Assembly: GCA_016202965.1 (NCBI GenBank) | Contig: JACQNQ010000028.1 | Location: forward strand, 1 to 35,376 | Origin: Candidatus Zambryskiibacteriota bacterium | GTDB taxonomy: Bacteria > Patescibacteriota > Minisyncoccia > Phycocordibacterales > DATDWN01 | Direction of reading: 5' to 3' | DNA length: 35,376 nt | Part shown: one piece after another, positions 1 to 35,376 of the stretch | Position numbering within the stretch: position 1 is the first letter of the stretch | How the letters are laid out: every line of letters starts with the position of its first letter | Notes under the pieces: model-generated | What the model was told of the DNA's origin: nothing | The model's input: the letters and a program-made list of their open reading frames with translations, nothing else | Database searches by the model: none | Made by a program: the position numbers and the translations under genes

Positions 1-69
1 CACCTCGCTTTCTTGGGTTGGGAATGTGCGGTTTTGACCAAGCCACTATAGCTCAATCACTCTGTCACT

Positions 70-98
70 ATCATAGCATAACTGATGTCTGTCGTCAA
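70..98 (-). promoter_or_regulatory. sigma70-type promoter firing toward the window start (TTGACG-17 nt-TATGAT)
   Basis: The reverse complement reads TTGACG (93-98), a 17-nt spacer, then TATGAT (70-75). The downstream transcript (about 63 to 1) has no start codon and ends at the window edge in GAGGTG (SD-like). It is probably the 5' UTR of a minus-strand gene lying before position 1. Confidence 0.4.
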
Positions 99-105
99 GG
101 GCAAC

Positions 106-126
106 AAAAAATCCGCACATTTGCGG
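106..126 (-). terminator. intrinsic terminator downstream of tRNA-Met(CAT)
   Basis: The minus strand reads CCGCA-AATG-TGCGG followed by ATTTTTT. Confidence 0.55.
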
Positions 127-184
127 TTCTTTGCTTCCTAACCAGTTATACACAGATTTATAAAATGAAGAGAAAACAAATTTG

Positions 185-258
185 TGTCGACGCCAAGAGT
201 TGCACTTGGGACCTGGCGCTTATGAAACGCCCGCTCTAACTACCTGAGCTACGCCGAC
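185..258 (-). tRNA. tRNA with CAT anticodon (elongator Met or lysidine-dependent Ile2)
   Basis: Hand-folded cloverleaf: GTCGGCG TA GCTC AGGTAGTTA GAGC G GGCGT TTCATAA GCGCC AGGTC CCAAG TGCAACT CTTGG CGTCGAC A. Position 1:72 is paired (G-C), so it is not an initiator. No CCA is encoded. The T-loop is TGCAACT rather than TTCRANY. Confidence 0.9.
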
Positions 259-339
259 TAAAACATTTGTAAGACAAACGTTCGCCCGTCCACCCTTGAG
301 GGATTAGGACAATAAAAGAAATATAGCAGAAAAAATGCA

Positions 340-370
340 AAAACAAAACCGCATAAGCGGTTTTGTTTTT
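340..370. terminator. bidirectional hairpin terminator
   Basis: AAAACAAAACCGC-ATAA-GCGGTTTTGTTTT, with an A-run and a T-run flanking the stem. It lies just 3' of the tRNA-fMet gene on the minus strand. Confidence 0.6.
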
Positions 371-375
371 ACTTG

Positions 376-446
376 TTGCGGAGGACAGATTTGCACTGTC
401 GTCTTTGGGTTATGAGCCCAATGAGCTACTGTTGCTCCACCCCGCT
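376..446 (-). tRNA. initiator tRNA-fMet (CAT)
   Basis: AGCGGGG TG GAGC AACAGTA GCTC A TTGGG CTCATAA CCCAA AGAC GACAG TGCAAAT CTGTC CTCCGCA A. It has three consecutive G-C pairs closing the anticodon stem and a 1:72 mismatch (A-A), and resembles E. coli tRNA-fMet. The D-loop lacks GG and the T-loop is TGCAAAT. Confidence 0.9.
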
Positions 447-518
447 ACTGAAGAACGGTAGCATAGCGAATGTAAAAAATCAATCTTGAATCCTTAAAAC
501 TTTCAAATTATGGAAGTT

Positions 519-1178
519 TTAAATAATTTTAAATTCTTCAAATACTTTTTGGTATAAAGTTATAGTTTCTCTGGCTTGTCTCTGGGTCAAAATAAATCCC
601 GAACCCTCATGGGCAATTAAGTTTCTCACTTTATGAGCCTCCCAGGCTCTGTCAATCGTAATGAAGTCGTTTCTGTCCACCGCTTTCAGTTTGTCTCCCA
701 TCGTTTCTCCCGGTAGATTCATTTCATCTAAAATCTGACCGAGCATAATATCGGCTTCCATTATTGATTGTCTCCAATCATTTTCATTTGTAGATTCAAT
801 ATGATTAAGGATTTGTTCCCATTGCGGATTAATACTTTCTGTAACAGCGGAAATTTCCGGGTAAAGTAACTTGTTTTCATTTCGTCGCAATACTATAACT
901 TTTCTTATTAAATACGATATCCATCCAGCTAAAACAACAGATAAAAAAATCATAAATGCTCTGATAATCCATATCAGCAAGGAATCTCCGGTTATAAAAT
1001 CTTTAATTTCACTCCACAAAGCGTAAGGCGACAGTACGCTTGAACTTATGAGCAAGATGAAGGCGTTTATCAAATATAAAGCGACGAGAATAAAGAAAAT
1101 TATAAAAACAATTTCCACAAAAGGGTCCGGGTGTCTAAAGAGAGATATTTTGGTTTCTGGTTTTTTGTCGGGGGGCAT
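519..1178 (-). CDS. membrane-anchored protein of unknown function with a C-terminal helical domain carrying an R-x4-H (HEPN/DUF4145-like) motif
   Basis: 219-aa ORF. Two hydrophobic helices (VEIVFIIFFILVALYLINAFILLI; LLIWIIRAFMIFLSVVLAGWISYLI). The soluble C-terminal part ends in AWEAHKVRNLIAHE. Confidence 0.75.
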   Translation of the reverse strand: MPPDKKPETKISLFRHPDPFVEIVFIIFFILVALYLINAFILLISSSVLSPYALWSEIKDFITGDSLLIWIIRAFMIFLSVVLAGWISYLIRKVIVLRRNENKLLYPEISAVTESINPQWEQILNHIESTNENDWRQSIMEADIMLGQILDEMNLPGETMGDKLKAVDRNDFITIDRAWEAHKVRNLIAHEGSGFILTQRQARETITLYQKVFEEFKII

Positions 1179-1206
1179 GGTTGATTTTTATAGTATAACA
1201 AAATTG

Positions 1207-1358
1207 TTTGAAGTTCTGTAAGAATTTTTTCAGAAATACTCGCTTTTCCTGCGAAAAGCTCATTCTGTCCTCGGCCACAATTTTGTCAAGATGAATGCCT
1301 TGACAAAAACCGTGCTTGCGACCTGCGGATGTTCTGAAAAAATTCTTACAGAACTTCA
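1207..1358 (-). repeat. family X structured repeat, copy 1 (RNA-sense orientation = minus)
   Basis: Outer stem TTTGAAGTTCTGTAAGAATTTTTTCAGAA (1207-1235) pairs with TTCTGAAAAAATTCTTACAGAACTTCA (1332-1358). The ~85-nt core is about 90% identical to the reverse complement of the 28945-29030 core. Its right arm overlaps the last codons and stop of gatA. Confidence 0.8.
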
Positions 1359-2770
1359 TTCAAAAACTTTTTTCCCACTTCAAACAGTAAATCTTCTCCG
1401 GAATGAGGAGCCATAAATTGAATTCCCAGAGGCAATTTCTTGCCTGCCTGCGCAGGCAGGCCTTCCAATTCCATAAATCCGGATGGAATGGAAATAGCCG
1501 GCAAGCCGACTATGTTTGCCGTTACTGTGAAAACATCGGCAAGATAGACCGATAAGGGGTCGCTTTTCTCCCCTATTTTCCAAGCCGGTATGGGAGATGT
1601 CGGTGTTAAAACCAAATCAATTTCTTTAAACATTTCTGTAAATTCTTTTTTCAAAGCTGTTCGAGCTTTTTGTGCTTTGCCATAGTAAGCATCATAATAA
1701 CCGGCGGATAAAACATATGTGCCGAGAAGAATTCTTCTTCTGACTTCTTTGCCAAAACCTTGTCCTCGCGTCAGAACATAATCTTCCAGTAAATTTTTAC
1801 CGTCAATATGGAGACCGTACTTTACTCCGTCAAAGCGGGCCAGATTTGATGAAACTTCGGCAAAGTTAATAATATAATACAGAGCCAGACAGTTTGGCAA
1901 TTTTATATCTTTTATTTTATAACCAAGTTTTTCAAGATTTTTGACAACTTTTTTAAAGTTTTCTTTAACTTTCAAGTCAATTCCCTCCTGATTAATCAAG
2001 TCCCAAGGCACACCTATGATTAATTGTTTTTTGGAAAGAGAATCTGAATCAATTGATGTACTGTCCAAAACGTCACGACCTTTTATGGCTTCAAACAAAA
2101 TTTGAGCATCTTCCACTGTTTTCCCAAGCGACCCGATGACATCAAAAGACGATACCGCCGCCATAAGACCATATCGAGAAACTCCACCATATGTCGGTTT
2201 CATCCCGACAACTCCGCAAAAAGCAGCCGGGAGACGCAATGACCCTCCCGTGTCAGAACCGATAGCTCCGAGAGTCATATCACTGGCTACAGCCGCTGCC
2301 GAACCTCCGGAAGTTCCTCCCGGAACTCTGCTGGTATCATGAGGATTTTTTGTCACTCCATAAGCCGAGTTTTCGGTGGAACTACCCAAGGCAAACTCGT
2401 CCATATTTGTCCTACCTAAAAATACTGCCCCTTGTTTTTTTAGTTTTGAAATAACAGTAGAATCATATGGAGCCACAAAACCTTCTAAAATTTTGGAAGC
2501 TGAAGTGGCTTTTTTACCAGCAACCAAAATATTATCTTTTATAGCCAGAGGAATTCCCAAAAGTGGGTGGTTTTCTCCTTTACTAATTCTTTCATCGGCC
2601 ACTTTGGCTTGTTCCAAAACATCATCGTAAACTTCAAGATAAGCGTTAAGTTCCGGATTTTTCTTTTCTATTTCAGCAAGATATGTTTTGACCAAATCCA
2701 CAGCGGAAAAATCGCCTTTCATCAGATGTTCGTGCGCCGTTTTTATAGTTAATTTATCCAAATCTATCAT
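1346..2770 (-). CDS. gatA: Glu/Asp-tRNA amidotransferase subunit A
   Basis: 474 aa. Amidase signature (GGTSGGSAAAVAS, GSDTGGSLRLPA, IKDNI). It follows gatC on the same strand. Confidence 0.95.
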   Translation of the reverse strand: MIDLDKLTIKTAHEHLMKGDFSAVDLVKTYLAEIEKKNPELNAYLEVYDDVLEQAKVADERISKGENHPLLGIPLAIKDNILVAGKKATSASKILEGFVAPYDSTVISKLKKQGAVFLGRTNMDEFALGSSTENSAYGVTKNPHDTSRVPGGTSGGSAAAVASDMTLGAIGSDTGGSLRLPAAFCGVVGMKPTYGGVSRYGLMAAVSSFDVIGSLGKTVEDAQILFEAIKGRDVLDSTSIDSDSLSKKQLIIGVPWDLINQEGIDLKVKENFKKVVKNLEKLGYKIKDIKLPNCLALYYIINFAEVSSNLARFDGVKYGLHIDGKNLLEDYVLTRGQGFGKEVRRRILLGTYVLSAGYYDAYYGKAQKARTALKKEFTEMFKEIDLVLTPTSPIPAWKIGEKSDPLSVYLADVFTVTANIVGLPAISIPSGFMELEGLPAQAGKKLPLGIQFMAPHSGEDLLFEVGKKFLNEVL

Positions 2771-2783
2771 TTCATTGTAATTT

Positions 2784-2873
2784 AGTTTATAAAGTTGAAA
2801 GTTTTTAAAGTTTGTAAAGTAGAATGTATTTGATTTGACTTTATAAACTTTATAACTTTACGAACTTTTAACT
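2784..2873. repeat. family Y hairpin repeat (AAAGTT-unit arms), copy Y1
   Basis: Left arm AGTTTATAAAGTTGAAAGTTTTTAAAGTTTGTAAAGT, loop AGAATGTATTTGATTTG, right arm ACTTTATAAACTTTATAACTTTACGAACTTTTAACT. About 85% identical to copy Y2 at 6027-6119. Confidence 0.85.
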
Positions 2874-2876
2874 GTT

Positions 2877-3155
2877 CTATAATATCTTTTTTACTTTAAT
2901 ATAATTGCCTTCCCGAGACGGCGCATTGGATAAAATGGCTTTGGTATGTTCTCCCGGAGAATGTGTTACCGTATCTTCGCGCATTATATTTTGAAGAGTG
3001 GGTGTTTCTTCAATATTTTCGGTAGAAATGTCTTTTATTTGCCCGACATATTCCAAAATAGAATCTATTTCGGAAGTCATTTTCTCCGCTTCACCTTCTG
3101 ATACGCTGATTCTGGCCAGTTGCGCCAAGTGTTTTATTTCTTCTTTAGTAATCAT
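2877..3155 (-). CDS. gatC: Glu/Asp-tRNA amidotransferase subunit C
   Basis: 92 aa. N-terminal ITKEEIKHLAQLARISVSEGEAEKMTSEIDSILEYV is typical of GatC. It lies immediately upstream of gatA. Confidence 0.85.
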   Translation of the reverse strand: MITKEEIKHLAQLARISVSEGEAEKMTSEIDSILEYVGQIKDISTENIEETPTLQNIMREDTVTHSPGEHTKAILSNAPSREGNYIKVKKIL

Positions 3156-3332
3156 TGATTTAGAGTATCAAATTTATACAGAATAATCTAATGTTTTTAA
3201 ATGTTTACTTATACACATATGTACTTGACATAAAAAAGCTGTAACGACTCGAAGTCGAGAGAGGTTTGGGTTTGTGCCGCGAGGAATATGAGGATATAAC
3301 TTGCGGCACAGATCTTTTATTATTTTTAACTT

Positions 3333-5453
<2,121 letters not shown>

Positions 5454-5462
5454 TTTTATATT

Positions 5463-6020
5463 TTAATACGTTAACGTTACTCCTCTCTCAAAGCGTCGGG
5501 AAGCCGATGTGTCGCAAGTGTTATACCCCCTGGAATCCACCGTGGTGCGTCCGTCTGACAATTTCGTCACTCTGACAATAGCGCATCCTTTTGCAAAACT
5601 TAACCAAAAAATACTGGTTGGACGCGTGTTGCCTCCTCCGCCAATTAAACTTGGCTGTGCCGGTATTGTCGGTACTGTTTGATTATTTGGAGGATTGGTT
5701 GAAATGGTTTGACCATTACAACTAATTGTTTGGGTACTGGAGATATCAAAAGCGCTTTTAGGAGCATTGGCGTTCGGAGGGTTGGTATTTCTTAAATCCC
5801 AAAAGAAAGCGCACTCCGCGCCGCTGTCAGCTGAATAAAAAGCGTATTGCGATTCCTCGGCGGCAAAAGTTAAAACCAGTTGTTTGACGGCAATATTGAC
5901 CACCACAAAACTGACAAGCAAAAGTATGGATGTGACAATAGTGGCAACAAGCAATGTGAAACCCCTACTCAAATTTGTTTTCGTAGTATGCAGTATTTCT
6001 TTGCTTTGTAATATTTTCAT
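5463..6020 (-). CDS. minor pilin / PilX-like pseudopilin (no Glu5)
   Basis: 185 aa. The N-terminus SRGFTLLVATIVTSILLLVSFVV resembles a prepilin leader plus hydrophobic helix but lacks E at +5. It is the last gene of the pilin cluster. Confidence 0.65.
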   Translation of the reverse strand: MKILQSKEILHTTKTNLSRGFTLLVATIVTSILLLVSFVVVNIAVKQLVLTFAAEESQYAFYSADSGAECAFFWDLRNTNPPNANAPKSAFDISSTQTISCNGQTISTNPPNNQTVPTIPAQPSLIGGGGNTRPTSIFWLSFAKGCAIVRVTKLSDGRTTVDSRGYNTCDTSASRRFERGVTLTY

Positions 6021-6026
6021 ATATTT

Positions 6027-6119
6027 AGTTTATAAATTTATAAAGTTTTTAAAGTTTGTAAATTGGAATGTGAATTTGAATCTACTTTATGAACTTTATA
6101 ACTTTATGAACTTTCAACT
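6027..6119. repeat. family Y hairpin repeat, copy Y2
   Basis: AGTTTATAAATTTATAAAGTTTTTAAAGTTTGTAAAT / loop TGGAATGTGAATTTGAATCT / ACTTTATGAACTTTATAACTTTATGAACTTTCAACT. Confidence 0.85.
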
Positions 6120-6121
6120 GC

Positions 6122-6661
6122 TCATTGATGATTAAAAAGTAACTCGCTGATTTGGAACGACTTAGTGACGCCTCTATTTAACCAGCTGATATTAATCAGC
6201 GCTTTAACTTCACTGGCTGAAATTGATTGAAACTGTATCTCGCGCTTAAAATTTAACTGCGTCCAGCCGGAAGTGTAACCGTAAAGACCGGTGGACGGAC
6301 TCTGTCTTATGTTCGGACAAGAGCCAAACCCGCCGGAGCAAGCGGCTGTGGTTTTTAAGGGAGAGTCAATGGTGCATGTTTTGCCAAAAAAACACGGGTC
6401 TCCCGCGCTAGCTGAAAGTGAAGCCAGCCAGTTTGTCGGCGTTCCGCTTACGGAACGCAAAGCATTTTCATCCCGGATGTTTCTGATAAATTCCATTCCT
6501 TCTTGAGCAAGCCAAAAAGCGGTTACTTGGTCTTTGGCTATTGTGGAGGATTGAATGCCGCTTTGCACCGCCGTAAAAGTGGCGGCAATGGACATAGTCA
6601 AGATACTAATGGCCACAAGCGTTTCAACTAGTGTGAAACCTCTAGAGAATTTTGTTTTCAT
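6122..6661 (-). CDS. type IV minor pilin / pseudopilin (prepilin-type N-terminal cleavage/methylation domain)
   Basis: 179 aa. MKTKFSRGFTLVETLVAISILTMSIA contains the G|FTLxE motif plus a hydrophobic helix. Confidence 0.8.
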   Translation of the reverse strand: MKTKFSRGFTLVETLVAISILTMSIAATFTAVQSGIQSSTIAKDQVTAFWLAQEGMEFIRNIRDENALRSVSGTPTNWLASLSASAGDPCFFGKTCTIDSPLKTTAACSGGFGSCPNIRQSPSTGLYGYTSGWTQLNFKREIQFQSISASEVKALINISWLNRGVTKSFQISELLFNHQ

Positions 6662-6792
6662 AATTTAATTATACTACAAAATTCTTCTGGTGGTGGTAAT
6701 AGCCACATCCGCAAAATCTCTTTCAGCATATTCATAACGTAAAAACTTAATTTATTGGTAGACTCTTTTTTTATTTTCTAAATTTTTAAAAT

Positions 6793-6824
6793 TTCATATC
6801 TTACGATATATCGTAAGATATGAA
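6793..6824. repeat. family P perfect palindrome, copy P1
   Basis: TTCATATCTTACGATATATCGTAAGATATGAA is a 32-nt perfect palindrome with the conserved centre ACGATATATCGT. Confidence 0.9.
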
Positions 6825-6878
6825 TTATTCGTAGCCATTCGTAGATTCGCGCATTATTCACATATTCACAGATTTTTA

Positions 6879-7442
6879 TTACTGGAAATCAAAGAGACGT
6901 TGAGATACGGTTGTTTCGAGAGTAAATGTCGTCTGACTTGTCGGTTTTAGTCCGGCAAAACCGGAAACCACAATTATAACCTGCGGCTGAAGTAAATTCA
7001 CGCCATTGGAATACGGAGCCGAACCGAAAACTCTGAAGGCCAGGTTGGTAATGGTCACATCCGGTGAAGTGATTGGGTAATAATCCGCGCTGTTTGTTGA
7101 TTTCTCAATACGGCCGGAGTTTAGTCTATATGTTGTCGTCAGCCCATTAAACAATACGGCCATCGTGTCAGACGGGTTATTGTTGCCACAATCCTGCGGG
7201 GTCGTTATCGGTACCGCTCCGCCCGGTCCGCAGTGATAATTTTGTCCAAAACGAATGGACCTGGTCATAGATTCCATTGTTGAATTAAGGTTATCCATAA
7301 CAGCCCGGAGAGTCTGGGATTTCCTGTTAGCGTCAAGAACGGAGAGAATTGAACCCGTACTTAAGACCATAACAACGCTAAAAATAGAAACTGCAACCAT
7401 TATTTCTATAAGTGAAAAACCTTTAGAAAACTTTACTTTCAT
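6879..7442 (-). CDS. type IV minor pilin / pseudopilin
   Basis: 187 aa. MKVKFSKGFSLIEIMVAVSIFSVV carries the G|FSLIE prepilin motif. Confidence 0.8.
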   Translation of the reverse strand: MKVKFSKGFSLIEIMVAVSIFSVVMVLSTGSILSVLDANRKSQTLRAVMDNLNSTMESMTRSIRFGQNYHCGPGGAVPITTPQDCGNNNPSDTMAVLFNGLTTTYRLNSGRIEKSTNSADYYPITSPDVTITNLAFRVFGSAPYSNGVNLLQPQVIIVVSGFAGLKPTSQTTFTLETTVSQRLFDFQ

Positions 7443-7474
7443 AATTTAATTATACTTTAAACCAGCTAGAATTT

Positions 7475-7603
7475 GTAGAACTTTCATAATCTGGATGAAT
7501 TTTGAGGCGCAAGCTTTGTTTGTGACCAAGCTGTAGTAACCTACTACGCGTGGAACAAACAAAGTGAAGCAACAAAAAAATTCGCCAGATTTGGAAGTTC
7601 TAC
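7475..7603. repeat. family Z-related long imperfect hairpin, copy Z1
   Basis: GTAGAAC...GTTCTAC outer pairing. Inner stem CTTTGTTTGT/ACAAACAAAG encloses the hairpin GTAGTA-ACC-TACTAC. It shares GGATGAAnTnnGAGGCG and TGAAG..CAACAA blocks with Z2 and Z3. Confidence 0.6.
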
Positions 7604-8187
7604 TGTACGGAAATTTGACCTGTGGACTGTACGGTCACAGTCTCGGTTTTCCCTTTCGGCGAAATCAGGATAACCTTTCCAATCAGAGCGCCTCCGACTG
7701 AAGCTCCGCTACTATTTGAAAAATTAATTTTAGCATCCGGATTTGGCCGCTTAAATGTGACTTGAATACCGGAAACTTCCGGTATCGGACAGCTTGCCCC
7801 GCATATTTGAGAAATTTTTATGCCGTTACGAAAAGTCATTTTTTCAACACATTCGGTCGATGAACTGCCGCATCCGCTGTTAACGTCATATAAATTGTTG
7901 CTATTTTTATCCACAAAAATATAATAATTAGTCGGGTCAGTCGCACTAAAATAAATGCCGTAAGCCAAATCAAATTGTCCGCTGCCGACAGATACTTCTT
8001 TGACGGACAAACCGTATGTTTGGGATTTCCTTACTCCGATAGCCAGTTCTTGGCCAGCAGAAGTCAACGCCAAATTATCATTAAATGTCCCGTAATTCCA
8101 AAGTACGGTTACCATAATGAGACTGACAATGCTGACAGAAACCATAAGCTCAATTAAGGTGAAACCAAGCTTAGTTATAAAGTTCAT
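7600..8187 (-). CDS. type IV minor pilin (GspH/FimT-like, tentative)
   Basis: 195 aa. [25 protein letters not shown] carries the prepilin motif. Its start overlaps the pilD stop (ATGA). Confidence 0.8.
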
Positions 8188-9056
8188 AAAGTTATAAAGT
8201 TTATAAAGTCATTCAAACCCAAGATATCAATGTGAGTGAAGAAAATTATAACGGTGGCAAGAACAAGAAAAGGAGCGAACGGCACTTCTGAATGAAGATT
8301 TACTTTTTGACTGACTGTTTTAGTCAATCGGCTGTGAATAAACAGGTAAATGCTCCATATGGCGCCGAGCCAGAAAGCCAGTATAACCGCGGATATGCCA
8401 AGAATAAAACCTAAAAGAGCGCCTATGCCAAAAACTAATTTTAAATCGCCAAAGCCAATCCATCTGCCTTTGGACAAAAGCCAGAGCAAAAGAAGAGGCA
8501 TAAATAAGATAAGCGGAGAGAGCAAATCAAAAATCCCTACCCGAGTGATTATAAAATTCTTGGAATAGAAAAATAATAAAAGTTTTATGACGGCCAATAT
8601 AATAAAGATGTACACAAAGATATTGGGAATGACTTTGTGCCGAATGTCGTAGATGACAATAACCAAGAGCAGACTGAAAACAAAAGCGTAATAAATAAAA
8701 AATAAGACTGAATAGAGCAGGCCGTACTGAAAACCGCTGTAGAGAGGCCACAAGTAGAATTGTCTCAAGGCGATACCCACAAAAATAAGGCCGGTCAAGA
8801 GTTCAACCAAAGGGTACTGCCATGATATTTTGGACTTGCAACGAGAACATTTGCCGGAAAGAAAAAGAAACGAAATAATCGGCACGAGTTCACGCCACGA
8901 AAGCTTGGCATTGCAAGTCAGGCAACGCGAACGGCCGAACAAAGGAGATGCGCCGGTGTTATAACGCAGTGAAATGACGTTTATAAAACTGCCAACGATT
9001 GTTCCTAAAATAAATATAAAGACTAAAGATATGACATCCATTTGTTTATTATACAA
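8184..9056 (-). CDS. pilD: prepilin peptidase (A24 family)
   Basis: 290 aa polytopic membrane protein. N-terminal Cys pairs (CLTCNAKL...CSRCKSKI) and the aspartyl-protease motif GFGDLKL. Confidence 0.9.
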
Positions 9057-9077
9057 CTAATAAAAGCTACTCACAAC

Positions 9078-9105
9078 AAAAAAATCGACTGGTGTCGATT
9101 TTTTT
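9078..9105. terminator. bidirectional hairpin terminator after the major pilin gene
   Basis: AAAAAAATCGAC-TGGT-GTCGATTTTTTT lies 25 nt past the pilA-like stop on the minus strand. Confidence 0.7.
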
Positions 9106-9129
9106 AAACAATTTTAGTCAAAGAGTATT

Positions 9130-9537
9130 TTATGGACAAACAGTGGTTGTAACCGGACCTGTTGGCTTAGCCGACCCCGTGCTATCTACGCACCAATATC
9201 CGCTGGATTTCAGTGGAGCGCTTGCCGCCCAAGCTCCGCTAGCGTCAAAACAAGCGTCTGACGTTGTGTTGCCCGCGCCCGCCATACTTGCCGCATCAAG
9301 TCCTTTTGCAACATTCGGGTCTTCTGGGCAAACACCGGCATAGCTGCCATTGGTGCCGTCATAGACAAGTTCAGCTTGAGCTCGGATATTATTGAGATTA
9401 GCTTTGACCGCCGCATCTGCTCCTTTATTCCTTGCGTTATTGAGAGAAGCCAGCACAACCGAAGAAAGAATGCCGATGATAGCGATAACCACTAAAAGCT
9501 CTATTAGAGTGAAACCGCCAATGAATTTTTTTCTCAT
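9130..9537 (-). CDS. major type IV pilin (PilA-like)
   Basis: 135 aa. MRKKFIGGFTLIELLVVIAIIGILSSVVLASL is the canonical class III signal peptide plus alpha1 helix. The C-terminal domain has four Cys. The gene has its own terminator. Confidence 0.85.
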   Translation of the reverse strand: MRKKFIGGFTLIELLVVIAIIGILSSVVLASLNNARNKGADAAVKANLNNIRAQAELVYDGTNGSYAGVCPEDPNVAKGLDAASMAGAGNTTSDACFDASGAWAASAPLKSSGYWCVDSTGSAKPTGPVTTTVCP

Positions 9538-9628
9538 ATTATATAAATTTATTAATATTATGTAAGGTCCCTGTATTGTATAACGAAAGTCTAAGTGTGG
9601 AAAGTCATTCTGTGGATAAATGCACGCC

Positions 9629-9709
9629 TATCCCTTAGCTAGCGGCATAATTTTTTAAAGTCCTCGGAAAAAATCCCTAGACTTTAAAAAATTATGTCGC
9701 TAAGGGATA
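9629..9709. repeat. long near-perfect hairpin between the GC-rich unit and the pilin gene
   Basis: TATCCCTTAGC..CATAATTTTTTAAAGTC (left) pairs with GACTTTAAAAAATTATG..GCTAAGGGATA (right), about 33 bp per arm. Loop is CTCGGAAAAAATCC. Confidence 0.85.
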
Positions 9710-9722
9710 ACGGTCAATAAAT

Positions 9723-9774
9723 AAAAAAACCACCCTGCGGATGCACACTTGCGTGTGCATCCGCCCGAGGGTGG
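9723..9774 (-). terminator. strong intrinsic terminator of the GC-rich transcript
   Basis: The minus strand reads CCACCCTCGGGCGGATGCACAC-GCAA-GTGTGCATCCGC-AGGGTGG followed by TTTTTTT. Confidence 0.85.
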
Positions 9775-9969
9775 ATTGCGACTCGTTCGCTTTGCCTATC
9801 GGCTCGACCGGCACCTAAGTGCGGTCGGGGCGATTCGTGGCAAGCCGGCGGATGGCCGACGCGGGAATTTGTATCCATAAAGCCCGCAGTAGCCTGTCGC
9901 CGTGATGAGCGAAGAGTCGGTTTACGAGCCGCGGAATTGCGGCTCGTTCTCGCCGGCGCGCGCCGATGC

Positions 9970-10089
9970 CTAGTTGGCTCGAGTGGCGCTGCCGATGTCG
10001 TCGAACGCGGTCGTCGCGGTTGTCGCAAATAATGTGATATCGTGGGTCAAGGAACTGGTCGGCGGACTCTTGCTGTTGAGATACTTCAT
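9970..10089 (-). CDS. SD-led 39-codon small ORF inside the GC-rich transcript (hypothetical)
   Basis: AGGAGGTG (10093-10100, minus strand) lies 3 nt before the ATG. Translation is MKYLNSKSPPTSSLTHDITLFATTATTAFDDIGSATRAN, with a TAG stop. It is below the ORF-track length cutoff. Confidence 0.4.
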   Translation of the reverse strand: MKYLNSKSPPTSSLTHDITLFATTATTAFDDIGSATRAN

Positions 10090-10169
10090 GGTCACCTCCT
10101 GATGTGTGACGTTGCCGTCACTGGTCGGGTTGGAAACGTGAAAAAAATCAAATCAAAAGTTACGTTAAA

Positions 10170-10198
10170 AGTATAGCATTTCTTACACTTTACGTCAA
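10170..10198 (-). promoter_or_regulatory. near-consensus sigma70 promoter (TTGACG-17 nt-TATACT)
   Basis: The reverse complement gives TTGACG at 10193-10198, exactly 17 nt of spacer, and TATACT at 10170-10175. Confidence 0.65.
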
Positions 10199-10323
10199 GC
10201 GATTTTCGTGTCAAAACTCATTTTCTTTTTTCAATGTTAAAAATATGGCTTAAAATAAGGTTTATTTTAGACAGTCTTCAAAATGACTTATATTTTGCCC
10301 TTAGAAATTTAACTCATTTAATA

Positions 10324-10522
10324 AAATAATTATCAACAGTATACTGTGGGTAATTATTTTGTATACTTTGTAATTTGGTATAATATACTGTATCAAATTA
10401 ATTAACGTAAGAATTTTTATATAAACTTTCTTTTTTATTTCTTAACTATACGATATATCGTATAGTTAAGAAACGCTCAAAATTAGAAATTTATAATTTG
10501 GTACAATATACTGTACCAAATT
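10324..10522. repeat. cluster of palindromes and TATACTGT-containing repeats in a ~330-nt non-coding tract
   Basis: AAAATAATTATCAACAGTATACTGTGGGTAATTATTTT is a hairpin with an ACAGTATACTGT core. AATTTGGTATAATATACTGTATCAAATT (about 10372-10399) recurs as AATTTGGTACAATATACTGTACCAAATT (10495-10522). Confidence 0.8.
10438..10473. repeat. family P perfect palindrome, copy P2
   Basis: TTTCTTAACTATACGATATATCGTATAGTTAAGAAA is a 36-nt perfect palindrome with the same ACGATATATCGT centre as P1. Confidence 0.9.
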
Positions 10523-10525
10523 AAA

Positions 10526-11011
10526 TCAGGAATTTTTGTAAAAATACTTTTTCAGAAAAAATTGGGCGGTAATAACTATGACAATGGCCAGAAAAATGCC
10601 TGCTACAATATCAACAAAGTGATGAAGTCCCAAATAGACCCGCGAAAGCGAGACTAACAGACTTATAAAAAACAAAAACAATCCTACTTTTCGATTAAAA
10701 ACATATAGGACAGAAGCAATTAGAGCCGTCATCGTAGCGTGCGTTGACGGAAAACCATTACTGAAAATATGACTGACCAAAGGTTTGAAATCTATGACGA
10801 GAGAAGGCCTGGAATCATAATATATAAACTGCAAAAGAAACATTGACAGTATTGAGATAGGCAGAGCAATTGCCGACAATATAATTATCTTTTTTTGCTC
10901 AGATCTAGACTGCAAGAAAAAATATAGGCCACCAACAAAAAGCGGAACTAAAAAAAGATACTCTGCGGATATAATTGCCAGAAAATTGAACATATAGTAG
11001 AATGATACCAT
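10526..11011 (-). CDS. PAP2-family membrane phosphatase
   Basis: 161 aa polytopic protein. PAP2 motifs are YDSRPS, FPSTHA and SRVYLGLHHFVDIVAG. Confidence 0.8.
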   Translation of the reverse strand: MVSFYYMFNFLAIISAEYLFLVPLFVGGLYFFLQSRSEQKKIIILSAIALPISILSMFLLQFIYYDSRPSLVIDFKPLVSHIFSNGFPSTHATMTALIASVLYVFNRKVGLFLFFISLLVSLSRVYLGLHHFVDIVAGIFLAIVIVITAQFFLKKYFYKNS

Positions 11012-11064
11012 AAGAAATTATAAAATAATCACTTAACAGAACTTCCAGATTTGGATGAAATCCG

Positions 11065-11132
11065 AGGCGGACGAGAAAAAGAATTGGGGGCGTACTGTAG
11101 TACGGTGACAATTATTTTTTGAAGTCCAACAA
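11065..11132 (+). repeat. family Z conserved block, copy Z2 (upstream of the DsbA-like gene)
   Basis: AGGCGGACGAGAAAAAGAATTGG..(CGTACT-GT-AGTACG hairpin)..GGTGACAATTATTTTTTGAAGTCCAACAA. The 22-nt and 29-nt flanks are nearly identical to Z3, differing at one base of the 5' flank (C in Z2, T in Z3). Confidence 0.8.
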
Positions 11133-11246
11133 AGGTGAGGAGTGATGTTATCACTTCGCAAGACCTTGAACGTTTTGTAATCAAAATGTGAAAGGTGTAC
11201 TGCTCCTGTAAGGAGTTCGCCAAATGTGGAAGTTCATATACTCACA

Positions 11247-11942
11247 ATGCTTGAAAAATTGTCAGTGCCAATTGCAATCATAATAGCCGGAGGACTTATC
11301 GGCGGCGCTCTTTATTATTCAAATCTAAAAATAGGAAATCAGCCAACAAGAACTGCCGCGCCCACTGCAGAAAATACAACAATAACGATGAGGCCCGTAT
11401 CTTCAGACGACCATATTTTGGGCAACCCGAATGCCGATGTTTTAATCGTGGAATATTCGGATACCGAGTGTCCATTCTGCAAGCAGTTCCATACAACAAT
11501 GCAAAGAGTTATGAATGAGTACGGAAAAGACGGAAAAGTGGCTTGGGTTTACAGACACTTCCCCATTGACGAGCTCCATTCAAAAGCCCGCAAAGAAGCC
11601 GAGGCCACCGAATGCGCCAACGAGCTCGGCGGACCGGCAAAGTTTTGGCAATATATAAATATGCTTTTTGATACCACCACTTCAAACAATACTTTGGACC
11701 CGGCACAACTGCCGATTATCGCCAAAAATGTCGGTCTAGATGTCAAAGCTTTCAACGCTTGTCTCTCCAGCGGCAAGTATGCCACCAAAGTTGAGGCAGA
11801 TTACCAAGACGCGGTCAAAGCCGGCGGACGAGGCACGCCAAATTCAATCTTAGTTTCAAAAGACGGAACAAAAGTAACGGTTCAAGGCGCCCAACCGTAT
11901 GAGTCGCTCAAAGCCACGATTGACGCATTATTGCAGAAATAG
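11247..11942 (+). CDS. DsbA-family thiol:disulfide oxidoreductase, membrane-anchored
   Basis: Thioredoxin fold with the CPFC active site (DTECPFCKQFH). N-terminal TM helix PIAIIIAGGLIGGALYY. The ORF track opens at a GTG at 11226; the first ATG at 11247 is the preferred start. Confidence 0.85.
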   Translation: MLEKLSVPIAIIIAGGLIGGALYYSNLKIGNQPTRTAAPTAENTTITMRPVSSDDHILGNPNADVLIVEYSDTECPFCKQFHTTMQRVMNEYGKDGKVAWVYRHFPIDELHSKARKEAEATECANELGGPAKFWQYINMLFDTTTSNNTLDPAQLPIIAKNVGLDVKAFNACLSSGKYATKVEADYQDAVKAGGRGTPNSILVSKDGTKVTVQGAQPYESLKATIDALLQK

Positions 11943-12060
11943 TTTTCTCTTTCTATAATTAGTGAGGGGTGGTTCTTCACCGAGCTACGGGGCATTAATT
12001 TGACCCTAACAGTCGGACCGACAGAGTCCACTCCTCCACTTTGCGGTTTTTGTACGAAAC

Positions 12061-12086
12061 TAAACATCAGATTTGTCTGATGTTTA
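12061..12086. terminator. bidirectional hairpin between convergent genes
   Basis: TAAACATCAGA-TTTG-TCTGATGTTTA, an 11-bp stem. Confidence 0.6.
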
Positions 12087-12147
12087 AATATTGATTTTTT
12101 TATCTATTCTTTAATCTCTAATTCGCGCGAATAGGCGAACACGGACA

Positions 12148-13650
12148 TTAAACATTCAGCACTTTCCAGATTTCCACCATCGCCAGAGTGTCCAGTTTGC
12201 AATATTCAATAAGGTTGAAAAAAAGTTTTTCTTTGTTAATGCCTGTTTTATTCTTTACAACCGCATCCGTCCAAAGCCGCTGGGCAGATGCGCCTTCTTG
12301 AATATTCAGATTTTTATAACTTAACTCTGGAACAAGAATCGGCAGAACGTTTTTTATGGAAGCGCTGCCAAAAAAATCTTTATCTGCAAAAAAACCTTGG
12401 GCAAACGGTTCCATCAAATCCACTATTCTACTATTCACATCTTCTAAAAAATCCTTGTGCTTCGGAAACATTAGAGCCATTTCTTCGTTGCGCGCCATTT
12501 CAAACTTTTTATACCAGACAATAATACTTCCTGTAGGACAAATGTCTTTTGTCAATTTTTCCAAAAGTTTCGGCACTGGGTGGCTATTGTCTTTATGTAG
12601 ATACTCGGTATGTTTCAGTTCCCCGCCCGGCTCTTCTAAAATATGCAGAGAATACTGAAACGGGATTTGTTGATACGGGCTTGTTCCGTCATATGGCGGA
12701 ACAATGCTCATGGCCGTTTCGTAATCAAGAAAATAAAGCGGATATGTCAGTTCGTTTAGAAAATCTTTTATTTTTTCTTTTTTAATATTTCGCTCACCCG
12801 ATTTGGTAGCCGTTACTTGAACACGCTGTTTTGCGGTCAATTCAAAATTATCTGGTATGTCCTTTATCAAAGTAATTTCCAAATCTTCAAGTTCTCCTAT
12901 GTCCTCGGCCCCTATGGCAATAATGTTGTATATGCTGTACGGGTCAACGGTATTGCCCAGATTTTTATAAATTTCCATCCACTCTGAAAGCGCGCCGAGG
13001 TTTGTGTAACGCGGAGATGAGTCTGGCATTTCTCTGGAATTGATAATTTTTATAGCTAAGTCAATATTTTTCTCAGTCTCTTCTATCTTCCCGCGGACTT
13101 TATTTGTAATATCAGTTACGGCAGATAGAGCCATTGGGTCAACCTGTCCAGTTCTTACATACTTGCCGTTAACGTGTATAACAGAGATATTTCTGACAAC
13201 AAAACCGCATGATTCTAAAACCAAGACTTGAAATGCCAAATCCGGATAATGTTCCGGTTTGACTTTTGTGCTTGATTTGATTTCATATAAATCAATTTCA
13301 CTTTCTGAAATTCTGTCTATAACATCGCATATGCAAGTTATGTTTCCCTCCTCAAATCTGCCTTGAAAAACAGTTTTGGTCCCTTTTTTCCATAAATCTT
13401 CGGTTCTTTTCGGCAAAGAAATGTATTCATCATAATTATTAAAACCAAGCCGAACGCCTTTTGGAAACCTTTTTTCGGCATAATTTTCAAATTCTAACCC
13501 TTCGTCAAAAATGGCCTGCAAGTTATCGTCAGGCGCAGGCAATTTATTTTTATCGTGTTTCTTCAGCCACAACCAAGCCGGATGTTTCAGAAACATCATA
13601 TATTCAGACTTGGACAGTTGCGCTTCTTTCTCAAACTCTTGTAGAGACAT
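12148..13650 (-). CDS. DUF2779-type protein: N-terminal PD-(D/E)xK nuclease-like domain fused to a C-terminal DEDDy-like exonuclease domain
   Basis: 500 aa. The N-terminal half has CDVID...DLYEIKSS (D...ExK). The C-terminal half has YFLDYETAMSIVPPYDGTSPYQQIPFQYSLH (DxE) and YCKLDTLAM (Y-x3-D). The family assignment is from memory of the FLDFET...PYQQIPFQ signature. Confidence 0.65.
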   Translation of the reverse strand: MSLQEFEKEAQLSKSEYMMFLKHPAWLWLKKHDKNKLPAPDDNLQAIFDEGLEFENYAEKRFPKGVRLGFNNYDEYISLPKRTEDLWKKGTKTVFQGRFEEGNITCICDVIDRISESEIDLYEIKSSTKVKPEHYPDLAFQVLVLESCGFVVRNISVIHVNGKYVRTGQVDPMALSAVTDITNKVRGKIEETEKNIDLAIKIINSREMPDSSPRYTNLGALSEWMEIYKNLGNTVDPYSIYNIIAIGAEDIGELEDLEITLIKDIPDNFELTAKQRVQVTATKSGERNIKKEKIKDFLNELTYPLYFLDYETAMSIVPPYDGTSPYQQIPFQYSLHILEEPGGELKHTEYLHKDNSHPVPKLLEKLTKDICPTGSIIVWYKKFEMARNEEMALMFPKHKDFLEDVNSRIVDLMEPFAQGFFADKDFFGSASIKNVLPILVPELSYKNLNIQEGASAQRLWTDAVVKNKTGINKEKLFFNLIEYCKLDTLAMVEIWKVLNV

Positions 13651-13728
13651 AGAGCAATAATATCATGGAATTTCAGTCATTACATTAACTTACACTATAC
13701 GATTAATCGCGCGGTGTAAATTTTTTAA

Positions 13729-13770
13729 ATTGATACAATACACACGACATATCGTGTGTATTGTATCAAT
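13729..13770. repeat. family P palindrome, copy P3
   Basis: ATTGATACAATACACACGA-CATA-TCGTGTGTATTGTATCAAT has 19-bp arms and the centre ACGACATATCGT. Confidence 0.9.
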
Positions 13771-13795
13771 CGTATGAGTAAAAATTGTGAGTTTT

Positions 13796-14413
13796 TTAAT
13801 CAAACCCTGTCATTGCGCGTTCGAGGCCAGAGGTTACAAATGTTTCAATAGCAAGATTTACTTTTTTGGAAAGTTTTTTCAAGACTGAAATTTCATCCGG
13901 TTTGAATTCACCTAAAATATGTTTCATTACTTTTTCCTCACCTTGCGGTTTGCGAATCTTGCCAGTTGGAGAGGTCGGCGAGATACCGACGCGGATGCGG
14001 GCAAATTTTTCCGTCTTAACTGCTTTGATGATTGACTCCAAACCTTTGTGTCCCCCGGAAGATTTGTTGAAAGAAATTCTGGCAGAACCGAAAGGTAAAT
14101 CCAAATCATCGTAAATAACAATCGTTTTCTCTGTTTTACCCGCCATAGCTTTAGCGGAGGCGGGCGCCTTACTGCTAGTTACTAACTGCTTAATACTATT
14201 CCCCGACTTATTCATAAATGTGTCCGGCAATATCAAAGTTACAGGAGATTTGCCCACTTTCACCTTTGAAACTTGCGCGTTCAATTTTTTATCCGCCTTC
14301 CACTCCGCTCCGATCGATTTTCCAAACCACTCCAAAAGCATCCTTCCGGTGTTATGACGAGTACCTTCATATTCTTCTCCGGGATTTCCCAAACCAACTA
14401 TTATGTATAACAT
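13796..14413 (-). CDS. pth: peptidyl-tRNA hydrolase
   Basis: 205 aa. LYIIVGLGNPGEEYEGTRHNTG, FMNKSG, DDLDLPFG and GGHKGL motifs. It carries a ~10-aa GC-rich insertion (KAPASAKAMAG). Confidence 0.95.
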   Translation of the reverse strand: MLYIIVGLGNPGEEYEGTRHNTGRMLLEWFGKSIGAEWKADKKLNAQVSKVKVGKSPVTLILPDTFMNKSGNSIKQLVTSSKAPASAKAMAGKTEKTIVIYDDLDLPFGSARISFNKSSGGHKGLESIIKAVKTEKFARIRVGISPTSPTGKIRKPQGEEKVMKHILGEFKPDEISVLKKLSKKVNLAIETFVTSGLERAMTGFD

Positions 14414-14432
14414 AAAAACATGATAACACTAA

Positions 14433-14604
14433 TAGATTTTCGTCTCAACAAATCCTTTTCAGAGCATGCGCAAGCCTTGAGCTGGTTTTGTCAACGACCC
14501 TCTGTAAGAAGGGCTCATTGACAAATCAAGGCTGAGCACCTGAACAAACTTTTCGCTGGAAAAGTTTGAGTCTCTGAAAAGAATTTGGGGAGAAAGAAAA
14601 TCTA
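14433..14604 (+). repeat. family X structured repeat, copy 3 (divergent member)
   Basis: Outer stem TAGATTTTC..CCTTTTCAGAG / CTCTGAAAAG..GAAAATCTA. Stem B is AGCCTTGA/TCAAGGCT. Stem C TTGTCAA/TTGACAA carries an extra inner hairpin. The hairpin CTTTTCGCTGGAAAAG is conserved. Confidence 0.75.
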
Positions 14605-14636
14605 TGATAAAAAATCGTCATCGCACACTTTTTCCT

Positions 14637-14697
14637 AAGCCGACGCTTTAACAGGTCGGCTCCCCGACTTTCTGATATTAGGTCAGAAACGTCGGGG
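14637..14697. repeat. GC-rich nested-hairpin element (family G), intergenic copy
   Basis: GCCGAC-GCTTTAACAG-GTCGGC, then CCCCGAC-(TTTCTGA..TCAGAAA)-CGTCGGGG. Its reverse complement shares CCCCGACGT, TCGGGGAGCCGACC and AAAGCGTCGGCTT, in that order, with the insert inside tsaD. Confidence 0.85.
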
Positions 14698-14732
14698 TTG
14701 TGTCAAACGAAGTCGCACTATATACTTACGCC

Positions 14733-15335
14733 ATGAACGAAGAAAAAATACCTCCATCACCTCAAAAAAAACTGGCCTTCGTTGAAATAGTAAAAGAGAT
14801 TGTCATATTTGCCATGATTGCTTTCGGTATCGTCCTTCCTTTCCGTCTATACATTGCCGAGCCGTATATTGTGGACGGAGCATCAATGGACCCGACATTT
14901 CATACAGGAGACTATCTCATCGTGGACAAACTTTCATACGAAATAGGAAAACCTCAGAGAAACACCGTGGTTATTTTTAGATATCCGAACGACCCCAGAA
15001 AAAGTTTTATCAAACGCATCGTCGGACTGCCGGGCGAGACAATAACCATGAAAGACAATGTTGTCATTGTAATCAATCCGGAAAATCCAAAAGGCCTGAA
15101 TTTAGACCAGTCATATGTTGTTCACAAATGTTTGAAAACGACAAACAACTGTGTCATTTCATTTGAAGAAACTCTTGGAGTTGACGAGTACTATGTTTTG
15201 GGAGACAACAGAGCGGAAAGTTTTGACTCCCGTTCATGGGGACCGTTAAATAAAAAATACTTGCTGGGCAAACCGATACTCCAGTTGTGGCCGTTAAAAC
15301 AAATCAGTCTGTTTCCCGGAAAAGACAGAAAGTAG
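14733..15335 (+). CDS. lepB: signal peptidase I (S26)
   Basis: GASMDPTF (catalytic Ser), FIKRIVGLPGE (catalytic Lys box) and GDNRAESFDSRSWG. The ORF track opens at a GTG at 14700; the ATG at 14733 is the preferred start. Confidence 0.9.
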   Translation: MNEEKIPPSPQKKLAFVEIVKEIVIFAMIAFGIVLPFRLYIAEPYIVDGASMDPTFHTGDYLIVDKLSYEIGKPQRNTVVIFRYPNDPRKSFIKRIVGLPGETITMKDNVVIVINPENPKGLNLDQSYVVHKCLKTTNNCVISFEETLGVDEYYVLGDNRAESFDSRSWGPLNKKYLLGKPILQLWPLKQISLFPGKDRK

Positions 15336-15336
15336 T

Positions 15337-15398
15337 AAAAAGTTCATAAAGTTAAAATAAATTTGCTTTACTTTACAAACTTTATAATTTTATAAACT
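15337..15398. repeat. family Y hairpin repeat, short copy Y3
   Basis: AAAAAGTTCATAAAGTTAAAA / TAAATTTGCTTT / ACTTTACAAACTTTATAATTTTATAAACT. Confidence 0.7.
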
Positions 15399-15404
15399 AA
15401 ATCT

Positions 15405-16538
15405 ATGAAACAACAAAAAATCAAAGGGGAAGGTTCTTATCTGGCTACCGAGTGTGATAAAGTTGGCGAGATTGCTTTGCATTACGGTTTTACCATAATC
15501 AAGCCGCCACAGATTAGCCCTTCGGATATTTCCAAAGCCAAGCAATTCAAGGATTTTGACTACTACAACGACGTCGAAGAAAAAGTGGCTTTAACCAGTT
15601 GGTATATTGATCGCGACCTTCACAACCAAAGTCAGCTGATAGCTATTCATTATAAAAAACCGCGCGAAAATTTATACAGTTTTGAGATTATGGGCAGTGA
15701 CAAAAGCATCAGCGAAGGACTGCTTTTAAAATGCGCTTTGGCGGTACTCTATGAACTTGGCTGGACAAATCTATATATAGACATAAACAGTATCGGGGAT
15801 AAAGAGTCGGTCGGAAAATTTGAACGAGAACTCGGAGCTTACTTTCGCAAACACACCCATACATTGTCGGCAAAATTAAATCAAAAATTCAGAAAAAATC
15901 ACTATTCTATACTGACTGATAACTCGCCTGAGAGCCAATCTTTCAGACAAGACGCTCCACAAACGGTTGGCTCACTGTCCGATATTGCCAGAGTCCATTT
16001 CAAAGAAGTTCTGGAGTTTCTGGAAACATTCAGTGTCGCTTATAAAATCAAACCGAATGTCTTATCCAATAAACTTTACGCTTCATATACCGTTTTTGAA
16101 ATACGAAACGATGACCAGTTATTGGCTTACGGTTACAGATACAACCACTTGGCCAGAAAAATTGGAGCAAAAAGAGATATACCGTCTGTCGGTCTGACGG
16201 TCCTGGTCAAAAAACAACCGAAGTTTTCCAAAAAAGTCATCATCAAAAATATAAAGAAACCGAAATTTTATCTGGTTCAACTCGGAGAAACGGCCAAACT
16301 GAAAGTTTTAAATGTCATAGAGATGCTTCGCAGGGAAAAAATTCCCGTCTATCACTCCATAACAAAAGATAAAATGGTGGGACAGCTTTCCGGCGCTGAA
16401 TATATGAAAGCTACACACGTTTTGGTCATGGGACAAAAAGAAGCTGTGGAAAACACAATGATAGTCCGCAGCATTGCAAGCCGTGAGCAAGAAACCGTGC
16501 CTTTGGACAAACTTGTTAAATTTTTAAAAAAGTTATAG
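15405..16538 (+). CDS. HisRS-like class II aminoacyl-tRNA synthetase homologue with degenerate catalytic motifs
   Basis: 377 aa. HisRS-type layout: EGLLLKCALAVLYELGWTNLYIDINSIGD and a C-terminal HGTP anticodon-binding-like domain (FYLVQLGE...THVLVMGQKE...VRSI). HYKKPRENLYSFEIMG replaces motif 2 (RYERPQ.GR.RQF.Q). AYGYRYNHL replaces GGRYD.L. The motif 3 Gly/Arg pattern is absent. Confidence 0.6.
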   Translation: MKQQKIKGEGSYLATECDKVGEIALHYGFTIIKPPQISPSDISKAKQFKDFDYYNDVEEKVALTSWYIDRDLHNQSQLIAIHYKKPRENLYSFEIMGSDKSISEGLLLKCALAVLYELGWTNLYIDINSIGDKESVGKFERELGAYFRKHTHTLSAKLNQKFRKNHYSILTDNSPESQSFRQDAPQTVGSLSDIARVHFKEVLEFLETFSVAYKIKPNVLSNKLYASYTVFEIRNDDQLLAYGYRYNHLARKIGAKRDIPSVGLTVLVKKQPKFSKKVIIKNIKKPKFYLVQLGETAKLKVLNVIEMLRREKIPVYHSITKDKMVGQLSGAEYMKATHVLVMGQKEAVENTMIVRSIASREQETVPLDKLVKFLKKL

Positions 16539-16544
16539 AAAGGG

Positions 16545-16681
16545 AAATAATTAAAATCTCTTTCTTCTCATATCTCTCGAAGAGACACGCATAAATCCTT
16601 GCTAGGATTTTGCTGTTCTCGCGCCAGTCGCGCTGTGAAAGTCTCTTCTCGAGATATGATTCGACGAGATTTTAATTATTT
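16545..16681. repeat. long compound hairpin (V1) between the HisRS-like gene and rpsU
   Basis: AAATAATTAAAATCTC (16545-16560) pairs with GAGATTTTAATTATTT (16666-16681). The second tier is CATATCTCTCGAAGAGAC / GTCTCTTCTCGAGATATG. Inner hairpins are AAATCC..GGATTT and GCGC..GCGC. Confidence 0.85.
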
Positions 16682-16723
16682 TGAAAGTTGAAATGAAAAT
16701 ATAGATATGCTAGAGTGGACGCC

Positions 16724-16969
16724 ATGATAAATGCGGAAGTGGTCAAAACGGGCAATGAAAATAATGTCAATCTGATAAGACGCTTTACCAAAAAAGTGCA
16801 GGGAGCGGGCATTTTACCGCGCGTCCGAAGCATCCGCTATTCCTCGAGAAAACTGTCGGAATACGTCAAGAAGAAAAAAACTCTCAAATCTTTAAAAAAA
16901 CGGGAAGCTATAGCCGAGCTGATTAAAATGGGAAAGATGAGTGAGTACACAAAAGGGGGCAAGAGGTAA
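16724..16969 (+). CDS. rpsU: 30S ribosomal protein S21
   Basis: Small, very basic protein. VVKTGNENNVNLIRRFTKKVQGAGILPRVRSIRYSSRKLSEYVKKKK matches the S21 pattern. The ORF track opens at 16715 (GTG). Confidence 0.8.
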   Translation: MINAEVVKTGNENNVNLIRRFTKKVQGAGILPRVRSIRYSSRKLSEYVKKKKTLKSLKKREAIAELIKMGKMSEYTKGGKR

Positions 16970-16974
16970 GGAAC

Positions 16975-17095
16975 AATTTCTAATTGACCTAATTATACTA
17001 ATTTCTAAATAAATCCCAATGTCTAAATCCTAAATTGGGTATTGGAACTTAGGTATTGTTTAGGTTAATTAGAATAATTAGAAATTAGGTTAATT
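16975..17095. repeat. family W hairpin repeat, copy W1
   Basis: AATTTCTAATTGACCTAATTATACTAATTTCTAAATAAATCCCAATG... folds back on ...TAGGTTAATTAGAATAATTAGAAATTAGGTTAATT. Its left arm is identical to the reverse complement of 20244-20280. Confidence 0.85.
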
Positions 17096-17098
17096 TTA

Positions 17099-17458
17099 AT
17101 GACAAAACATTTTTCTATTACAAATAAAACGCGAAGCAAGATTTCTCGTGTCAACTTTTCACGCATAAAAAACACAGTGCTTGGTAAAAACTATTCTTTA
17201 TCTCTGGTTTTTATTGGAGAGAAAAAGTCGCAACAGCTGAACAAAAGTTATCGTGGTAAAAATAAACCAGCGAATATCTTGAGTTTTCCTCTGAACAAAA
17301 ACTCGGGAGAAATTTTCATTGCGCTGACTGTGGCAAAAAAGGATGGTTTTTCTGTCGGTTCTCTGTTTATCCACGGTTTGTTGCATTTGAAGGGATATGC
17401 CCATGGTGATACAATGGAGAGAAGTGAAACAAAATTGCGAAAGCAATTTCGAGTGTGA
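17099..17458 (+). CDS. ybeY: rRNA maturation endoribonuclease YbeY
   Basis: 119 aa. Metal-binding motif HGLLHLKGYAH (H-x3-H-x5-H). Confidence 0.85.
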   Translation: MTKHFSITNKTRSKISRVNFSRIKNTVLGKNYSLSLVFIGEKKSQQLNKSYRGKNKPANILSFPLNKNSGEIFIALTVAKKDGFSVGSLFIHGLLHLKGYAHGDTMERSETKLRKQFRV

Positions 17459-17511
17459 AAGTTGAATTTGCATTTACTTTTAACTTTCGACTTTTAACTT
17501 TTAACTTTTCT
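17456..17511. repeat. family Y repeat, asymmetric copy Y4
   Basis: GAAAGTT GAATTTGCATTT ACTTTTAACTTTCGACTTTTAACTTTTAACTTTT. This creates the spurious N-terminal extension of the ftsA ORF in the ORF track. Confidence 0.7.
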
Positions 17512-18690
17512 ATGCTTCGCAACATTACAGTTGGAATAGATATCGGCACATACCAAGTCAAAGTGGTAATCTCTGAACTTGTCAAAATTGACGGAAAACC
17601 CACTACCCGCGTTCTGGGCACAGGACTGGTGGAATCAAAAGGCCTTCGACACGGCTATATTATAAACAACAAAGACGTCACGGAAAGTATCAGAGGAGCA
17701 GTGACACTTGCCGAAAAAACAGCCGGAGTAAAAGCGCATAGAGCCTTTGTGGCTGTCGGAGGAATAGGTCTCTCCGGAATAGTTTCCACCGGCAATACCA
17801 TAATAAGCCGGGCCGATTTGGAAATAACCGACCTTGATATGGAAAAGGTCTGTCAAATATGCGAGGATGATTTGCCTACCGCCGTAATCCAGAACCGCCG
17901 AATTTTGCACAGTATTCCAATTTCTTACAAGATAGATGGCAAACCGGTTATAGCTAAAACTCCACTCGGAATGAAAGCCGCCAAACTTGAAGTTAAAATG
18001 CTTTTTGTGACCTGTCTTGAACCGCACTTAAACGACTTGCTCCAAGCGGTGGAGGAAGCCGGCATTGAAGTTATAGATTGTCTGGCTTCTCCCATTGCCG
18101 CTTCTTTTGTCACTTTATCCAAACAGCAAAAAATGGTCGGGTGCCTTTTGGCCAATATCGGCGCGGAAACCATTTCCATTGTTGTCTTTGAAAATAACAT
18201 ACCTATTTCTCTGGAAGTTTTTCCAATAGGTTCAACGGACATTACCAACGATATCGCTTTAGGGCTAAAAATTCCTCTGGAAGAAGCGGAGAATCTAAAA
18301 ATCGGCGGACTGGGCATAGGCTCGTTCTCAAAGAAAAAACTGGACGAGATTATTTCGGCCAGATTGTCCGATATGTTTGAGCTGATAGAAAATCATTTGA
18401 AAAAAATCGGCAGGAGCGGGCTTTTGCCGGCAGGAATTTTTATAAGCGGTGGCGGAAGCGGTATCGCTACTGTTGAAGATTTCGCCAAAGTGGCTTTGAG
18501 ATTGCCTTCACGTTTAGCTACTCTTTCATTATCAGATAAAAAAAATATAAAAGATTCAACCTGGGCCGTTGCTTACGGATTGTGCATGCTTGGAAACTCA
18601 AAAGAAGAAAAGGTCAATCTCGGGCTGCGGCCGACCATTAACAGTTACGGTATGAAAATTTTCGGCTGGTTTAAACAGTTTCTGCCATAA
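17512..18690 (+). CDS. ftsA: cell division protein FtsA
   Basis: Actin-fold ATPase. It starts MLRNITVGIDIGTYQVKVV and contains GIFISGGGSGIA. It lies upstream of ftsZ. The start is chosen at the ATG after the repeat. Confidence 0.9.
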   Translation: MLRNITVGIDIGTYQVKVVISELVKIDGKPTTRVLGTGLVESKGLRHGYIINNKDVTESIRGAVTLAEKTAGVKAHRAFVAVGGIGLSGIVSTGNTIISRADLEITDLDMEKVCQICEDDLPTAVIQNRRILHSIPISYKIDGKPVIAKTPLGMKAAKLEVKMLFVTCLEPHLNDLLQAVEEAGIEVIDCLASPIAASFVTLSKQQKMVGCLLANIGAETISIVVFENNIPISLEVFPIGSTDITNDIALGLKIPLEEAENLKIGGLGIGSFSKKKLDEIISARLSDMFELIENHLKKIGRSGLLPAGIFISGGGSGIATVEDFAKVALRLPSRLATLSLSDKKNIKDSTWAVAYGLCMLGNSKEEKVNLGLRPTINSYGMKIFGWFKQFLP

Positions 18691-18743
18691 ACCCGCCTAA
18701 GTTTTATTTTAGAGAATACAACTTCAGAGATTTAAAGTTACTA

Positions 18744-18769
18744 AAACACCTATAAAATAGGTGTTTTTC
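18744..18769 (+). terminator. intrinsic terminator after ftsA
   Basis: ACACCTA-TAAAA-TAGGTGT followed by TTTT. Confidence 0.6.
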
Positions 18770-18817
18770 TGAACATAAAATTTAGGCTGGGTCAACTGTT
18801 TTTATTTTTTTGCTTTG

Positions 18818-18826
18818 TGATATAGT
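18818..18826 (+). promoter_or_regulatory. possible extended -10 promoter (TGaTATAGT) for ftsZ
   Basis: TGATATAGT lies ~195 nt upstream of the ftsZ ATG. There is no good -35. Confidence 0.3.
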
Positions 18827-18876
18827 AGCCCTACCTGATAAGTTAAAAATTACCACGCAGTCAAACCTGCAAAAAG

Positions 18877-18989
18877 GACTTGCTCAGGTGGATGCAGTTC
18901 TAGTCTAGGCGGATGAGAAAAAGAATTGGAGCCTGCCTGAGTGCGTAGGTGACAATTATTTTTTGAAGTCCAACAACAAAATGCGCCGC
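18877..18989 (+). repeat. family Z element, copy Z3, in the ftsZ 5' region
   Basis: Outer stem GGACTTGC (18877-18884) / GCAAGTCC (18982-18989). The conserved block at 18907-18976 matches Z2 except for the central hairpin, which differs in sequence but still pairs (CCTGC...GCGTAGG). Confidence 0.8.
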
Positions 18990-19021
18990 CTGTGCAAGTC
19001 CGACAATAATCAAAATATAAT

Positions 19022-20167
19022 ATGCCTCAGATAAAACCAGACGTAGAAGCTTTTGCCAGAATCAAAGTTCTCGGTATCGGCGGGTCAGGTGGAAATTCCT
19101 TGAACCATATGGTCAACTCAAAAGTCAGAGGAGTTGACTTTGTGGCGGTCAATACGGATTCTCAAGACCTTCATCATTCTCTGGCAAAACGCAAAATCCA
19201 TATCGGCAAGAATTTGACTCATGGACTGGGAGCCGGCATGAATCCGGAACTCGGTAAGCGCGCGGTAGAAGAAACGAAGGAGGAAATCCAGGAAGTCTTG
19301 AAAGGAGCCGATATGGTTTTTATTGCCGGCGGACTTGGCGGAGGCACTTGCACCGGAGCCGCTCCGACAGTTGCTCGTGTGGCAAAAGAAATGGGAGCTT
19401 TGACTGTAGCCATAGTAACCAAACCTTTTTTCTTTGAAGGCCAGCAAAGAATGAAAATTGCCGAAGTCGGACTTGAGGAACTTCGCCAGGCGGTGGACGC
19501 TATTATTGTCATTCCAAACGACCGGCTCTTGGCCTCAGTCAGCAAAGAAACTACGGCAAAAAACGCTTTTGCCATGTGCGACGATGTTTTGAAGTCCGCC
19601 GTGGAAGGCATCTCCGACCTTATCACCACTCCCGGTATAATAAACATTGACTTTGCCGATATCAGAGCGGTTATGGAAAACGCCGGACCGGCCTTGATGG
19701 GTATTGGCACAGCTACCGGAGAAAAACGGGCGGAAGAAGCGGCAAAATCGGCCATCAATTCCCCTCTTTTGGAAGTTTCCATAAATGGAGCGAAAGGTGT
19801 GTTATTTTCAATCGCCGGTGGAGACGACCTAGGCATGTTTGAAATCCAGGACGCGGCAAAGATTATCACCGAATCGGTTGACCAAAACGCCAAAATTATT
19901 TTCGGTACCGTTCGAGACGAAAAATTGAAAAAAGGCGAGGTCAAAATCACCGTTATCGCCTCAAACTTCCCGGAAAACTTTACCAAGAAAACACTCTTCC
20001 AGTCGCAACCGACGAAAGAAAAAGAAGTGGAAGACCTGTCTGCGCAGGCAGGAAAAGGCAAAATTTATAATTCCGTTCCAGCACCAAAAAATAACGACAA
20101 AAATGAAGTGGACGAGGACGATTGGGGCGCAGTACCGGCATTTTTGAGAAGAAGCAAACTTAAGTAA
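19022..20167 (+). CDS. ftsZ: cell division GTPase FtsZ
   Basis: 381 aa. Tubulin signature GLGGGTCTGAAP, NTDSQDL, and a C-terminal conserved peptide (DDWGAVPAFLRR). Confidence 0.97.
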   Translation: MPQIKPDVEAFARIKVLGIGGSGGNSLNHMVNSKVRGVDFVAVNTDSQDLHHSLAKRKIHIGKNLTHGLGAGMNPELGKRAVEETKEEIQEVLKGADMVFIAGGLGGGTCTGAAPTVARVAKEMGALTVAIVTKPFFFEGQQRMKIAEVGLEELRQAVDAIIVIPNDRLLASVSKETTAKNAFAMCDDVLKSAVEGISDLITTPGIINIDFADIRAVMENAGPALMGIGTATGEKRAEEAAKSAINSPLLEVSINGAKGVLFSIAGGDDLGMFEIQDAAKIITESVDQNAKIIFGTVRDEKLKKGEVKITVIASNFPENFTKKTLFQSQPTKEKEVEDLSAQAGKGKIYNSVPAPKNNDKNEVDEDDWGAVPAFLRRSKLK

Positions 20168-20282
20168 ATTAATCTGATTTCTAATTATTCTAATTGACCT
20201 AAATAAATCCCGATGATCAATTTGGACATTGGGATTTGGTTATTATTTAGAAATTAGTATAATTAGGTCAATTAGAAATTTT
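20168..20282. repeat. family W hairpin repeat, copy W2 (inverted relative to W1)
   Basis: TTTCTAATTATTCTAATTGACCTAAATAAATCCCGATG... pairs with ...TATTTAGAAATTAGTATAATTAGGTCAATTAGAAATT. It accounts for the spurious N-terminal extension of the next ORF. Confidence 0.85.
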
Positions 20283-20285
20283 ATT

Positions 20286-21224
20286 ATGAATCTGTATGAT
20301 TTAATAATTATCGGTGGCGGGCCGGCTGGAGTTTCTGCCGGTGTGTACGCCGCAAGAAAAAGACTGAAAACTTTGCTCATCGCGCCTGAATTCGGCGGAC
20401 AAAGTATTGTGTCGGAAGGAATAGAAAACTGGATCGGCACAGTCAAAATCACCGGGGCTGAACTTGCTGAAAATTTCAAAAAACATCTGCAAGCATACGC
20501 CAATGATTCAGTTACTATAAAAGAGGGTGAATATGTTACAGATATGTCAAGGACTCCCCTTGACACTGAAAATGCATTTAAAGTTTTGACAGACAAAGGC
20601 GAGTATAAAAGCAAAACTGTTCTTATCGCCACAGGCGCTTCAAGGAGAAAACTGGAAATTCCGGGGGCGAAAGAGTTCGATAACAAGGGCCTGACATACT
20701 GCGCTTCCTGTGATGGCCCACTTTTTGCCGGACAGGATGTGGTAGTTATTGGCGGAGGCAACGCCGCTTTTGAAACATCTGCTCAACTTCTCGCCTACTG
20801 CAAATCAGTAACACTTTTAAATCGCAGTCAAAATTTTCGGGCAGACGAAATCACAATAGCCAAATTAAAAACAAATCCAAAATTCAAAATTATCACAAAT
20901 GCGCTGCCAAAAGAAATTAAGGGCGAGCAATTTGTTAAAAGTATTATCTGGGAAGATGCAGTGACGAAAGAAAATCATGAAATCCAAACCCCTGGTATTT
21001 TCGTAGAAATTGGACTCATACCAACAACAAGTTTTGCCAAAAATATATTGGAGCTAAACAAAATAGGTCAAATCCCGACTGACCCGCGCACTCAGCAAAC
21101 AAAAGTTCCCGGTATCTGGGCCGCCGGCGACGCCACAGACGGACTCTACCACCAAAACAATATCGCCTCCGGCGACGCAGTGAAAGCTTTGGAAGATATT
21201 TACCTGCATCTTCATGTAAAATAA
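20286..21224 (+). CDS. trxB: thioredoxin reductase-like FAD/NAD(P) pyridine nucleotide-disulfide oxidoreductase
   Basis: MNLYDLIIIGGGPAGVSAGVYAARK (FAD GxGxxG), redox-active CASCDG, VVVIGGGNAAFE (NAD(P)H site) and GIWAAGDA. Confidence 0.85.
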   Translation: MNLYDLIIIGGGPAGVSAGVYAARKRLKTLLIAPEFGGQSIVSEGIENWIGTVKITGAELAENFKKHLQAYANDSVTIKEGEYVTDMSRTPLDTENAFKVLTDKGEYKSKTVLIATGASRRKLEIPGAKEFDNKGLTYCASCDGPLFAGQDVVVIGGGNAAFETSAQLLAYCKSVTLLNRSQNFRADEITIAKLKTNPKFKIITNALPKEIKGEQFVKSIIWEDAVTKENHEIQTPGIFVEIGLIPTTSFAKNILELNKIGQIPTDPRTQQTKVPGIWAAGDATDGLYHQNNIASGDAVKALEDIYLHLHVK

Positions 21225-21227
21225 ATT

Positions 21228-21247
21228 CTGACGGTTAGTACCGTCAG
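21228..21247. terminator. bidirectional hairpin between convergent genes
   Basis: CTGACGG-TTAGTA-CCGTCAG. Confidence 0.55.
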
Positions 21248-21254
21248 GATTTCC

Positions 21255-21560
21255 TTAATCTGGAAGAACTTCACAACAGTCTTTGTCAAAAACGAGAACT
21301 GAAAAATTAAGGGTACTTTGCTCTCGGAGTTTTTCCCACCATCTTCGTGCTTCAGGACTTTTGATACCGAGTTCATTCATGGCAACAGTCCAAGAGACTT
21401 CATACCCACCAAACCACGCGAGCTTACCAGTCACAGCCCCGACTACAGGGTCATCAGTTTTAAGATTACACGACAGAACCAAACCGATCCATTCGTCTCT
21501 GATTTCCTCAGGAGCTTCTCCTTTAGGCCGAGATGTGATGCAAATAAATCCTTGTGGCAT
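21255..21560 (-). CDS. SD-led small orphan protein (101 aa)
   Basis: AGGAGGTG lies 4 nt before the ATG. GC content is visibly higher than in neighbours. I recognise no family. The two overlapping plus-strand ORFs lack any start context. Confidence 0.7.
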   Translation of the reverse strand: MPQGFICITSRPKGEAPEEIRDEWIGLVLSCNLKTDDPVVGAVTGKLAWFGGYEVSWTVAMNELGIKSPEARRWWEKLREQSTLNFSVLVFDKDCCEVLPD

Positions 21561-21654
21561 TGAACACCTCCTATTCCAAAATTAGCATATAAAAAATTGC
21601 TTTGCAAATTTTTATTTCTTTGATAAAAATGTTATATTTCTCTTGTTAGTTTCT

Positions 21655-21729
21655 GGCCCTATCGTCTAGTGGTCAGGACAGCAGGTTTTCAATCTGTTAA
21701 CCCGGGTTCGACTCCCGGTAGGGTCACCA
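21655..21729 (+). tRNA. tRNA-Glu (TTC), CCA encoded
   Basis: GGCCCTA TC GTCT AGTGGTCA GGAC A GCAGG TTTTCAA TCTGT TAAC CCGGG TTCGACT CCCGG TAGGGTC A CCA. Confidence 0.9.
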
Positions 21730-21739
21730 GTAAATTAAC

Positions 21740-21811
21740 GCGCGATTAGCTCAGTGGTAGAGCGCTTTCTTGACGTGAAAGAGGCCGCAGGCTCAATCCC
21801 TGCATCGCGCA
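21740..21811 (+). tRNA. tRNA-Val (GAC)
   Basis: GCGCGAT TA GCTC AGTGGTA GAGC G CTTTC TTGACGT GAAAG AGGCC GCAGG CTCAATC CCTGC ATCGCGC A. No CCA is encoded. Confidence 0.9.
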
Positions 21812-21817
21812 CAAGGT

Positions 21818-21846
21818 AAAAAATTTCAACTGCTTGAAATTTTTTT
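21818..21846 (+). terminator. intrinsic terminator after the tRNA pair
   Basis: AAAAAATTTCAA-CTGC-TTGAAATTTTTTT. Confidence 0.65.
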
Positions 21847-21970
21847 ACACTTGTGCGAGACGAAAGCATGTTTTGTCAGCAGACAAAACAGCTAAGTCGG
21901 GGTCGCGGAAATCTACGAGTGTCGACGAGGAGATTATCTGTGACCACAAGTTAATTATTCCTGACCACAA

Positions 21971-22522
21971 ATGTTATTTATCTATTTTTTAATACTATTG
22001 GTTTGTTTAATTATTTCTATTTTTTTCGTTCTTTTCTTTTTAGCGGAAATTGTCGCTATTTTTACTACAGATGCGCCTTTTGTGCCGATACCGGAGGAGA
22101 CTTTGGAAAAAATTATTGAAAATTTGAAACTGGATAATAACAGTATTTTGTATGACCTTGGTTGTGGTGATGCTCGGGTACTCCAAAAAATGGTAGAAAA
22201 ATATCCAAATATAAAATCAGTGGGGATTGAAATTGCTTTCGTCCCATACATTTTGGCTCGCTTAAAAACACGCAAAAACAAAAATATACAAATAAAACGA
22301 CAAAATATTTTCAGCGCGGACGTTTCAGACGCGACACATATATTTGTCTATTTATATCCAGAAGTAATGGAAAAATTAATGCCGATGTTGGAGAAAAAAT
22401 GTTGGAAAGGCACGCTGGTTATTTCTTGCGATTTTGAAGATAAAAATCGCAAACCGACAGAAATAATCCATCTGGATACTCTTGCAAAAAGAGGAAAAAG
22501 ACTTATTGTGTATAGGTTATGA
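21971..22522 (+). CDS. class I SAM-dependent methyltransferase with an N-terminal TM helix
   Basis: 183 aa. Motif I is ILYDLGCGDARVL. The stop overlaps the tsaD start (ATGA). Confidence 0.7.
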   Translation: MLFIYFLILLVCLIISIFFVLFFLAEIVAIFTTDAPFVPIPEETLEKIIENLKLDNNSILYDLGCGDARVLQKMVEKYPNIKSVGIEIAFVPYILARLKTRKNKNIQIKRQNIFSADVSDATHIFVYLYPEVMEKLMPMLEKKCWKGTLVISCDFEDKNRKPTEIIHLDTLAKRGKRLIVYRL

Positions 22523-23889
22523 TTATTCTGTCAATCGAAACGTCTTGTGACGAGACGGCAGTCAGTGTTGTGGAAGCGATAGGTGGATTGGAAAATCCTG
22601 TTTTTTCTGTTCTTGGAAATGCTCTCTTTTCACAAATAGATATCCATGAAGAATTTGGGGGCGTAGTGCCAATGGTGGCCAAACGCGAACATGCAAAAAG
22701 ACTTCCACTACTTTTGAAAAAAGTTTTGGCAGACGCTCACATATACGTCATGGCTGATATGTGGTATTCAGAAAAAATGTGGGCAGAGTTAAAAAAAATT
22801 TTGGAAAGAGAAGAAGGGCTATACGATGAATTAAAAAGTATTTTGGAAAATATGAAGAAGCCGAATATAGACGTTATTTCCGTTACGGCAGGACCAGGAC
22901 TTGCGCCGGCATTGTGGGTAGGTGTCAGTTTTGCCGAAGCTTTGGGAAAGTTGTGGAATATTCCGGTAGTTCCGGCAAATCATATGGAAGGGCATATCGC
23001 TTCCATCTTGCTAGACGGAAGCGGAGTTAAAAGTGAAAAAGCCCCGACGTTACAGCCCCGACGTGCAGACGGAGAGCCGACAAGGTCGTCGGCTTCGGGG
23101 AGCCGACCGAAAGCGTCGGCTTTAAAAGTTAAAAGTAATAATACAATTCAATTTCCGGCATTGGCCTTGCTCATTTCCGGCGGACATACGGAACTGGTGA
23201 AAATAAAAAACTGGGGAGAATATAAAATTTTGGGCGAGACGCGGGATGATGCCGTAGGTGAGGCCTTTGACAAAGTGGCTAGAATGCTTGGACTTTCCTA
23301 CCCCGGCGGACCTCAAATTTCTGCATTAGCAGAAATTTCGCGAAAAAGAGCAAAAAAACTTCTGCGTAGTTCTGCGTCTGGTCCGCGTGAGTCTGCGAGG
23401 AAATTTGTAATCAAATTTCCTAGGCCGATGATTCACTCCGGAGATTATGATTTCTCATTTGCGGGACTGAAAACTTCAGTTTTATATTATTTGCGGGATA
23501 ACCACGGAACAAACAAAGAAGATGTTGCCCTAAATCCGTCAGTAGACGGATCGGGCGATCACAGACAAAACTTTATCTGTGATGTAGCCAGAGAGTTTGA
23601 AGATGCGGTAGTGGAAGTTTTAGTGGAGAAAACCGCTAAAGCTATGAAAGATTCTGGAGCAAAAACGCTTATCATCGCCGGCGGTGTCATAGCCAATAAA
23701 AAACTGCGAGAGGAGTTTATAAAATTTGAGAAAAAATATAATGACTTGATAGTTAGAATACCGTCAATGACAATGGCGGGAGACAACGCTTTAATGATTG
23801 CATACGCTACATATATCAATGTTACATTACATCCTGAACTTATGAGAAACCCTAAAAAAATAATTGCCAACGGCAATTTAAAATTGTAA
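22519..23889 (+). CDS. tsaD: tRNA N6-adenosine threonylcarbamoyltransferase (Kae1/TsaD family) with four insertions
   Basis: ILSIETSCDETAVSVV, HMEGHI, LLISGGHTEL, GETRDDAVGEAFDKVARMLGLSYPGGP, FSFAGLKTSV and IAGGVIANKKLR. At 456 aa it exceeds the ~340 aa typical of bacterial TsaD. Confidence 0.9.
   Translation: MIILSIETSCDETAVSVVEAIGGLENPVFSVLGNALFSQIDIHEEFGGVVPMVAKREHAKRLPLLLKKVLADAHIYVMADMWYSEKMWAELKKILEREEGLYDELKSILENMKKPNIDVISVTAGPGLAPALWVGVSFAEALGKLWNIPVVPANHMEGHIASILLDGSGVKSEKAPTLQPRRADGEPTRSSASGSRPKASALKVKSNNTIQFPALALLISGGHTELVKIKNWGEYKILGETRDDAVGEAFDKVARMLGLSYPGGPQISALAEISRKRAKKLLRSSASGPRESARKFVIKFPRPMIHSGDYDFSFAGLKTSVLYYLRDNHGTNKEDVALNPSVDGSGDHRQNFICDVAREFEDAVVEVLVEKTAKAMKDSGAKTLIIAGGVIANKKLREEFIKFEKKYNDLIVRIPSMTMAGDNALMIAYATYINVTLHPELMRNPKKIIANGNLKL
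23025..23136. repeat. composite repeat (family Y arms plus family G GC-rich core) lying in frame inside tsaD
   Basis: AGTTAAAAGTGAAAAAG ... CCCCGACGT..GCCGAC-AAGGTC-GTCGGC..TCGGGGAGCCGACC-GAAAGC-GTCGGC ... TTTAAAAGTTAAAAGT. It shares three ordered blocks with 14637-14697 (reverse complement). Confidence 0.85.
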
Positions 23890-23907
23890 AATAATTCTCG
23901 GATGTAC

Positions 23908-23946
23908 AAAAAAGGAAAAGCCGGCACAACGCCGGTTTTTCCTTTT
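23908..23946. terminator. hairpin terminator after tsaD
   Basis: AAAAGGAAAAGCCGGC-ACAAC-GCCGGTTTTTCCTTTT. Confidence 0.7.
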
Positions 23947-24054
23947 GTCCACTGTATGATATTCTGGAGTGATGGACCCCGTTAGAGTTTTACTTTTAAC
24001 GGCTGTGGATAAAATGGATTATGTCTACTAAAAGTGATTTTTACTTTAAATTTA

Positions 24055-26175
24055 ATGCTTAAAAACTCTAACGGAGCGAATGAAATATTCCTATCCCCTT
24101 ATAATCCGGAAAAAACGGAGGGAAAAATATACAAAATCTGGGAAGAAAGCGGTTTTTTTAACCCGGATAAATCTGTAGAAGAAAAACTTATAAGTAAGAA
24201 CTCCCCCACTTTTACATTAATAATGCCCCCAACTAACGCGAACGGCTCTCTCCATGCCGGACATGGCTTAGTTATGACTATTGAGGATATTATGGTCAGA
24301 TACAAAAGAATGCAAGGATTTAAGACTTTATGGCTCCCGGGCCTAGATCATGCTGGTTTTGAAACACAAGTTGTATACGAAAAAAAGCTGGAAAAAGAGG
24401 GTCGAACCAGATTTGAAATTGAACCAAAAAAACTTTATGCAGAGATTCTCGACTTTACTTTAAACAACTCAAAAAATATAGAGTCTCAGATTAGAAAGAT
24501 GGGGGCGTCATGCGACTGGTCTCGAGAAAAGTTTACCTTAGACAACGATATCGTAAAAACTGTCTACAAAACTTTTAAAAAGCTATCTGATGATAAACTA
24601 GTTTATAGAAAAAATAGGATCGTCAGCTGGTGCACAAAACATCAAACCTCTTTTTCTGATCTTGAAATAAAAGATGAAGAGCGTATTGATAGTTTCTATT
24701 ATTTAAAATACGGCCCGTTCACTATCGCCACAGCAAGGCCTGAAACAAAATTCGGAGACAAATATGTGGTAATGCATCCAGACGACAAGAGATATAGTGA
24801 GTACAAAGATGGTCAGAAAATAAAGTTGGAATGGATAAACGGACCTATAGAGGCGACGATCGTTAAAGATTATGCTGTTGATATGGAGTTTGGAACAGGG
24901 ATAATGACTATCACCCCTTGGCATGATAATGCTGACTTTGAGATTGCAGAAAGACACAACCTAGACAAAGAACAAATAATAGATGAGCAAGGTAAACTCT
25001 TGCCTATTGCTGGAGAGTTTGCTGGACAAAACATAAAAAAAGCTAGGCTTTTGATCGTTGAGAAATTAAAAAATAAAGGTTTGATTGAAAAAGTGGATGA
25101 AAATTATAAACATGTAGTCAAAACTTGTTATAAATGTGGAACTGTTATTGAACCACAAATAAAAAGTCAGTGGTTTATAAAGATGAAACCTTTAGCAGAG
25201 AAGGCTTCGCAGAAAATAGAAACGGATGAGATAAAATATACCCCAGAACATTACAAGAAAATCACCTTGCACTGGTTAGAAAATATTATGGACTGGAATA
25301 TCTCTCGCCAAATAGTATGGGGAATACCTATTCCAGCTAAAATATGTGGTAAATGTGGTCACGGAATGGTTGATATTGAAAATGAAATATCAAAATGTAA
25401 CAAATGTGGGGGGGAGGTGGCGCAGGATACAGACACATTTGACACCTGGTTTTCTTCAGGACAATGGCCTTTCGCGACCCTAGGTTTTCCTGACTCTCTA
25501 GATTTCAAAACATTTTACCCGACAGATGTTATGGAAACAGCTGGAGAGATTATATTTTTTTGGGTGGCTAGAATGATTATGCTCGGAATATATATTACCG
25601 GGGAAATCCCTTTCAAAATGGTTTACCTTCACGGCTTAGTACTTGATGTAAAAGGACTTAAAATGAGTAAGAGTAAGGGAAATGTAATAGATCCAATGGT
25701 TTTAACAGAAAAATTCGGAACAGATGCACTAAGAATGGCATTGGTCGTCGGCAACACCCCGGGCACCTCTCTTGCTCTATCGGAAGAGAAAATCAGGGCT
25801 TATAAGCATTTTTCGAATAAACTTTGGAACATTACCAGATTTATACTCTCTCGCGAAAACAAGGGAGATATAGATCATAATCTAAAAAACGAACTTGACC
25901 AGCTGACCAAAGATATAACTCTGGATATGGAAAACTACCGCTTTTATCTTGCAGCCGAAAAGCTGTATCATTATATATGGCACACGTTTGCTGATAAGAT
26001 TATCGAGGAAAGTAAAAAAGACGAACATACCGGAGCCACTCTATATTATATTTTGCAAACAACCCTAAAGTTGCTCCATCCATTTATGCCTTTTATAACG
26101 GAGGAAATTTGGTCACATCTTCCGCAAGATGAAAAAAAACTTCTTATGGTAACAAAATGGCCAACAGAAATGTAA
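24055..26175 (+). CDS. valS: valyl-tRNA synthetase (short form lacking the C-terminal coiled coil)
   Basis: HIGH-type motif PPTNANGSLHAGHGL, LPGLDHAGFETQ, TPWHDNADFEI, DTFDTWFSSGQWPFATLGFP and KMSKS. The ORF track opens at a GTG at 24034. Confidence 0.9.
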   Translation: MLKNSNGANEIFLSPYNPEKTEGKIYKIWEESGFFNPDKSVEEKLISKNSPTFTLIMPPTNANGSLHAGHGLVMTIEDIMVRYKRMQGFKTLWLPGLDHAGFETQVVYEKKLEKEGRTRFEIEPKKLYAEILDFTLNNSKNIESQIRKMGASCDWSREKFTLDNDIVKTVYKTFKKLSDDKLVYRKNRIVSWCTKHQTSFSDLEIKDEERIDSFYYLKYGPFTIATARPETKFGDKYVVMHPDDKRYSEYKDGQKIKLEWINGPIEATIVKDYAVDMEFGTGIMTITPWHDNADFEIAERHNLDKEQIIDEQGKLLPIAGEFAGQNIKKARLLIVEKLKNKGLIEKVDENYKHVVKTCYKCGTVIEPQIKSQWFIKMKPLAEKASQKIETDEIKYTPEHYKKITLHWLENIMDWNISRQIVWGIPIPAKICGKCGHGMVDIENEISKCNKCGGEVAQDTDTFDTWFSSGQWPFATLGFPDSLDFKTFYPTDVMETAGEIIFFWVARMIMLGIYITGEIPFKMVYLHGLVLDVKGLKMSKSKGNVIDPMVLTEKFGTDALRMALVVGNTPGTSLALSEEKIRAYKHFSNKLWNITRFILSRENKGDIDHNLKNELDQLTKDITLDMENYRFYLAAEKLYHYIWHTFADKIIEESKKDEHTGATLYYILQTTLKLLHPFMPFITEEIWSHLPQDEKKLLMVTKWPTEM

Positions 26176-26287
26176 AATGTAAATATCAAAATGAAAAATG
26201 ACAATGCAAAATTAAAAATAAGAAATGCATTTGAAAATTTTCCATTTTAAACTGTTATTTTATATTTTGATTTTTTAATTTTTCATT

Positions 26288-26977
26288 ATGTTTTATTTCA
26301 TCCAACAATACCCTTTCATTCTTGCCTTCCTGCTCGGTCTCATCCCCGCTCTTATTTGGTTATGGTTCTGGCTGAAAGAAGATAGCAATCCAGAACCGGC
26401 CAAAATGATTACACTGTCCTTTGTCGGCGGAATGCTGGCGGTGATTTTTGTTCTGCCATTCCAACAAGTAGTCTATAGTTATGTCGGGGAACAAAACCTC
26501 ACCGCTTTCACATTATGGGCAATATTGGAAGAAGTATTTAAGTTTGGATTTGTTTATTTTATCGCCCTGCGAAATAAAGCCGCGGACGAGCCGATTGATG
26601 ATATTATTTACCTGATTGTCTCCGCCTTGGGCTTTGTCACGGCAGAAAATACTTTGTTTTTAGTCGGACCGATACAGAGCGGCGATATTTTCGGCACTAT
26701 CATTAACAGCAATTTGCGCTTCGTCGGAGCCAGTTTGCTTCATATTATCTCCAGCGCCACTATCGGCATATCTATGGCTCTGGCTTTTTACAAGACAGCA
26801 AGACAAAAGGGGTTGTACCTTGTTTTCGGCATGATACTGGCTATCGTCTTGCATACTGTTTTTAATTTATTTATAATAAACGGAGTGACCAATATTTTCT
26901 TTGTGTTTGGGACAGTCTGGGTTGGCATAATTCTACTTTTATTATTTTTTGAAAAAGTAAAACGTATTACTTTATAA
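26288..26977 (+). CDS. PrsW-family intramembrane protease
   Basis: 229 aa polytopic protein. Motifs are EEVFKFGF, GFVTAENTLF and LLHIISSATIG. Confidence 0.8.
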   Translation: MFYFIQQYPFILAFLLGLIPALIWLWFWLKEDSNPEPAKMITLSFVGGMLAVIFVLPFQQVVYSYVGEQNLTAFTLWAILEEVFKFGFVYFIALRNKAADEPIDDIIYLIVSALGFVTAENTLFLVGPIQSGDIFGTIINSNLRFVGASLLHIISSATIGISMALAFYKTARQKGLYLVFGMILAIVLHTVFNLFIINGVTNIFFVFGTVWVGIILLLLFFEKVKRITL

Positions 26978-26987
26978 CTTTATAACT

Positions 26988-27446
26988 ATGCGAGACAATC
27001 GTTCATTTTTTGAAAAACTAACCGGCAGTGTCAAATCAGCCGACATATCCGACACAGAAGAAAAATCGGTAAAAAAAGCTCGTGACAGAGAGGAAAACTG
27101 GCTCTCGGACGAAGCGGAGGAGGGTCAGCTGACCGTGGATGTTTACCAGACACCGTCGGAAATTGTCATAAAAAGCATGGTTTCCGGAGTAAAACCGGAG
27201 GATTTGGATATTGCCATCACTCGGGATATGGTAACAATAAAAGGCAAACGCGAAACAGAACGGTTTATCAAAGACGAAGACTATTTCCATCAGGAACTCT
27301 ACTGGGGCTCATTTTCCCGAACCATCATGCTTCCGGCCGAAGTTATAGTGGACGAAGCCGAAGCCGTAGAAAAACACGGACTACTTATTATTCGCTTGCC
27401 GAAGGTGGATAAGAATAGGCAGACCAGATTAAGAGTCAAGGGGTAG
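26988..27446 (+). CDS. Hsp20/alpha-crystallin family small heat-shock protein
   Basis: 152 aa. Alpha-crystallin domain (LTVDVYQT..IVIKSMVSGVKPEDLDIAITRDMVTIKGKRE...FSRTIMLP...HGLLIIRLPK). Confidence 0.9.
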   Translation: MRDNRSFFEKLTGSVKSADISDTEEKSVKKARDREENWLSDEAEEGQLTVDVYQTPSEIVIKSMVSGVKPEDLDIAITRDMVTIKGKRETERFIKDEDYFHQELYWGSFSRTIMLPAEVIVDEAEAVEKHGLLIIRLPKVDKNRQTRLRVKG

Positions 27447-28380
27447 GATGATGTTTATAAAACTCAATAGTTTTCTGTAAACCATCTTCAAAACTGATAA
27501 TTGGCTCATATCCCAAAAATCTTTTTGCTTTAGCAACATCAGCTAATGAATGTTTTACATCTCCTTTTCTTTCTTCTTTATAGATAGGTTTAATATTTGT
27601 TTTTAGGAGTTTATTTATTTTTTCAACCAATTCATTCAACGACATTTCATACCCACAGGCAATATTGATAACCTCTCCAGCACATTTCTTTGACGCAGAA
27701 CACGCTTTCAAATTCGCATCTATATTATTATCTACATAAGTAAAATCACGAGATGTGTTTCCATCTCCGTAAATAATCGGCGACTCCCCTTTAATCATCT
27801 TTTTTATAAACAAAGGAATAACTGCGGAATAGACAGACTCTGGATCTTGGTTTGGTCCGAAAACATTAAAATACCGCAGACAAACGGTTTCTAATCCATA
27901 TATTTTATGGAAAATTTGGCAATACTGTTCTGCAGTTAGTTTTTGTATTGCGTACGGAGATTTTGGTGCTACATTCATAGATTCAACCTTTGGCATAATT
28001 GGTGAATCTCCATATGCAGAAGATGAAGAAGCATACACAAATCTTTTTACTCCAGAGTCTCTAGAAGCTATGAGCATATTGAGTGTGCCGAGAATGTTTG
28101 AGTTATTTGTTTTTATGGGGTCGTCAATAGATCGTGGCACGGATGGTATCGCTCCTTGGTGAAGCACGTAGTCAATTCCTTTGACTGCATTTTTAGCAAT
28201 CTCTAAATCTGTAAAATCGCCTTCAATAAATTCAATTTTATCAAAGTATGGTTTTATATTTTCTATTTTTCCAGTAGAAAGATTATCAAGAACTCTTACA
28301 TTCTCTTTATTTTCCAACAATTTCTTTACAATATTTGACCCAACAAATCCGGCTCCACCAGTTACTAAGTATTTTGCCAT
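27436..28380 (-). CDS. NAD-dependent sugar-nucleotide epimerase/dehydratase (extended SDR)
   Basis: 314 aa. VTGGAGFVGSN Rossmann motif and the catalytic residues ASSSSAYG...YAIQK (YxxxK). Confidence 0.85.
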   Translation of the reverse strand: MAKYLVTGGAGFVGSNIVKKLLENKENVRVLDNLSTGKIENIKPYFDKIEFIEGDFTDLEIAKNAVKGIDYVLHQGAIPSVPRSIDDPIKTNNSNILGTLNMLIASRDSGVKRFVYASSSSAYGDSPIMPKVESMNVAPKSPYAIQKLTAEQYCQIFHKIYGLETVCLRYFNVFGPNQDPESVYSAVIPLFIKKMIKGESPIIYGDGNTSRDFTYVDNNIDANLKACSASKKCAGEVINIACGYEMSLNELVEKINKLLKTNIKPIYKEERKGDVKHSLADVAKAKRFLGYEPIISFEDGLQKTIEFYKHHPTP

Positions 28381-28389
28381 AATATGTTG

Positions 28390-28463
28390 TGCCTAGGGTC
28401 AGACTTGCACTGACCACCCTTCGCTCTTCAGGCGAATGCTCTGACTACCTGAGCTACCTAGGC
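28390..28463 (-). tRNA. tRNA-Phe (GAA)
   Basis: GCCTAGG TA GCTC AGGTAGTCA GAGC A TTCGC CTGAAGA GCGAA GGGTG GTCAG TGCAAGT CTGAC CCTAGGC A. The T-loop is TGCAAGT. Confidence 0.9.
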
Positions 28464-28509
28464 ATGATAAAAATTTTTCTAAATTCTATATTCTATATTC
28501 TGTCTCTCA

Positions 28510-28788
28510 CTATTGTCCTATTTGTTGTTTCAAATTATCAATGATACCACTGATATCTTTTAGACCATTCAAACTGCCTTTTGCTCCGCCGACAGTATCA
28601 GTCAATAAATTTATGTATGGCTGAATAAGATAATATGCTCCTACAGCAGAACCAATGATAAAGAGCCAATAAACCAAAGTCATAAAGCGTCCGAGACGCA
28701 TAGAGCGTTTCATCCCTCGCAACATATCATTATTCTCCTCTGCCAAAGCAACACTCCTTTTCAAAAGCTCTTTTTCTTCCGGCGACAT
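28510..28788 (-). CDS. small single-pass membrane protein, unknown function
   Basis: 92 aa. Charged N-terminus, TM helix FMTLVYWLFIIGSAVGAYYLI, and a polar tail. Confidence 0.65.
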   Translation of the reverse strand: MSPEEKELLKRSVALAEENNDMLRGMKRSMRLGRFMTLVYWLFIIGSAVGAYYLIQPYINLLTDTVGGAKGSLNGLKDISGIIDNLKQQIGQ

Positions 28789-28828
28789 GGACTAAGATTA
28801 ACAGAATTAAGACAAAAAATCAAAATTG

Positions 28829-28900
28829 TGCTCTCGGACTGAATCGAACAGTCAATTCCTTCTTAGGACGAAGGAGTTATATCCATTTAACTACGAGAGC
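28829..28900 (-). tRNA. tRNA-Arg (CCT)
   Basis: GCTCTCG TA GTTA AATGGATA TAAC T CCTTC GTCCTAA GAAGG AATT GACTG TTCGATT CAGTC CGAGAGC A. Confidence 0.9.
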
Positions 28901-29080
28901 AATAATTTTCAAAACTACGGCGTGGGCATAACTTTTCCGGAGCATCCACAGGTCGCAAGCATGGTTTTTGTCAAGGCATTCATCTTGACAAAATTGCGAC
29001 CGAGGACAGAATAAATTTTTCGCTGGAAAAGTTTATGTCTCCGGAAAAGTTATGACGAGCCAAGAGTTTTGAAAATTATT
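28901..29080 (+). repeat. family X structured repeat, copy 2
   Basis: Outer stems AATAATTTTCAAAACT/AGTTTTGAAAATTATT and CATAACTTTTCCGGAG/CTCCGGAAAAGTTATG. Stem B is GGTCGCAA/TTGCGACC. Stem C is TTTTTGTCAAGG..CTTGACAAAA. The hairpin is TTTTCGCTGGAAAAG. Confidence 0.85.
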
Positions 29081-29312
29081 TTATATCAAGCAATTGTCCT
29101 AATTTCGATTTGTCAAAGCCGACGATAGTCTGACCGTCAATAATGATAACCGGCACGCCGAGCTGGCCGGATTTCTCCATCATCTCTTTCCTTTTCTCCA
29201 TATTGGAGGCCACGTCAAATTCTTCGTACTGAATGTTGTTTTGCTTGAAATATTCTTTTGCCATATGGCAGAAATGACATGTCGGAGTGGTATATATTGT
29301 TACTTTTTTCAT
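29076..29312 (-). CDS. glutaredoxin-like / NrdH-like small redox protein
   Basis: 78 aa. KVTIYTTPTCHFCHMAKEYF (CxxC) and GVPVIIIDGQTIVGFD. Confidence 0.8.
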   Translation of the reverse strand: MKKVTIYTTPTCHFCHMAKEYFKQNNIQYEEFDVASNMEKRKEMMEKSGQLGVPVIIIDGQTIVGFDKSKLGQLLDIK

Positions 29313-29338
29313 ATTTTCAGCCGTTTGATGATTATATA

Positions 29339-29713
29339 TTACTTAACAAAAAAATGCCAAATCTTCTGCCAAAAACCAGCCGGAGTGCTGGTAGCAGTGG
29401 CGGTAGTTGGAGCATCTATAATTACAACCATACTTTCCCCGCCCTTGGCCACAGTAAACTTTGACCTGATTTCTTCTTCAATGCCGGACGAAGTGCCAAG
29501 TTTTTCAATTTTTGATTTAATTTCCTTGTCACGAGCTTGCAATTCCATCAGATGTCCCTGTGACAAATTTTTCATTTTTTCGCTTGCTCTTTTCTTTTGA
29601 TAGACAACGTATGTTGAGTGGAGAAATATCAAGACAATAATAAAAAGTGTAATTAGAGTTGCGCGATTATATAACACGCTGCGAATCTTGCGTTTTTGGC
29701 TATAATCAAGCAT
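29339..29713 (-). CDS. FtsB/DivIC-like septum formation initiator family protein (tentative)
   Basis: 124 aa. N-terminal TM helix, coiled-coil segment, then GIEEEIRSKFTVAKGGESMVVI, which resembles the family's C-terminal motif. Confidence 0.55.
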   Translation of the reverse strand: MLDYSQKRKIRSVLYNRATLITLFIIVLIFLHSTYVVYQKKRASEKMKNLSQGHLMELQARDKEIKSKIEKLGTSSGIEEEIRSKFTVAKGGESMVVIIDAPTTATATSTPAGFWQKIWHFFVK

Positions 29714-29720
29714 AATGGCA

Positions 29721-29798
29721 GTTAAAAGTTAAAGGTAAAAAGTTAAAAGCGAATGTATTTTGTGTTTTCTTTTAACCTTTAACTTTCTACTTTTAACT
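29721..29798. repeat. family Y hairpin repeat, copy Y5
   Basis: AGTTAAAAGTTAAAGGTAAAAAGTTAAAAG / CGAATGTATTTTGTGTTTT / CTTTTAACCTTTAACTTTCTACTTTTAACT. Confidence 0.85.
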
Positions 29799-29806
29799 AT
29801 TTTATC

Positions 29807-29917
29807 ATGCTTTTCGATAAAAAGAACAAAAAGAAATTCCAAATGGCTTGGACTATTGTCTGCGCATTGGTCATAATCAGTATGATTCTCCTTTATATGC
29901 CTGGTTTATTTAATTAA
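29807..29917 (+). CDS. possible 36-aa small membrane protein
   Basis: ATG...TAA encodes MLFDKKNKKKFQMAWTIVCALVIISMILLYMPGLFN, a Lys-rich N-terminus followed by one TM helix. It is below the ORF-track cutoff and overlaps the convergent gene's stop by 4 nt. Confidence 0.4.
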   Translation: MLFDKKNKKKFQMAWTIVCALVIISMILLYMPGLFN

Positions 29918-30837
29918 TCTTTAAGCGCTAAATTGGCTAGTTTTAGTATTGCCTCTTTTGTTTTCGCCACCGCTATAAACCGACCATTGTGACAAAAAAC
30001 TGACCCTGGCACGCCGGTCACTTTTTCTAATTTCTCATCTCGGAGTCCTGCCCAAGCTTGTGGCAAATCTTTGCGCGCTCCGTCATATGACAGAACATTT
30101 TCCCGGATGGTTTTCAGTGTCCAATCATTATCAACTCGTTTTTTATAAGTCACAAAAAGCGGCTCCGGAAATCGCAGGAGTACTTCTTCCCATGGATATC
30201 TTTCGTCAAGTATGATAAGTCTTTTATCCTCAGCTTTTTCGTATGCTTCCACCACTAGGCGTTCGGCTTCTTTTTGGTCTGTGATTGTTATAATCGCCCG
30301 GGTAATAATGGCTTTGGCGTAGGAAACCACTTCCATAAATAACACGTCGATATTCACTTCTTCTTTCCATGTAGGTCTAAATATATAAAACAGCGAACGG
30401 ATATCAAACGGATATACATCCTTAATTACCGGCTGAAAAATATTTATACCGTTGTCGTTGGCATCAATCGGCTCGACGAGCATTTTGTCAATTTTTTGCG
30501 AAACTTCCCTGTCGCCGCATAATGCCATACCAAATTTTTTCCAAACCAAACCAAACGATGAATACAAAATCCCATTTGGCCTGCCGCCCGCTCCGCCTCG
30601 CTGATGATGGTCAAAACGATTTCTATCCGGGTCGTAGACATCGCCGGTGTCAATGACATAATCACCTGTGGCATGAATATTCGGGTCGCGTGAACGCAAG
30701 ACAGTGATTTCATGGTTTTTTTCCAAAAGAAGAAACAACGCGGCAACGGCAAACACATCATCTACATGAAACTTGGAGCTGTGGGTTACTATTTTAATCT
30801 TTTTGTTCTCTTCCATTTTTTGATTTGTAATAAACAA
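29914..30837 (-). CDS. MYG1/UPF0160 family metal-dependent hydrolase
   Basis: 307 aa. KIVTHSSKFHVDDVFAVAAL and FDHHQRG motifs. Confidence 0.8.
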   Translation of the reverse strand: MFITNQKMEENKKIKIVTHSSKFHVDDVFAVAALFLLLEKNHEITVLRSRDPNIHATGDYVIDTGDVYDPDRNRFDHHQRGGAGGRPNGILYSSFGLVWKKFGMALCGDREVSQKIDKMLVEPIDANDNGINIFQPVIKDVYPFDIRSLFYIFRPTWKEEVNIDVLFMEVVSYAKAIITRAIITITDQKEAERLVVEAYEKAEDKRLIILDERYPWEEVLLRFPEPLFVTYKKRVDNDWTLKTIRENVLSYDGARKDLPQAWAGLRDEKLEKVTGVPGSVFCHNGRFIAVAKTKEAILKLANLALKD

Positions 30838-31351
30838 TACTCAATCCTATCAAATATGCGAAAACAGTAAATGCCATAAAAGGTATGGTGATGTAACCGT
30901 ACTCCAAAACATAAACCCGGGCGCATTCACCGCCAACTGATGTGCAACCGACAAGTGAACCTTCAAGTCCCCAATTGACAAGCGATTGGTAGAAAGAAAC
31001 AATAGCGCCGAGAATGGAAAGAGGTAAGAGATAATCAACAATGTTTTTATCCTTTTTAATCATCGCTACAAAAGCCAGAATGGCTTGCGGATACATAAAA
31101 ATTCTCTGAATCCAGCATAAATCGCACGGAGGAAAACCAACAATTTCCGAATACGAAAGACTGCCGATTGCCGCCCCGAGTGAAGCCAAAAATAATAACT
31201 GAATAATATATTTGTAAACGAAATTATATATCCATATTCTGAACTTCCTCTCTATAATAAGAAGTGTAAGAACAACGATAAAAACAATGTGAGATACAAG
31301 AGTAAGCGTGGTCACAAAAAAAGTGATGTGAGTTTGAATAAAGTGAATCAT
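30794..31351 (-). CDS. disulfide bond formation protein (DsbB/BdbC-like)
   Basis: 185 aa, four TM segments. First Cys pair in PPCDLCWIQRIFMYPQ, second pair in GCTSVGGECARV. Confidence 0.8.
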   Translation of the reverse strand: MIHFIQTHITFFVTTLTLVSHIVFIVVLTLLIIERKFRIWIYNFVYKYIIQLLFLASLGAAIGSLSYSEIVGFPPCDLCWIQRIFMYPQAILAFVAMIKKDKNIVDYLLPLSILGAIVSFYQSLVNWGLEGSLVGCTSVGGECARVYVLEYGYITIPFMAFTVFAYLIGLSIVYYKSKNGREQKD

Positions 31352-31490
31352 AATATAAAGAATATCATAACTTCATATATGATACGAAATGAAACGGCCG
31401 TCTCATTTTGTACACATTTAGATAACAAGAGCAAATATAATTATAATTGTAAATGTAATTGGATAAATTGTGAGAAAGTTAAATTTAAAC

Positions 31491-31520
31491 AAAAGAGAAA
31501 GCCCGGTGGTTAGTCGGGCT
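31491..31520 (-). terminator. intrinsic terminator ending the small-ORF island
   Basis: The minus strand reads AGCCCG-ACTAACCAC-CGGGCT followed by TTCTCTTTTGTTT. Confidence 0.6.
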
Positions 31521-31533
31521 TGTGTTTATGATG

Positions 31534-31686
31534 CTATTTGTTGATTTCATACCTGGCCTTTTTGCCGCACCACGGGCAAAACCAGTATTTTTTGTTTTTT
31601 CGCGCGTCGCCGATGCTCCACCACTTTTTGCAAAGTCTGCATTTAAAATGGTGGAGTGATTCAACAGACCGGTCCACCTGTTTCAT
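31534..31686 (-). CDS. 50-aa zinc-ribbon protein (CxxC...CxxC), translationally coupled
   Basis: MKQVDRSVESLHHFKCRLCKKWWSIGDARKNKKYWFCPWCGKKARYEINK. Its ATG directly abuts the TGA of the upstream ORF (TGAATG). It is below the ORF-track cutoff. Confidence 0.6.
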   Translation of the reverse strand: MKQVDRSVESLHHFKCRLCKKWWSIGDARKNKKYWFCPWCGKKARYEINK

Positions 31687-32013
31687 TCAAGCCACCCTTA
31701 AGTAAGCAGTTGGATGAGAACGGTATTCGTGGCGGCCGTATATGGTGATGAGCTTTTCTTCGGGCTCTCTGTGATATTTCACCTTGATACGCCCCTCATC
31801 AGTTTTGGCAGAGCCACTAACCCAAATTACCAGGTTTTCTCCTCGTGAACGGAGGTATAAGAAACATCCCCCATTCGCCGTCTGAGCTCCGATAACAGAC
31901 ATCTCCTTGTTGTTCATGCGATACGCCTGAAAGCGAGCAAACCGTTCCGCCAAAATACCGATGCGAAACATCCATTCAAATTCTCGAAAAAATCTTTTCC
32001 AAAATTTCTTCAT
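31687..32013 (-). CDS. orphan small protein (108 aa from the SD-led ATG)
   Basis: GGAG lies 6 nt before the ATG at 32013; the ORF track opens at a TTG at 32025. Basic, aromatic-rich N-terminus MKKFWKRFFREFEWMFRIGILAERF, then a beta-rich-looking domain. I recognise no family. Confidence 0.65.
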   Translation of the reverse strand: MKKFWKRFFREFEWMFRIGILAERFARFQAYRMNNKEMSVIGAQTANGGCFLYLRSRGENLVIWVSGSAKTDEGRIKVKYHREPEEKLITIYGRHEYRSHPTAYLRVA

Positions 32014-32050
32014 GTTTTTCTCCAAAGAACAAATTTTAAACCTGGGATTT

Positions 32051-32111
32051 CTCCCACCAAAATTTTTAAATTTTAAAAACTTTGGTGGGAGCCGAACAAA
32101 TTGCGTTCGGC
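32051..32111. terminator. tandem hairpins separating the first and second island ORFs
   Basis: CTCCCACCAAA...TTTGGTGGGAG (11 bp) followed by GCCGAAC-AAATTGC-GTTCGGC (7 bp). Confidence 0.55.
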
Positions 32112-32142
32112 TTTGAAAGAACTATCGGGTTGATCAATCTAA

Positions 32143-32478
32143 CTAACGATGCTGAGCTTGTGTCCCTCGCCAGTCCAGTTGGCTTTCTCCCGCGTAGCCG
32201 ATACAGATAATTCTTTCTTCACCATCGCTCCTTTTAATACGGAGATGATGGCTAGAGTTATCCGGCATCCATTCGGTTACGGTGTACGTGCCGGGAGTGA
32301 GTGGACTGCTTTGATGATGACATCCTTGAATTGGCTCTGTCACCACAAAAGTTGTACCTACTTTGGGAGAGAAAACATCACAGCAACTTTTGTAGGTGCC
32401 AAACTGAGCAACAAGGTGGTCGCGAACTTCGAAAGCTTCGTCCATACAAAACGCTTGTACCTTTACGGGCGGTAGCAT
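32143..32478 (-). CDS. orphan Cys/His-rich small protein (111 aa)
   Basis: AAGGAGGA lies 3 nt before the ATG, downstream of a consensus promoter. MLPPVKVQAFCMDEAFEVRDH... contains several Cys and His-His pairs. The antisense 108-aa plus-strand ORF has no start signals. Confidence 0.7.
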   Translation of the reverse strand: MLPPVKVQAFCMDEAFEVRDHLVAQFGTYKSCCDVFSPKVGTTFVVTEPIQGCHHQSSPLTPGTYTVTEWMPDNSSHHLRIKRSDGEERIICIGYAGESQLDWRGTQAQHR

Positions 32479-32500
32479 ATATCCTCCTTTTCTAAATCAA

Positions 32501-32528
32501 ATTATACAGGAATAAAGAACTTTGTCAA
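32501..32528 (-). promoter_or_regulatory. consensus sigma70 promoter (TTGACA-16 nt-TATAAT)
   Basis: The reverse complement gives TTGACA at 32523-32528, a 16-nt spacer and TATAAT at 32501-32506, with TG immediately 5' of the -10. It lies 14 nt beyond the secA stop. Confidence 0.7.
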
Positions 32529-32541
32529 GGTTAAAATAACC

Positions 32542-35076
32542 TTATTTTAAGCTATTGTTAGACATAAATTTCTGATGCTCTTCAGAATTAATAAGTCCGC
32601 AGATTTTGTATTTTTTGCCAGAGCCGCAGAAACAGGGTTCGTTTCGGCCTACTTTTGGATGTGACGGGGCAGGTGCAGGTTGTGTAACTTTGACACTTGG
32701 CACATTTTCAAAACCTTCTGTCACTTTTGTCGGAGCATTGGCAAAAATATTTTGCGGTTGTATTTGTGGAATAAGTTTTAAAATTTCTTCATTAATGGCA
32801 ATTTCCATTTCTTTGAAAAGTTTCAGTCCTTCGCGTTTGTACTCCACTAACGGGTCGCGTTGGCCATAAGCGCGCAAATTGACACTGGAGCGCATATAAT
32901 CCATTACTTCCAAATGTTCCACCCAGAACATATCCATAACCTGCAATATGACTCTTCGCAGTGTTTGAATGTACTGCGGGTCAGTTTCAGAAACCACACC
33001 AAGTGAGCTCGTTGCTACGCCGCCCGCACTCGGTGAGGTTTCTATCAGTTCCAAAATGTAATTTTTGAGCTGTTGGTCCGTCCCTGTCAGAATTTCTCGA
33101 CGTCTTTGATACATTATTTTTCTCTGAAAATTCAAAACATCGTCAAACTCCAAAACGTGCTTGCGGGCGTCAAAGTTAAAGCCTTCTATTTTTTCTTGAG
33201 CGCTTTCAAGTGACCGGGTGATGATGCGATTTTCAATCGGCTCGTCTTCCTTGACCCCGAGTCTGCCCATCATATTTTTTATGGTATCCCCTCCAAAAAC
33301 CCGCATTAAATGGTCGTCAAGAGAAACAAAAAACTGGGTCTCTCCCGGGTCGCCCTGTCTGCCGGAGCGTCCTCTCAACTGATTGTCTATGCGGCGAGCA
33401 TCATGACGCTCCGTGCCCAAAACAAAAAGCCCGCCCAAAGATTTGACTTTTTGGTAAGATTCAATATCACCGGGAGTGCCGCCGAGTTTTATATCCACTC
33501 CTCGGCCGGCCATGTTAGTGGCAATGGTCACTGCTCCAAGTTTTCCGGCTTGAGCGATAATCTCACCTTCTCTGGCATGATTTTTAGCATTCAGTATTTC
33601 ATGAGGAATGCCTTCGGCTCGTAAATATTCTGAAAGCAATTCATTCTTTTCAATTGAAACAGTACCAATAAGAACCGGCTGGAGAAGAAGATGGCGTTTT
33701 TTAATTTCCCTGCCGATGGCCTTGAACTTGCCGGCTTCCGTTTGAAAAATAAGGTCGTTTTCATCTTTGCGGATAGTCGGTTTGTTTGTCGGCACGGAGA
33801 CCACTTTCAGTCCGTAGACTTTGTAAAACTCTTCCGATGATGTGGCGGCCGTTCCGGTCATACCGGACAATTTTTTATACAATCGGAAGTAATTCTGAAA
33901 TGTGACCGAGGCAAAAGTCCTTGATTCTTTCTGAATAGGAACATGTTCTTTGGCTTCTATGGCCTGATGCAGACCTTCCGACCAGCGCCGGCCAGGTTGG
34001 AGTCGTCCCGTAAATTCATCGACAATAATAACCTCATCACTATTCACAACATAATCCTTGTCTTTATGAAATAAAGCTCTAGCCCGAATAGCCGTTTCCA
34101 AGTGGTGAACATATTTAATGCCTTTTTCGGTATATATATTGTCTATGCCTAAAATTTCTTCCACTTTGCTTATGCCAGAGTCGGTCAAAGAAATAGTTTT
34201 GAACTTTTCATCCACGGTATAGTGCTCGCCTTTTTCAAGTTTGGTGGAAATATCGGCAAATCTCCTGTAAAAGTCGTCGGATTCACCCGCCGGAGCGGAA
34301 ATAATAAGCGGAGTGCGAGCTTCATCGATTAAAATGGAGTCCACTTCGTCAACCACCACAAAATTCGGTTCTCTCTGTCTTAGTTGGTTCGCTTCGTATT
34401 CAATATTGTCGCGCAGATAATCAAAACCGAACTCATTATTTGTCCCATATGTAACATCAGCCAAATAAGCTTCTTTGCGAGTGCATGGTCGCAGAAATTC
34501 AGTGACCACTTTAAAAGTTCCGCGCTCATCACGCTCTTTATCCAGCTCTGTATGCTTCGGGCTGGCCTCGATTCGGCGAAGCGGGTCATATATAAAAGAT
34601 TCGTCGTGATTTATAACTCCGACCGAAACTCCCAAGAATGAATAAATTTGTCCCATTAAGACTGCGTGCAATCGCGAAAGATAATCGTTGACCGTAACCA
34701 AATGAACGCCGCGACCGGTTAAACTGTTCAGATACAACGGCAGGGTTGCCACGAGAGTTTTTCCTTCTCCGGTGCGCATCTCGGCTATGTTCCCCTGATG
34801 CAAAATGATTCCTCCCATAAGTTGAACATTAAAATGACGCTGGTTCAATGTCCGTTTAGAAGCTTCCCGGATTACAGCAAAAGCTTCGGGTAAGATATCA
34901 TCCAAGGTCTCACCTTGTACTAGACGTTTTTTGAATTCGTCTGTTTTTTCTCTTAGAGCCTCATCCGACAAAGCAGAAATACCGTTCTCTAGAGCGTTTA
35001 TTTTGAGGACTATAGGCTGTATTTCTTTCAAAGCTCGTGTTGTATCAGAGCCGAATAGTTTACTTATAAACGACAT
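32542..35076 (-). CDS. secA: preprotein translocase ATPase SecA
   Basis: 844 aa. Walker A MRTGEGKTLVATLP, DEAD-like VVDEVDSILIDEARTPLIIS, GTERHDARRIDNQLRGRSGRQGDPG, and a C-terminal Zn-binding tail CFCGSGKKYKICG. Confidence 0.97.
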   Translation of the reverse strand: MSFISKLFGSDTTRALKEIQPIVLKINALENGISALSDEALREKTDEFKKRLVQGETLDDILPEAFAVIREASKRTLNQRHFNVQLMGGIILHQGNIAEMRTGEGKTLVATLPLYLNSLTGRGVHLVTVNDYLSRLHAVLMGQIYSFLGVSVGVINHDESFIYDPLRRIEASPKHTELDKERDERGTFKVVTEFLRPCTRKEAYLADVTYGTNNEFGFDYLRDNIEYEANQLRQREPNFVVVDEVDSILIDEARTPLIISAPAGESDDFYRRFADISTKLEKGEHYTVDEKFKTISLTDSGISKVEEILGIDNIYTEKGIKYVHHLETAIRARALFHKDKDYVVNSDEVIIVDEFTGRLQPGRRWSEGLHQAIEAKEHVPIQKESRTFASVTFQNYFRLYKKLSGMTGTAATSSEEFYKVYGLKVVSVPTNKPTIRKDENDLIFQTEAGKFKAIGREIKKRHLLLQPVLIGTVSIEKNELLSEYLRAEGIPHEILNAKNHAREGEIIAQAGKLGAVTIATNMAGRGVDIKLGGTPGDIESYQKVKSLGGLFVLGTERHDARRIDNQLRGRSGRQGDPGETQFFVSLDDHLMRVFGGDTIKNMMGRLGVKEDEPIENRIITRSLESAQEKIEGFNFDARKHVLEFDDVLNFQRKIMYQRRREILTGTDQQLKNYILELIETSPSAGGVATSSLGVVSETDPQYIQTLRRVILQVMDMFWVEHLEVMDYMRSSVNLRAYGQRDPLVEYKREGLKLFKEMEIAINEEILKLIPQIQPQNIFANAPTKVTEGFENVPSVKVTQPAPAPSHPKVGRNEPCFCGSGKKYKICGLINSEEHQKFMSNNSLK

Positions 35077-35100
35077 AATTTCATAATTTTAACACAAAAA

Positions 35101-35130
35101 ACAAAAATTCGCATGAATGCGAATTTTTGT
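35101..35130. terminator. hairpin upstream of secA (terminator-like, bidirectional)
   Basis: ACAAAAATTCGCAT-GA-ATGCGAATTTTTGT. Confidence 0.5.
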
Positions 35131-35376
35131 TTTACTAGCTAGTCAGACGACTGATTATGCTCGTCTCTTTTTTGCTTTCTTCTTTTTTGCCATGATATTT
35201 TTTGCCGATGATTCTATGAATAATAATCGACAGGAATTATTTTTTAGACTTGCAAGAATAATAAAAATTATTTTTCCGACCTAACATAATTATAATACAT
35301 AATAAATCAGAAAAAATAATTTTTAGAAGAAAAGTGTGGATAACTTTTCAAAAAAATAATTTCAAAAATATTTTTC

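What the first reader, a model, noticed from the sequence alone, without database searches (positions are those of the whole stretch)
9723..10198. Self-contained GC-rich structured transcript (promoter, SD-led 39-codon ORF, multi-helix RNA, terminator) directly upstream of the major pilin gene
About 410 nt of roughly two-thirds G+C (61 of 90 in a hand-counted sample) lies in a genome that is otherwise about one-third G+C. On the minus strand it is framed by a near-consensus promoter (TTGACG-17-TATACT, 10170-10198) and a long GC-rich terminator with a T7 tail (9723-9774). The 5' end has a GNRA-capped hairpin (GTGACG-GCAA-CGTCAC) beside a perfect AGGAGGTG. An alternative GTCAC/GTGAC pairing would enclose that SD. 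The SD-led ORF encodes MKYLNSKSPPTSSLTHDITLFATTATTAFDDIGSATRAN and then runs into a set of properly nested long-range helices. Those helices are TTGCGAC/GTCGCAA, CGTTCG/CGAACG, ATCGGC/GCCGAT, GCCGGCG/CGCCGGC, CCGAC/GTCGG and GCGGG/CCCGC, plus a 9-bp local hairpin ACGAGCCGC/GCGGCTCGT. The only long ORF here (104 aa) is an Arg/Pro-rich wrong-frame artefact. I found no hallmark of RNase P (GGAAAGUCC), tmRNA (tRNA-like ends), SRP RNA (GGAA/AGCA helix 8) or a T-box. Downstream on the same strand come a large hairpin, a perfect DnaA-box-like 9-mer, and pilA. Possible explanations: a new structured ncRNA or riboswitch-like leader gating pilin expression, a dual-function sRNA, or a horizontally acquired fragment.
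Basis: partly seen in the sequence, partly recalled or inferred. Interest (0 to 1): 0.8.

Follow-up and report, generated by a model that had tools for sequence, protein, structure and literature searches.

The report
Orphan GC-rich insert beside pilin gene
A 405-base GC-rich stretch with a plausible promoter, a short open reading frame and a very strong terminator really does sit upstream of the pilin gene of this Candidate Phyla Radiation (CPR) bacterium. It has no relative in any collection I could search and is absent from related genomes, so it looks like a recent foreign insertion rather than a demonstrable new regulatory RNA.

Summary
The sequence features are real. Window 9727-10131 is 60-61.5% G+C in a 40% G+C contig, 4.6 SD above the mean. 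On the minus strand a host-type extended -10 promoter (TTGACG-17-TGcTATACT) lies upstream, and a 19-bp, -36.7 kcal/mol terminator with a U7 tail ends it.

Rfam 15 and ARAGORN exclude RNase P, tmRNA, SRP, 6S, riboswitches, T-box and group I/II introns.

The element is an orphan. I found no DNA, RNA-structure or six-frame protein relative in any collection searched. It is also absent from every related Paceibacteria locus, on both the pilin side and the PAP2 side. It sits at a unique PAP2|pilA synteny breakpoint.

pilA keeps its own conserved promoter (TTATCCACA...-10) downstream of the terminator, so a leader gating pilin expression is not supported.

The 5' 250 nt show a strong codon-like period-3 G+C signal (p=1.5e-4) in the frame of the 39-codon ORF. 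That ORF has a perfect Shine-Dalgarno (SD) sequence in a host whose genes lack one. Folding excess is similar on both strands.

Best reading: a recently acquired, higher-GC, mRNA-like cassette or gene remnant. A new structured or dual-function RNA cannot be excluded, and cannot be tested without homologues.

The parts
9727..10131 (-). GC-rich island (60-61.5% G+C), the core of the orphan insertion
   Evidence: the richest 400-nt window in the contig, +4.6 SD. No homologue in any search.
10170..10198 (-). Promoter-like site TTGACG-17-TATACT with TG extension (TGCTATACT). The transcription start is inferred near 10163.
   Evidence: 10 of 12 matches. Host genes show similar extended -10 boxes, TGnTATACT or TATAAT. 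Promoter-like sites are frequent in this AT-rich DNA, so this is inferred, not shown.
10106..10121 (-). 5' hairpin GUGACG-GCAA-CGUCAC
   Evidence: Pairing probability 0.998. The 51-nt context is not exceptional (z -1.06).
10092..10100 (-). Shine-Dalgarno-like AGGAGGUGA, ending 2 nt before the ATG (5 nt after the AGGAGG core)
   Evidence: None of 28 host genes in the window has a comparable SD.
9970..10089 (-). 39-codon ORF (MKYLNSKSPPTSSLTHDITLFATTATTAFDDIGSATRAN) plus TAG stop
   Evidence: Period-3 G+C by codon position is 0.35/0.55/0.75. The period-3 Fourier signal for 9970-10131 was exceeded by 0 of 2000 shuffles. No protein or Pfam relative.
9924..9947 (-). 9-bp hairpin ACGAGCCGC-AAUUCC-GCGGCUCGU
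   Evidence: -18.2 kcal/mol, z -5.9. Pairing probability 0.99.
9861..9887 (-). Hairpin GCGGG...CCCGC
   Evidence: Pairing probability 0.999.
9805..9827 (-). Hairpin CGACCGCAC-UUAG-GUGCCGGUCG
   Evidence: -13.4 kcal/mol, z -3.1.
9723..9774 (-). Intrinsic terminator: 19-bp G+C-rich stem, GCAA loop, U7 tail
   Evidence: -36.7 kcal/mol, z -7.4. Also found by the terminator scan.
9621..9716 (.). Long AT-rich hairpin between the terminator and the pilA promoter. It is part of the lineage-specific DNA but not of the GC island.
   Evidence: -45.2 kcal/mol, z -8.8. It gave only chance miRNA-type Rfam matches. Similar long AT-rich palindromes occur in intergenic DNA of relatives.
9611..9619 (-). TTATCCACA box of the pilA promoter region. 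It marks the pilin-side limit of conserved DNA.
   Evidence: the same 9-mer in the same orientation lies a median of 119 nt upstream of major-pilin genes in 45 of 70 related loci.

Best explanation
The element is a lineage-specific insertion of foreign, higher-GC DNA. It lies at the point where, in this genome only, the pilA-peptidase-minor-pilin block has been joined to the DUF2779-DsbA-PAP2 block.

It has the layout of a small mRNA-like unit:
- A host-type extended -10 promoter in the AT-rich flank (inferred).
- A 5' hairpin and a perfect SD.
- A 39-codon ORF with codon-like composition.
- About 200 nt of hairpin-rich 3' sequence.
- A very strong intrinsic terminator (shown as sequence and fold).

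Most likely it is a small gene or gene remnant, with its downstream hairpins and terminator, captured from a donor of about 60% G+C that uses SD-led translation. This is inferred from the period-3 signal, the GC3-like phase, the RNY pattern and the SD. If it is transcribed, transcription stops before pilA. pilA is driven by its own conserved promoter, so the element's only likely effect on pilA is to insulate it from upstream transcription. The function of the peptide or RNA, if any, is unknown, and it may be decaying.
For: Orphan status:
- No relative in Rfam, plasmids, phages or E. coli.
- None in JGI metagenomes, scanned with 12 degenerate 24-nt patterns, or in IMG/VR.
- None in a six-frame search of 5.8 billion protein clusters.
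- None in 1.3 Mb of 95 related loci by blastn, nhmmer or a covariance model.

Synteny:
- Relatives with 72-77% identical pilin have pilC or another pilin directly upstream, with a roughly 135-nt spacer.
- Relatives with 83% identical PAP2 have an RNase H-like gene and HisRS downstream.
- Only about 9620-10431 is new DNA in this genome.

Coding-like signal:
- Period-3 G+C signal in 9880-10131: 0.46/0.77/0.56 by phase, p=1.5e-4, and p=3.4e-4 with the 9-nt repeat masked. The adjacent AT-rich spacer shows none (p=0.58).
- Purine at codon position 1 is 0.66 and pyrimidine at position 3 is 0.60 in the ORF frame.
- Host GC3 is 0.32-0.48, against 0.75 for the ORF.
- 0 of 28 host genes have an SD, and many look leaderless.

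Other:
- The terminator is far beyond chance.
- An independent assembler reproduces both junctions exactly (Logan contig L001, 100% over 1876 nt).
Against: - No donor or homologue was found, so foreign origin rests on composition and absence from relatives only.
- Host structural RNAs are also GC-rich (tRNAs 56-58%), so high G+C alone does not prove foreignness.
- Stop codons are not depleted (19 observed, 19.1 expected).
- The frame carrying the period-3 signal has in-frame stops beyond the 39 codons.
- The core folds better than shuffles (z about -3, and -4.7 for 9776-10031), which is unusual for plain coding DNA.
- The promoter is host-like, which could mean a native gene.
The metagenome scans need near-identity within 24-nt windows. 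Relatives of 70-85% identity located elsewhere in other genomes would therefore have been missed.
Confidence: 0.45

Rival explanations
1. A genuine lineage-specific structured ncRNA, or a dual-function RNA in the manner of S. aureus RNAIII or B. subtilis SR1. It would be transcribed from its own promoter, encode a small peptide, and act through its hairpins on other RNAs or proteins.
For: - Promoter-like site and canonical terminator frame a roughly 440-nt unit on one strand.
- MFE -179 kcal/mol, z -6.2 to -7.2 for the whole unit.
- Three robust hairpins, plus two GCAA tetraloops.
- G+C is similar to host tRNAs.
- G+C enrichment concentrated at synonymous sites is what a coding-plus-structure RNA in an AT-rich host would show.
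Against: - No homologue, so no covariation can be tested.
- Absent from all related loci.
- Most of the folding excess comes from the terminator and local hairpins. The core z is only about -3 and is equal on both strands.
- The transcribed strand is C-rich and U-poor, which is atypical for structured RNAs.
Confidence: 0.25
2. A cis-acting leader, riboswitch-like or attenuator, that gates transcription into pilA.
For: It lies upstream of pilA on the same strand and ends in a terminator. The segment CAUCCGCC at about 9849-9856 could pair with the 5' arm of the terminator (read directly from the sequence).
Against: - The terminator forms with probability near 1 and has no competitive alternative in the ensemble.
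- 185 nt, a 96-nt hairpin and a conserved pilA promoter box lie between the terminator and pilA.
- Relatives express pilA without any such leader.
- No riboswitch or T-box match even at E up to 10.
Confidence: 0.05
3. An assembly chimera or contaminant fragment in the MAG contig.
For: The composition is abrupt, and the element occurs only in this MAG and in one contig, probably from the same sample.
Against: - Two different assemblies give 100% identical sequence across both junctions.
- A 405-nt foreign piece flanked on both sides by host-type DNA would need two chimeric joins.
- The U7 tail and flanking hairpins read as a natural arrangement.
Confidence: 0.05
4. A highly divergent copy of a housekeeping RNA (RNase P RNA, tmRNA, SRP RNA or 6S RNA).
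For: The size (about 400 nt), the G+C richness in an AT-rich genome, and its own promoter and terminator.
Against: - No match to any of these Rfam models, even at E up to 10 on a 901-nt stretch with permissive filters.
- ARAGORN finds no tmRNA.
- No tRNA-like ends.
- Not conserved in relatives near this locus.
Confidence: 0.03

Closest known systems
Orphan (ORFan) horizontally acquired islets or gene remnants in bacterial genomes
   Same: Compositional outlier, no homologues, absent from close relatives, placed at a synteny breakpoint, codon-like periodicity with atypical GC3, and translation signals foreign to the host.
   Different: Very small (405 nt). No mobility gene, repeat or att site was detected in the 35-kb contig. 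The donor is unknown.
Dual-function sRNAs (S. aureus RNAIII/hld, B. subtilis SR1/SR1P, E. coli SgrS/SgrT); comparison from general knowledge
   Same: A transcript of a few hundred nt with its own promoter and terminator, a short SD-led ORF and many hairpins.
   Different: Those RNAs are conserved within their genera and have shown targets. Here there is no homologue, no target and no expression data.
Neisseria gonorrhoeae pilE-upstream G4-associated sRNA (PMC3547852, title and abstract seen)
   Same: A noncoding, G/C-biased transcription unit immediately upstream of the major pilin gene.
   Different: The island has no run of four G or C tracts able to form a G-quadruplex (read from the sequence). 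No similarity to pilin sequences that would suggest silent cassettes. It is oriented toward pilA and ends in a terminator.
GC-rich intergenic ncRNA candidates found by the GC-IGR approach (PMC6429828, PMC8632094, PMC11109978; titles and abstracts seen)
   Same: A long, unusually GC-rich intergenic region in an AT-rich genome. This is the criterion those pipelines use to nominate structured ncRNAs.
   Different: Those candidates are accepted only with multiple representatives and covariation. This one has a single representative.

Membership tests
RNase P RNA / tmRNA / SRP RNA / 6S RNA | Match to the family covariance model; for tmRNA, a tRNA-like domain and tag ORF | tested here: not met
   No Rfam match at the gathering score or at E up to 10. 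ARAGORN finds tRNAs only.
Riboswitch / T-box leader | Conserved aptamer (Rfam model) directly coupled to an expression platform that controls the downstream gene | tested here: not met
   No Rfam match. The terminator has no competing fold. pilA has its own conserved promoter downstream of the terminator.
Group I / group II intron | Catalytic core matching RF00028 or RF00029 and related models | tested here: not met
   No match at E up to 10. The same search does detect group I introns in relatives L004 and L007.
Structured ncRNA family (any) | Several homologues with covariation supporting a shared fold | not testable with these tools
   No homologue found. The only other copy, L001, is 100% identical.
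Decayed fragment of a known protein gene | Significant translated similarity to a protein family | tested here: not met
   - Six-frame query against 5.8 billion clusters: nothing at E up to 1.
- tblastn against plasmids and phages: none.
- Pfam: none.
- phmmer of the antisense 42-aa ORF: only summed weak hits to internally repetitive proteins.
Protein-coding (or coding-derived) sequence | Three-base periodicity with the GC-richest phase at codon position 3, and an RNY bias | tested here: met
   9880-10131: p=1.5e-4. ORF frame: GC3 0.75, purine at position 1 0.66, pyrimidine at position 3 0.60. Stop codons are not depleted.
Diversity-generating retroelement template repeat | A near-identical variable repeat in a target gene, and a reverse transcriptase nearby | tested here: not met
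   No repeat of the island in the window. No reverse transcriptase among the window's proteins.
Silent pilin cassette (pilS-like) | Sequence similarity to the variable part of pilin genes | tested here: not met
   blastx against 120 related pilins gave only low-complexity hits with E of 0.28 or more.
Type I toxin-antitoxin | A small hydrophobic or membrane peptide, plus an overlapping antisense RNA with its own promoter | tested here: inconclusive
   The 39-aa peptide is hydrophilic and rich in S, T and A. The antisense 42-aa ORF is hydrophobic but has no promoter, SD or homologue.
Integron cassette / MITE / IS remnant | An attC site (R'' RYYYAAC ... R' GTTRRRY), or terminal inverted repeats with a target duplication, or a transposase | tested here: not met
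   No such motifs at the borders (sequence). No terminal inverted repeats involving the island. No transposase or integrase.

The most novel reading that the evidence does not exclude
The island is a functional, lineage-specific dual-function RNA of a CPR bacterium. It would be a structured RNA of about 440 nt that also encodes a 39-aa peptide, acquired or invented recently and placed next to the type IV pilus genes. It could then be a first example of RNAIII-like riboregulation in Patescibacteria.
Probability: 0.15. Interest if true: 0.6.

Novelty: new member of a known kind. Interest (0 to 1): 0.3.

Why it matters
As it stands, the finding is a well-defined orphan: a compact foreign-looking unit at a rearrangement junction in an ultra-small symbiont genome. 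CPR bacteria are thought to depend on pilus-mediated DNA uptake, so a captured higher-GC fragment sitting directly beside the pilus genes is a small, concrete case of foreign DNA becoming fixed in such a genome. If it turned out to be expressed and functional, it would be one of very few regulatory or dual-function RNAs known from this radiation. With a single representative, nothing about function can be claimed yet.

The more generally useful by-products concern the host. Its genes lack SD sequences and many look leaderless. In addition, a perfect DnaA-box 9-mer is a conserved part of the major-pilin promoter region across Paceibacteria.

Tried and rejected
- Known RNA families: Rfam 15 at gathering score over the whole window, and at E up to 10 over 9500-10400. 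Only tRNAs, plus chance miRNA-type hits on the AT-rich hairpin. ARAGORN for tmRNA found none.
- DNA similarity: blastn (distant mode) against plasmids, phages and E. coli genomes found none.
- Related loci: blastn (word size 7) and nhmmer against 80 and then 15 more related loci matched only the identical contig L001. A covariance model of the 151-nt 3' domain, searched over 1.3 Mb, matched only itself.
- Metagenome and viral scans: pseudo-protein queries back-translated to 24-nt degenerate patterns. Two JGI metagenome scans and two IMG/VR scans found nothing.
- Protein similarity: the six-frame concatenated protein search found nothing. The antisense 42-aa ORF gave only noise from internally repetitive proteins. 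Pfam on four translations found nothing. tblastn of a frame-corrected composite peptide against plasmids and phages found nothing.
- Diversity-generating retroelement idea: rejected, with no repeat and no reverse transcriptase.
- Silent pilin cassette idea: rejected.
- Stop-codon depletion as evidence of coding: not found.
- GC-rich islands upstream of pilins as a general feature: checked in 163 pilin-like genes. The window is the extreme outlier. Other cases are pilin C-termini or unrelated small ORFs.
- Literature: searches found no described CPR RNA of this kind.

Full report
**What the window is**

The window is a complete 35,376-nt contig of an NCBI MAG named Candidatus Zambryskibacteria, in the Paceibacteria/Parcubacteria part of the CPR. 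Its pilin is MBI4155893.1. It carries housekeeping genes (ligA, ftsA, ftsZ, secA, pth, aminoacyl-tRNA synthetases) and a type IV pilin block: pilA at 9537-9130, a prepilin peptidase at 9056-8184, and four minor-pilin-like genes. No reverse transcriptase, integrase or transposase is present.

**Checking the observation**

The compositional anomaly is real. Window 9730-10129 is 61.5% G+C against a contig mean of 40.0% (sd 4.7% for 400-nt windows), and it is the top window in the contig. The flanking intergenic DNA is 21-28%.

On the minus strand the scan finds TTGACG-17-TATACT with a TG extension at 10198-10170. Host genes carry similar extended -10 boxes, so the promoter is of host type. However, promoter-like hexamers are three times more common in this AT-rich stretch than in shuffles (17 against 5.8), so it remains an inference.

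The terminator at 9774-9723 is beyond doubt as a sequence feature: a 19-bp stem, a GCAA loop, -36.7 kcal/mol, z -7.4, followed by U7.

The GCAA-capped 5' hairpin, the AGGAGGTGA ending 2 nt before the ATG, the 39-codon ORF and the 9-bp hairpin are all as described.

In the unconstrained ensemble, four of them have pairing probabilities of 0.01 or less, and the fifth (GCCGGCG/CGCCGGC) has 0.05. Forcing all the listed helices costs 6.8 kcal/mol relative to the MFE.

The whole unit folds at z -6.2 to -7.2. Without the terminator the core is at z -3.2 on the minus strand and -2.9 on the plus strand. There is therefore more structure than composition predicts. Most of it is a handful of local hairpins, and it does not tell the strands apart.

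**What it is not**

- Rfam 15 gives nothing at gathering score, and nothing for the island at E up to 10 on a 901-nt stretch. The only matches are chance miRNA-type hits to the neighbouring 96-nt AT-rich hairpin.
- ARAGORN finds no tmRNA.
- The same Rfam search does detect group I introns in two relatives, so the negative is not a general failure in this lineage.
- No copy of the island, direct or inverted, exists elsewhere in the contig. This, together with the lack of a reverse transcriptase, rules out a template repeat of a diversity-generating retroelement.
- blastx against 120 related pilins gives only low-complexity noise, so it is not a silent pilin cassette.

**Orphan status**

The only other copy I could find is a 1,894-nt Logan contig from run SRR12113383. 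It is 100% identical over 1,876 nt, including both borders of the island. It is probably from the same sample, so it is an independent assembly rather than an independent organism.

Every other search was negative:
- blastn against plasmids, phages and E. coli.
- Two JGI metagenome scans and two IMG/VR scans with twelve and twelve degenerate 24-nt patterns.
- A six-frame protein query against 5.8 billion clusters.
- tblastn of a frame-corrected composite peptide.
- Pfam.
- An exhaustive phmmer of the antisense 42-aa ORF, which returned only summed weak hits to internally repetitive proteins.
- blastn, nhmmer and a covariance model over 1.3 Mb of 95 related loci.

These searches have limits, which I state plainly. 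The pattern scans need near-identity within 24-nt windows. The public-genome collection could not be scanned with the element itself. The protein databases would only hold a relative if a gene caller had called an ORF there.

**Context**

- Pilin side: relatives whose pilin is 72-77% identical have the order pilB, response regulator, pilT, pilC, (pilin), pilin, peptidase, minor pilins, ligA, with only about 135 nt upstream of the pilin. More distant relatives have pilC directly upstream, with variable spacers of 290-535 nt.
- PAP2 side: relatives whose PAP2 is 83% identical (GW2011_GWF2_39_8b and identical contigs from many samples) have DnaG, sigma-70, DUF2779, DsbA and PAP2, followed by an RNase H-like gene and HisRS. 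A 78% relative shares the PAP2 terminator palindrome at 10432-10472 and then diverges.

The PAP2|pilA junction is therefore unique to this genome. The DNA between about 9620 and 10431 is new, and the island sits inside it.

On the pilin side, conserved DNA begins at TTATCCACA (9619-9611). The same 9-mer, in the same orientation, lies a median of 119 nt upstream of a major-pilin-like gene in 45 of 70 loci, against 0.011 expected per 250 nt. pilA thus keeps its own promoter region downstream of the island's terminator. This, with the absence of the element from all relatives, argues against a leader or riboswitch gating pilin expression.

**Coding-like signal**

The island has a three-base periodicity in G+C:
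- Over 9727-10131 the three phases are 0.70/0.64/0.48, p=6e-4.
- Over 9880-10131 they are 0.46/0.77/0.56, p=1.5e-4, or p=3.4e-4 when a 9-nt tandem repeat is masked.
- A Fourier test on 9970-10131 was exceeded by none of 2000 shuffles, a signal comparable to real host genes. The AT-rich spacer shows none.
- The GC-rich phase is the third codon position of the 39-codon ORF (GC1/2/3 = 0.35/0.55/0.75). Host genes have GC3 of 0.32-0.48.
- In that frame, position 1 is 66% purine and position 3 is 60% pyrimidine. This is the usual RNY bias, and it favours the minus strand over the antisense frame.
- The trend continues about 40 nt upstream of the ATG and about 90 nt past the stop, though not significantly on its own. 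The last 150 nt favour another phase (p=0.025).

Stop codons are not depleted (19 observed, 19.1 expected).

None of 28 host genes in the window has an SD, and many have a -10 box 6-8 nt before the ATG, which suggests leaderless mRNAs. The perfect SD of the small ORF is therefore foreign to the host's style.

**Interpretation**

Taken together, the most economical reading is a recently acquired piece of higher-GC DNA, fixed at a rearrangement junction. It would be a small gene or gene remnant with its downstream hairpins and terminator, possibly transcribed from a host-type promoter. I put this at about 0.45.

A functional lineage-specific structured or dual-function RNA stays possible, at about 0.25. 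G+C enrichment restricted to synonymous sites is also what a coding-plus-structure RNA in an AT-rich host would show. It cannot be tested, however, because there is nothing to align.

The remaining options:
- A pilA leader: about 0.05.
- An assembly chimera: about 0.05.
- A divergent housekeeping RNA: about 0.03.

**Verdict**

The favoured interpretations (a new multi-helix ncRNA, or a riboswitch for pilin) are not supported. The interest is modest: the element is real, clean and unexplained, but it has a single representative and no evidence of function.

Noticed in passing
window 9611-9619 (- strand); e.g. L082 1268-1276, L084 3870-3878, L086 147-155, L087 2329-2337, L004 9135-9143, L002 9326-9334: The perfect DnaA-box consensus TTATCCACA is a conserved element upstream of major-pilin genes in Paceibacteria. 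It occurs in the same orientation, a median of 119 nt (range 82-228) before the ATG, in 45 of 70 loci, against 0.011 expected per 250 nt. It may be a binding site for DnaA or another regulator that controls pilin transcription.
   Followed up: partly
window, upstream of 28 genes (e.g. 6662-6690, 7443-7470, 11012-11040, 1179-1210): None of the host genes has a Shine-Dalgarno sequence. Many have a TATAAT or TGnTATACT box ending 6-8 nt before the ATG, which suggests that leaderless mRNAs are widespread in this organism.
   Followed up: partly
window 10367-10401 and 10490-10524, flanking the hairpin at 10441-10470: Two copies (91% identical) of a 35-nt, internally palindromic sequence (TTTGTAATTTGGTATAATATACTGTATCAAATTAA) bracket the PAP2 terminator palindrome. 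The palindrome itself is 97.6% conserved in a relative with 78% identical PAP2 (L096 1137-1177); the repeats are not.
   Followed up: partly
window 11104-11132 and 18948-18976; window 11154-11212 vs L088 8681-8739; window 11049-11132 vs L088 11324-11412: A 29-nt exact repeat (GGTGACAATTATTTTTTGAAGTCCAACAA) lies in the PAP2-DsbA divergent spacer and again upstream of ftsZ. Adjacent pieces of that spacer are 80-93% identical to two unrelated intergenic places in a relative. This may be a short dispersed promoter or regulatory element.
   Followed up: no
L088 8372-9251: About 880 nt with no called gene and a strong positive GC skew (up to 0.36), between HisRS and a 69-aa ORF in the GW2011_GWF2_39_8b relative. 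No Rfam match at gathering score.
   Followed up: no
L037 6224-6544 and L028 9143-9421: Small, relatively GC-rich ORFs (107 and 93 codons), each followed by a terminator, lie directly upstream of the pilin promoter in two other Paceibacteria. They are unrelated in sequence to the window's island.
   Followed up: partly
L004 18626-18836 (-) and L007 18074-18374 (+): Group I catalytic introns (Rfam RF00028, 66 and 57 bits) near tRNA genes in two related genomes.
   Followed up: no
window 5373-5442: A tandem array of a 7-nt unit (ACTTAGT; the repeat finder reported it as 14-nt-spaced copies) just upstream of the ligA start.
   Followed up: no
window 2779-2875, 6005-6123, 8176-8217, 15331-15426: A family of AT-rich repeats built on CTTTATAA(A/C)TTTATAA lies upstream of several genes, often directly abutting the ATG. 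It is probably a shared promoter architecture.
   Followed up: no

What the first reader, a model, noticed from the sequence alone, without database searches (positions are those of the whole stretch)
23025..23136. Intergenic-type repeat element sitting in frame inside the essential gene tsaD
Canonical TsaD goes almost directly from the metal-binding HMEGH motif to the strand preceding SGGHT. Here about 38 extra residues intervene (VKSEKAPTLQPRRADGEPTRSSASGSRPKASALKVKSNN). The DNA encoding them has the architecture of this genome's intergenic repeats. AAAGTT-type arms (AGTTAAAAGTGAAAAAG ... TTTAAAAGTTAAAAGT) flank an ~80-nt GC-rich core of nested hairpins (GCCGAC/GTCGGC twice, CCCCGA/TCGGGG). 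The core shares three blocks in the same order (CCCCGACGT; TCGGGGAGCCGACC; AAAGCGTCGGCTT) with the reverse complement of the non-coding element at 14637-14697. A repeat family that otherwise lives between genes has therefore been absorbed, stop-free and in frame, into a core tRNA-modification enzyme. This parallels Rickettsia palindromic elements. I am not aware of it being described for this type of genome.
Basis: partly seen in the sequence, partly recalled or inferred. Interest (0 to 1): 0.8.

Follow-up and report, generated by a model that had tools for sequence, protein, structure and literature searches.

The report
Tiny hairpin repeat translated inside tsaD
The extra loop in this bacterium's TsaD enzyme is encoded by two nested copies of a roughly 40-base GC-rich double-hairpin repeat that is scattered through ultra-small (Patescibacteria/CPR) bacterial genomes, mostly beside tRNA genes but repeatedly in frame inside essential genes, much like the palindromic elements of Rickettsia.

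Summary
tsaD (22519-23889, +) carries about 40 residues that solved TsaD structures lack. An 80-nt GC-rich hairpin core (23042-23121) encodes 27 of them, and it matches the non-coding element at 14638-14697 (-).

The anatomy needs correcting. The AT-rich "arms" are older host sequence: a distant orthologue has them uninterrupted (…GAAAAG^TTAAAAG…). The core is best read as two nested copies of a ~40-nt element, CCCCGAC-loop-GTCGGGG-A-GCCGAC-loop-GTCGGC-T.

Of 110 copies, 62 are tRNA-associated. They usually sit at the D-loop motif CAG^TTGG, flanked by duplicated tRNA fragments. About 26 are otherwise intergenic. At least 12 lie in frame and stop-free inside conserved genes (SecA twice, IleRS, LysRS, GatB, ribosomal protein L3 twice, thioredoxin reductase).

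No copy needs excision to restore a reading frame, and several would lose the frame if excised. AlphaFold predicts the TsaD insert as a disordered loop.

Most likely this is a small mobile or recombinogenic repeat, tolerated and translated. The mobilising mechanism is unknown. It is analogous to Rickettsia palindromic elements but not a member of that family. I found no published description.

The parts
22519..23889 (+). tsaD ORF (456 aa), the host gene
   Evidence: PDB phmmer E 6e-63. PF00814 is listed for the protein. Catalytic motifs are invariant columns. AlphaFold mean pLDDT is 80, and about 90 outside the inserts.
23025..23041 (+). Left AT-rich arm (AGTTAAAAGTGAAAAAG). It is older, AT-rich repeat-type host sequence, not part of the GC element.
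   Evidence: Orthologue P0016 has GGAGTTAAAAGTGAAAAG^TTAAAAGTGAAAAGT uninterrupted. P0042 also encodes SEKLKVKS here. The word is enriched in intergenic arrays of the window.
23042..23055 (+). Outer element copy, 5' part: the 5' arm of hairpin 1 (CCCCGAC) plus loop GTTACAG
   Evidence: Joined to 23095-23121 it gives a 41-nt element identical to the copy in L080.
23056..23094 (+). Inner element copy (39 nt): CCCCGAC-GTGCA-GACGGAG-AGCCGAC-AAGGTC-GTCGGCT. The 3' arm of its hairpin 1 is degenerate. It sits after CAG in loop 1 of the outer copy.
   Evidence: Read directly from the sequence. The part count is two 5' arms, two AGCCGAC..GTCGGCT hairpins, and one intact plus one degenerate hairpin-1 3' arm. 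The insertion point CAG^T fits the family's flank preference.
23095..23121 (+). Outer element copy, 3' part: TCGGGG-A-GCCGACC-GAAA-GCGTCGGC-T (hairpin-1 3' arm plus hairpin 2)
   Evidence: Covariance-model hit 23056-23121, 44 bits. Exact pattern match.
23122..23136 (+). Right AT-rich arm (TTAAAAGTTAAAAGT), older host sequence
14638..14697 (-). Intergenic copy of the same element with a long hairpin-1 extension. It lies between pth (13796-14413, -) and the signal peptidase gene (14700-15335, +).
   Evidence: Covariance-model hit of 49 bits, E 3e-10. Fold z -5.2. A copy with near-identical flanks (tgtttgacacaa / tagga) occurs in L021. Flanking genes identified by Pfam.
32053..32112 (+). Possible diverged relative: CCCACCAA..TTGGTGGG-A-GCCGAAC..GTTCGGC-T-TTGAA. 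Same architecture and junction, different stem sequences, intergenic.
   Evidence: Weak covariance-model hit of 14.5 bits, E 0.05. Sequence read.

Best explanation
The GC-rich core inside tsaD is a secondary insertion of a small repeat element. The consensus is CCCCGAC-loop1-GTCGGGG-A-GCCGAC-C-(3-4 nt loop)-GC-GTCGGC-T, 38-66 nt long. It is widespread in Patescibacteria (CPR) genomes.

In this gene, one copy landed at AAAAG^TTAAAAG. That site lies inside an older AT-rich, low-complexity stretch encoding a loop between the metal-binding HMEGH helix and the strand leading to SGGHT. A second copy then landed after CAG in loop 1 of the first.

Together with one extra A, the 80 nt add 81 nt, or 27 codons. 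The segment is GC-rich and so free of stop codons. It is transcribed and translated as a disordered surface loop (APTLQPRRADGEPTRSSASGSRPKASA) that the enzyme tolerates.

Shown here:
- family membership;
- secondary origin;
- frame preservation;
- recurrence in other essential genes;
- absence of target-site duplication;
- a flank preference of purine^TTG.

Inferred: that the element is, or was, mobile, and that the insert is selectively near-neutral.

Guessed (about 1 chance in 4): that it moves as a single-stranded DNA hairpin through a HUH/Y1-type enzyme, as proposed for REP/RAYT and IS200/IS605-derived elements. An alternative is spread by template switching or recombination at hairpin-stalled forks using short homology to the tRNA D-loop.
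For: - **Family:** the pattern TCGGGGAGCCGAC-N2-14-GCGTCGGCT hit 114 stretches in a capped scan of species-representative genomes. Of these, 108 come from 86 assemblies, nearly all labelled Patescibacteria lineages. The alignment of 76 copies is clean, and stem pair 9-20 covaries (CG 36, UA 22, AU 12).
- **Independent model:** the model built from those copies finds both window copies and about 17 more diverged copies in 775 kb.
- **Secondary origin:** P0016 shows an empty site. The loop is 8-10 aa in 80 of 120 TsaDs, and the GC-coded peptide occurs only in this protein.
- **Translation rather than removal:** all 12 copies flanked by at least 80 open codons on both sides read through in frame. 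The L3 copies (L031, L101), L002 and the 80-nt tsaD core would be out of frame if excised precisely.
- **Recurrence in genes:** SecA, IleRS, LysRS, GatB, L3 and thioredoxin reductase carry copies. In GatB and LysRS the segment aligns to gaps in solved homologues.
- **Independent events:** SecA carries copies at different sites and in different orientations in two genomes.
- **Tolerated loop:** residues 167-206 have pLDDT about 33 and form coil between helix 155-164 and strand 214-219.
- **No stops:** copies are open in 5.2 of 6 frames.
- **No target duplication:** see the tsaD site, three tRNA-Val genes restored by precise excision, and 25 tRNA fragments that continue exactly across the element.
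Against: - Only one 35-kb contig of this genome is available, so its genome-wide copy number is unknown.
- The empty site comes from an orthologue only about 57-63% identical, not from a sister strain. I found no presence/absence polymorphism between close relatives, so mobility is inferred, not shown.
- 80 nt is not a multiple of 3, and the frame depends on one extra A in the left arm.
- The nested-copy reading competes with one copy plus internal duplication. The covariance model itself parses 23056-23121 as a single copy with a 33-nt loop.
- The scan required 22 exact bases, which exaggerates apparent conservation and misses diverged relatives.
- Taxon labels of several MAGs ('Gammaproteobacteria', 'Bacteriovoracaceae', 'bacterium') were not verified.
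- No transposase candidate was looked for or found.
- There are no transcript or peptide data.
Confidence: 0.8

Rival explanations
1. The core is one element copy that expanded internally, by slippage or duplication of its 5' arm and of hairpin 2. It is not two nested insertions.
For: The covariance model parses 23056-23121 as one copy with a 33-nt loop-1 insertion. CCCCGACGTTACAG and CCCCGACGTGCAGAC look like a tandem duplication. Many family members carry a second CTCCGAC..GTCGGAG module inside hairpin 1.
Against: Removing 23056-23094 leaves a 41-nt element identical to the L080 copy. The removed 39 nt has all four modules in the canonical order. The junction CAG^T matches the family's insertion preference.
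Confidence: 0.25
2. The insert is not translated. It is removed from the RNA like an intron, or skipped by the ribosome as the GC-rich 'byp' hairpins of a yeast mitochondrion are (from my own knowledge, not checked here).
For: The hairpins are strong (-40.9 kcal/mol over 121 nt). The element also interrupts three otherwise complete tRNA-Val genes, and precise removal would restore them.
Against: Precise removal of the 80 nt breaks the tsaD frame, while retention keeps it. None of 110 copies splits a gene into two frames. The L3 copies would frameshift if excised. The three interrupted tRNAs each sit next to an intact copy. No Rfam ribozyme or intron family matches.
Confidence: 0.05
3. The insert was retained because it gives TsaD a new function, for example a flexible basic/acidic loop that contacts tRNA or a partner subunit. 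It is not a neutral passenger.
For: It lies immediately after the metal-binding helix. This loop has been repeatedly lengthened in Parcubacteria TsaDs.
Against: The peptide is unique to one genome and predicted disordered. The same DNA is translated in different frames and orientations in unrelated proteins, so there is no conserved peptide function.
Confidence: 0.1
4. It is an assembly or binning artefact: repeat-induced chimerism in a metagenome-assembled contig.
For: The contig is a MAG contig, and the element is a dispersed repeat.
Against: The insert is bounded on both sides by contiguous tsaD sequence in the same frame. Its flanks match the orthologue's empty site to the base. Comparable in-frame copies occur in independent assemblies from many studies.
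Confidence: 0.03

Closest known systems
Rickettsia palindromic elements (RPEs; Ogata et al. 2000 and 2002, as summarised in PMC10969869)
   Same: Both are dispersed palindromic repeats of a reduced-genome, host-dependent bacterial group. Both are found between genes and in frame inside unrelated, often essential, protein genes, at positions compatible with the protein fold.
   Different: RPEs are about 100-150 bp, fall into about ten Rickettsia-specific families, and each encodes a conserved peptide. This element is about 40 nt and spans many class-level Patescibacteria lineages. It is read in several frames and both orientations, is mainly tRNA-linked, and inserts into itself.
REP / REPIN elements mobilised by RAYT transposases (PMC3116915, PMC3337134)
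   Same: Both are short GC-rich imperfect palindromes present in many copies. Their stems are conserved and their loops vary. Neither shows an obvious target duplication, and both plausibly rely on a single-strand hairpin substrate.
   Different: REPs are extragenic and lineage-specific, and they carry a conserved GTAG next to the hairpin. Here at least 12 copies are intragenic. The two hairpins are in tandem, the flank preference is purine^TTG, and no RAYT has been linked.
Yeast mitochondrial GC clusters such as GC42, and fungal double-hairpin elements (PMC4478555 and references in it)
   Same: These are about 42-nt GC-rich hairpin elements proliferating in an AT-rich compact genome. Their stems are under constraint and their loops are free, and an AG sits at the insertion site.
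   Different: They are organellar. GC42 duplicates its AG target and is mostly intergenic. Here there is no duplication, and there is strong tRNA D-loop targeting.
[quoted passage not shown]
   Same: Both are small non-autonomous repeats that occasionally fuse in frame with host ORFs.
   Different: MITEs have terminal inverted repeats derived from an IS and make target-site duplications. Neither an IS parent nor a duplication is seen here.

Membership tests
Patescibacteria double-hairpin repeat family defined here | Two tandem hairpins joined as GTCGGGG-A-GCCGAC, with the 5' arm CCCCGAC and the 3' end GCGTCGGCT | tested here: met
   Covariance model R1, built from 76 copies in other genomes, scores 23056-23121 at 44 bits and 14638-14697 at 49 bits.
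Patescibacteria double-hairpin repeat family defined here | Insertion at purine^TT(G/A) without target-site duplication | tested here: met
   Filled site AAAAAG[80 nt]TTAAAAG against empty site AAAAG^TTAAAAG in P0016. Flank logos.
Rickettsia palindromic elements | In-frame, stop-free insertion in protein-coding genes at structurally permissive sites | tested here: met
Rickettsia palindromic elements | Element length of about 100-150 bp encoding a family-specific conserved peptide | tested here: not met
   Copies are 38-66 nt. The peptide differs with frame and orientation (VGEPTEASAL, SGSRPKASAL, LVGSPTQRRG). RPE properties are taken from PMC10969869.
Rickettsia palindromic elements | Sequence homology to RPE-1 to RPE-10, and occurrence in Rickettsiales | not tested
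   No RPE sequences were on hand. All hosts found here are Patescibacteria-type MAGs.
REP / REPIN-RAYT | Short GC-rich imperfect palindrome repeated many times | tested here: met
REP / REPIN-RAYT | Confined to extragenic space | tested here: not met
   At least 12 copies lie inside conserved ORFs.
REP / REPIN-RAYT | A cognate single-copy RAYT (Y1 HUH) gene in the same genome | not tested
   Only 8-kb blocks and one 35-kb contig were available. No transposase domain appeared among the 20 window ORFs scanned.
MITE | Target-site duplication flanking the element | tested here: not met
   There is no duplication at tsaD. Precise excision restores three tRNA genes. 25 tRNA fragments run on exactly across the element.
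MITE | Terminal inverted repeats | tested here: inconclusive
   The 5' CCGACGC and 3' GCGTCGG are complementary over 7 nt. However, the same bases form the two internal hairpins.
TsaD/Kae1/Qri7 (the host gene) | ASKHA fold with the HxxxH metal site, SGGHT and the C-terminal D | tested here: met

The most novel reading that the evidence does not exclude
The element may be more than a passive REP-like passenger. It could be a phylum-wide, self-targeting mobile unit that homes to the tRNA D-loop motif (CAG^TTGG) and spreads by a mechanism that duplicates part of its target. That would leave a '[tRNA nt 1-15][element][nt 16-24]' decoy upstream of an intact tRNA. This would be either a previously unknown transposition or template-switch pathway, or a domesticated structure such as a decoy or processing signal for tRNA genes. 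The in-frame copies in tsaD, secA, ileS, lysS, gatB and rplC would then be spill-over at look-alike sites, and a general source of the lineage-specific protein insertions seen in these bacteria.
Probability: 0.15. Interest if true: 0.9.

Novelty: new variant of a known kind. Interest (0 to 1): 0.7.

Why it matters
Patescibacteria make up a large share of bacterial diversity. Their genomes are tiny and usually described as poor in repeats and mobile DNA.

[quoted passage not shown] It sits in the D-loop region of tRNA genes and is translated inside SecA, aminoacyl-tRNA synthetases, a ribosomal protein, GatB and TsaD.

It offers three things:
- a concrete mechanism for some of the unexplained lineage-specific insertions in CPR proteins;
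- a marker for strain typing and for detecting mis-annotation;
- a tractable question about how such an element moves without a visible transposase.

For tsaD itself, the likely consequence is modest: a tolerated, disordered surface loop.

Tried and rejected
- **Rfam:** the gathering-threshold scan of the window found only four tRNAs. The permissive scan of 22980-23180 gave only noise. The element is not a curated RNA family.
- **tRNA-intron idea:** excising the element and re-running ARAGORN restored a complete tRNA in only 3 of 110 cases. It is not a general tRNA intron.
- **Terminator or promoter idea:** the 3' flank is TTG(A/G), not a T run. The distance to downstream tRNAs ranges from 7 to 65 nt, so no fixed promoter geometry exists.
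- **Split-gene test for excision or bypass:** no case found.
- **Virus link:** no match in the viral contig collection.
- **Exact look-up of the window's TsaD in the contig index:** not on record.
- **DNA for P0015:** not retrievable. P0061 was used instead. Its loop (EEFSIFNLQFS) is encoded by AT-rich AATTTTCAA-type repeats.
- **A search of the protein database with the element-coded peptide:** I did not pursue it.
- **Second extra segment of TsaD (23347-23406):** a k-mer search found no repeat family.
- **Literature:** searches combining CPR/Patescibacteria/Parcubacteria with palindromic elements, REP/RAYT/REPIN, MITE, IS200 or hairpin repeats returned nothing describing this element. The library lacks most subscription journals, so absence is not proof.

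Full report
**Observation**

The window is a complete 35,376-bp MAG contig. Its TsaD is NCBI protein MBI4155907.1, and the nearest relatives (63% identity or less) are Zambryskibacteria-type Parcubacteria.

ORF 22519-23889 (+) is TsaD. It matches solved TsaD chains at E 6e-63, but the alignment breaks between query residues 168 and 207. HMEGH, SGGHT and the C-terminal DN are invariant columns shared with 119 relatives.

- AT-rich arms at 23025-23041 and 23122-23136;
- an 80-nt core at 23042-23121, up to 72% GC in a 40% GC contig.

GCCGAC..GTCGGC hairpins occur three times in the window against none expected. The three blocks shared with the reverse complement of 14637-14697 are real.

**The arms are older than the core**

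In an alignment of TsaDs, the loop after HMEGH is a length hot spot. It is 8-10 residues in 80 of 120 relatives and 19-34 residues in about 27. In those it encodes peptides such as EEFSIFNFQF or SEKLKVKS.

Orthologue P0016 encodes GVKSEKLKVKSN here. Its DNA reads GGAGTTAAAAGTGAAAAG^TTAAAAGTGAAAAGT. The window reads GGAGTTAAAAGTGAAAAAG[80 nt]TTAAAAGTTAAAAGT.

The arms are therefore pre-existing host sequence of the AT-rich repeat type. That type also fills this contig's intergenic arrays and encodes LKVKSEKLK in an IleRS of another genome. The GC core is a later insertion at G^TTA. The 80 nt plus one extra A add 27 codons.

**The core belongs to a widespread family**

I scanned one genome per species for TCGGGGAGCCGAC-N2-14-GCGTCGGCT. 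Six are GC-rich non-CPR genomes that lack the 5' arm and are probably chance matches. The other 108 come from 86 assemblies. Nearly all are labelled Patescibacteria lineages: Nomura-, Zambryski-, Taylor-, Kaiser-, Yanofsky-, Uhr-, Nealson-, Vogel-, Colwell- and Adlerbacteria, 'Saccharibacteria' and Minisyncoccia. A few carry unverified other labels.

The consensus is CCCCGAC-G-loop1-GTCGGGG-A-GCCGAC-C-(GAA/GAAA)-GC-GTCGGC-T. Copies are 38-66 nt, mostly 40-45.

The invariant stems are partly an artefact of the search pattern. However, the stem-1 extension covaries (pair 9-20: CG 36, UA 22, AU 12), so a hairpin is maintained.

A covariance model built from 76 foreign copies recovers both window copies: 49 and 44 bits. 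It also finds a weak diverged relative at 32053-32112 and about 17 further diverged copies in 775 kb of the fetched loci. No Rfam family matches, and there were no viral hits.

**Anatomy in tsaD**

The core contains:
- two CCCCGACG 5' arms;
- two AGCCGAC..GTCGGCT hairpins;
- one intact hairpin-1 3' arm (TCGGGG) and one degenerate one (GACGGAG).

They are arranged as a(5')-b(5')-b(3')-b(hairpin 2)-a(3')-a(hairpin 2). Removing 23056-23094 leaves a 41-nt element identical to the copy in Kaiserbacteria locus L080. The junction CAG^T fits the family's flank preference.

I therefore read it as copy b (39 nt) nested in loop 1 of copy a (41 nt). A single copy with internal duplication remains possible, and the covariance model parses it that way.

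**Where the family sits**

Of 110 copies with a clear 5' arm:
- 62 are tRNA-associated;
- about 26 are otherwise intergenic;
- about 22 lie in heuristically called ORFs, of which 12 are solid.

The flank logo is ..YAG|element|TTG(G/A). It persists in the 48 copies with no tRNA context. In tRNA genes it corresponds to the D-loop, TAGCTCAG^TTGGTAGAG.

No target-site duplication is seen:
- the tsaD site shows none;
- three tRNA-Val genes are restored by precise excision;
- in 25 cases an exact copy of tRNA nt 1-15, then the element, then nt 16-24, lies 7-65 nt upstream of the intact tRNA.

This decoy architecture, and related partial duplications downstream of tRNAs, are not explained by simple transposition.

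**Translated, not removed**

Twelve copies are flanked on both sides by at least 80 open codons. All read through in frame and stop-free, and none splits a gene across frames. Hosts include SecA (two genomes, different sites and orientations), IleRS, LysRS, GatB, ribosomal protein L3 (two genomes), a thioredoxin reductase and a glycosyltransferase. In GatB and LysRS the element-coded residues align to gaps in solved homologues.

Precise excision would break the frame in the L3 copies and in tsaD (80 nt), which argues against RNA-level removal.

Copies are open in 5.2 of 6 frames. Composition-matched shuffles give 4.6, and random 40% GC sequence gives 2.4. Freedom from stops is therefore mostly a by-product of GC richness.

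Only about 10-20% of copies are in genes, although these genomes are mostly coding. That implies selection against most intragenic insertions, a target bias, or both.

AlphaFold (22-sequence alignment, mean pLDDT 80) puts residues 167-206 at pLDDT about 33, as coil between helix 155-164 and strand 214-219. This is a disordered surface loop.

**Mechanism**

- *Shown:* secondary insertion of a dispersed double-hairpin repeat, frame-preserving read-through, recurrence in unrelated essential genes, no target duplication, and a purine^TTG flank preference.
- *Inferred:* the element is or was mobile, because insertions are independent, lineage-specific and self-nested, and the tsaD insert is a near-neutral passenger.
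- *Speculative:* mobilisation as a single-stranded hairpin by a HUH/Y1-type enzyme, as for REP/RAYT or IS200/IS605 derivatives, or spread by template switching at hairpin-stalled forks using D-loop microhomology.

No transposase was found among the 20 window ORFs scanned, and none was searched for elsewhere.

**Comparison with known systems**

- *Rickettsia palindromic elements:* functionally the closest parallel, with in-frame palindromic repeats in essential genes of a reduced-genome lineage (PMC10969869). This element fails RPE membership on length and on having a family-specific peptide.
- *REP/REPINs:* it resembles them in size and hairpin logic, but it is not extragenic.
- *Yeast mitochondrial GC42 clusters:* it resembles them in size, GC/AT contrast and the AG at the insertion site (PMC4478555), but it lacks their target duplication.

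No paper in the searchable library describes such an element in CPR bacteria. The library omits most subscription journals.

**Verdict**

The finding generalises well beyond this gene: a Patescibacteria-wide, tRNA-linked, self-nesting 40-nt double-hairpin repeat that is recurrently translated inside core proteins. It is a new variant of a known kind, of moderately high interest.

Noticed in passing
L011, L013, L015, L064, L078, L080, L082 and 18 other loci: Upstream of intact tRNA genes (Phe, Val, Lys, Thr, Ile, Gly, Ala, Asn, Pro) lies a 'decoy': an exact copy of tRNA nt 1-15, then the double-hairpin element, then nt 16-24, then a 0-56 nt AT-rich spacer. It is tandemly repeated in L082. Related partial duplications occur downstream of tRNAs (L027, L037, L115). 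The mechanism is unexplained.
   Followed up: partly
window 9715-10045 (probably - strand): A 313-nt island of up to 74% GC in a 40% GC contig. It is very strongly structured (z about -7 on both strands). On the - strand it ends in a long hairpin followed by a U run. There is no Rfam match even at E<=1, and the 104-aa ORF listed there is probably spurious. It is a candidate unclassified structured RNA.
   Followed up: partly
window 1440-1471 (GatA, - strand) and 20024-20055 (FtsZ C-terminal linker, + strand): A second GC-rich palindrome, CCTGCCTGCGCAGGCAGG, sits in frame in two unrelated genes. It encodes LPAQAGKKL and LSAQAGKGK. This may be another small intragenic repeat family.
   Followed up: partly
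window 28890-29095 (+), 1190-1375 (-), 14480-14640 (+): A three-copy family of about 130 nt. It has a TTGACA...CAGAAT promoter-like pair followed by a TTTTCGCTGGAAAAG hairpin. Each copy lies upstream of a gene in the same orientation. The third copy lies directly beside the intergenic double-hairpin element at 14638-14697.
   Followed up: partly
window 23347-23406 (TsaD residues 277-296): A second lineage-specific extra segment, LLRSSASGPRESARK, contains a CTTCTGCGT/AGTTCTGCGT tandem. The segment is 25 residues (275-301) where 114 of 120 relatives have 10. P0036 has SASGQHLQSASGPH at the same site. The peptide RSSASG also occurs in the GC-core insert but with entirely different codons. No repeat family was found.
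   Followed up: partly
TsaD loop in P0012, P0015, P0036, P0061 and others; L116:1501-2757; L055; L030: AT-rich intergenic-type repeats are themselves translated. EEFSIFNFQF-type peptides are encoded by AATTTTCAA repeats in many Parcubacteria TsaDs. SIFNFQ lies next to the GC element in a glycosyltransferase (L055). LKVKSEKLK occurs in an IleRS (L030).
   Followed up: partly
window 2779-2875, 6005-6123, 8176-8217, 15331-15426, 17467-17513, 29720-29798: Intergenic arrays of AAAGTT/ATAAAGTT-type short repeats, often as inverted pairs. There is also a perfect ACTTAGT tandem at 5387-5442 and AT-rich inverted repeats at 16975-17096 / 20166-20286 upstream of ybeY and the thioredoxin reductase gene.
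   Followed up: no
window 5463-9537: A cluster of four or five small proteins with the N-terminal methylation (type IV pilin) motif, plus a prepilin peptidase. Their 5' ends share an 81-nt repeat (6600-6680, 7381-7461, 9476-9556), which is simply the conserved pilin leader.
   Followed up: no

What the first reader, a model, noticed from the sequence alone, without database searches (positions are those of the whole stretch)
28901..29080. Family X: a ~170-nt multi-stem element in three copies with compensatory base changes and orientation-specific G-U pairs
The copies are at 1207-1358 (inverted), 14433-14604 and 28901-29080, and all share one architecture. A long outer stem has completely different sequence in each copy. 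Stem B encloses stem C (TTGTCAA/TTGACAA). A conserved hairpin CTTTTCGC(T/A)GGAAAAG follows. Stem B is GGTCGCAA/TTGCGACC in copy 2 and AGCCTTGA/TCAAGGCT in copy 3, so it is fully compensated. In copy 1, read on the minus strand, stem B is GGTCGCAA/TTGTGGCC, which forms two G-U pairs. On the opposite strand those positions would be A-C mismatches. The inner part of the outer stem also covaries (CAGAA/TTCTG, CCGGAG/CTCCGG, TCAGAG/CTCTGA). The cores of copies 1 and 2 are about 90% identical over ~85 nt. The short ORFs that overlap them are in different frames, so the conservation is not protein-coding. This pattern fits a selected RNA or ssDNA structure rather than a plain terminator. Copy 1 is sense to its operon, copy 2 is antisense to its neighbours, and copy 3 lies in a divergent promoter region. 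That placement argues for a mobile or independently transcribed element.
Basis: seen in the sequence. Interest (0 to 1): 0.7.

Follow-up and report, generated by a model that had tools for sequence, protein, structure and literature searches.

The report
New structured repeat in Parcubacteria genomes
The three copies are real members of an undescribed family of about 130-230-base non-coding insertions in a subset of ultra-small Parcubacteria (CPR) genomes; one strand folds into a very long stem capped by a three-way junction, the fold is kept by many compensatory changes, and the elements come and go between neighbouring genes, but what they do is still unknown.

Summary
Observation confirmed. 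Copies at 1204-1363 (-), 14433-14604 (+) and 28901-29080 (+) share one fold: a long P1, then P2/P2a/P3 and hairpin P4 (RNAfold z -8 to -11.5).

A pattern scan found 24 more copies in Parcubacteria-type MAGs. On 29 copies, 92.7% of cells pair and 37 of 47 pairs show double changes (covariation 0.51, against 0.06-0.10 when slid). G-U outnumbers A-C 44:12, and G-A outnumbers C-U 71:3. The named strand folds better in 26 of 29 copies.

There is no Rfam 15 match, no phage or plasmid match, and no paper.

The family is one branch (X-type) of a wider set sharing a P1 "chassis". A fourth, M-type member lies at 16545-16681 (-).

The elements are gained and lost. None occurs in 609 kb around gatA of 80 relatives. 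One gene junction holds X-type, M-type or no element in genomes 85-100% identical there. Orientation to neighbouring genes is unbiased.

Best reading (0.45): a non-autonomous, mobile structured repeat, selected as a single strand, probably RNA. Rivals are an sRNA gene family and a folded-ssDNA element. Function is untested.

The parts
28901..29080 (+). X-type copy c3 (the finding): the whole element, filling the spacer between the tRNA-Arg(cct) 5' end (28900) and the stop codon of a minus-strand glutaredoxin gene (29076-29078)
   Evidence: 131.7 bits
28901..28942 (+). c3 P1 5' arm: outer helix 28901-28916, inner helix 28927-28942
   Evidence: I6 (42 nt, 83% complementary to 29039-29080)
29039..29080 (+). 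c3 P1 3' arm: inner helix 29039-29054, outer helix 29065-29080. It overlaps the stop codon of the glutaredoxin gene.
28945..29006 (+). c3 P2-P2a-P3 arm: P2 TCC 28945-28947 / GGA 29004-29006; P2a GGTCGCAA 28951-28958 / TTGCGACC 28994-29001; P3 28966-28976 / 28983-28993
29011..29036 (+). c3 P4 hairpin with the conserved GCNG loop (29022-25)
14433..14604 (+). X-type copy c2. It has the canonical chassis and an extra P3a hairpin, and lies between divergent pth (13796-14413, -) and lepB (14700-15335, +).
   Evidence: (139.8 bits)
1204..1363 (-). X-type copy c1, short type. Its 5' arm 1363-1346 is the last five codons plus stop of gatA. Its 3' arm 1221-1204 is an inverted copy of that sequence.
   Evidence: I11; 125.2 bits
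16545..16681 (-). M-type member of the same superfamily: same P1 chassis, short P2 hairpin, different P4. It lies between the ORF 15405-16538 (+) and an S21-like ORF 16715-16969 (+), antisense to both. My identification of the second ORF as ribosomal protein S21 rests on reading its translation; it was not scanned.
   Evidence: -61.3 kcal/mol, z -8.5; 115.3 bits; 25.7 bits with the X-type model

Best explanation
Family X is one branch (X-type) of a superfamily of non-coding, palindromic insertion elements, about 120-230 nt long, found in a subset of Parcubacteria/Minisyncoccia genomes.

Shared anatomy:
- A P1 'chassis': an A-rich 5' flank and a T-rich 3' flank; an outer helix of 7-16 bp; in most copies an asymmetric internal loop GUUGA(G)/(U)GAGAAA; and an inner helix of 17-19 bp ending in CUUUUCAGAG/CUCUGAAAAG.
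- A three-way-junction core carried on that chassis.
- In the X-type, one arm is P2-P2a-P3 (plus or minus P3a) and the other is the P4 hairpin with loop GCNG.

How I think it works:
- The elements behave as non-autonomous mobile or selfishly maintained DNA. They are inserted into gene spacers, including between abutting genes. They sit in either orientation, vary in presence between close relatives, and are homogenised among copies within a genome.
- Selection preserves the fold of one defined strand. I take the working form to be RNA (about 55:45 over folded ssDNA).
- That RNA would be made by read-through or from the AT-rich flank.
- The junction core would be the part recognised by an unidentified trans-acting factor that copies or maintains the element.
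- The very long P1 would act on the host as a by-product, as a two-way transcription block and a double-strand RNA processing site.

Shown: the family, the fold, its strand polarity, the gain/loss pattern and the modular chassis plus core.
Inferred: RNA as the working form, the trans factor, and the terminator or processing effect.
For: Fold:
- z -8 to -11.5.
- 29 of 48 pairs compensated on 25 full-length copies, including the outermost helix.
- 92.7% of cells paired, 37 of 47 pairs with double changes, covariation 0.508 against 0.057-0.096 when slid, 0 of 500 shuffles as high.
- M-type, 94.6% paired, 30 of 41 pairs with double changes.

Strand polarity:
- GU/UG 44 against AC/CA 12; GA/AG 71 against CU/UC 3.
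- the named strand is more stable in 26 of 29 X and 8 of 8 M copies (mean -5.0 and -6.9 kcal/mol).

Family and distribution:
- 24 true copies in about 13 MAGs.
- extra divergent copies, up to three within 2.5 kb (L020).
- no copy in 609 kb around gatA of 80 relatives.
- the M-type model finds only 3 new copies in 818 kb.

Gain and loss:
- the gatA-to-downstream-gene spacer is 17-90 nt without an element in syntenic relatives.
- the window and L022 each carry an element where the other has none.
- the ABC-F|YgjP junction holds an X-type, an M-type, a 229-nt M-like element, or nothing (genes 1-3 nt apart or overlapping) in genomes whose ABC-F is 85-100% identical.

Within-genome homogenisation:
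- L001 and L009 cores are 97% identical at different loci. L001 is closer to that paralogue than to its positional orthologue L010.

Other points:
- No orientation bias: among the copies lying between two co-directional genes, my hand count is about 9 sense and 9 antisense.
- Modularity: the M-type model scores X-type copies at 36-62 bits.
- No transposase or reverse transcriptase next to the copies whose neighbours were scanned.
Against: - No autonomous partner, no defined ends and no consistent target-site duplication were found. Only L109 shows a 6-bp direct repeat, ATTTTA. A transposition mechanism is therefore not shown.
- Several copies sit at the same position in genomes whose flanking genes are only about 70-77% identical and still fold well: c3/L011, L006/L025 and L002/L023. 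That fits a host function as well as a persistent selfish element.
- About half the copies are antisense to all neighbouring genes, with only a few bases to spare (L027, window M-type, c3). Sense-strand RNA from them needs promoters I could not demonstrate. This weakens 'RNA' relative to 'ssDNA'.
- Arm-to-arm template switching can keep palindromes paired without selection, so part of the P1 covariation may be mutational rather than selective.
- Copy c2 folds better on the opposite strand over its core (+9.2 kcal/mol).
Confidence: 0.45

Rival explanations
1. A family of independently transcribed small RNA genes with a host function, for example a protein-binding or sponge RNA. Each copy would have its own promoter in the AT-rich 5' flank and would use P1 as a two-way terminator. 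The copies would spread by duplication and recombination.
For: - The fold is strand-specific, with conserved unpaired junction and loop bases.
- Copies are kept at the same position in diverged genomes.
- Many 5' flanks, or the P1 bases themselves, contain TAAAAT/TAAATT-like hexamers. This is my own reading, not a statistical test.
- About 13 of 25 copies lie tail-to-tail with a protein gene.
Against: - The distribution is extremely patchy among relatives.
- Elements are inserted between abutting or overlapping genes, with 0-7 nt left for a promoter.
- Some copies follow a terminator by only 12-15 nt (L003, L026).
- The 5' flank of c3 is a tRNA gene on the other strand.
- There is no unpaired U-tract right after P1.
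- No promoter motif was shown to be enriched.
Confidence: 0.22
2. A folded single-stranded DNA element. The strand-specific hairpin and junction would be the substrate of an HUH/Y1 or tyrosine-recombinase-type enzyme, as for REP/REPIN-RAYT, IS200/IS605 ends or integron attC sites. RNA would play no part.
For: - Polarity-specific structure without any orientation bias towards transcription.
- No consistent target-site duplication and fuzzy ends.
- Gain and loss at gene junctions.
- The named strand is also more stable with DNA parameters in 26 of 29 and 8 of 8 copies.
Against: - No RAYT, TnpA or integrase was seen in the window or among the neighbours that were scanned. Whole genomes were not available.
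- c1 and c3 have opposite polarity within one 35-kb stretch, and the M-type differs again. There is thus no simple replication-strand rule of the IS200/IS605 kind.
- The conserved tetranucleotide or core sites typical of REP or attC are absent.
Confidence: 0.2
3. A new self-cleaving or otherwise catalytic RNA carried by a repeat, as hammerhead, twister or HDV-like ribozymes are.
For: - A three-way junction with conserved junction purines (CAGAG/AGAR-CGAA) and freely varying stems.
- Many dispersed copies in any orientation.
Against: - No match to any known ribozyme family, even at E up to 10.
- No pseudoknot-type covariation found.
- Nothing points to a cleavage site.
Confidence: 0.06
4. Ordinary long intrinsic terminators, or a plain DNA MITE whose terminal inverted repeats merely happen to fold. 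The core would carry no function of its own.
For: - Long hairpins without a core are common in these genomes: window 9626-9712 and the L022 26-bp palindrome.
- A-run and T-run flanks.
- Many copies abut stop codons.
Against: - Internal helices P2a, P3 and P4 covary, and unpaired bases and tandem G-A pairs are conserved on one strand only. A terminator or a double-stranded TIR does not require that.
- c2 lies in a divergent promoter region where no terminator is needed.
- The terminator scan finds none at c2.
Confidence: 0.05

Closest known systems
ERIC/IRU elements of enterobacteria and vibrios
   Same: An imperfect palindrome of about 130 nt. Lies in gene spacers in either orientation and is transcribed within host mRNAs as a long hairpin. 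Variants arise by internal insertion or deletion at fixed points. Copies are kept at the same position across species. No known transposase. (My knowledge of the literature.)
   Different: No sequence relationship. Family X has a covarying three-way-junction core and a modular chassis, with clear strand polarity (G-U, G-A). It occurs in Parcubacteria and is far patchier.
REP / REPIN populations mobilised by RAYT (Y1 HUH) transposases
   Same: Non-autonomous and hairpin-forming. Extragenic, with many copies per genome. No target-site duplication. Persists long-term at fixed sites. Presence is patchy between lineages.
   Different: A REP unit is a 20-40-nt imperfect palindrome with a conserved 5' tetranucleotide, and a REPIN is an inverted REP pair. 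Here there is a single 30-45-bp stem with a branched tip. No such tetranucleotide was seen, and no RAYT was seen in the sequence held.
Bacterial MITEs such as Correia/NEMIS, RUP, BOX and Rickettsia palindromic elements
   Same: Short, non-coding and dispersed. Folds as RNA. Can sit at gene ends and alter termination or processing. RNase III cleavage is known for Correia. (My knowledge.)
   Different: MITEs have conserved terminal inverted repeats and a fixed target duplication, and derive from an IS. Here the ends are fuzzy, a target duplication is not consistent, and the conserved part is the internal junction rather than the termini.
Integron attC sites and IS200/IS605 (PATE) ends
   Same: Structure is conserved more than sequence. 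One strand is the active form. Stems change by compensation.
   Different: attC and IS200/IS605 ends have defined core or cleavage motifs, sit next to their recombinase or in arrays, and follow replication-strand rules. None of these features is seen here.
Repetitive hairpin-forming elements of compact organelle genomes (e.g. sponge mitochondria, PMC2800124, title and abstract seen)
   Same: Hairpin repeats that repeatedly invade the spacers of a very compact genome, with no known mobilising enzyme.
   Different: Unrelated hosts and sequences. Those elements are simple hairpins without a conserved branched core.
Orphan structured RNA motifs of Rfam found by comparative genomics (e.g. raiA, HEARO, OLE classes)
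   Same: Found from covariation alone. Conserved junction bases. Function unknown at discovery.
   Different: Those are usually single-copy or tied to particular genes. This one is multi-copy, insertion-polymorphic and absent from Rfam 15.

Membership tests
Any Rfam 15 family (4227 models) | Score at or above the family's gathering threshold, or at least a consistent weak match | tested here: not met
   whole window, only tRNAs; 18 loci, only rRNA, tRNAs and one group II intron fragment elsewhere. at E up to 10: only scattered chance-level hits that differ between copies.
Known self-cleaving ribozymes (hammerhead, twister, twister-sister, pistol, hatchet, HDV-like, hairpin) | Match to the family covariance model or its conserved core | tested here: not met
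   No such family is listed at E up to 10 for c2, c3 or L015. By my own inspection, the junction lengths (2/9/6 nt) do not fit the hammerhead core.
Plain intrinsic terminator | Unbranched G+C-rich stem of about 5-15 bp followed directly by an unpaired U-tract, at the 3' end of a gene on the same strand | tested here: not met
   P1 is 30-45 bp with a covarying branched tip. The scan finds no terminator at c2. c2 is in a divergent region and c3 is antisense to its neighbours.
MITE | Terminal inverted repeats conserved among copies | tested here: inconclusive
   The chassis (AAATCTC-GTTGAG... / ...TGAGAAA-GAGATTT) is shared by most copies. It is replaced by unrelated sequence in c1, c3, the L020 copies and the four elements at the ABC-F|YgjP site.
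MITE | Target-site duplication of fixed length | tested here: not met
   Flanks inspected. Only L109 has a direct repeat (ATTTTA). Elsewhere the flanks simply continue the palindrome.
MITE | A related autonomous IS with the same ends | not testable with these tools
   No transposase lies next to the copies whose neighbours were scanned. Whole genomes of carriers could not be scanned.
REP / REPIN-RAYT | 20-40-nt REP unit with a conserved 5' tetranucleotide, paired in inverted orientation | tested here: not met
   Alignments A2 and A5 show one long stem with a three-way junction and no repeated REP unit.
REP / REPIN-RAYT | A single-copy RAYT gene in element-bearing genomes | not tested
   This needs complete proteomes of carrier and non-carrier genomes.
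Integron attC | R''/L''...L'/R' core sites and location in cassette arrays next to an integrase | tested here: not met
   No such end motifs in A2. The copies are solitary between housekeeping genes.
Retron or other RT-associated ncRNA | A reverse transcriptase gene directly adjacent | tested here: not met
   Pfam scans of most ORFs of at least 80 aa in the window, and of the L020 neighbours, show no RT.
Riboswitch or cis-regulatory leader | Constant position upstream of, and on the same strand as, a recurring gene family | tested here: not met
   Neighbours and orientations differ from copy to copy.
Trans-acting sRNA gene | Own promoter, and a discrete transcript with defined ends | not testable with these tools
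   Only sequence was available. Promoter-like hexamers are common in this AT-rich DNA, and none was shown to be enriched.

The most novel reading that the evidence does not exclude
The element is a new kind of RNA-level or folded-ssDNA-level mobile unit. The conserved three-way junction would be a catalytic or recognition module: a new ribozyme class, or the handle for an unknown nuclease or recombinase. The long P1, whose arms are copy-specific and can include neighbouring gene sequence (as in c1), would be processed into locus-specific small RNAs. In effect this would be a bacterial hairpin-precursor system, in organisms whose RNA biology is almost unexplored.
Probability: 0.1. Interest if true: 0.9.

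Novelty: new variant of a known kind. Interest (0 to 1): 0.6.

Why it matters
CPR/Parcubacteria genomes are tiny and tightly packed, and almost nothing is known about their non-coding RNA or their mobile DNA. This window spends about 650 of its 35,376 bases on four copies of one structured, non-coding element, yet related genomes lack it.

The fold has the level of covariation support usually taken as proof of a functional RNA, and it sits on an insertion-polymorphic repeat. It therefore offers:
1. A ready covariance model for annotating these genomes.
2. A test case for how selfish structured elements survive in minimal genomes.
3. A candidate for a new RNA-protein or ssDNA-protein system, if a co-occurring protein can be found.

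If it turns out to be only a REP/ERIC-like passenger, it still explains many 'conserved intergenic structures' that automated scans of CPR genomes will keep flagging.

Tried and rejected
1. Known RNA family: rejected. Rfam at gathering and at E up to 10 gave nothing.
2. tRNA association, suggested by c3 abutting tRNA-Arg: rejected. Only c3 and its positional orthologue L011 are next to a tRNA.
3. Phage or plasmid origin: no exact-pattern hit in viral contigs and no blastn hit in the phage or plasmid collections.
4. Pseudoknot or other long-range pairing: the mutual-information scan found nothing convincing.
5. A conserved 5' leader 'ACCAC(T)AAG' with a -10 box as evidence for an own promoter: dropped. 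In c2 this stretch belongs to the predicted extended -10 promoter of the divergent pth gene. It is absent from many copies, and in L027 it appears in the opposite sense.
6. An apparent bias for the 3' end to abut a convergent gene's stop codon: not robust. Hand tally: about 13 convergent-stop against 10 co-directional-start on the 3' side, and 9 sense against 9 antisense within co-directional gene pairs. The automatic boundary extension overshoots.
7. Search for orphan chassis arms flanking an ORF (an autonomous copy): my patterns were either too loose or mis-specified, so the result is uninformative.
8. Spread across CPR classes as far as Saccharibacteria: doubtful. The MAGs with that title have ABC-F proteins 81-84% identical to Minisyncoccia/Paceibacterota/Zambryskibacteria proteins, and they share 69-71% identical DNA with Parcubacteria-type loci.
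9. Literature: six full-text searches found no description of this element.
10. Weak model hits at window 31999-32128 and 9644-9698 are ordinary hairpins, not family members.
Full report
**1. What is in the window**

I place them at:
- c1: 1204-1363, minus strand
- c2: 14433-14604, plus strand
- c3: 28901-29080, plus strand

The repeat finder links 1218-1344 to 28930-29056 as a 127-nt inverted match, 82% complementary. It also reports the long arms of c1 (1204-1235 / 1332-1363, 94%) and of c3 (28901-28942 / 29039-29080, 83%).

Each copy folds on its own into the same shape:
- c3: -81.0 kcal/mol, z -11.5
- c2: -73.5 kcal/mol, z -8.3
- c1: -70.9 kcal/mol, z -10.0
In each case none of 200 shuffles folded as well.

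The shape has these parts:
- A long closing stem, P1.
- A 3-bp helix P2 (UCC/GGA in c1 and c3, UGC/GCA in c2).
- An 8-bp helix P2a.
- P3 (UUUUGUCAA/UUGACAAA). In c2 it carries an extra small hairpin, P3a.
- A purine-rich joining strand.
- Hairpin P4 (CUUUUC-GCNG-GAAAAG).

The P4 motif occurs exactly three times in the window, once per copy.

Read that way, every sequence statement is correct. This includes the two G-U pairs of c1, and a c1-c3 core identity of 81/89, or 91%.

**2. Context in the window**

The window is core chromosome of a Parcubacteria-type bacterium. Pfam scans show gatC, gatA, ligA, four pilin-like genes with a prepilin peptidase, pth, lepB, ybeY, ftsA, ftsZ, tsaD, a class I tRNA synthetase, secA and others. 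Six tRNA genes are present. There is no transposase or reverse transcriptase.

- c1 follows gatA on the same strand. Its 5' arm contains the last five gatA codons and the stop codon.
- c2 lies between divergent pth and lepB. A predicted extended -10 promoter for a leaderless pth mRNA has its -35 box inside c2's 5' arm.
- c3 fills the whole spacer between the 5' end of tRNA-Arg(cct) and the stop codon of a 78-aa glutaredoxin gene. Both are on the other strand.

**3. The family outside the window**

I scanned one genome per species for P4 plus the start of the 3' arm. This gave 28 loci, of which 24 are true copies. By their record titles they come from Zambryskiibacteriota, Paceibacterota, Minisyncoccia, 'Parcubacteria group' and 'Saccharibacteria' MAGs, often several per MAG.

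The 'Saccharibacteria' titles are doubtful. An ABC-F protein next to one such copy is 81-84% identical to proteins named Minisyncoccia, Paceibacterota or Zambryskibacteria. These loci also share 69-71% identical DNA with Parcubacteria-type loci, including this window. I therefore treat the family as Parcubacteria/Minisyncoccia-wide, not CPR-wide.

Most copies share more than the core. P1 has a conserved 'chassis':
- An A-rich 5' flank.
- An outer helix (AAAUCUC/GAGAUUU).
- An asymmetric internal loop (GUUGAG / UGAGAAA).
- An inner helix of about 17 bp ending in CUUUUCAGAG/CUCUGAAAAG.
- A U-rich 3' flank.

c2 has this chassis. In c1 and c3 it is replaced by unrelated sequence that is still paired.

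**4. Is the fold supported?**

Yes, strongly.

- On 25 full-length copies, RNAalifold predicts 48 pairs. Of these, 29 are compensated, including pairs in the outermost helix.
- A covariance model (R1) recovers 29 full copies at 69-156 bits. Some have a different P4 stem but the same GCNG loop.
- On their alignment:
  - 92.7% of 1363 cells form standard pairs (shuffled: 75.5%).
  - 37 of 47 pairs have changes on both sides (shuffled: 22).
  - The covariation score is 0.508, against 0.057-0.096 when partners are slid by 1-3 columns.
  - None of 500 shuffles reaches any observed value.

Two caveats apply. The alignment was fitted to the model. Four 'double changes' in P3 are a one-base register shift in copies with an extra U, not true covariation.

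P2a is the most variable helix, and seven of its eight pairs are compensated.

The polarity is clear:
- G-U/U-G cells outnumber A-C/C-A cells 44 to 12.
- Tandem G-A/A-G cells outnumber C-U/U-C cells 71 to 3.
- The named strand folds better than its complement in 26 of 29 X-type and 8 of 8 M-type copies, with RNA and with DNA parameters.
- c2 is an exception over its core (+9.2 kcal/mol).

No pseudoknot signal was found.

**5. A wider superfamily, with a fourth member in the window**

Weak model hits led to 'mini' elements with the same chassis but a different core. They have a short G+C hairpin (CGCG-ACGG-CGCG) in place of the P2a-P3 arm. They also have an A+U-rich P4 (AAAUCYY-AGNA-RRGAUUU) set in GCAAA...UAUGCGUG. 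I call these M-type.

One lies in the window at 16545-16681 on the minus strand. It sits between a + strand ORF (15405-16538) and an ORF I read as ribosomal protein S21 (16715-16969, not scanned). It is antisense to both (-61.3 kcal/mol, z -8.5).

Six M-type copies give 94.6% paired cells and 30 of 41 pairs with double changes. Their model (R2) scores X-type copies at 36-62 bits, and R1 scores the window's M-type copy at 25.7 bits. The two types are therefore related through the chassis.

With filters off, the window holds exactly three X-type copies and one M-type copy.

**6. The elements are gained and lost**

(a) Eighty metagenome loci encode GatA 53-76% identical to the window's, 609 kb in all. 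They contain no X-type copy.
- R2 found one M-type copy (L039) among the GatA loci it searched (L029-L097).
- By contrast, this window has four elements in 35 kb.
- In the syntenic relatives (gatC-gatA-downstream gene), the spacer after gatA is 17-90 nt and holds no element.

(b) The window and L022 (Parcubacteria GW2011_GWA2_40_14; genes 66-77% identical in DNA) each carry an element where the other has none.
- c2's site in L022 holds only a 26-bp perfect palindrome.
- L022's element lies between ybeY and the next gene, where the window has a 60-nt spacer.

(c) The sharpest case is the junction between an ABC-F gene and a ygjP-like gene. The percentages are ABC-F protein identity to L027.

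| Locus | ABC-F identity | State of the junction |
|---|---|---|
| L027 | 100% | X-type element |
| L113 | 92% | M-type element |
| L114 | 90% | M-type element |
| L109/L110 | 91% | 229-nt M-like element, 17-bp perfect terminal inverted repeat flanked by ATTTTA on both sides |
| L112 | 87% | empty; genes 3 nt apart |
| L115 | 85% | empty; genes 1 nt apart |
| L111 | 85% | empty; genes overlap |

The four occupants have the same orientation, antisense to both genes. Their P1 sequences are unrelated.

(d) Within one MAG, copies at different loci can be 97% identical (L001/L009). L001 is closer to that paralogue than to its positional orthologue L010.

(e) Some copies are nevertheless old. c3 and L011 occupy the same tRNA-Arg/glutaredoxin spacer. 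L006/L025 and L002/L023 are positional orthologues in genomes about 70-75% identical in the flanking DNA. All still fold.

**7. Placement and ends**

Neighbouring genes are unrelated housekeeping genes. My hand tally covers copies between two co-directional genes. About nine are sense and nine antisense. Others lie in divergent or convergent spacers.

Many copies touch a stop or start codon with 0-16 nt to spare. Some follow an ordinary terminator by only 12-15 nt.

The ends are not sharp. The flanks usually continue the palindrome, with an A-run on the left and a T-run on the right. No target duplication recurs; L109 is the single exception.

In c1, the 5' arm is native gatA sequence. It encodes ...FLNEVL*, compared with FLGEVE* and FLGEMM* in relatives. 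The 3' arm is its inverted copy (16 of 18 bases), followed by TTTTG.

Two explanations fit c1:
- The core landed in the loop of a pre-existing long terminator whose 5' arm was coding. Such a hairpin exists in L032, and long core-less hairpins are common here, for example window 9626-9712.
- The stem was extended afterwards by intrastrand template switching, the known route by which quasi-palindromes become perfect. This is established knowledge, and I did not test it here.

The first explanation cannot be general, because the empty ABC-F|ygjP junctions have no hairpin at all.

**8. What it most likely is**

Shown:
- An undescribed, modular family of structured, non-coding insertions.
- One strand of fixed polarity is under constraint.
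- Presence and absence are highly dynamic, and copies are homogenised within genomes.

Inferred:
- It is a non-autonomous mobile or selfishly maintained element.
- Its junction core is the handle for an unidentified trans-acting factor.
- Its working form is a single strand. I lean to RNA, at 55:45 over ssDNA, for two reasons. The non-canonical pairs (G-U, tandem G-A) and the conserved purine-rich joining strand are typical of RNA motifs. At least half of the copies must also be transcribed in the sense direction with their neighbours.
- For the host, the main effect would be a very stable hairpin that blocks or punctuates transcription in both directions.

My confidence in this package is 0.45.

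The main rivals are:
- A family of independently transcribed small RNA genes (0.22). It is weakened by the patchiness and by the lack of room for promoters at several sites.
- A purely ssDNA substrate of an HUH- or recombinase-type enzyme (0.20). It is favoured by the indifference to orientation, and weakened by the absence of any such gene or replication-strand rule in the sequence held.
- A new ribozyme (0.06).
- A plain terminator or DNA MITE (0.05).

**9. Comparison with what is known**

No Rfam 15 family matches at any threshold tried. No phage or plasmid record matches, and the exact-pattern scan of viral contigs found nothing. Six full-text literature searches found no description.

In behaviour it is closest to ERIC/IRU elements and to REPIN populations. 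It is more distantly like Correia-type MITEs, attC sites and the hairpin repeats of compact organelle genomes. It fails the defining tests of each:
- There is no REP unit or conserved tetranucleotide.
- There is no fixed target duplication.
- There are no core sites and no adjacent enzyme gene.

It differs from all of them in having a covarying three-way-junction core on an exchangeable chassis. I therefore rate it a new variant of a known kind (interspersed structured palindromic repeats), and of moderate to high interest. The fold is as well supported as accepted RNA families. The host group is poorly known. The mechanism is open and testable.

Noticed in passing
window 16545-16681 (-): A fourth member of the superfamily (M-type): same P1 chassis, short G+C hairpin and a different P4. 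It is antisense between the ORF 15405-16538 and an S21-like ORF (my reading of the translation; not scanned).
   Followed up: yes
window 16975-17096 and 20166-20286: A second, unrelated palindromic repeat family (AATTTCTAATTGACCTAATTATACTAATTTCTAAATAA...). The arms are 72-78% complementary between the two loci, and each locus folds into a long A+T-rich hairpin (z -3.5 to -4.6). One lies after the S21-like gene and one after ftsZ.
   Followed up: partly
window 9626-9712; window 32040-32110; L022 2773-2826: Very long hairpins without any core: a near-perfect stem of about 33 bp (z -8.3), two tandem hairpins, and a 26-bp perfect palindrome in L022 at the site that holds c2 in the window. Long palindromes seem to be a general habit of these genomes.
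   Followed up: partly
window 2779-2875, 6022-6123, 8176-8217, 15336-15398: Repeats of the AAAGTTTATAAAGT / ACTTTATAAACTTTATAAC type in spacers just upstream of start codons. They may be promoter or operator repeats.
   Followed up: no
window 11063-11190 and 18906-19020: A conserved non-coding block of about 75 nt, including an identical 29-mer (GGTGACAATTATTTTTTGAAGTCCAACAA). It lies upstream of a DsbA-like gene and upstream of ftsZ. It may be a shared leader or a small structured element.
   Followed up: partly
window 5387-5442: A tandem array of the 7-nt unit ACTTAGT (about 8 copies) in the spacer upstream of ligA.
   Followed up: no
window 17467-17513 and 29720-29805: TTTTAACTTTTAAC-type short repeats. 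They occur in the spacer before ftsA (the site that carries an X-type element in L022) and upstream of the DivIC-like gene.
   Followed up: no
window 10367-10401 and 10490-10524: A 35-nt direct repeat (91%), 123 nt apart. Each copy is itself palindromic (TAATTTGGTATAATATACTGTATCAAATTA). It lies downstream of the PAP2 gene 10526-11011 (-).
   Followed up: no
window 14420-14448 (-): A predicted extended -10 promoter (TTGAGA, 17 nt, TG-n-TATCAT) ending 6 nt before the pth start codon. This implies a leaderless pth mRNA. Its -35 box lies inside the 5' arm of c2.
   Followed up: partly
L001, L003, L006, L009, L010, L015, L018, L023, L026-L028 (records CAYQQL, CAZPGQ, CAZDPS): MAGs titled 'uncultured Candidatus Saccharibacteria' look like Parcubacteria/Minisyncoccia. 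Their ABC-F protein is 81-84% identical to proteins from those groups, and they share 69-71% identical DNA with Parcubacteria-type loci.
   Followed up: partly
L109 11453-11681 (and L110): A 229-nt M-like element with a 17-bp perfect terminal inverted repeat (CGAATTAACTATTTTTA) flanked by ATTTTA on both sides. This is the only candidate target-site duplication seen.
   Followed up: partly
L012 1-615 and 985-1097; L112 282-1610: A group II intron D1-D4 match about 370 nt after the 3' end of a 16S rRNA gene. Separately, an IS110-type Transposase_20 ORF in one of the genomes whose ABC-F|ygjP site is empty.
   Followed up: no

Follow-up and report, generated by a model that had tools for sequence, protein, structure and literature searches.

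The window analysed here is the whole 35,376-nucleotide stretch of contig JACQNQ010000028.1 (contig 11 of its assembly) from a Candidatus Zambryskiibacteriota bacterium, a MAG of 0.42 Mb in 41 contigs that is 78% complete (its relatives have 0.5–0.9 Mb) and that is placed in the Parcubacteria (CPR) by its closest named relatives. Between secA and a gene of the DsbB family the window holds a block of three small open reading frames, here termed genes A, B and C. The features all lie on the minus strand and, in the direction of reading, are as follows.

32542–35076, minus strand: secA (ORF), by comparison with related loci the gene that ancestrally preceded gene C; the gap between secA and C is 855 nt here.
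32501–32528, minus strand: sigma-70-type promoter of gene A, TTGACA (32528–32523), a 16-nt spacer and TATAAT (32506–32501), matching the consensus at 12 of 12 positions.
32482–32489, minus strand: Shine-Dalgarno-like motif AAGGAGGA, read from the sequence, 3 nt 5' of the gene A ATG.
32143–32478, minus strand: gene A (ORF), 111 aa, Cys/His-rich.
32106–32142, minus strand: conserved stretch 3' of the gene A stop codon, identical at about 35 of 40 positions between the window and the locus of its closest homologue (L005).
32051–32111, minus strand: two neighbouring hairpins between A and B, from folding and an inverted-repeat scan.
31687–32013, minus strand: gene B (ORF), 108 aa, with GGAG (32023–32020) 6 nt 5' of its ATG at 32013.
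31534–31686, minus strand: gene C (ORF), 50 aa, CxxC-17-CxxC, its ATG abutting the TGA of gene B (TGAATG).
31487–31521, minus strand: terminator-like stem-loop of the intrinsic type (stem 31499–31521) behind gene C, its tail rich in T.
30794–31351, minus strand: DsbB-family gene (Pfam DsbB, 6.4e-12).

Between the secA stop codon and the gene A promoter lie 13 nt, and the promoter is the sole perfect site that a scan found within 31300–32650. The first of the two hairpins behind gene A has a 7-bp GC stem (32111–32091), while the second is an AT-rich palindrome (32051–32091) with 20-nt arms that are 95% complementary, present as a single copy in the genome. Together the spacer between A and B (129–141 nt) folds with −42.2 kcal/mol, z = −5.1. 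No U-run stands behind these hairpins, which are putative terminators. For the stem-loop closing gene C the terminator scan scored the plus strand only, and the minus-strand tail, TCTCTTTT, was read directly from the sequence; an AT-rich spacer of approximately 180 nt then leads to the DsbB-family gene. The original prediction for this block had pointed out the perfect promoter, the strong leader before a Cys/His-rich protein, two strong hairpins, the GGAG-led ORF joined through TGAATG to a CxxC...CxxC protein and a closing terminator, and all of these are found at the positions listed.

It had also described the block as visibly higher in G+C. The block does have a G+C content of 0.443 versus 0.407 for the genome, and by gene the values are 0.485 for A (within the top 3% of ORFs), 0.459 for B and 0.451 for C, but the contrast is modest, with the neighbouring secA at 0.436. 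An RNA gene hidden in this GC-richer block was considered and rejected, as Rfam returns only tRNAs in the window and no RNA family within the block, and the codon-position pattern is that of protein coding sequence.

Homologues of gene A come from a Candidatus Zambryskibacteria MAG (L005, 71% identical) and from a short ENA contig (67% identical); for gene B one relative is known, encoded on a 638-bp ENA contig (L004) and 68% identical. Changes fall mostly on third positions in both genes and synonymous sites are near saturation, with dN/dS of 0.11 for A against L005 and 0.21 for B. The 111-aa start of gene A is backed by N-termini conserved in its two homologues, and the start of gene B is shared with its homologue, the conserved N-terminus fixing the product at 108 aa. 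These patterns of substitution mark A and B as genuine protein-coding genes under purifying selection. The stretch that follows the gene A stop codon has been kept despite the near-saturated synonymous sites of the reading frame before it (pS 0.66).

When 1.84 billion representative proteins were scanned in full with a gene A profile (HMMER), 49 matched at E ≤ 1e-3. The alignment of the family (A4) was made from 42 of the 49 matches (97–165 aa, besides the close homologue P0005) and three close sequences; nearly all of its members align across most of their length, with the consensus HL..EFG....C.C.V..P..G..F.V.EP.QTCH...LPPG.Y.V...SH...L....G....C.GY......DWRG. This alignment places gene A in a sparse, unnamed family of proteins of about 120 aa, which is widely scattered among small-genome bacteria. 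Neither A nor B has an above-threshold match in Pfam, NCBIfam, PHROGs or PADLOC, and both are absent from all 36 same-genus and 24 same-order genomes searched. Among 400 sampled genomes of the class the lone other match to gene A (E = 0.001) runs across an in-frame TGA, and gene B gave two borderline matches (E = 0.004 and 0.008); none of these is counted as a relative. Gene A has no match in IMG/VR viral contigs or GenBank phages, and gene B none in IMG/VR viral contigs, JGI metagenome contigs, GenBank phages or 61 relatives. No paralogues of A, B or C were found in the host genome.

Structure prediction was attempted for both proteins, as the original prediction had suggested alongside profile searches. 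The profile searches leave A and B without a family, and the AlphaFold2 models are of low confidence (pLDDT 58.8 for A, from three sequences, and 48.3 for B, from two). Foldseek comparison of the A model with the PDB and BFVD returned just generic SH3-like barrels at E ≥ 0.01 (E ~0.05), and PDB sequence profiles gave only noise, whether for A and B themselves or for the C family and the wider A family. Given a near-invariant Cys, the motifs TCH and SH and a predicted beta-barrel core, the gene A product is probably a small protein of the cytoplasm that depends on a metal or on thiols. The gene B model suggests a long basic, aromatic N-terminal helix followed by a beta-meander.

The surroundings of the homologues differ from those in the window. 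The A homologue of L005 carries its own promoter, AAGGAGG and terminator and has parB on one side and an unrelated membrane protein and topA on the other, with no gene B beside it; nor does its genome give any match to B, an empty answer that proves little for an incomplete assembly of about 0.5 Mb. On six further contigs the A-family genes have differing housekeeping neighbours, for example between RNase J and TrpRS, after EF-Ts or beside AspRS. One A-family contig has two paralogues adjoining a serine recombinase and an AAA_15/21 ATPase, L072 being the only A-family locus beside a serine recombinase. The B homologue is likewise arranged as a single gene: it lies behind a GspE-like gene, with a TTGACA promoter and a GGAGG of its own and a terminator 9 nt after the stop codon, and no zinc-ribbon gene was found downstream of it on L004.

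Gene C has a different distribution. A word-indexed search for C missed even the copy in the window, and it was a six-frame genome search that found the family. A profile of the same-genus sequences described below, run in six frames, identified members in 41 of 301 same-order genomes; these represent 31 of 190 genera. The proteins have 43–60 aa and the signature E.L.HF.C..C.KWW[ST][IV]GDAP....W[FY]CPWCG; C16, C19, C37 and C40 are invariant in 28 family sequences, in the CxxC spacing expected of a zinc ribbon, and the gene C product of the window retains all 11 invariant residues of the family. Against Pfam it gives only sub-threshold matches to generic zinc ribbons, with nothing above threshold in Pfam, NCBIfam, PHROGs or PADLOC, and the IMG/VR scan was empty.

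Using tblastn, gene C, and only C of the three proteins, was found in four DsbB loci of the same genus at 56–63% identity. In two of these (L017, L018) the gene order is secA, C, a thioredoxin-like gene and dsbB, and in the other two (L019, L025) C lies upstream of the thioredoxin-like gene and dsbB, with no secA match within those loci. Among 29 other sampled loci, secA is directly upstream of C in 9, giving 11 with the two same-genus ones. The C start overlaps the secA stop by 8–17 nt in six of these 11 and lies within 8 nt of it in three, and the remaining two have gaps of 62 and 181 nt. By this distribution gene C is a native resident of the host group, from a family that typically sits directly after secA. 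Since secA and C overlap in many families, the uninterrupted pair is, on this comparison, the ancestral state. Of the three proteins that the original prediction could not recognise, A and B do match no named family, while C belongs to this native group.

The original prediction had also asked whether the junction of secA and dsbB would be empty in relatives. It is not; the gene orders across the genus indicate a variable slot with varied cargo. The distance between secA and dsbB ranges from approximately 450 bp, where the thioredoxin-like gene stands alone, to approximately 1440 bp, and the cargo includes an unnamed family of 166–200 aa and PP2C-like, PaaX-like and NUDIX proteins and one IS200/Y1-like protein. 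Two same-genus genomes have duplicated remnants of the secA 3' end at the locus. The thioredoxin-like gene lies 5' of dsbB in 22 same-genus loci, which are all of the same-genus relatives examined with the exception of the window, and it was not found anywhere in the host's incomplete assembly. In the window A and B fill the 855-bp gap that parts secA from C, and no direct or inverted repeats, integrase, recombinase or att-like sites were found at the boundaries of the A–B segment.

Taken together, we consider it probable that the block is a mosaic, in which a native gene C has been joined by two unrelated accessory genes, A and B, inserted between secA and C. The block had been presented as a single three-gene island, a view that does not hold for a gene that normally follows secA and that occurs at this same locus in four relatives of the genus. 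The description of the cassettes as foreign or specially expressed fits A and B, since they have no family matches or matches in close relatives, are higher in GC and carry expression signals that the core genes lack, but it does not fit the native C. As each of A and B is found elsewhere on its own and in a different genomic context, we take both for accessory genes, either mobile independently of each other or retained sporadically, that resemble the moron cassettes of phages and would have landed in a variable locus.

The strongest of the alternatives is that A and B, with or without C, form one unit that was transferred jointly, the solitary copies elsewhere being products of its decay. 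The two genes do adjoin here, 129 nt apart, and no promoter for gene B in the window passed the consensus scan. A 59-aa ORF follows the second A homologue, and the terminator elements of about 75 nt that lie behind the homologues in L005 (A) and L004 (B) are approximately 85–90% identical, which hints at past linkage. Yet a second A–B pair was not found, none of the A-family genes on six contigs has a gene resembling B beside it, there is no B match in the genome of the A homologue (again with the limit set by an incomplete assembly of ~0.5 Mb), and strong hairpins part A from B in the window itself. We regard joint transfer as unlikely.

Still less likely is that A and B are old residents lost by nearly all of the relatives. 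In its favour, both genes are under purifying selection, the A family is ancient and scattered through small-genome bacteria, and no insertion scars were detected. Differential loss would nevertheless have to account for the absence of A and B from every one of the 36 same-genus genomes (0/36), for a secA–C overlap in many families that marks the uninterrupted state as ancestral, for the SD and GC of A and B being unlike those of core genes, and for neighbours that differ at every A-family locus.

The original prediction had favoured, as a speculation, a toxin-antitoxin, defence or regulatory module made up of B and C, with C as the translationally coupled partner. The TGAATG junction is what suggested it, and C does weakly match zinc ribbons in a type II methyltransferase and in PDC-M14A (PADLOC, E 3e-5 and 9e-5) and a Lar-like PHROG (0.0024). 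The PADLOC matches, however, span only the generic CxxC knuckles (36–40 residues of models of 633 and 152 aa), and gene B has no PADLOC, Pfam or PHROG match. Co-occurrence of the two genes elsewhere had been named beforehand as a point on which the module would turn, and none was seen outside the window: approximately 40 genomes hold C without B, usually coupled to secA, and the one relative of B stands alone, ending in a terminator 9 nt past its stop codon with no zinc-ribbon gene. This makes a B–C module very improbable. Since C normally lies tight against secA, the TGAATG junction would instead represent an ancestral coupling to whichever gene is upstream, re-made with B, and is no mark of a module; if the block is a mosaic, the apparent pairing of B and C is an accident of insertion. 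That the 855-bp segment is an assembly chimera of a 41-contig, 78% complete MAG is hardly credible, as flanks that are syntenic with relatives would require two precise chimeric joins, an intact C start abuts the B stop, and the segment is single-copy in the assembly.

On the mosaic reading, transcription would begin at the gene A promoter and be attenuated at the pair of hairpins behind gene A. Genes B and C would be carried on that transcript or on one arising by read-through, with C translated by termination-reinitiation at UGAAUG, and the ancestral coupling of C to secA would in this way have been replaced by coupling to B. The final codons of gene B are AAGGGTGG in the window versus CAGAGTGA in its homologue, a change that may help gene C to initiate.

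The expression signals of A and B are unusual for this genome. An SD core of at least 4 nt stands before 10.8% of ORFs versus 13.2% at control positions, such that the earlier observation that core genes in the window have no SD is true genome-wide; within the window just three ORFs have one, namely A, B and 21255–21560. The motif TA[TAC]AAT shows a sharp genome-wide peak starting at −12 from the ATG, which is a signature of leaderless mRNA, and many host core genes look leaderless by this measure. The host 16S gene (contig 38) is split by insertions, one of which is a group I intron with a LAGLIDADG-type ORF. As read from the sequence its 3' end is ...GGGGAACCUGGUCGUGGAAUAAUUCAAUUUGAA, with no CCUCC, and that of a relative of the same order, ...GUGGAUUAUUUCAAAUUGAA, is likewise without CCUCC. 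The 16S rRNA of the host thus seems to lack an anti-SD. For the genome with the A homologue (L005), the 16S 3' end is missing from the assembly. With core genes not enriched in SD and a 16S tail that lacks CCUCC, the AAGGAGGA of gene A is atypical for the host.

An SD core of at least 5 nt is found before 38 of 470 ORFs of at least 70 aa (~8%). These SD-led ORFs are shorter than the others (median 109 versus 194 aa, p = 4e-7) and richer in GC (0.436 versus 0.408, p = 7e-4). The class takes in A and the ORF at 21255–21560; gene B fits the pattern, but its 4-nt GGAG core misses the 5-nt cut-off. A GGAGG-type leader also stands before the A-family gene on six other contigs, and before none of the flanking housekeeping genes. 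When the N-termini of the SD-led ORFs in the host were looked over by eye, none was housekeeping-like.

We tentatively put forward, as ideas that could well prove wrong, that SD-led leaders are read without a canonical 16S anti-SD, or that SD-led genes are continually re-imported, and, separately, that gene C encodes a SecA-coupled export micro-protein. If the SD motifs are functional they would reveal a second, unrecognised mode of initiation in ultra-small bacteria, and non-canonical reading of the SD-like leaders would mean a separate expression class for accessory genes. If they are not functional, SD motifs would flag genes imported recently and could serve to trace gene flow through such genomes, and under re-import the SD-led genes would come from an SD-using mobile pool.

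The A–B part of the block is in itself ordinary, consisting of orphan accessory cassettes in a variable slot beside the gene of a native micro-protein, and dropping the toxin-antitoxin reading spares a false lead. More promising are the class of SD-led genes in a genome that seems to have no anti-SD and the secA-overlapping C family. The latter is unannotated, in several Parcubacteria families its start codon overlaps with the stop of secA, gene callers often miss its members, and it is a candidate for an export-linked micro-protein.

Several known systems can be compared with the block. MqsRA is a type II toxin-antitoxin pair with a zinc-ribbon antitoxin, and B and C resemble such pairs in being small and adjacent, with a stop codon that abuts a start codon and one product that is a zinc ribbon. 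They differ in that B and C do not co-occur elsewhere, in that C is a resident usually coupled to secA, and in that neither matches a toxin or antitoxin family at threshold. Among the anti-phage defence models of PADLOC, A and B have no match and C fits just the zinc-ribbon segments of larger models.

For the A family the closest comparison is with DUF5675 (PF18925), for which a 2026 preprint has reported a C82/L,D-transpeptidase-like fold (10.64898/2026.04.11.717860). Weak matches to it come from 3 of 43 A-family members (best E 0.0037) and none from the window protein, and the stretch that the two have in common reads [IL]P.G.Y.V, a hydrophobic strand and then G[NY]. In a comparison that used one DUF5675 domain, hhalign gave a probability of 10% over 40 columns, and no A-family member reaches the Pfam threshold; a link between the two families is not supported. 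Read by motif, beyond the hhalign alignment, the Cys of the DUF5675 QGC motif, presumed catalytic by analogy with YkuD-type enzymes, would fall at a variable residue after DWRG in the A family, and likewise by motif reading beyond that alignment the His of IHAGN would fall at a Cys.

Gene C can be set beside small zinc-ribbon proteins such as Zn_ribbon_8, HVO_2753-like proteins and CoiA_N, with which it has in common two CxxC knuckles 17 residues apart. It matches none of these families at threshold, and the KWW..GDAP..W[FY]CPWCG sequence and the overlap with secA are specific to the C group.

In phage genomics, morons or ORFan islets are autonomous cassettes of promoter, gene and terminator that lie between conserved genes. 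Genes A and B differ from these in their setting, being flanked by secA and dsbB with no phage or prophage context and no IMG/VR or GenBank phage match. The likeness is otherwise close, since gene A and the relative of gene B are each a lone small gene that comes with a promoter, a ribosome-binding site and a terminator of its own, and A and B are atypical in composition and sporadic in distribution, with changing neighbours. Gene A has the features of a moron-like cassette both in the window and in L005, and for gene B it is the relative on L004 that has them.

Core genes across the window's own genome, G000, look leaderless from the sequence before their starts. The hexamer TA[TAC]AAT has a sharp maximum at -12/-13 relative to the ATG in a whole-genome count (38 of 365 ORFs), G is scarce 5' of core-gene starts, and several starts in the genome are immediately preceded by a recurring CTTTATAA..TTTATAAACTAAAT-type motif. 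Examples in the window are:

5463-6020, leaderless-looking core gene
6122-6661, leaderless-looking core gene
6879-7442, leaderless-looking core gene
15405-16538, leaderless-looking core gene

Genome-wide, 38 ORFs form a separate class that is led by a Shine-Dalgarno (SD) sequence, short and GC-richer; judging by their N-termini alone, these would be hypothetical proteins. The class includes a paralogous pair, one member in the window and the other on contig C29, and ORFs on contigs C2 and C41:

Window, 21255-21560, SD-led ORF of 101 aa
Contig C29, 70-375, its paralogue, likewise SD-led
Contig C2, 1662-2259, SD-led ORF
Contig C41, 3290-3616, SD-led ORF

The CCUCC anti-Shine-Dalgarno is absent from the 16S rRNA 3' tail as read, both in G000 (...GUGGAAUAAUUCAAUUUGAA) and in the same-order genome G039 (locus L084, ...GUGGAUUAUUUCAAAUUGAA). 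Two elements split the G000 gene, an insertion that follows model position 1387 and, after ...AAGUCGU, a group I intron with a LAGLIDADG-type ORF:

Contig C38, 1067-5510, 16S rRNA gene

At the secA-dsbB slot, a membrane-anchored thioredoxin-like gene (..FYGAFWCPHCQ..) lies directly 5' of dsbB in all 22 same-genus loci. This gene was found neither at 31352-31533 of the window, which is an AT-rich spacer at the corresponding position when compared with loci L012-L031, nor elsewhere in the 78%-complete G000 assembly. A recurring, unnamed family of 166-200 aa (motif NSLDYHHGVDAFFWW.GAYVTIDVS), for which a Pfam search gave no match, fills the slot in many same-genus genomes, where it lies 5' of both dsbB and the thioredoxin-like gene (L013, L014, L022, L025, L026, L028, L031). 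Duplicated secA 3'-end remnants (..KNCGLINSPEHEKNMAKKQ; ..aaacattgtcatgg..) adjoin inserted cargo in two loci, a pattern suggesting that rearrangements have recurred precisely where secA ends:

L030, -547 to -431 relative to dsbB, secA 3'-end remnant
L019, upstream of gene C, secA 3'-end remnant

Gene C encodes a four-Cys zinc ribbon. In L017, L018, L042, L045, L049 and L056 the start codon of its family falls inside secA, among the conserved ..KxCHG.. codons; in other genomes the gene is immediately 5' of uvrA or a NUDIX gene (L057, L059, L069; L053, L055, L065). The window's own copy was not returned by the word-indexed protein search, suggesting that it was missed by gene calling.

About 35 of the ~40 nt past the stop of accessory gene A are kept between the window (32106-32142) and the Zambryskibacteria contig L005 (1669-1708), making this stretch more conserved than the gene's synonymous sites, and neither an ORF nor a known RNA motif accounts for it. 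A nearly identical ~75-nt terminator element, present once in the one genome searched, follows the homologues of A (L005, 1735-1810) and of its neighbour B (contig L004, 556-638) in different organisms. On contig L072 (2059-7828), a large serine recombinase and an ATPase of the AAA_15/AAA_21 type have as neighbours a pair of A-family paralogues and several small ORFs of unknown kind; a mobile or defence island is one possible reading of this region.
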